The notes under the pieces: generated by a model
The model's input: only the letters and a program-made list of their open reading frames with translations
Database searches by the model: none
What the model was told of the DNA's origin: nothing
Assembly (NCBI GenBank): GCA_041497675.1
Contig: JBGQGY010000076.1
Location: 1-18,587 of the forward strand
Origin: a bacterium
Lineage (GTDB): Bacteria; Sysuimicrobiota; Sysuimicrobiia; Sysuimicrobiales; Humicultoraceae
DNA: 18,587 bases
Direction of reading: 5' to 3'
Translations under genes and position numbers: made by a program
In this document: piece by piece, positions 1-18,587 of the stretch
How the letters are laid out: every line of letters starts with the position of its first letter
How positions within the stretch are numbered: the stretch's first letter is position 1

Positions 1-974
1 AAGATCGGCACGTTGGCGCCGTCCATCGGATTCAACGCATAGGCGCCGATGAAGCAGCCGTCGCGATCCTTCTCGGTCGAGAGGCGCTCGATGTCCGATT
101 CGCGCGCGGCCTTGAACTTGTAGGCTTCGACCTCGGCGCGGCGATCGGACGTGGTCAGATGGTCGACCAGCGGGTGCTCGGGCGCGAGCACGCAGAAGGT
201 CATGCCGAAGACGGTATCGGGCCGCGTGGTGAAGACACGGAATGCGACGCCCGGATGCCCATTCACCGGAATCCCGAACTCGACGCCCTCGCTGCGGCCG
301 ATCCAGTTGGTCTGCAGCGTTTGCACCCGTTCCGGCCACTCGATCTGGGAGAAGTCAAGCAGTTCATCCGCATACGCCGTGATTTTGAGGAACCATTGCT
401 CGAGATTTTTCTTGATTACCGGCGTGCCACAGCGCTCGCACACGCGGTCCGCGCCGACCACCTGCTCCCGCGCCAGCGTCGTGTTGTCCTTTGGACACCA
501 GTCCACCGGCGCGAGCGCGCGGTAGGCGAGCCCGCGTTCGTGCATCTTGAGGAAGAACCACTGGTTCCACGTGTAGTAGTCGGGCCGGCAGGTGACGACC
601 TCGCGCGGCCAGTCCCACATGGCGCCCATCGAGCGCAGCTGCCGGCGCATCACGTCGATATTGCTCATCGTCCACTTGTAGGGATGGATGCCACGCGAGA
701 TGGCCGCGTTCTCCGCCGGCAGGCCGAAGGCATCGAAGCCCATCGGGAACATCACGTTGTAGCCCCGCATGCGCTTGTAACGGGCCGCGGCGTCCGAGGG
801 CGTCATGGCATACCAGTGCCCGATGTGCAGGTAGTCGCCCGACGGGTATGGGTACATGGTCACGAAGTAGAACTTGGGCCGCGGATCGCCGTCGCGCGCG
901 TGGTGCAGCCCATCGGCCTCCCAACGGGCCTGCCACTTTGGTTCGACGGCGCGCGAATCGTATCTCATCCTCAT
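1..974 (-). CDS. leuS: Leucyl-tRNA synthetase, N-terminal part (runs off the left edge; not in the ORF track)
   Basis: Manual translation from ATG 974 (or ATG 968) gives MRMRYDSRAVEPKWQARWEADG...KFYFVTMYPYPSGDYLHIGHWY, containing the class I HIGH motif. It continues with PMGFDAFGLPAENAA, WCPKDNTTLAREQV...CERCG, MQTNWIGRSEG and VFTTRPDTVFG, all typical of bacterial LeuRS. Confidence 0.97.
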   Translation of the reverse strand, partial: MRMRYDSRAVEPKWQARWEADGLHHARDGDPRPKFYFVTMYPYPSGDYLHIGHWYAMTPSDAAARYKRMRGYNVMFPMGFDAFGLPAENAAISRGIHPYKWTMSNIDVMRRQLRSMGAMWDWPREVVTCRPDYYTWNQWFFLKMHERGLAYRALAPVDWCPKDNTTLAREQVVGADRVCERCGTPVIKKNLEQWFLKITAYADELLDFSQIEWPERVQTLQTNWIGRSEGVEFGIPVNGHPGVAFRVFTTRPDTVFGMTFCVLAPEHPLVDHLTTSDRRAEVEAYKFKAARESDIERLSTEKDRDGCFIGAYALNPMDGANVPI

Positions 975-998
975 CGCAGGGGCCGGCGGCTCAGGACA

Positions 999-1931
999 CT
1001 AGGGCCGGGTCATCACCGGTACCGGGGTAAGCCACCCGTGCCGGTCGGGGATGCGGCCCTCCGTGATGCCAAAGAACTCATCCTGCAGCCGGCGCGTGAT
1101 GGGCCCCCTCCGCCCAGATCCCACGGGGACCTTATCAACGGACCGCACCGGTGTGATCTCGGCCGCGGTTCCAGTGAAGAAGACCTCGTCGGCGACGTAG
1201 AGCATCTCGCGCGGGAGCGGCATCTCCCGGATCTCGAGCCCCAGGTCGCGGCACAGCGCCGTCACCACCATGCGCGTGACGCCGGCCAGGATCGACGCCA
1301 CCAGCGGCGGCGTGTAGATCACGCCGTCGCGCACCAGGAACAGGTTTTCCCCGCTTCCCTCGCTGAGATACCCGTGCACGTCGAGGGCGATCCCTTCCGC
1401 GTACCCGTTGTCCACGGCTTCCATCACGATGAACGCCGAGTTGACGTAGTTCCCGCCGATCTTGCCCATCCCCGGGTGCGTGTCGGGCGCCATGCGCCGC
1501 CACGAACTCACCATGACGTCGACACCCTGCTCGATGGCCTCGGGACCGAGGTAGCGGCCCCACTCGATGGTCATGATGGCCATGTGCAGCGGGGACCGGC
1601 GAGGTTCCACGCTCCAAGATTCCACGCCGCGAAACACCAGGGGGCGTATGTAGCAGGACTGGTGACCGTTCGTGCTGACGGTCTCGAGGCACGCCTTCGA
1701 GAGCTGCTCCGCCGAATAGGGCAACGCCATCCGGAAGATCTTGCATGAATCCTGCAGGCGGCGAATGTGCGGGCTCAGACAGAAGGCCGCGGGGCCGCTC
1801 TGTGTTTCGTAGCACCTGATGCCTTCGAAGACGCTCGATCCATACTGCAGCGCGTGCGCCGCGACGTGGATCTTCGCGTCGTCCCATGGGACGAACTTGC
1901 CGTCAAACCAGATCCGCTCAGACGCCTTCAT
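999..1931 (-). CDS. ilvE: Branched-chain amino acid aminotransferase (fold-type IV PLP enzyme)
   Basis: Motifs HALQYGSSVFEGIRCY, YIRP, catalytic K in GKIGGNY, EGSGEN, ILAGVTR and TGTAAE. SD GGGAGG (1940-1945) lies 8 nt before the ATG. Confidence 0.95.
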   Translation of the reverse strand: MKASERIWFDGKFVPWDDAKIHVAAHALQYGSSVFEGIRCYETQSGPAAFCLSPHIRRLQDSCKIFRMALPYSAEQLSKACLETVSTNGHQSCYIRPLVFRGVESWSVEPRRSPLHMAIMTIEWGRYLGPEAIEQGVDVMVSSWRRMAPDTHPGMGKIGGNYVNSAFIVMEAVDNGYAEGIALDVHGYLSEGSGENLFLVRDGVIYTPPLVASILAGVTRMVVTALCRDLGLEIREMPLPREMLYVADEVFFTGTAAEITPVRSVDKVPVGSGRRGPITRRLQDEFFGITEGRIPDRHGWLTPVPVMTRP

Positions 1932-1963
1932 GTTCTCGCCCTCCCGGGGCTAAATACACCGAT

Positions 1964-1994
1964 GCCGCCCTCATCCCCACAGGACGAAGGCGGC
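1964..1994 (-). terminator. Terminator-like hairpin of the T-box element (no clear U-tract)
   Basis: GCCGCCTTCGTCCT-GTG-GGGATGAGGGCGGC forms a 14-bp stem with 3 G-U pairs. It overlaps the 3' half of the antiterminator, so the two are mutually exclusive. It is followed by ATCGGTGTATTT rather than a U-run. Confidence 0.65.
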
Positions 1995-2014
1995 CTCCGC
2001 GGTACCACCCATGG
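1977..2014 (-). promoter_or_regulatory. T-box antiterminator domain (no Stem I found)
   Basis: Minus strand reads AA-CCATGGG-TGGTACC-GCGGAGG-CCG-CCTTCGT-CCTGTGG. Helix A1 has 7 bp, the 7-nt UGGNACC bulge (N=U, fits discriminator A73) is at 2001-2007, and helix A2 has 7 bp. It lies upstream of ilvE-leuS, which are classic T-box targets. Confidence 0.88.
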
Positions 2015-2034
2015 TTGATGACGGGTGGAACATC

Positions 2035-2109
2035 TGGTGGAGCAGAAGGGAATTGAACCCTCAACCTCCCGCACGCCAAGCGGGCGCTCTCCCGGTGAGC
2101 TACTGCCCC
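2035..2109 (-). tRNA. tRNA-Ala (anticodon GGC), 75 nt, CCA encoded
   Basis: GGGGCAG TA GCTC ACCGGGA GAGC G CCCGC TTGGCGT GCGGG AGGTT GAGGG TTCAATT CCCTT CTGCTCC A CCA forms a full cloverleaf with the G3:U70 alanine identity pair and A73. Confidence 0.95.
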
Positions 2110-2131
2110 ACGCGTCACTCCCAATACACGG

Positions 2132-2161
2132 ATTATATCGGCGCGCTTCGAAGAGCGTCAA
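2132..2161 (-). promoter_or_regulatory. sigma70-type promoter for tRNA-Ala / T-box / ilvE-leuS
   Basis: -35 TTGACG (2156-2161, overlapping the upstream gene's TGA), 18-bp spacer, perfect -10 TATAAT (2132-2137). The predicted start is near 2125, about 15 nt before the tRNA. Confidence 0.85.
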
Positions 2162-3786
2162 GGCGCCTCGTTTGTGACGAGCACCCACCCTGTCGGCATC
2201 TCGAGCAAGATCGTAGGCCGCAGCCGGTTTCGCAGATTGGAATACGATTCGGGTTGAAGGACGCCAAAGACTCGCCCTTGGTGCCAGAGCCGCTCGACGG
2301 TGGCGTCGTCATCCGCGAACTGTATCGGTGGATCGAGCCAGTAGACCAACGGATTCGCTGCGGGCTTGTAGCCGCTGCGGAAGACCAACCGATCGCCTGG
2401 TCGGTAGAGTCGGTTGACGGTTGCGGCCACGGCGCGCCAGGGCCATAGGCGCTCCCAGTGCGTCGCAACGGCCCATCCCAGAACGCCGTAGGCCAGGAGT
2501 GTCCCGGCGCACAGGGCAGCCACGGCCGCGCGTGCGGTCCCTCGCCATGCCAGCGCGGCGAAGACCACGACGGACACCGCGACAACGCTGAGGAATGGCA
2601 CGAGCATCGGGCCATAGAAGACACGCACTTCTGTGGACTGGGATAATAACAGCCAAATATTAGCGCCGACTGCGGGGATGGCGACACCCGTGGTGACCAC
2701 AACCACGGGTCGCAGACCCCGTACGTCGTTCATTGACCGGATCAGCACCCGGGCCAAAAGCACGCACAGCGGTGGGAATAGCGGAAAGAGATAGCGGAAG
2801 ACCTTATCGCCCGGCGAGATCGACAACAGAACAAAGTGGAGACCGGCCCACAGCGCGCACAGGCGCAGCGCCGGCGGGCCCGTTCCAACCAGGCGCCATG
2901 CCTCCTGGACCACCCGCGGCAGCAGCCCAGTCCATGGAAAGGCCCAGATTGCCAGGATCGGTACGTACGCGATCACCGCTTGCCAGTAGGGCAGTGGTGC
3001 GCTCAATACCGGATGGAAGAAGCGTCCGACCCCGATGCCCGAGACGAACAACGCGTCGACGAAAGCCCTGCCATGCCGGAGTCCCTCGACAACGAACCAC
3101 GGAGCGGCGACGAGTGTGAACACGACCGCCCCGGCCGCAACCTGGGACCATCGCCAGTAGCCCACTTTCCCCGACGGAATGAGCATGTCTGCGGTAACGA
3201 CCAATCCGAAGACCGCAACCGCCACCAGGCCCTTGCTGAGAACCGCCGCCGCAATCCATACGCCCGCCAGGAGGGCCGCCCCGGTGTTGCCGCTGGTCCG
3301 GTATCGGAGATAGGCAACAAACCCCAGGGCAAGAAACACCGTGAGGGCGACATCCTGCTGCGGGGAGACGGACTGGTAAAAGCCCAGGAAGCTCGTCCCC
3401 AGCAGCAGCGCCGCAAGCACAGCCTCCTCCTGGCGTGCTGGTTCCGCCAAGCCCAGCCGGGAAAGACGGTAGGTCACCCCCAACAGGACGAGAGAGAGGG
3501 GCAGCTGCCAGATGCGGAGCGCCGCGCCGGTGGGACCGGTAACCCGGAGGACGAGTGCCATCAACCAGAACGTGAGCGGCGGTTTGTCCACGACCCACGA
3601 AGGCGACGGCCTGTGATGCAGTGTGACCCAGTCTCCCGACCGCAAAATTCCCTTCGCGATCTCTCCGAAGAACAGGGCGTCGCCGTCCACGTGCGGCATC
3701 AGGACACTTCCGGCGATCAGGAGGACGTCCAAGACGAGCAGCCCGAGCCAGACCTTCTCCCACCGGCGTGGACCGAACGGCGTCAT
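2158..3786 (-). CDS. ArnT/PMT_2-family (GT-C, GT83/GT39-like) integral membrane glycosyltransferase
   Basis: N-terminal DGD...EIAKGILRSGDW, DKPPLTFWL, LSKG, APWF, FPWTGLL, K-x-FRYLFPLFPP, with many hydrophobic helices. The acceptor substrate is unknown. Confidence 0.85.
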   Translation of the reverse strand: MTPFGPRRWEKVWLGLLVLDVLLIAGSVLMPHVDGDALFFGEIAKGILRSGDWVTLHHRPSPSWVVDKPPLTFWLMALVLRVTGPTGAALRIWQLPLSLVLLGVTYRLSRLGLAEPARQEEAVLAALLLGTSFLGFYQSVSPQQDVALTVFLALGFVAYLRYRTSGNTGAALLAGVWIAAAVLSKGLVAVAVFGLVVTADMLIPSGKVGYWRWSQVAAGAVVFTLVAAPWFVVEGLRHGRAFVDALFVSGIGVGRFFHPVLSAPLPYWQAVIAYVPILAIWAFPWTGLLPRVVQEAWRLVGTGPPALRLCALWAGLHFVLLSISPGDKVFRYLFPLFPPLCVLLARVLIRSMNDVRGLRPVVVVTTGVAIPAVGANIWLLLSQSTEVRVFYGPMLVPFLSVVAVSVVVFAALAWRGTARAAVAALCAGTLLAYGVLGWAVATHWERLWPWRAVAATVNRLYRPGDRLVFRSGYKPAANPLVYWLDPPIQFADDDATVERLWHQGRVFGVLQPESYSNLRNRLRPTILLEMPTGWVLVTNEAP

Positions 3787-3792
3787 CGAGCG

Positions 3793-4329
3793 CTAGTGAG
3801 GAGGGAGCACATCGAAACGGTGATCCTGGCCCCATGGCTGCGCGTCGCCCCTCAAGAGGCGCACAGCATGGTGCAGGATCGGGGCCAGGACATCCAGCCA
3901 CTCGCGAACCGCCTTGGGATTGCCGGGGAGATTGACGATCAGGGTACGCCCACGGACCCCCGCGACGGCCCGCGAGAGCATCGCCAGCGGTGTCTTCGCG
4001 GCCGTCTGCACCCGCGCGGCCTCCACCAACCCGGCCGCCAGACGATCGACCACCGCCAGCGTGGCCTCGGGCGTCACGTCGCGCGGGGCGAAGCCGCTCC
4101 CGCCGGTGGTCAGGACCAGCGCGGCGCCGTCGCGATCGGCGTAGTCGATGAGCCGCGCGCTGATGGCGTCTCGATCATCGGTCAAGACGTCACGCCGGAT
4201 GACCGTGGCCCCCAGACCTGCCAGGACCTCTGCGATCACATCGCCGCTGGTATCCGCGCCCTGTCCGCGCGCCACGGTGTCCGACAGCGTAAGGATGGCC
4301 GCCCGCACGCCGTCGAGCGTCCGGGTCAC
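3793..4329 (-). CDS. MogA/MoaB-family molybdopterin adenylyltransferase
   Basis: Motifs ILTLSD, DTSG, LTTGGSGFAPRDVTPEAT, MLSRAVAG and NLPGNPKAVRE. Start placed at GTG 4329 (GTGA overlap with moaC stop, SD GGAGG) rather than the ORF-track 4428. Confidence 0.92.
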   Translation of the reverse strand: MTRTLDGVRAAILTLSDTVARGQGADTSGDVIAEVLAGLGATVIRRDVLTDDRDAISARLIDYADRDGAALVLTTGGSGFAPRDVTPEATLAVVDRLAAGLVEAARVQTAAKTPLAMLSRAVAGVRGRTLIVNLPGNPKAVREWLDVLAPILHHAVRLLRGDAQPWGQDHRFDVLPPH

Positions 4330-4820
4330 AACGCCTCCCCGCGCCGGTTGTACGTGCCGCTCCGCCCGCCGCTCTTGTGAATCAGGCGTACACGGTCGAT
4401 CGTGATCCCCCGATCCGCGGCCTTGCACATGTCGTAGACGGTCAGCGCCGCCGCGGTCACGGCGACCAGCGCTTCCATTTCGACGCCCGTGCGCCCGGTC
4501 GTCCTCACCGTCGCTTCGATCCTGACCGCCGCCGCATCCGGCGCCGGTTCGACGCGCACCTGCACATCATCGAGCGGCAGCGGATGGCAGAGCGGGATCA
4601 GGTCCGCCGTCTTCTTGGCGGCCATCACTCCCGCCAGCTGCGCGACCGTCAGGACGTCACCTTTCGCCACCTGATTCGTGCGGATCAGCGCCAGCGTCTT
4701 GGGCTGCATGTGGACGTCCGCCCGTGCGACGGCGACGCGAGCCGTTCGCGCCTTCGCCGACACGTCGACCATGCGTGCCCGCCCTCGGCGGTCGACGTGT
4801 GTGAGTCGCGCCCTCTTCAC
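4326..4820 (-). CDS. moaC: Cyclic pyranopterin monophosphate synthase accessory protein MoaC
   Basis: Motifs LTHVD..G.ARMVDVSAK, KGDVL, LIPLCHP, TGVEMEAL, YDMCKA and KSGGRSG. GTG start overlaps the moeA stop. Confidence 0.97.
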   Translation of the reverse strand: MKRARLTHVDRRGRARMVDVSAKARTARVAVARADVHMQPKTLALIRTNQVAKGDVLTVAQLAGVMAAKKTADLIPLCHPLPLDDVQVRVEPAPDAAAVRIEATVRTTGRTGVEMEALVAVTAAALTVYDMCKAADRGITIDRVRLIHKSGGRSGTYNRRGEAL

Positions 4821-6064
4821 AGCAATCGCACCTCAACCTCCGCCCCTGCGGCGAACCCGTCCCCGCCCAACGGCACGACGACGATGCCGTCGGCCTCGGT
4901 GAGCGATGTGAGGATCTGCGAGCCGGCGGGCAGCGGCGCCGCCCAGAACCCGTCGGGGCGCATCTCCAGCTTGACCCGGCGATGATCCTCGCGAGGACCC
5001 GCCGACGGCAGTCGGGACGCCAGACGCGCCCGAACCCGGTGCCATCCGCGCGACGCGGGGTCCATCCCGAGGAGACGTTCCAACACCGGGCGCGCGAACA
5101 GGTCGAAGATGACCAGCGCGGATACGGGGTTCCCGGGCAACCCGATCACCGGCACCGAGCCGGCCGCTGCCAGCACGGTGGGTTTGCCCGGACGCACCGC
5201 GATGCCGTGGACGATGATCCCCGGCGGCCCAAGACGGGCGATGGCATCGGTGACGATGTCTCGCTCGCCGACCGACGACCCGCCGGAGACAAGCACCATG
5301 TCGTAGTCGGCGACGGCCCGGCGCAGCGCGGCTTCGACCGGCGCCAGCTCGTCACGAACGACACCGAGGATCTCAGGGATTCCACCCGAGGCCAGCACGG
5401 CGCCGGCGAGGGCGGCGCCGTTCATATCCCGCACTTTGCCCGGCTGCAGCGGGTCTTCCGCCGCCAGCACCTCATCGCCGGTCGAGAGAATGGCCACGCG
5501 CGGCTGGAGCGTCACCTGCACTCGCGGCCGGCCGATCCCAGCCAGAATCCCCAGGTCGGGCGCGCGAAGGCGGCGCCCTCGCGCAAACACGACCCGACCG
5601 GTGCGGACGTCGGCCCCTGCCGCGACGACGTTGTCCCCGGCCTTCACCGCGCGCTCGACGGCCACCGCGTCCTCGCCGTTCTGCACGTGCTCCTGCATGA
5701 CGACGGCGTCGGCGCCCTGGGGCAGCATCCCTCCGGTGGGAATCCGCACAGCCTCCCCGGACCCGACCGCGATCCCGGCGGGCGCGCCCATCCGGATCTC
5801 GCCCGCGTGACGCAGCCGCGCCGGTGTCTGTTGACTCGCCGTCTCGGTGTCGGCGGCGCGGACGGCCCAGCCGTCCACCAGCGATCGATCAAAGGGGGGC
5901 AGATCGTGGGGTGATACGATGTCTAGCGCGAGCACGCGTCCAAGCGCCTGCACCAGCGGGACATGCTCGGTGCCGCGCGGCGCCACTCGCAGCGCCGCGT
6001 CATACGCGGCCCGAGCTTCTTGTGGGGTGTGCAGCCGGCCGAACGCCTTGGTCGGGGCGGTCAG
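4817..6064 (-). CDS. moeA: Molybdopterin molybdotransferase MoeA (gephyrin-like); probable CTG start
   Basis: Motifs ALGRVLA, PPFDRSLVDGWAV, GADAVVMQE, ILSTGDE, SGGSSVG, RPGKP and LPGNPVS. The ORF-track N-terminal 137 aa overlap kbl and look spurious. Start inferred at CTG 6062-6064 (CTGA overlap with kbl stop, SD GGAGTGAT 6 nt upstream). Confidence 0.93.
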   Translation of the reverse strand: MTAPTKAFGRLHTPQEARAAYDAALRVAPRGTEHVPLVQALGRVLALDIVSPHDLPPFDRSLVDGWAVRAADTETASQQTPARLRHAGEIRMGAPAGIAVGSGEAVRIPTGGMLPQGADAVVMQEHVQNGEDAVAVERAVKAGDNVVAAGADVRTGRVVFARGRRLRAPDLGILAGIGRPRVQVTLQPRVAILSTGDEVLAAEDPLQPGKVRDMNGAALAGAVLASGGIPEILGVVRDELAPVEAALRRAVADYDMVLVSGGSSVGERDIVTDAIARLGPPGIIVHGIAVRPGKPTVLAAAGSVPVIGLPGNPVSALVIFDLFARPVLERLLGMDPASRGWHRVRARLASRLPSAGPREDHRRVKLEMRPDGFWAAPLPAGSQILTSLTEADGIVVVPLGGDGFAAGAEVEVRLL

Positions 6065-7257
6065 GACGAGATCACTCCCAGCGCCGTGCCCGCGCGCTGG
6101 AACGCCGCCAGCGCGCGTTCGAGGTGCTCTACCGTATGCCCGGCTGTCACGATCGTTCGGACGCGCGCCTTGCCCCGGGGGACCGTCGGAAACGCCAGAC
6201 CGACCGCGAACACGCCCTCCTCGAAGAGACGGTCGGAGAACTGCATGGCCCGCGCCTCGTCGCCGATGATGACCGGGGTGATGGGCGTCTCGCTGTTGCC
6301 CGTGTCGAACCCGAGCCGGCGCAACCCGTCTTTGAAGAACCGGGTGTTGTCCCACAGACGCCGGATCAGATCGGGTTCGTGCTGCACTAGCCGGACGGCG
6401 GCAAGCGCAGACGCCGCGACCGACGGTGGGTGAGAGGTGGAGAAGAGCAGCGGCCGCGCACGATGCATCAGCCATTCGATCAGCGCCCGGGATCCCGCGA
6501 CGTAGCCGCCGAGTCCGGCGAACGCCTTCGAGAGCGTTCCCACCTGGACGTGCACCCGGCCGTGCATCCCGAAGTGGTCGACGGTGCCGCGGCCGTCCTT
6601 CCCGACGACGCCGCTGGCGTGCGCGTCGTCGACCATCATGATCGCGCCATACTCTTCCGCGGCCGCCACCAGATCGGGGAGCGGCGCGATGTCACCGTCC
6701 ATGCTGAATACGCCGTCGGTGATCAACAGCACGCGCCGCGCGCCTCGTGATTCTGCGAGCATCCGGCGGGCCGCGCCGACATCCTTGTGGGGATAGATCT
6801 TCTTGTCGGCGCCTGAGAGGCGGCACCCGTCGATGAGGCTCGCGTGGTTCAACTCGTCGCTGACCACGACGTCGCCCTTCTCGAGGATCGCGGCGACCGT
6901 GCCGGCATTGGCGCTGAACCCGGACTGGTACAGCAGCGTGGCCTCGGTGTGTTTGAAGGCGGCGAGTTCCGTCTCGAGCTCCTGGTGGATGCTCATGTTG
7001 CCGGCGATCGTCCTGACGGCACCCGATCCCACACCGAACCGCGCCACGGCCTCCAACGCCGCGGCTTTCAACGCGGGGTGATTGGCCAGCCCCAGATAGT
7101 TGTTGGAACAGAGGTTGATGACCTCGCGGCCGTCGTAGCGCGCCACCGCCTCCTGGGGGCTCTCGAGCAATCGCGGCCACCGCCAGACGCCGCGCGTCTT
7201 CGCGTCGGCCAGCAGCTCCTCGACAAATATCAGGGGGTTGGCGTGCTCAACTTTCAA
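6061..7257 (-). CDS. kbl: 2-amino-3-ketobutyrate CoA ligase (glycine C-acetyltransferase; AONS/BioF family)
   Basis: Motifs NLCSNNYLGL, SDELNHASLIDG, TDGVFSMDGD, DDAH, GTLSKA and RARPLLFST. It is adjacent to tdh, and its TTG start overlaps the tdh 3' end. Confidence 0.9.
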   Translation of the reverse strand: MKVEHANPLIFVEELLADAKTRGVWRWPRLLESPQEAVARYDGREVINLCSNNYLGLANHPALKAAALEAVARFGVGSGAVRTIAGNMSIHQELETELAAFKHTEATLLYQSGFSANAGTVAAILEKGDVVVSDELNHASLIDGCRLSGADKKIYPHKDVGAARRMLAESRGARRVLLITDGVFSMDGDIAPLPDLVAAAEEYGAIMMVDDAHASGVVGKDGRGTVDHFGMHGRVHVQVGTLSKAFAGLGGYVAGSRALIEWLMHRARPLLFSTSHPPSVAASALAAVRLVQHEPDLIRRLWDNTRFFKDGLRRLGFDTGNSETPITPVIIGDEARAMQFSDRLFEEGVFAVGLAFPTVPRGKARVRTIVTAGHTVEHLERALAAFQRAGTALGVISS

Positions 7258-8344
7258 TGGTCAGGATCACCTTCCCCGCGTTGCCGGATTCCAACAGCGA
7301 GAATGCCTCGGCGAAGCGCTCCAACGGCAGCCGGTGTGTGATCACCGGCGTGATATCCAGCCCGCGCCGCAGCAGCCGGCTCATCTGCTCCCAGGTCTCC
7401 CAGATGCGGCGGCCAAAGATGCCCTGGATCCGCACCGCGTTGAAGATCACGTCGTTGGCGAGGTCGAGCTCCACCGGTGCGCCCGGCAAACCCAGCAGGC
7501 TCACCCACCCCCCGCGGCGCACCGCCCGCAGCGCGTCAGCGATGCCTCCGGGATGGCCTGACATTTCCAAAACCACGTCGGCGCCCTGACCGTCGGTTAG
7601 CTCGTGCACGCCGGCGGCGACATTCTCGGCGCGCGAGTCCAGCACCAGATCGGCCCCCATCGTCCGCGCCAGCGACAACCGCGCGGTGTTCACGTCGGAG
7701 GCCACCACGACCGCGGCGCCGGCCATCTTGCAGATCGCGATCGCCATCAGCCCGATCGGACCGCACCCCGTGATGAGGACCGCCTGCGCCGTCAGCTCGG
7801 TCGCCAACGCCGTGTGGACGGCGTTGCCCAGCGGATCCATCACGGCCGCGACATCTGTCGGGATGTCGGCGTGCAGCCGCCAGGCGTTGCGGGCCGGCAT
7901 CCGGACGTACTCGGCAAACGCGCCGTCGCGGTCGATCCCGATGATCTCGAGACGCTCGCAAATATGTGGATCGCCCCGCCGGCAGTTGTGACACAGACCG
8001 CACGCGACGTGGCACTCGCCGGCGATCCGGTCGCCCACGGCGACCTCGGTGACGTCGTCACCCAAGGCGACAACGGTACCGGTGAACTCGTGGCCGATCA
8101 CACGCGGCGGGTGGACATGCGCCCGCGCCCACGGATCCCAGCGATAGATGTGGAGGTCGGTGCCGCAAATCCCGGTTGCGCTCACCCGGACCAGCACTTC
8201 GCCGCGGCGTGGTTCGGGGACCGGCACGTCGGCGATCTGGCACCCCGGCCCCGGCGACGCCTTGACCAGTGCGCGCATGCGCCGGGGAAGCGCCGCGACC
8301 GCGCCCGGGGCCTCGGTCGCCGGTTGGGTTCCGCGTGGTGTCAC
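7247..8344 (-). CDS. tdh: L-threonine 3-dehydrogenase (Zn-dependent MDR)
   Basis: Motifs ICGTDLHIY.WD.W, GHEF, C-x2-C-x2-C-x7-C structural Zn site, DPLGNAVHT, GCGPIG and GIFGRRIWETW. It pairs with kbl. The start is uncertain: GTG 8344 or ATG 8278 (MRALVK). Confidence 0.93.
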   Translation of the reverse strand: MTPRGTQPATEAPGAVAALPRRMRALVKASPGPGCQIADVPVPEPRRGEVLVRVSATGICGTDLHIYRWDPWARAHVHPPRVIGHEFTGTVVALGDDVTEVAVGDRIAGECHVACGLCHNCRRGDPHICERLEIIGIDRDGAFAEYVRMPARNAWRLHADIPTDVAAVMDPLGNAVHTALATELTAQAVLITGCGPIGLMAIAICKMAGAAVVVASDVNTARLSLARTMGADLVLDSRAENVAAGVHELTDGQGADVVLEMSGHPGGIADALRAVRRGGWVSLLGLPGAPVELDLANDVIFNAVRIQGIFGRRIWETWEQMSRLLRRGLDITPVITHRLPLERFAEAFSLLESGNAGKVILTIES

Positions 8345-8422
8345 GAGTGACGCTTCGACGCAGCGCGCCGCGGAGTCCTGCGGCAGGAGCCTCCGGGGTC
8401 AGGCACCGAAGGAGGACGGATC

Positions 8423-8917
8423 GTGTATACAGTCCATGCGGTGGTCGCCCAGGTGTTTGGGCTGCCCGTGTGTCCTCCACGGGGAACCGGCCTGCTGGGG
8501 AGCATTTTTCACCAACAAACCCTCTTCCACCCCCTGATTGTGCATTTTCCGATCGCGTTGTGGCTGACGAGCGCGCTGTTCGACGTCTTTCACGTGATCA
8601 ATCCCAACCGCTTCCACACCCGGGTCTCCCAGCACCTGATCGGGCTTGGCCTGCTGGCGGCGGTCGTCTCGATCAACATGGGCTTCTGCGACGCCATTCC
8701 GCTCGTGAAGGAAGGCGTGGGGCAGAAGTTTGTGGACCGGCACGCGGCACACCAAGTCTGGGCGCTGGCGGCCACGGCGTTCTACGCGGTCTCGTTTACC
8801 ATCCGCTGGAGGCGTCCGGACATGGGCCGCCTCGCGGCCGTCATGCTGCTCGCGGTCGGCGCCGTGCTGATCGCCGTGACCGGGTATCTCGGCGGAGAAG
8901 TCCGGCTGGTGATGTAG
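8423..8917 (+). CDS. DUF2231-like membrane protein
   Basis: HPLIVHFPIAL motif, a later His (RHAAH), C-terminal TGYLGGE and about 4 hydrophobic helices. SD GGAGGA precedes the GTG. Confidence 0.8.
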   Translation: MYTVHAVVAQVFGLPVCPPRGTGLLGSIFHQQTLFHPLIVHFPIALWLTSALFDVFHVINPNRFHTRVSQHLIGLGLLAAVVSINMGFCDAIPLVKEGVGQKFVDRHAAHQVWALAATAFYAVSFTIRWRRPDMGRLAAVMLLAVGAVLIAVTGYLGGEVRLVM

Positions 8918-8922
8918 CATCC

Positions 8923-9639
8923 ATGCCACAGCGCATCCTGGTCGTGGACGACGAACCCCACATCGTGGAGCTGGTGCGCTACAATCTGCAGCAGGACGGC
9001 TATGAGGTACTGACCGCAGGCGACGGCGAAACTGCCCTGAGCAAGAGCGCGTCCGAGCGGCCCGACCTGATCATCCTCGATCTGATGCTCCCCGGTGTTG
9101 ACGGTTTGGAAGTCTGCCGCCGGCTGCGCCGCGAGTCTGCGGTGCCGATCATCATGCTCACGGCCCGCGGTGGCGAGGTCGAACGCATCGTCGGGCTCGA
9201 TCTGGGCGCCGACGACTACGTGATCAAACCCTTCAGCCCGCGCGAGCTGGTCGCGCGGGTGCGCGCGGTCTTGCGCCGGCACGCGCGCGAGGTCGCGCCG
9301 CCGACCGCCGGGCCGCTGTGCGTGGGCCCGCTCCGGCTGGACGCGGGCACGCATGACGTGATGCTGGCGGGTCGCCGGGTTGACCTGACCGCGCGCGAGT
9401 TCGAGTTATTGCGGCTCTTCATGCGACATCCCAACAGAGTCTTCACCCGGGACTTCTTGCTCGAGCACCTGTGGGGACACGACTTCTACGGGAGCACCCG
9501 CACCGTGGACATGCATGTTAGCCGGCTGCGTGAGAAAATTGAAGACGATCCTGGCGAGCCGCGGTTCATCGTGACCGTGCGCGGGGTCGGCTACAAGATG
9601 CGCGCGGTCGAAGAGACGCGCAAGAAGGTCCGCGCATGA
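8923..9639 (+). CDS. OmpR/PhoB-family response regulator (PhoP/WalR-like)
   Basis: From ATG 8923: RILVVDDE, LDLMLP, MLTAR, GADDYVIKPFSPREL, and winged helix TRTVDMHVSRLREKIE...TVRGVGY. The ORF-track start at 8269 is too far upstream. Confidence 0.95.
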   Translation: MPQRILVVDDEPHIVELVRYNLQQDGYEVLTAGDGETALSKSASERPDLIILDLMLPGVDGLEVCRRLRRESAVPIIMLTARGGEVERIVGLDLGADDYVIKPFSPRELVARVRAVLRRHAREVAPPTAGPLCVGPLRLDAGTHDVMLAGRRVDLTAREFELLRLFMRHPNRVFTRDFLLEHLWGHDFYGSTRTVDMHVSRLREKIEDDPGEPRFIVTVRGVGYKMRAVEETRKKVRA

Positions 9640-11417
9640 GACCCCGGTCGATCCGCGCCAGGCTGACGACATCGTACGTCCTGCTCGTCTCCGTCTGCCT
9701 CGTGCTCGCCGCGACCTACGTCACCTGGCGGTTGCAGGCGCAATATACGAATACGTATCGCCGTGTGATCCTCACCCAATCGATCCTGATCGGCCGGATG
9801 TTGGATTGGTACGCGCACGAGGGGCTGCCGCCGGGCCGTCTCGAGCAGCTGGCCCAGCAGTTCCGGTGGCGGCCCGATGCCTCAATCCGCGTCGTCCCCT
9901 TCGCCGAGTTGACGGCATCGACCGCGCCCGAGTTGCGGGCGGTCGCCGAGTGTGTCACGACGACCGTGCGGCAGGGCCGCGTTGACCGCGAAAGCCTCTC
10001 GAAGTGCCCCAGCCAGTCGCTCCGACCCGATGACGTCACGGGCAGTCCCCGCGTCTTTGCCGCAGCGCCGGTCATGAAGGACGGCACGCCGGTGGCCGCC
10101 GTCCAGGTCTCCGTGCCGACCGGGTGGGTGTGGGTGCAGCTCCAGGGCATGCTTCCGCAATTGGGTCTGGCGCTGGCGATTGGATTGGTCGTGGCGGCGA
10201 TTCTCGGCGCCCGCTTCGCGCGCAGCCTGGTCGAGCCGATCGCCGAGCTCACGCAGGTGGCCTCCCAAATGAGCGCGGGGGATCTCAGCCGCGCGGTACG
10301 GCCGCGGGGCACTGACGAGATCGGCCGTCTCGGGGAGATGTTCAACCGGATGGCCGACCAACTGCAGGGCACGATCGCCACCCTGTCCGCCGAGCGCACC
10401 CGCCTCGCCGCCATCGTGTCCGGGATGGTCGATGGCGTGATCGCCACCGACCGCCGGGGCGAAATTCTCCTGGCCAACCGCGCCGCCTCGGAGATGCTTG
10501 GGACGGGGGCGGCGAGAGGCAACGGCGGTACCGGCCAGCCCGTCCCCGGTCCTCGCCTCAGGGCCCTCTTCTCGGACGCGGCGACCTACGGGCGTGTCAG
10601 CGCCGAGGAACTGCCGCCCGCCGAAGTGGGCGACCGGCTGGTCGAGGTGCACTGCGCGCCCATTGTGGGCGACGGGACGGCGGCCATCGGCGCGGTGGCG
10701 GTGCTCCGCGACGTCACCGAGCTGCGGCGACTCGAGCGCGCGCGCCGCGAGCTGACGGCGAACGTCTCACACGAGCTGCGGACCCCGCTCACGTCGATCA
10801 AGGGGTTTGCCGAAACGCTGCTCGCCGGCGCGGTCCGAGATGAATCGACGGCGCGGCACTTCCTCGAGATCATCGACAACGAGGCCAACCGTCTCGTCAA
10901 ACTCGTCGATGACCTCCTCGACCTCTCGCGGCTGGAGAGCAAGCGTATCAGCCTCGAACTCGGTCAGGTGGACGTGGGCAGGCTGGTCGAGGACACGGTG
11001 GCCCGCCTCCGACCCTTGGCCGGCGCGCGCGACGTCGCGCTGCAGCCCGCGGCGCAGGATGTCGTCGCCATCGCCGACCGCGACCGTCTGGCGCAGGTCC
11101 TGACGAATCTCCTGGAAAACGCCATCAAGTTCACACCCGACGACGGACGCATCGCCGTGGGTTGGCGAGCGGCCAACGGCGAGGTGGAGGTCTCCGTGGC
11201 CGACACGGGCGCGGGGATCGCTGAGGCCGACCTGCCGCACGTCTTCGAACGCTTCTATAAAGCCGACCGGGCCCGCGCGGCGACCTCGGGCGGCAGCGGT
11301 CTGGGACTCGCCATCACCAAGCACATCGTCGAGGCGCACGGCGGCCGGATCCGCGTCAGCAGCGAACCCGGCCGGGGAACGACGTTTACCTTTACGCTGC
11401 CGCGCGACGGTGATTGA
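9636..11417 (+). CDS. Two-component sensor histidine kinase (2 TM, HAMP, PAS, HisKA, HATPase; PhoR/WalK-like)
   Basis: HAMP (DEIGRLGEMFNRMA), PAS (MVDGVIATD..G.ILLAN), H-box VSHELRTPLTSIKG, N-box NLLENAIKFT, DTGAGI, FERFYK and GSGLGLAI. ATGA overlap with the regulator. Confidence 0.96.
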   Translation: MRPRSIRARLTTSYVLLVSVCLVLAATYVTWRLQAQYTNTYRRVILTQSILIGRMLDWYAHEGLPPGRLEQLAQQFRWRPDASIRVVPFAELTASTAPELRAVAECVTTTVRQGRVDRESLSKCPSQSLRPDDVTGSPRVFAAAPVMKDGTPVAAVQVSVPTGWVWVQLQGMLPQLGLALAIGLVVAAILGARFARSLVEPIAELTQVASQMSAGDLSRAVRPRGTDEIGRLGEMFNRMADQLQGTIATLSAERTRLAAIVSGMVDGVIATDRRGEILLANRAASEMLGTGAARGNGGTGQPVPGPRLRALFSDAATYGRVSAEELPPAEVGDRLVEVHCAPIVGDGTAAIGAVAVLRDVTELRRLERARRELTANVSHELRTPLTSIKGFAETLLAGAVRDESTARHFLEIIDNEANRLVKLVDDLLDLSRLESKRISLELGQVDVGRLVEDTVARLRPLAGARDVALQPAAQDVVAIADRDRLAQVLTNLLENAIKFTPDDGRIAVGWRAANGEVEVSVADTGAGIAEADLPHVFERFYKADRARAATSGGSGLGLAITKHIVEAHGGRIRVSSEPGRGTTFTFTLPRDGD

Positions 11418-11420
11418 CGC

Positions 11421-11439
11421 CCTACCCCGTAGGGGTAGG
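11421..11439. terminator. Hairpin between convergent kinase and livF genes, possible bidirectional terminator
   Basis: CCTACCCC-GTA-GGGGTAGG is a perfect 8-bp inverted repeat filling the 22-bp gap. There is no U-tract. Confidence 0.55.
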
Positions 11440-12150
11440 CTACCCGCCTAGATAGGCCTTCTTCACCTCGGGGTTCTCACGCAATTCGGCGGCCGGGCCT
11501 TGCAGGATGATCTCACCCGTCTGCAGCACGTAGGCCCGGCGCGCAATCGACAGCGCCATGTATGCGTTTTGCTCGACGAGCAGCACGGTACCGCCCTGGG
11601 CGTTGATGCTCTGGATGGTCTGGAAGATCGACTCGACCAGTACCGGCGCCAGACCCATCGAGGGCTCGTCCAGCAGCAGGATCCGGGGACGTGTCATCAT
11701 CGCGCGACCGATGGCCAGCATCTGCTGCTCGCCACCTGAGAGCGTACCGGCGACCTGAACGATGCGCTCGCGGAGCCTCGGGAAGAGAGTCAGGACCCGT
11801 TCCATGTCGTCCCGGATGCCCACCTGATCGTTACGCCGGAACGCGCCCATCTCGAGATTCTCCCGAACGGTCAGCCGGCCGAAGACACGGCGGCCCTCGG
11901 GCGAGTGACCGATCCCGAGCGCCACGATCTCGTGTGGGGGCCGGTGATCGATGCGCTCCCCCGCCAGCCGGATGTGCCCCTGCCGGCCGCGCTGGATCCC
12001 GGAGATGGTCCGGAGCGTGGTCGTCTTGCCGGCGCCGTTGCTGCCGAGCATCGCGACGATCTCGCCTTCTTCTACCGCGAGCGAGATCCCGCGCAGGGCA
12101 TGGATGTGCCCGTAGTACACGTGAAGATCTTCGATATCGAGCAGCGCCAT
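11440..12150 (-). CDS. livF: Branched-chain amino acid ABC transporter ATP-binding protein
   Basis: Walker A GSNGAGKTT, PEGRRVF, LSGGEQQMLAIGRA, LLLDEPS, LVEQN and C-terminal AYLG. Confidence 0.95.
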   Translation of the reverse strand: MALLDIEDLHVYYGHIHALRGISLAVEEGEIVAMLGSNGAGKTTTLRTISGIQRGRQGHIRLAGERIDHRPPHEIVALGIGHSPEGRRVFGRLTVRENLEMGAFRRNDQVGIRDDMERVLTLFPRLRERIVQVAGTLSGGEQQMLAIGRAMMTRPRILLLDEPSMGLAPVLVESIFQTIQSINAQGGTVLLVEQNAYMALSIARRAYVLQTGEIILQGPAAELRENPEVKKAYLGG

Positions 12151-12156
12151 GGTCGC

Positions 12157-12966
12157 CTAGCGCACCGCAGCGAGTCCTTTGCCGCTGCCCAGATACGCCT
12201 CGATCACCTTGGGGTCGTTCTGAACAATCGCGGGCGTGCCTTCGGCGATCTTTGCGCCGTAATCCAACACCGTCACCCGATCGGAGATCCCCATCACCAC
12301 GCGCATGTTGTGCTCGATCAACAGGATCGTCAGGCTGAGATCGGTGCGCAGCCTGGTGAGAAACGCCATCAGGTTGACCGCCTCGGTCGGCGACATGCCC
12401 GCCGTCGGTTCGTCCAGCAAGAGCAGCTTCGGCTGGCTGGCCAGCGCCCGGGCGATCTCGAGTCTCCGCTGGTCGCCGTAGGGTAGATTCTTTGACAGCT
12501 CGTTGCCCCGGCCGGTCAGCCCGACGAGATCGAGGAGCTGGGCCGCGCGCCGCAGCGCTTCGGCTTCGACCCGGGTGAATTTCGGCGTCCGCAGGAGCGC
12601 ATCCCAGGCCGACAGCGGCAGCCGGCAGTGCATACCCACCAGGATATTTTCGATCACCGTCATGTTGCCAAACAGCCTGATGTTCTGGAAGGTCCGGCAC
12701 ATGCCGAGCGCGGTGATCTGGTCGGGCCGTAGGCCCACGAGCTCCTGCCCGTTGAATTTCACCGAGCCTTCCTCAGGAAGGTAGATCCCGGTGAAGACGT
12801 TGAACAGCGTGGTTTTTCCGGCGCCGTTGGGTCCGATGATGCTCGCGATCACGCCGGGTTCCAACGCAAAGTCCACCCGGTTGACCGCCACCAGCCCGCC
12901 GAACCGCTTCGTCACGCCCGCGACTTCGAAGAGCGGTCGGTCGGCCGCGCCCCCTTCACCCTGCAT
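12157..12966 (-). CDS. livG: Branched-chain amino acid ABC transporter ATP-binding protein
   Basis: KRFGGL, GPNGAGKTT, RTFQNIRLF, LPYGDQRRLEIARAL, LLLDEP and IEHNM. Start set at ATG 12966 after a strong SD GGAGGAGG (ORF track gives 13002). Confidence 0.95.
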   Translation of the reverse strand: MQGEGGAADRPLFEVAGVTKRFGGLVAVNRVDFALEPGVIASIIGPNGAGKTTLFNVFTGIYLPEEGSVKFNGQELVGLRPDQITALGMCRTFQNIRLFGNMTVIENILVGMHCRLPLSAWDALLRTPKFTRVEAEALRRAAQLLDLVGLTGRGNELSKNLPYGDQRRLEIARALASQPKLLLLDEPTAGMSPTEAVNLMAFLTRLRTDLSLTILLIEHNMRVVMGISDRVTVLDYGAKIAEGTPAIVQNDPKVIEAYLGSGKGLAAVR

Positions 12967-14242
12967 GCGACGAACCTCCTCCCGCCGCTCCCTCGCGGAC
13001 ATCCTCCAGTTCGATCTGACGCCGGGCAGACGGCAGTATCCCCTGCGACCGGTAGATCATCATCAAGATCAATATCACCCCGAATACCATGCGTTCATAC
13101 TTCGCCGGCTCCAGCTGGGTGGGCAGGCTGGCCAATGGATAGCCGAAGATCGTTACCCCGGCCGCCTTCCAAGCGTTCAGCGTGAGCGAGAACTGCTTGA
13201 GGACCTGCAGGTTGAGGATGGTGACCAGGCTCGCGCCCAGAATGGCCCCCGGAATGCTCCCGACCCCGCCCAAAATGATCATCGACAGCACGCCGATTGA
13301 CTCCAAGAACGTGAAGCTCTCGGGGTTGATGAACACCTGCTTGCTGGCGAACAGGACACCCATCGCGCCGGCGAACGACGCGCCCGCGGCAAATGCCAGG
13401 AGTTTGCTGCGGACCAGCGGGACGCCCATGGCGATGGCGGCGGACTCATCCTCGCGGATCGCTTCCCACGCCCGCCCAATGTGGGATTCTTTGAGGCGCT
13501 GGGTGACGACGATGACCGCGCCCACGACGAGCAGCACCAGGAAGTAGAAGTACAGCGGGTAGAGGGCCGCCGGGGTCGCCGCCAGGCCGAGCCGTTCGAC
13601 GAAGGGCGCGAAGAAGAGCGGCGGGCGGCCGACCGGCGTGATCCCGATGGGACCGTTGGTGAAGTTGATCGGCTTGTCCAGGTTGTTCGCCAGGACGCGG
13701 ACGACCTCCCCGAAGCCCAGGGTCACGATGGCGAGATAGTCGCCCCGGACGCGCAGTACCGGCAACCCCAGCAGAATGCCGGTGACGGCGGCCGTGACCA
13801 CCGCCAGCAGGAGGAAGACGAAGAACCACCAGCCGCCCAGCGGAAAGATGTTGGTGGCACCCGGGAAGATCTTCAGCACCTGGGGCGACCCCACGATGGC
13901 CCACGTGTAGGCGCCGACCGCGTAGAACGCGACGTAACCCAGGTCGAGCAGTCCGGCGATCCCGACCACGATGTTCAGCCCAAGCGCCAGCGCGACGAAG
14001 ATCCCGATCTGCGTGGCGACTTCGAGGTAGAAGGTGTTCTGGGTGCCGATGTACGGCATCAGCAGTCCCAACATCGCGACGAGGCCTGCCGTTCGCGCCC
14101 CGCGGGGCACCTTGATCATGAAGAGCAACGGGAGCGACGCGACGAACAAGAGGAACGCCGGCAGCGACCTCGGCACATGGGTGACCAGGTACGTCGTGCC
14201 GAGGGTGTAGGCGAGGAGAAACAGCGGGCTAAATTTTTTCAC
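12956..14242 (-). CDS. livM: Branched-chain amino acid ABC transporter permease
   Basis: LGLNIVVG.AGLLDLGYVAFYAVGAY, LRVRGDYLAIVTLGFGE, GRAWEAIREDE and IILGG.GSIPG. Start at GTG 14242 (SD GAGGT) or GTG 14254. Confidence 0.94.
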   Translation of the reverse strand: MKKFSPLFLLAYTLGTTYLVTHVPRSLPAFLLFVASLPLLFMIKVPRGARTAGLVAMLGLLMPYIGTQNTFYLEVATQIGIFVALALGLNIVVGIAGLLDLGYVAFYAVGAYTWAIVGSPQVLKIFPGATNIFPLGGWWFFVFLLLAVVTAAVTGILLGLPVLRVRGDYLAIVTLGFGEVVRVLANNLDKPINFTNGPIGITPVGRPPLFFAPFVERLGLAATPAALYPLYFYFLVLLVVGAVIVVTQRLKESHIGRAWEAIREDESAAIAMGVPLVRSKLLAFAAGASFAGAMGVLFASKQVFINPESFTFLESIGVLSMIILGGVGSIPGAILGASLVTILNLQVLKQFSLTLNAWKAAGVTIFGYPLASLPTQLEPAKYERMVFGVILILMMIYRSQGILPSARRQIELEDVREGAAGGGSSHAG

Positions 14243-15200
14243 GTACGACCTCACCCAGCAATCCCCGCGGGCGGAACATCAGGATCAAGATCAGCACCAT
14301 GAAGGCGAAGATGTCCTTGTACTCGGCCCCGAACGCCCCGCCAGTCAGCAGCGACATGTACGACGCGGCGAACGTTTCCAGCATCCCGAGCACGAGTCCG
14401 CCCAGCATCGCGCCCGGGATGTTGCCGATGCCGCCGAGCACCGCGGCCGTAAACGCTTTGAGCCCCGGAGTGAACCCCGTGTAGGGGTTGATCGTGCCGT
14501 ACTGCACGCCGAATAGCGCCCCCGCCGCGCCACCCATCGCCCCCCCGATCAGGAACGTCAGCGAGATCATCTGGTTCACATTGATCCCCATCAGCCCGGC
14601 GGTGCTCTGGTCCTCCGCGACCGCCCTGATGGCCTTGCCGAGCTTGGTCCGGTTGACGAACAGCGTCAGCGCGACCAGCATCAGGATCGCCGAGACCATC
14701 ACCAGAATCGCCTTGACCGAGATGTCGGTCTCGCCAAACAGCGTGAGGCGGACGTCGAAGAACGCAATCGTCGGATACGTCAGGAAGAACGCGTTGCGCC
14801 AAAAGCTCTCAAACAGCCGGATCGCGTCCTGCAGGAAGAACGACACACCGATCGCCGAGATCAGCGGGACCAGCCGCGGGGCGTTGCGCAGCGGCCTGTA
14901 TGCGACGCGCTCGACGGTCACGGCCAGCAGCCCGCTGACGACCATCGCCGCGCCGATGATCATCACCAGCAGGACCAGCGGGTGATACCCGGCCAGCGTG
15001 CCCTTGGCCTGGAGGATCAACAAGACCTCCGCGCCGACAAAGGCCCCCGTCACGAAGATCTCGCTGTGCGCAAAGTTGATCATCTGGAGGACGCCGTAGA
15101 CCATCGTGTAGCCGAGGGCGATGAGCGCGTACACGAATCCCAAAGCGATGCCGTCGAGGACGACCGTCGGGAAGATGCCGATCAGGATGTCCCATTCCAT
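14229..15200 (-). CDS. livH: Branched-chain amino acid ABC transporter permease
   Basis: YALIALGYTMVYGV..INFAH, ERVAYRPLR, GKAIRAVAED, GLKAFTAAVLGGIGNIPGA and RPRGLLG. Confidence 0.95.
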   Translation of the reverse strand: MEWDILIGIFPTVVLDGIALGFVYALIALGYTMVYGVLQMINFAHSEIFVTGAFVGAEVLLILQAKGTLAGYHPLVLLVMIIGAAMVVSGLLAVTVERVAYRPLRNAPRLVPLISAIGVSFFLQDAIRLFESFWRNAFFLTYPTIAFFDVRLTLFGETDISVKAILVMVSAILMLVALTLFVNRTKLGKAIRAVAEDQSTAGLMGINVNQMISLTFLIGGAMGGAAGALFGVQYGTINPYTGFTPGLKAFTAAVLGGIGNIPGAMLGGLVLGMLETFAASYMSLLTGGAFGAEYKDIFAFMVLILILMFRPRGLLGEVVREKI

Positions 15201-15278
15201 CTTGGCTCCGACTATTCACCGTGCCGACAGGGAAGCCCTCCGCCGCCGTGCCCCGTGAATCCCGGCCACCACAACGGA

Positions 15279-15310
15279 GAAGGGAGGGGTCGAGATTGCC
15301 CCCTCCCTTC
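15279..15310 (-). terminator. Stem-loop downstream of the binding-protein gene (partial terminator or mRNA stabiliser)
   Basis: GAAGGGAGGGG-10 nt-CCCCTCCCTTC is a perfect 11-bp stem in the livK-livH gap, followed on the minus strand by TCCGTTGT. Confidence 0.65.
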
Positions 15311-15336
15311 GTCAGTTCAGACTTCGGTTCCGGCTG

Positions 15337-16542
15337 CTACTTGCCCGCCGGCGGTACGATGTTCAGTGTCTTGATGAGCTTGTTATCGTTCCACTTCGCG
15401 GAATCCCCGCTCACGATCCGGATGACGAAGTACGCTGCTGGGATCGCGTCGCCCTTGTAGTCGAAGGTGAACGTGCCGGTCAAGCCCGGGAAGTTCCTGG
15501 TCCTGTGGACCTGCTCGGTGACTTGATCCCGGGTGGGCTTCTTGTTGCCGGCGGCCTTGCTGGCGGTCTCGATGGCCTTCAGGCCGATGGCCGCGGCGTC
15601 GTACGCCTGGGCCGCAAACGGCTCGGGGTCCTTCCCGAACTTCGCCTTGTAGTCCTTGGCAAACTTTGCGGCCTTCGGGTAGACCGACACGGGACCGGCG
15701 ACGGTCGTGTAATGCATGCCGATAATCGTGTCACCGGCGATCTTCGCCAGTTCGCTGGAGTCCATCCCATCGGGGCCGAGGAACTTCCCCTTCACGCCCT
15801 TGGCGCGGGCCTGCTTGAAGAAGACGCCGGCCTGGTCGTAGATGCCGCCAAAGTAGATCAGGTCGGGTTTGCGCGCCACGATCGGGGTGATGAGCTGGTC
15901 GAAGTTGGCCTTCTCTTCGGTGCCCTCAAAGCCGAGTATCGCGACGCCGACCTTGGGCCCGTGGTTCCTGAAGAACTCGGCGACCCCCTGCCCGTACGCG
16001 GTCTTGTCGTGCATGATGTAGGCGGTCTTGGCCTTCAGTTCCTTGCCGGCGAACTCGGCGCCCACGACGCCCTGGACGTCATCGCGGCCGACAACCCGGA
16101 AGACATTCTTCAGATTGCGGTCGGTGATCAACGGATTGGTGTTCGCGGGCGAGATCATCGCCAGATTGCTGTCCTTGTAGACTTCGGACGACGGGATCGC
16201 CACACCGGAGTTCAGGTGCCCGACGACCAGGAGGATGTCCGGATCGGTCACCAAGTTCTTGGCGTTGGCGACGCCGACATCGGGTTTGGCCTGGTCGTCA
16301 AACGGGACGACTTCGACATCGAACCCCATCTTCTTGAGGGGGCCAGCGAGCTGCTCGGCGGCCAGCTGGGCGCCGTTCTTGATCCCCTCACCCAGCGCGG
16401 CCTGGCCACCCGAGAGCGGGCTCTGCGTCGCAATCTTGATCTTGACCATTGCAGCCGCCTTCACCGGCGCCTGCATGGGCATCAGGAGCGACACGATAGC
16501 CAGGACGGCGATCAGAAACATTGGCATGGTCAATCGCTTCAT
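15337..16542 (-). CDS. livK: Branched-chain amino acid ABC transporter substrate-binding protein (LivK/LivJ/BraC family)
   Basis: Signal peptide MKRLTMPMFLIAVL...KAAA, PLSG, DD.AKP, VVGHLNSG, ISPANTNP, RDDVQG, HDKTAYGQG and YFGG. Start at ATG 16542 after SD GGAGGAG. Confidence 0.92.
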   Translation of the reverse strand: MKRLTMPMFLIAVLAIVSLLMPMQAPVKAAAMVKIKIATQSPLSGGQAALGEGIKNGAQLAAEQLAGPLKKMGFDVEVVPFDDQAKPDVGVANAKNLVTDPDILLVVGHLNSGVAIPSSEVYKDSNLAMISPANTNPLITDRNLKNVFRVVGRDDVQGVVGAEFAGKELKAKTAYIMHDKTAYGQGVAEFFRNHGPKVGVAILGFEGTEEKANFDQLITPIVARKPDLIYFGGIYDQAGVFFKQARAKGVKGKFLGPDGMDSSELAKIAGDTIIGMHYTTVAGPVSVYPKAAKFAKDYKAKFGKDPEPFAAQAYDAAAIGLKAIETASKAAGNKKPTRDQVTEQVHRTRNFPGLTGTFTFDYKGDAIPAAYFVIRIVSGDSAKWNDNKLIKTLNIVPPAGK

Positions 16543-16740
16543 ACGAACGTCTCCTCCATCCATCTGTATAGGGATTTACATGCTATAGCGGTTGTGCGCG
16601 TCGAACAGTTCCGCGCCATCGGGTGTACTCGATGGCGCTCACCTCCTCAAGCATCCCAATCCCGATAGGCACACTAGGCAAAATGTTGCGTTCGCCGACC
16701 ACGACGAACTTCCCTCTTATTTGCCGTAATCCGGCACCTG

Positions 16741-17739
16741 TCAGCCAGCGGCCACATCGAGCCTGACGCGCTGGCCCCGGCCGGTCTCGACGGCGCGGCG
16801 TACCGCCAAAACGCCCACTGCCAGATCCTGGACGGCATTGCCGACCGATTTGAACAGCGTGATCTCGTCCGGCCTCTGGCGGCCACCCTTTCCCGCCGCG
16901 ACCTCGCCGAGTTCGGCCCACGTCTCAGCCCCCGCAATCCGGCCCTCCCTGAGGGGAATCACCAGGTCACCCGCCTCGGCCAGGGCCGCCTCACGGCTGT
17001 CCACGACAATGACGGACCGCGCCACCAGGTCGGAGTCGACCTCACGGGTGTGGTCTTGGAACGACCCGACGGCGTTGATGTGCATCCCATGTGCGGCGAG
17101 GCGGCCGGGGAACACGGGTGTGGCGCTGGTGGTCGCGGTGATGATGATGTCGGCCCCACGCACCGCCAGATCCACCGAGGATGCCGCGAGCACGGTGGCC
17201 CCTCGAATCCAAGGTTGCTCGAGCGCCCACCTGGCGAAGCCCTCCGCATGCCCGGCGGTGCGGGACACCACGCGCGCCTGGGTGACGTGTCTCACGGCGC
17301 AGACGGCTTCGAGCTGGGTTCTGGCCTGCGCCCCGGCACCAAACACGGTCACAATATTGGCATCGCGGCGTGCCAGGAGGTCGGTCGCCAGACCGGTGGC
17401 GGCGCCGGTCCGGAGCGCCGTCAGGCTGGTGCCTTCGATCACTGCCGAAGGGGCCCCGGTGTGCGTGTCGATGAGCGCGACCACGGCCTGCACGACCGGT
17501 CGGCCGGTTCCGCGGTTCCGCGGAAAGACAGACACCAGCTTCGCGCCCAGGGCCGGGAGCCCGGGCAGCGACGCGGGCATGGCGAGAAAGACCGCGCCCT
17601 CCACCGGGAGGGGGACCGCCGTTCGCACCGGTACCGTCGCGCGGCCGGCCGACAGCGCGACAAACGCCTCCCGCACGGCGCCGATCGCGTCAGGCATCGA
17701 CACCAACACCCGCACGTCGTCGGCGGAGAGAACTAGCAC
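16741..17739 (-). CDS. Ornithine cyclodeaminase / mu-crystallin family NAD(P)-dependent enzyme
   Basis: Motifs MPA, KLVSVFPRN, LTALRTGAATG, FGAGAQA, HINAVGS, EAGD and TLFKSVG.AVQD. The substrate cannot be determined from sequence. Confidence 0.92.
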   Translation of the reverse strand: MLVLSADDVRVLVSMPDAIGAVREAFVALSAGRATVPVRTAVPLPVEGAVFLAMPASLPGLPALGAKLVSVFPRNRGTGRPVVQAVVALIDTHTGAPSAVIEGTSLTALRTGAATGLATDLLARRDANIVTVFGAGAQARTQLEAVCAVRHVTQARVVSRTAGHAEGFARWALEQPWIRGATVLAASSVDLAVRGADIIITATTSATPVFPGRLAAHGMHINAVGSFQDHTREVDSDLVARSVIVVDSREAALAEAGDLVIPLREGRIAGAETWAELGEVAAGKGGRQRPDEITLFKSVGNAVQDLAVGVLAVRRAVETGRGQRVRLDVAAG

Positions 17740-17761
17740 GGTCCCGGCAGGAGGGTCTTCG

Positions 17762-18586
17762 TTACGGGTAAATGCCTCGGATATACAGCGCGTTGGCGAC
17801 GCGATCGATCCCGCGGATCAACGCGGCAGTCCGCAGATCAACGTTGCGCTCGGTCGAGACCTGAGCGACCTGACCGAAGCTCCTCACCATGATGCGCTCG
17901 AGGTTCTCGTTCACTTCTTCCTCAGTCCAGAAGAACTGCTGCAACCCCTGCACCCACTCGAAATACGACACAATGACGCCTCCGGCGTTGGCCAGGATGT
18001 CGGGGATCACGGTGATCTTTCGGTCGCGCAGTACGTCGTCACCGGCCGGTGTCACCGGACCGTTGGCGCCTTCGACGATCAGCCGCGTCTTCAGCCGGGC
18101 GGCGTTGTCATCAGTGATCTGTCCTTCCAGCGCGCTGGGAACTAGGATGTCGCACGGCACCTCGAGCAGGTCCTGATTGCTGACCACCTCCGCGCCCGGG
18201 AAGCCGACCACCGAGCCTGTGCGCTCCTTGTGCTCCACGAGCTTGCCGGCGTCAAGACCCTTGGTATTGACCACGCCGCCCCGCGTATCGCTGGCTGCGA
18301 TGATCTTGCACCCGACCTTCGACAGCAACACGGCCGCGACGGATCCCACGTTGCCAAACCCTTGAATCACCACGGTCGCATCCTGCAGATTCATCCCCAG
18401 CATCCGCGCGGCCTCGCGGGCCACGATGGTGACGCCGCGGCCGGTGGCCTCCACGCGCCCCTGCGACCCGCCGATGGCCACAGGCTTGCCGGTCACGACC
18501 GATGGGGTCGAATACCCACGGTGCATGCTGTAGGTGTCCATGATCCAGGCCATGACCTGGGGGTTCGTCCCCACGTCGGGCGCCGG
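17762..18586 (-). CDS. Glu/Leu/Phe/Val dehydrogenase family, most like glutamate dehydrogenase (5' part off the right edge)
   Basis: PAPDVGTN..MAWIMDTYS, VVTGKP..GGS.GR.EATGRG, IQGFGNVG, EGANGP, PDILANAGGV.VSYFEWVQ and C-terminal RGIYP. The frame stays open to the window edge. Confidence 0.95.
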   Translation of the reverse strand, partial: PAPDVGTNPQVMAWIMDTYSMHRGYSTPSVVTGKPVAIGGSQGRVEATGRGVTIVAREAARMLGMNLQDATVVIQGFGNVGSVAAVLLSKVGCKIIAASDTRGGVVNTKGLDAGKLVEHKERTGSVVGFPGAEVVSNQDLLEVPCDILVPSALEGQITDDNAARLKTRLIVEGANGPVTPAGDDVLRDRKITVIPDILANAGGVIVSYFEWVQGLQQFFWTEEEVNENLERIMVRSFGQVAQVSTERNVDLRTAALIRGIDRVANALYIRGIYP

Positions 18587-18587
18587 G

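Follow-up and report, generated by a model that had tools for sequence, protein, structure and literature searches.

According to our analysis, a clade of Sysuimicrobiota (CSP1-3) carries, upstream of ilvE and leuS, a predicted leucine (CUC) T-box riboswitch that holds a tRNA-Ala(GGC) gene in the apical part of its Stem III, and this conserved nesting of a tRNA within a T-box, shown here by the alignment of leaders from related genomes, is the new item. The stretch of DNA under study, hereafter the window, comprises 18,587 nt (positions 1 to 18,587 of the metagenome-type contig JBGQGY010000076.1, assembly GCA_041497675.1), and its leader is probably a truncated derivative of this leucine (CUC) T-box, the remnant of which would now serve as a tRNA-Ala unit and a leaky attenuator before ilvE-leuS.

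The minus strand of the window reads promoter, tRNA-Ala(GGC), T-box antiterminator/terminator, ilvE, and leuS, with no Stem I (Table 1). All the features that a preliminary description of this strand had listed, i.e., the promoter, the tRNA-Ala(GGC), the paired antiterminator, the competing hairpin, ilvE, and leuS, are present; the leader and trailer to which it gave about 15 and 20 nt exist as elements but measure 22 nt from the -10 box to the tRNA and 25 nt from CCA to GGTGG. The promoter is the single promoter-like site found in a scan of 1700 to 2500, for which shuffled sequences average 0.2, and its -35 box shares bases with the stop codon (TGA) of a PMT_2-type glycosyltransferase ORF (2158 to 3786). 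As had been claimed, the leader embeds a genuine tRNA gene, which is recognized by both ARAGORN and Rfam and displays all the features expected of a bacterial tRNA-Ala, namely the cloverleaf, the GGC anticodon, G3:U70, A73, and CCA. The reading of GGC as a displayed glycine codon was rejected, as the downstream genes are Leu-related and the UGGU bulge is, as we take it, unfit for the discriminator base of tRNA-Gly. Also rejected was the annotation of ilvE as a D-alanine transaminase, which would have tied the gene to tRNA-Ala, since the ilvE_I profile scores 400 bits against 127 bits, below the cutoff, for the D-amino-acid transaminase profile. Elsewhere in the window, the plus strand between 8269 and 11417 encodes a two-component pair made of an OmpR-type response regulator and a HAMP-PAS histidine kinase; about 220 residues precede the receiver domain in the ORF of the regulator, the start of which is probably over-called.

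Table 1. Elements of the ilvE-leuS leader and adjoining genes in the window, in the order of transcription
Feature	Position	Strand	Details and evidence
Sigma-70-type promoter TTGACG-18-TATAAT	2132..2161	-	-35 box at 2161-2156, 18-nt spacer, -10 box at 2137-2132; 11/12 matches
First bases of the leader and deletion junction	2119..2131	-	Promoter-tRNA spacing and alignment gap
Stem III base, 5' strand GUGACGCGU, immediately 5' of the tRNA	2110..2118	-	Aligns with GAC(N)GACGCGU of the relatives
tRNA-Ala(GGC) with G3:U70, A73, and encoded CCA	2035..2109	-	ARAGORN; Rfam tRNA, 63.2 bits
Stem III base, 3' strand ACCCGUCAU	2018..2026	-	Aligns with (C)GCGUCYGUC of the relatives, followed by the conserved AACC
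Lineage-specific hairpin, CCACCCGU (2028-2021) with AUGGGUGG (2012-2005)	2005..2028	-	MFE folds
T-box antiterminator	1978..2013	-	A1 at 2013-2008/1983-1978, bulge UGGUACC at 2007-2001, A2 at 2000-1994/1990-1984
Competing terminator hairpin (1994-1964) and weak U-rich tail UAUUUA (1956-1951)	1951..1994	-	Fold
Shine-Dalgarno GGGAGGG (1945-1939) and ilvE, branched-chain amino acid transaminase	999..1945	-	ORF 999-1931; NCBIfam ilvE_I, 400 bits
leuS, N-terminal 324 codons, running off the window	3..974	-	Profile match

That the element derives from a T-box, as already recognized in the preliminary description, is borne out by its core, its UGGN bulge, and its antiterminator/terminator pair, and by homologous full leaders in relatives. 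The core GGTGGTACCGCG, at 1998-2009 on the minus strand, is the sole match in the window when at most one mismatch is allowed (0.15 expected); in the chance control, at least one match was found in 30/200 shuffles. The antiterminator is paired throughout, with six contiguous pairs in A1 (CAUGGG/CCUGUG) and seven out of seven in A2 (GCGGAGG/CCUUCGU) enclosing the bulge UGGUACC, and the competing hairpin, 14 bp long, reuses the 3' strands of both A2 and A1; the 110-nt fold has a z score of -3.7. Constraint folding did not force the true antiterminator, and only MFE structures were used from it. In the 17 aligned sequences the bulge is invariant (17/17), the antiterminator cells are paired in 99.4% of cases, and the main helix of the terminator is paired in 94.9%; being essentially invariant, the antiterminator provides no covariation evidence. 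A simple terminator scanner called no terminator in the window or in the relatives L004 and L005, and the U-run of the relatives starts 5 to 8 nt past the main hairpin. Judging from these elements, the attenuator is probably of the transcriptional class.

What the window lacks is Stem I, together with any score from the T-box model. Searches with RF00230 returned no match at E ≤ 10 between 1850 and 2450, where a match abutting the tRNA had been expected and the tRNA itself was found, nor at E ≤ 1 over the whole window, and neither GAACUCR nor AGYAGUARG occurs upstream of the core. The glycosyltransferase gene, considered earlier as a possible hiding place for a Stem I, holds no RF00230 match and neither motif. 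Stem I and Stem II are both absent, and the base strands of Stem III remain around the tRNA. The CCCGTCA that had been taken for an F-box-like motif is not an F-box but belongs to Stem III, as the 3' strand of the basal helix within which relatives enclose the tRNA. The element of the window is thus best called a T-box remnant.

To place this remnant among related leaders, the genome collection was scanned with IlvE, with 4-kb flanks, yielding 599 matched stretches and 562 confirmed relatives, the best 80 of which were kept (loci designated by L and a number). The records are mostly metagenome-assembled genomes labeled as Sysuimicrobiota (CSP1-3), "Armatimonadota," Chloroflexota, or Acidobacteriota, Sysuimicrobiota being the name given to CSP1-3 according to the available text of PMC11604079. 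The 700 nt upstream of each ilvE were scanned for tRNAs, for the T-box core, and for the specifier context GAACUCR, which was chosen as the specifier pattern, while two stricter specifier-loop patterns misclassified most loci. Following the usual T-box convention, we assume that the position after GAA is the specifier, so that CUC plus a purine represents a leucine codon; the placement agrees with the Rfam alignments of L017 and L009.

Among these best 80 of 562 relatives, 42 carry the same T-box core at a distance of 68 to 254 nt from the beginning of the downstream ilvE match, a recurrence that exceeds chance. All but one of these 42 have a LeuS match of at least 57% identity after ilvE, the exception being L040 with only 40%, and none of the 37 loci devoid of both core and tRNA has such a match. 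The nested arrangement, in which GAACUCR, tRNA-Ala(GGC), and the core follow one another, is present in 18/80 loci (L002 to L015, L019, L021, L024, and L049); 16 of them belong to the Sysuimicrobiota (CSP1-3) clade of the window, and L021 and L024 are more distant. The conservation of tRNA plus antiterminator, for which the preliminary description had proposed an alignment of leaders from related genomes, is therefore found, in the form of a tRNA embedded in a T-box. In a further 17/80 loci, all of them Chloroflexota, tRNA-Ala(CGC) and/or tRNA-Ala(GGC) lies upstream of a complete T-box, and five loci (L017, L018, L020, L022, and L044) have a T-box without a tRNA within 700 nt, L044 starting inside a tRNA at the contig edge. 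A tRNA and a core without a specifier occur only in the window and in L079, considering the 80 loci and the window together. The contig of L001 ends inside the tRNA and is missing the upstream part, and L023 has the tRNA but no core.

In the Chloroflexota loci (L016, L026, L027, L029, L034 to L036, L038, L040, L042, L043, L047, L050, L052, L053, L059, and L061), tRNA-Ala(GGC) lies 214 to 326 nt 5' of the Leu T-box core, and tRNA-Ala(CGC) also falls within the scanned 700 nt in 16 of the 17, being located further upstream in L059. With the tRNA-Ala outside the leader in these loci and inside it in the nested ones, the linkage of tRNA-Ala, T-box, and ilvE-leuS spans phyla. Two further peculiarities of leaders were observed. 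In L021 (440-620, an ANGP1 genome), about 250 nt of direct and inverted repeats with an AGTAGAC/GTCTACT-like unit separate the T-box terminator from ilvE. In most of L002 to L015 and L019, a small GC-rich hairpin (e.g., CUGUCGGGC...GCCCG) intervenes between promoter and Stem I, within the first ~40 nt past the -10 box; the window retains only the first bases of this hairpin.

The nested relatives display a constant order: promoter, Stem I, Stem II and IIA/B, the base of Stem III around the tRNA, antiterminator/terminator, ilvE, and leuS. Their T-box leader is complete: the specifier loop displays CUC, and the K-turn, Stem II/IIA-B, and Stem III are all present. In the alignment of 17 sequences, the helix that closes around the tRNA comprises 10 pairs, five of which are changed on both sides, and 89.7% of its cells are paired; the four stems of the tRNA are 100% paired with compensatory changes, G3:U70 is found in 17/17 sequences, and CCA is invariant. 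For the whole structure, 0/500 shuffles reach the observed covariation score, and controls in which the structure was slid along the alignment are 44 to 58% paired. The duplex energy of the Stem III base, which ranges from -12.5 to -21.9 kcal/mol in the 16 clade relatives, is matched by at most 6/200 shuffles in only 10 of the 16, and the argument for this helix is hence carried by the covariation count, since shuffle controls are weak in GC-rich RNA. On this comparative evidence, the nested tRNA looks like a real, selected tRNA gene placed atop a real Stem III. A shorter variant is seen in L013 (3703-3963): relative to L012, 64 nt are gone from the distal Stem I, including the AG bulge and the distal loop, and the loss falls between two GCGGCC repeats. 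The discriminator and the nested tRNA persist in L013, as do the K-turn and the specifier, and its Rfam T-box score is 49.1 bits; it resembles a T-box with an "ultrashort Stem I," unless it is a mere variant of the assembly.

In the Rfam copy used, RF00230 has a gathering score of 93 bits, and E-value-mode searches were needed for this reason; at the gathering threshold, Rfam reported only tRNAs in the window and 39 loci and was uninformative for T-boxes. In E-value mode, the full model was matched by L017, which has no tRNA, with 78.2 bits (E = 2e-17), and by L009 (model positions 1-219) with 57.2 bits (E = 6e-12) and 92 unaligned bases in the Stem III loop. The L009 alignment runs from GGACAGAU through this 92-nt insert to GUCUGUC, and the insert consists of the tRNA and short linkers. 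Full-model matches of 46 to 65 bits, whose coordinates enclose the tRNA, were obtained for L003, L019, L002, L013, and L024, and the T-box matches of L036, L042, L027, and L016 lie downstream of their tRNAs. No match was returned for L001, L079, or the edge-truncated L021. The ten loci matching RF00230 score 46 to 78 bits, with E values between 5e-7 and 2e-17, and none reaches the gathering score of 93 bits, so that standard annotation would miss these T-box leaders, whether nested or not.

Against this background, the leader of the window differs from that of its relatives by what is missing. Its promoter and tRNA are 52 nt apart versus 187 to 255 nt in the 16 clade relatives (the promoter match of L049 needed a relaxed pattern). 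An identical TTGACG-18-TATAAT is called in L004 and L005, and the promoter stretch TTGACGCT...GATATAATC is common to the window and the relatives. In the multiple alignment, the window is devoid of all Stem I, Stem II, and IIA/B columns, amounting to ~190 nt, and homology resumes with GGGAGTGACGCGT, directly 5' of the tRNA, which aligns with GCGGACTGACGCGT of the relatives, i.e., the 5' strand of the Stem III base; likewise, CCCGTCATCAACC of the window aligns with GCGTCTGTCAACC of the relatives. The alignment shows an in-situ deletion of ~190 nt, after which the initial ~12 nt of the leader run directly into the 5' strand of the Stem III base. A quick IlvE tree places the window and L001 as sisters (support, 99) inside a clade of 17 rows (support, 99), the other 15 rows of which are all nested. 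A deletion from a leader with a full Stem I, the outcome that the preliminary description had named as fatal to its own reading, is accordingly what was encountered: relatives have the full Stem I, and the window lost it. As judged from alignment and tree, the absence of Stem I and Stem II in the window is a deletion in one terminal lineage, and the comparison shows its tRNA to be a Stem III insert that survived, not a substitute sensor.

The available text of a review (PMC7583486) and of the TBDB paper describes the purine string as part of the aminoacylation-sensing discriminator and Stem III as flanked by RRRxG and AA. In the window, the purine string 5' of Stem III reads AUUGG versus RRGxG (R-A-G-x-G) in the aligned columns of the relatives, U occupying columns 8 and 9 in place of the otherwise invariant A and G; a shifted GGGA run remains, and the AA of the AACC flanking Stem III on its 3' side is present. 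Only 6+2 pairs are left in the Stem III base, whose duplex energy is -8.1 kcal/mol, and 175/200 shuffles are as good. The CCACCC/GGGUGG hairpin is confined to the window and L001, being absent from the linkers of L002 to L015, L019, and L049, and in the folding model it would tie up the UGG of the bulge together with the 5' side of A1. The sister locus L001 has a mismatch in A2 (6/7 paired) at a pair that is C-G in 17/17 aligned sequences, and its terminator retains all 14 pairs via G-U and A-U changes. These few changes of the remnant point to a relaxed constraint on tRNA sensing, with the hairpin presumably retained; the intact antiterminator of the window could be still in use, or the deletion could merely be recent.

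The orphan discriminator might nonetheless be a working minimal sensor, in which the Stem III remnant and the antiterminator catch the ACCA of any uncharged A73 tRNA (Leu, Ile, Val, or Ala), and the operon would then answer general amino acid starvation without anticodon reading. This was the fallback of the preliminary description, and the intact antiterminator with its UGGU bulge agrees with it, as does a second, independent fusion of tRNA and discriminator in L079; it is weakened, however, by the altered purine string, despite the shifted GGGA, and by a Stem III base no better than shuffles, and it would also have to accommodate a hairpin masking the bulge, the A2 mismatch of L001, and the statement in the available text of PMC7583486 that Stem I is obligate. 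We deem it unlikely. The same low probability is given to a broader version, according to which tRNA and discriminator form a working module, the folding of the nascent tRNA or its processing by RNase P and at the 3' end setting the timing or outcome of the switch, and the Stem-I-less window and L079 are functional minimal attenuators reporting bulk uncharged A73 tRNA or tRNA-processing capacity instead of leucine.

That the short leader stems from faulty assembly or binning, or from a rare variant in an organism that truly has the full nested T-box, is rather improbable. The contig of the nearest relative, L001, stops within the tRNA, a hint of assembly trouble or strain variation at this spot, and length variants of the leader recur in metagenome-assembled genomes, the 64-nt Stem I loss between the GCGGCC repeats of L013 being a case in point. 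On the other hand, the junction lies about 10 nt upstream of the repeat boundary of the tRNA, within the homology of the Stem III 5' strand, and homology on both sides of the tRNA, together with a native promoter and native synteny, makes a chimeric join at the tRNA repeat unlikely. The gene order of L004 equals that of the window (MoeA, a MoCF-domain gene, a glycosyltransferase with 48% identity, the leader, ilvE, and leuS), and an assembly join is disfavored by the homology of the promoter, the flanks, and the gene order with those of relatives. Moreover, the changes proper to the remnant, namely the CCACCC hairpin and the shifted spacer, are common to the window and L001, which fits evolution after the deletion.

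Most improbable of all is the proposal that the embedded tRNA replaces the sensor domain in a new attenuator architecture, where read-through is set by the way this tRNA folds or is processed, or by a cis action of its ACCA on UGGU: the tRNA of the window does end in ACCA, complementary to the bulge, and adjoins the discriminator both there and in L079, but ACCA suits any A73 tRNA, tRNA-Leu included, the loss of Stem I is limited to a terminal lineage, a CCA end that still bears its unprocessed 3' extension should fail the steric gate at the end of A2, and in 18/80 loci the same tRNA lies in the Stem III position between a complete Stem I/specifier and the core, so that it did not evolve as a replacement. 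A steric gate at the end of A2 is described in the available text of PMC7583486.

If the leaders are read as a nested leucine T-box and its truncated derivative, their working can be outlined as follows. In the intact relatives, uncharged tRNA-Leu would set read-through by the standard Leu T-box decision, and each transcript, terminated or read through, would yield a tRNA-Ala precursor because the nested tRNA is upstream of the decision point; excision of the tRNA would later cut the sensor from the message and set the 5' end of the mRNA. In the window, the strong former T-box promoter would now drive tRNA-Ala(GGC) directly, and RNase P and 3' trimming would free the tRNA. The terminator hairpin, aided by the CCACCC/GGGUGG hairpin, would form by default, as the orphan discriminator can no longer recruit tRNA-Leu via the specifier, and ilvE-leuS would be expressed by read-through of an attenuator that is predicted to be leaky on account of its poor U-tail (UAUUUA). 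A leader locked toward termination would be awkward, since leuS is normally essential and no second promoter was seen between 1700 and 2500.

Decay of the leader, with the sensor half lost and the tRNA and terminator kept, occurred twice independently. In the quick IlvE tree, L079 is the sister of the nested L024 (support, 97) among Chloroflexota, and its orphan state therefore arose independently of that of the window. L079 (3700-4000) lacks Stem I and has a promoter-like TTGACA, a tRNA-Ala(CGC) without encoded CCA, and, after 16 nt, an intact T-box antiterminator/terminator; between its terminator and ilvE there is a possible TATAAT. In L024, the order is tRNA(CGC), the 5' half of the T-box, tRNA(GGC), and the 3' half of the T-box, and recombination between the two tRNA genes could have made the L079 form. 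L023 (3826-4000, Candidatus Sysuimicrobium calidum) may have gone further in this loss: it has no T-box core, and its tRNA-Ala(GGC) is followed by a plain hairpin with a U-run and then by ilvE-leuS.

Taken alone, the Stem-I-less T-box of the window is a deletion product and holds no new sensing principle; the interest lies in the conserved nesting of tRNA in T-box and in its repeated decay, not in a new sensor. A full-text literature search, mostly without subscription journals, found no description of a whole tRNA gene nested in a T-box stem, nor is one mentioned in the available text of the TBDB paper, the 2008 survey (PMC2494555), or the review (PMC7583486). A riboswitch that reads tRNA-Leu while housing a tRNA-Ala gene in its own stem is an unusual packing of two RNA functions. 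It raises the questions of whether RNase P cuts before or after the decision, whether processing sets the 5' end and stability of the ilvE-leuS message, and whether an otherwise wasted, constitutively made leader transcript is used as a source of tRNA.

Compared with the Leu T-box described by RF00230, the window is alike in the core, the UGGN bulge, the A1/A2 antiterminator, the terminator, and the downstream leuS and ilvE, but it differs in having no Stem I, Stem II, or IIA/B; both the window and its relatives differ in holding a whole tRNA gene inside Stem III and in that all scores are under 93 bits. Reduced T-boxes include the glyQS type, without Stem II, and the actinobacterial ileS type, with an ultrashort Stem I, as stated in the available text of PMC7583486. 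They resemble the window in that modules are lost and the discriminator is kept; however, they keep the specifier loop, of which the window has none, and L013, with only the distal Stem I lost, is a closer analogue of the ultrashort type than the window is. Lineage-specific insertions in the discriminator are exemplified by stem Sa of staphylococcal glyS (available text of PMC9177973), and insertions in Stem III and A2, with no tRNA among them, are mentioned in the available text of PMC7583486. As with stem Sa, extra RNA in the discriminator is tolerated here in one lineage, but the insert is an independently functional gene, the tRNA of another amino acid. Such a nested tRNA should be cut out by RNase P, whereby the riboswitch would be severed. 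In the thrU-tyrU-glyT-thrT-tufB operon of Escherichia coli, one promoter serves tRNAs and a downstream mRNA, which are parted by processing. The remnant of the window resembles such tRNA-mRNA units and differs from them by the remains of a T-box antiterminator/terminator set between tRNA and mRNA.

Follow-up and report, generated by a model that had tools for sequence, protein, structure and literature searches.

A leucine-type T-box leader with a tRNA-Ala gene in the loop of its Stem III, and a probably truncated version of it in one bacterial genome

The DNA analyzed here (hereafter called the window, a stretch of 18,587 nucleotides) carries on its minus strand a leader region, followed by an ilvE-like aminotransferase gene and the 5' part of leuS (Table 1). 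An earlier note on this DNA had recognized in the region a tRNA, a T-box bulge, an antiterminator and terminator, and the downstream genes ilvE-leuS; all of these identifications are right. The tRNA is a tRNA-Ala(GGC) with a G3:U70 pair, A as discriminator and an encoded CCA, and it scores 63.2 bits with the Rfam tRNA model, which has a cut-off of 29. The promoter in front of it agrees with the sigma-70 consensus at 11 of 12 positions. One such site was counted where shuffled sequences lead one to expect 0.1, and a promoter scan found no second promoter-like site in 1..2200 of the window. An upstream ORF of the PMT_2 family ends in this promoter, with its stop codon (2160..2158) inside the -35 hexamer. 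This glycosyltransferase ORF (542 aa) has no counterpart in the locus of any relative; the upstream neighborhood has therefore been rearranged. Further upstream on the same strand, at 3793..6475, are molybdenum-cofactor genes (for a MoCF_biosynth protein and a MoeA-like protein), which are apparently unrelated.

The antiterminator of the window can be built in silico from standard base pairs. In the predicted folds the terminator takes over its 3' half (1994..1981), i.e. the two structures have a strand in common and are mutually exclusive. The U-tract that follows (UAUUUAGC) is below the scan rule of 5 T in 8; its strength is about that of the tails in relatives, and it is no weaker than in some of them. 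The Rfam T-box model (RF00230) aligns with only a fragment of the window (12.4 bits, E=1.8, model positions 187-216 of 219), and the Rfam search returned no match in the window at the gathering cut-off of 93 bits. A translational T-box, in which the ribosome-binding site is sequestered, is unsupported, since this site is not part of the terminator helix. How strong the terminator is, how the tRNA is processed and where transcription starts are all deduced from the sequence.

Table 1. Features of the leader region and its downstream genes, in coordinates of the window except in the last row, which refers to other loci.
Feature	Position	Strand	Basis or remark
Sigma-70-type promoter	2161..2132	-	-35 TTGACG 2161..2156, 18-nt spacer, -10 TATAAT 2137..2132
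5' leader, 16 nt	2125..2110	-	Sequence; transcription start ~2125 inferred
Purine motif GGGAG	2122..2118	-	Part of 5' leader
Stem III 5' strand (G)UGACG	2118..2113	-	CGU then leads to the tRNA; register from RNAduplex and covariance model
tRNA-Ala(GGC) gene	2109..2035	-	ARAGORN; in loop of T-box Stem III
Trailer, 25 nt	between tRNA-Ala and T-box core	-	Sequence
Trailer segment GUUCCACCCGU	2031..2021	-	Complementary to T-box 2012..2002
Stem III 3' strand CGUCAU	2023..2018	-	Followed by C and conserved AA 2016..2015
T-box core GGGUGGUACCGCG	2010..1998	-	Sequence
T-box and antiterminator	2010..1981	-	Sequence; folding; partial Rfam match
Helix A1	GGG 2010..2008 with CCU 1983..1981	-	Antiterminator
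Bulge UGGUACC, 7 nt	2007..2001	-	Between helices A1 and A2
Helix A2	2000..1994 with 1990..1984	-	Antiterminator
Terminator helix	extended 2001..1957, core hairpin 1994..1964	-	Minimum-energy fold
Weak U-tract UAUUUAGC	1956..1949	-	3' of terminator helix
Ribosome-binding site GGGAGGG	~1945..1939	-	Ahead of ilvE-like gene
ilvE-like class IV aminotransferase gene	1931..999	-	Start ATG 1931..1929; Aminotran_4, E=3.5e-47
leuS 5' part (leucyl-tRNA synthetase)	974..3	-	tRNA-synt_1 and LeuRS editing domain; runs off the window
Extra upstream tRNA genes	L057 1825..1949; L005 3369..3481; L047 2546..2662; L021 2564..2639; L063 2618..2691		Other loci

Relatives of this leader were collected by scanning 185,579 species genomes with a pattern that demands a tRNA T-arm, an acceptor end and CCA, and then GGTGGNACCRCG within 8-38 nt. 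At least 120 genomes have a tRNA no more than 38 nt ahead of a T-box core. ARAGORN called tRNA-Ala(GGC) in 115 of the 120 listed loci; the rest are one Thr, one Ser and three without a call, and in two of these three the tRNA is cut by the contig end. The distance from the end of the tRNA-Ala to the T-box core is 9-37 nt among the matches listed. By label, about 51 of the 120 listed loci are of Chloroflexota type and about 47 of Bacillota type, two are Armatimonadota and two Candidatus Fervidifonticultor (phylum Ca. Sysuimicrobiota); the remaining ones belong to Coprothermobacterota, Caldisericota or Atribacteria or are unlabelled. The leader is also present in L007, L061, L027 and L084, which are labelled proteobacterium, Proteobacteria, Methylocystaceae or Solirubrobacterales. 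These four labels may result from mis-binning or from a transfer of the leader.

Downstream of the listed leaders the first ORF is mostly leuS and in some cases ilvE, a GNAT acetyltransferase or an AMP-binding enzyme; the LeuRS fragment of the window was matched in 104 of the 120 loci. The Rfam T-box model aligned over its full length (positions 1-219) across the tRNA in all 20 short loci that were aligned, and 14 of them reached the 93-bit cut-off (top score 133.7 bits). All 20 alignments place the tRNA as an insert within the Stem III loop. The relatives have a Stem I, a CUC specifier, and a Stem II and IIA/B region with F-boxes of the CCGUUA type; in their T-box alignments the specifier is seen as GAA-CUC (Leu). 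A strict regular expression for the specifier gave CUC in 59 of 116 leaders, no candidate in 54 and other triplets in 3. Judged by these alignments, the leaders are leucine-type T-boxes of the leuS operon, with a tRNA-Ala(GGC) inside the Stem III loop.

Some of these operons contain additional genes. A GNAT acetyltransferase gene (~190 aa) is located between leader and leuS in many Limnocylindria-type loci (e.g. L010, L022, L029 and L051) and in other Limnocylindria/Chloroflexia loci. The AMP-binding enzyme (~553 aa) is the first gene in L013, L034 and L078, which are of Desulfotomaculia type. Neither gene has an obvious connection with leucine.

The strands that flank the tRNA in the window read GGGAG-UGACG...CGUCA-UC-AA, which fits 5'-RRRNG and AA-3'. 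A motif of the form RRRNG...AA flanks Stem III of T-boxes according to TBDB. These flanks, together with the Rfam alignment across the tRNA, therefore identify the tRNA-flanking strands as Stem III. The assignment was examined in the family in several ways. With anchored strands and no optimization, 5.39 of 7 positions pair in 102 loci (14 were dropped where the anchor was not found), compared with 4.03 +/- 0.09 after permutation (maximum 4.34 in 1000 trials). A MAFFT alignment of 20 leaders, hand-picked for similar geometry, has double changes in six of the seven Stem III pairs, and 93.8% of its cells pair. Double changes occur in all six modelled pairs of a covariance-model alignment with 109 matches, which is biased toward the structure it was fitted to and has about a dozen unrelated tRNAs among its matches; here 87-91.5% of the cells pair. 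A model of Stem III, tRNA and T-box (R1) matches the window over its full length with 97.3 bits (E=6e-23), and five of the six Stem III pairs form when the window is placed in the R1 register. The window thus has the order of elements typical of the nested leaders, in which Stem III with the enclosed tRNA-Ala(GGC) is succeeded by AA, a spacer of 3-5 nt and the T-box core.

Cognate leader/trailer pairs have a median of -11.7 kcal/mol versus -7.3 kcal/mol for non-cognate ones, and 18 of 115 beat 95% of the non-cognates; this signal is diluted because many loci are close relatives with a common stem. When the 25-nt leader was simply shuffled and paired with the trailer, which is a weak test for short stems, the median z was -1.5 and the window had a z of 0.1. 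A column-based test on a MAFFT alignment of 114 sequences was dropped, as leaders of 18 nt were misaligned in it. From the Rfam alignments and the covariation we conclude that the outer 6-8 pairs of the leader-trailer helix are an ordinary T-box Stem III, conserved and covarying. Several Chloroflexota loci contain extra tRNA genes a few hundred nt upstream of the leader, with no T-box core after them. Second full-length matches of R1 in L057, L005 and L047 fell on other tRNA genes that have no T-box core behind them and were rejected.

The cloverleaf of the nested tRNA is 99.7% paired across 114 distinct family sequences, with compensatory changes in 15 of the 21 pairs; none of 500 shuffles reached the values for pairing or for changes. 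G3:U70 is present in all 114 distinct nested tRNAs, while the anticodon GGC and the ACCA end are found in all 116 leaders, always with an encoded CCA. A U at position -1 occurs in 94 of 116; this is the base preferred by bacterial RNase P. On these features the nested tRNA-Ala looks functional, and it is from the intact cloverleaf, the G3:U70 pair, the encoded CCA and the U at -1 that we infer its excision from the leader.

A tRNA so close to a T-box raises the question of whether it is read by it. The ACCA end of the nested tRNA is complementary to the UGGU of the bulge at a distance of 25-30 nt, and pairing of the two in cis could provide a built-in ligand for antitermination. However, the discriminator of the nested tRNA is A throughout, whereas the variable base of the T-box, U in 112 leaders, is A in two others and C in two. 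Four of 116 leaders thus combine a bulge with UGGA or UGGC and an unchanged ACCA end, from which it follows that the nested tRNA is not what the T-box reads. Furthermore, the relatives have a complete Leu-specific front half, and the nested tRNA has no free 3' end; tRNAs extended at this end are not known to support antitermination. We regard such a cis ligand as extremely unlikely, and the variable-base mismatches and the full-length Leu T-box of the relatives led us to reject it. The exceptions in the variable base are L075 and L110 (GGTGGAACC) and L090 and L107 (GGTGGCACC), all with A as discriminator of the nested tRNA-Ala. L090 and L107, which keep leuS and the CUC specifier, may have a tRNA-Leu with an unusual discriminator or tolerate an imperfect match. 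The idea that the anticodon GGC serves as a specifier for tRNA-Gly(GCC) was also discarded: the leaders have their own CUC specifier and a leuS operon, and UGGU fits A73.

The proteins encoded in the window are closely related to those behind complete leaders. The IlvE is ~80% identical to the products of genes that follow the same leader in L074, L062 and L041, and the LeuRS is ~83% identical to that of L074 and L062. The front half of the leader is, however, missing in the window. A search with Rfam found no Stem I, specifier or Stem II in 1900..2420, and Rfam and nhmmer found no Stem I with specifier loop, K-turn and distal platform in the window. Stem II and the IIA/B pseudoknot (F-box) are not in the window either, where only 22 nt separate the -10 hexamer from the tRNA; in six relatives this distance is 172-225 nt. 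An nhmmer profile of the front half matched 109 of the 116 leaders but not the window. The six other leaders without a match include four that have the front half by alignment, one that is divergent and one that is cut by the contig end. Clade-specific and general nhmmer profiles gave nothing in the whole 18.6-kb window, while the control L083 was found with E=4.5e-19. The window is the only Stem I-less leader among the 116.

What has been retained in the window is intact, including the GGGAG...AA flanks, the T-box and the antiterminator. The promoter aligns with those of L069, L041 and L074, and T-box core plus antiterminator are identical to those of L062 over about 29 nt, through GGGUGGUACCGCGGAGGCCGCCUUCGUCC. 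Such an identity, in spite of only ~80% identity between the proteins, is unexpected if the function of the module was lost long ago. The simplest reading of these alignments is a deletion of about 180-200 nt that removed Stem I, specifier and Stem II. In L083, a close relative, the Stem I ahead of the tRNA (~85..240 of that locus) is greatly reduced, with ~70 distal alignment columns missing; the specifier loop GAA-CUC and Stem II are still there. By alignment, L091 with a full Stem I, L083 with a short one and the window with none look like a reduction series within one clade.

The gap could also be an assembly error or a very recent, strain-level mutation, in which case the real leader or a second leuS locus would have the full T-box. 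That the window is the sole such leader among 116, that its upstream gene has no counterpart in the loci of relatives, and that the remaining module is perfectly conserved, as fits a recent event, would all agree with this. But both edges of the gap resemble the relatives: one consists of the promoter with the first nucleotides, the other of the purine motif with Stem III. This is unexpected for a chimeric join, and the junction contains neither repeats nor Ns. We consider an artefact or a very recent lesion decidedly unlikely.

The earlier note had proposed that the trailer of the tRNA is the moving part of a built-in switch. Both helices on which this proposal rests were recounted exactly. 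The leader plus tRNA 5' end (2118..2104) pairs with the trailer (2032..2018) at 14 of 15 positions, with three G-U pairs and one C.C mismatch, and the trailer segment 2031..2021 pairs with the T-box (2012..2002) at 10 of 11. The same segment, extended by 2032 and 2020..2018, is thus complementary to the leader plus the acceptor 5' strand. The 15-nt duplex of leader, acceptor and trailer has an energy of -19.5 kcal/mol compared with -11.9 +/- 2.7 kcal/mol for 500 shuffled trailers (p=0.004); for the duplex of trailer and T-box the values are -14.3 kcal/mol and a mean of -8.9 kcal/mol in 200 shuffles (p=0.01). These two p values are not independent, as one trailer segment serves both helices. 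The segment contains an acceptor-end-like UCCA and shares CACCCGUCA with the 3' strand of Stem III of L083. As to the note's description of the trailer as a degenerate copy of the tRNA 3' end, 8 of 10 positions do match the last 10 nt of the tRNA; among 115 leaders this level is reached in two, the window and L120.

Nearest-neighbor folding agrees with the view that, in the window sequence, the trailer can choose between two partners, one upstream and the other in the T-box. As long as the T-box has not been transcribed, the minimum-energy fold is the extended leader:trailer helix; once it is transcribed, the cloverleaf with the trailer:T-box hairpin and the terminator takes its place. Three folds were compared on 2125..1978. 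The cloverleaf with Stem III and antiterminator has -42.6 kcal/mol as drawn and -50.7 kcal/mol with the rest refolded. With the trailer:T-box hairpin the cloverleaf reaches -52.4 kcal/mol as drawn and -57.8 kcal/mol refolded, which is the minimum-energy fold, and the extended leader:trailer helix has -55.2 kcal/mol refolded. The three thus span ~7 kcal/mol, and the fold with the trailer:T-box hairpin is 7-10 kcal/mol below the antiterminator fold. Taken alone, the trailer:T-box hairpin has -13.4 kcal/mol and Stem III of the window -3.1 kcal/mol.

The earlier note itself had named conservation of the switch in relatives as the refuting test, and both pairings that would make the switch fail it. 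Among 116 leaders, four have a trailer:T-box pairing better than that of shuffles, a number at chance level, and the family median is -5.35 kcal/mol; the window ranks second of the 116, while its close relatives are at ~0. When the cloverleaf is enforced, pairing of the bulge with the trailer has a median predicted probability of 0.0; this probability exceeds 0.5 in 6 of 114 leaders and is 0.75 in the window, 0.45 in L083 and at most 0.01 in L062, L074, L091, L041, L068, L069 and L073. Masking of the T-box by the trailer is hence a property of a lineage-specific segment and not a conserved anti-antiterminator. Pairing between the acceptor 5' strand and the trailer beats shuffles in only 2 of 116 leaders. 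Thus the outer part of the proposed leader-trailer helix is conserved, as the covarying Stem III, and its extension into the acceptor is not. The fold that disrupts the acceptor is favored by 3.3 kcal/mol in the window; over the family the median is 0.25 and the maximum 5.9 kcal/mol, and 32 of 114 leaders have a minimum-energy fold without an intact acceptor stem. The value of the window is within this spread, and the window is therefore not unusual among leaders with apparently functional tRNAs.

These results bear on the switch in its original form, in which leader:trailer pairing leaves the T-box free (ON) and gives way to trailer:T-box pairing (OFF) once the cloverleaf has formed or the leader has been cleaved off by RNase P, so that ilvE-leuS expression would be coupled to the folding or maturation of pre-tRNA-Ala. 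The two helices are present, beat shuffles and exclude each other (2026..2021 is common to both); the predicted minimum-energy fold changes over as the T-box gets transcribed, all three folds are within about 7 kcal/mol, and the loss of Stem I would leave room for a new input. On the other hand, the numbers of leaders in which the acceptor extension (2/116) and the trailer:T-box pairing (4/116) beat shuffles are small, the 3.3 kcal/mol advantage is within the spread of the family, and we are dealing with a single instance. The ON state also lacks a holder: a freed T-box does not by itself stabilize the antiterminator, no uncharged tRNA is recruited without Stem I, and hence no effector would hold the antiterminator. 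Coupling to tRNA maturation is in our judgment very unlikely, and the built-in switch looks like a local quirk rather than a conserved device.

The explanation that we favor, and think somewhat more probable than all others combined, is that the window contains a truncated T-box which is now a fixed attenuator behind a tRNA gene, and not a conserved two-state switch. The region would be the 3' half (Stem III, antiterminator and terminator) of a leucine-type T-box leader that serves ilvE-leuS. A normal front half with Stem I and CUC, Stem II and IIA/B appears to precede the nested tRNA in at least 115 other genomes. There, as is known of T-boxes, uncharged tRNA-Leu would bind to Stem I and to the T-box bulge and hold the antiterminator in the usual way; the nested tRNA-Ala would be a passenger, which is later cut out of terminated and read-through transcripts alike. 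In the window, tRNA-Leu could no longer be recruited because Stem I is absent, and the promoter, still like that of the relatives, now stands 22 nt ahead of the tRNA. Pairing of the lineage-specific trailer segment with the UGGU bulge and helix A1 would, judged by the predicted energies, favor the terminator. The promoter would then mainly make pre-tRNA-Ala, and ilvE-leuS would presumably be reached by those polymerases that read through the terminator with its weak U-tract.

A fixed attenuator at this place would have a price. The gene leuS is normally essential, and there is no other promoter-like site in 1..2200; strong termination by default therefore looks costly. A rival explanation is a minimal T-box without Stem I, in which the discriminator half (RRRNG-Stem III-AA and the antiterminator) captures the ACCA 3' ends of uncharged tRNAs and the anticodon is not read, i.e. 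a sensor of low affinity and no specificity. Binding of tRNA 3' ends has been reported for T-box discriminator domains in isolation. In the window the antiterminator, the T-box core and the GGGAG...AA flanks have all been preserved in full, and the much shortened Stem I of L083 suggests a stepwise reduction in the clade. However, the bulge is predicted to be occupied by the trailer:T-box hairpin (probability 0.75), Stem III of the window is weak (-3.1 kcal/mol), no T-box is known to work without Stem I, and again there is a single instance. We therefore judge a minimal T-box to be unlikely.

Two helices that are improbable by chance, in the sole leader without Stem I, could also speak for rewiring instead of decay. 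According to a bolder version of this idea, the leader was rewired after the loss of Stem I as a self-contained switch: an acceptor-end decoy in cis (UCCA-CCC, in the trailer) would compete with Stem III for the T-box, and the folding of pre-tRNA-Ala or RNase P would set the level of read-through. More widely, excision of the nested tRNA-Ala would then be an integral and selected step in the working or reset of the Leu T-box and not a frozen accident. We hold this combined proposal to be distinctly improbable. Only one Stem I-less leader has been seen, and a single case gives no basis for estimating its age or the selection acting on it.

T-box leaders are the best-studied tRNA-binding RNAs. 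Leaders with a nested tRNA span Chloroflexota, Bacillota, genomes labelled Sysuimicrobiota or Armatimonadota, Coprothermobacterota, Caldisericota and Atribacteria, and they indicate that the Stem III loop tolerates a folded insert of 76 nt. One transcript is here both a riboswitch and a tRNA precursor, which raises the question of whether the riboswitch decides before or after RNase P cuts. In genome annotation, tRNA and T-box overlap in these leaders. The window offers a natural experiment, in which the half of a T-box that senses aminoacylation stands without the half that reads the tRNA.

The closest known system is the canonical transcriptional T-box (RF00230) of the leucine class ahead of leuS. 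The window has in common with it the T-box core, a bulge of 7 nt that contains UGGU, the use of one strand by both antiterminator and terminator, a Stem III with RRRNG...AA and a downstream aminoacyl-tRNA synthetase operon. It differs in the complete tRNA-Ala(GGC) gene in the Stem III loop, in the absence of the whole front half and in a score below the Rfam cut-off. Reduced T-boxes with an ultrashort Stem I are known from the actinobacterial ileS type. They are a natural example of a shortened tRNA-recognition domain and in this comparable to L083, which keeps the specifier loop; yet these ileS leaders retain the specifier and the contacts of Stem II, while the window retains neither. A second comparison is with tRNA genes that are co-transcribed with protein genes, where processing frees the tRNA from an mRNA leader, and a third with classical attenuators, in which an upstream anti-antiterminator segment masks the antiterminator and favors termination. 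Neither system has a riboswitch helix around a tRNA, and the masking helix of the window occurs in one genome and has no known input.

No description of a tRNA gene inside a T-box leader was found in the full-text literature searched (supplements and most subscription journals lie outside it) or in the accessible parts of TBDB and of Wels et al. 2008. The nested architecture may thus be undescribed in that literature, and it may be in print elsewhere. An insertion of another kind is stem Sa of the staphylococcal glyS T-box, which is lineage-specific according to the available text of PMC9177973. As portrayed there, stem Sa resembles the nested tRNA in being a large, clade-conserved insertion that is tolerated in a T-box leader. 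In the same text, however, stem Sa sits in the antiterminator/terminator domain and contains no gene, whereas the insert described here is a functional-looking tRNA in Stem III.
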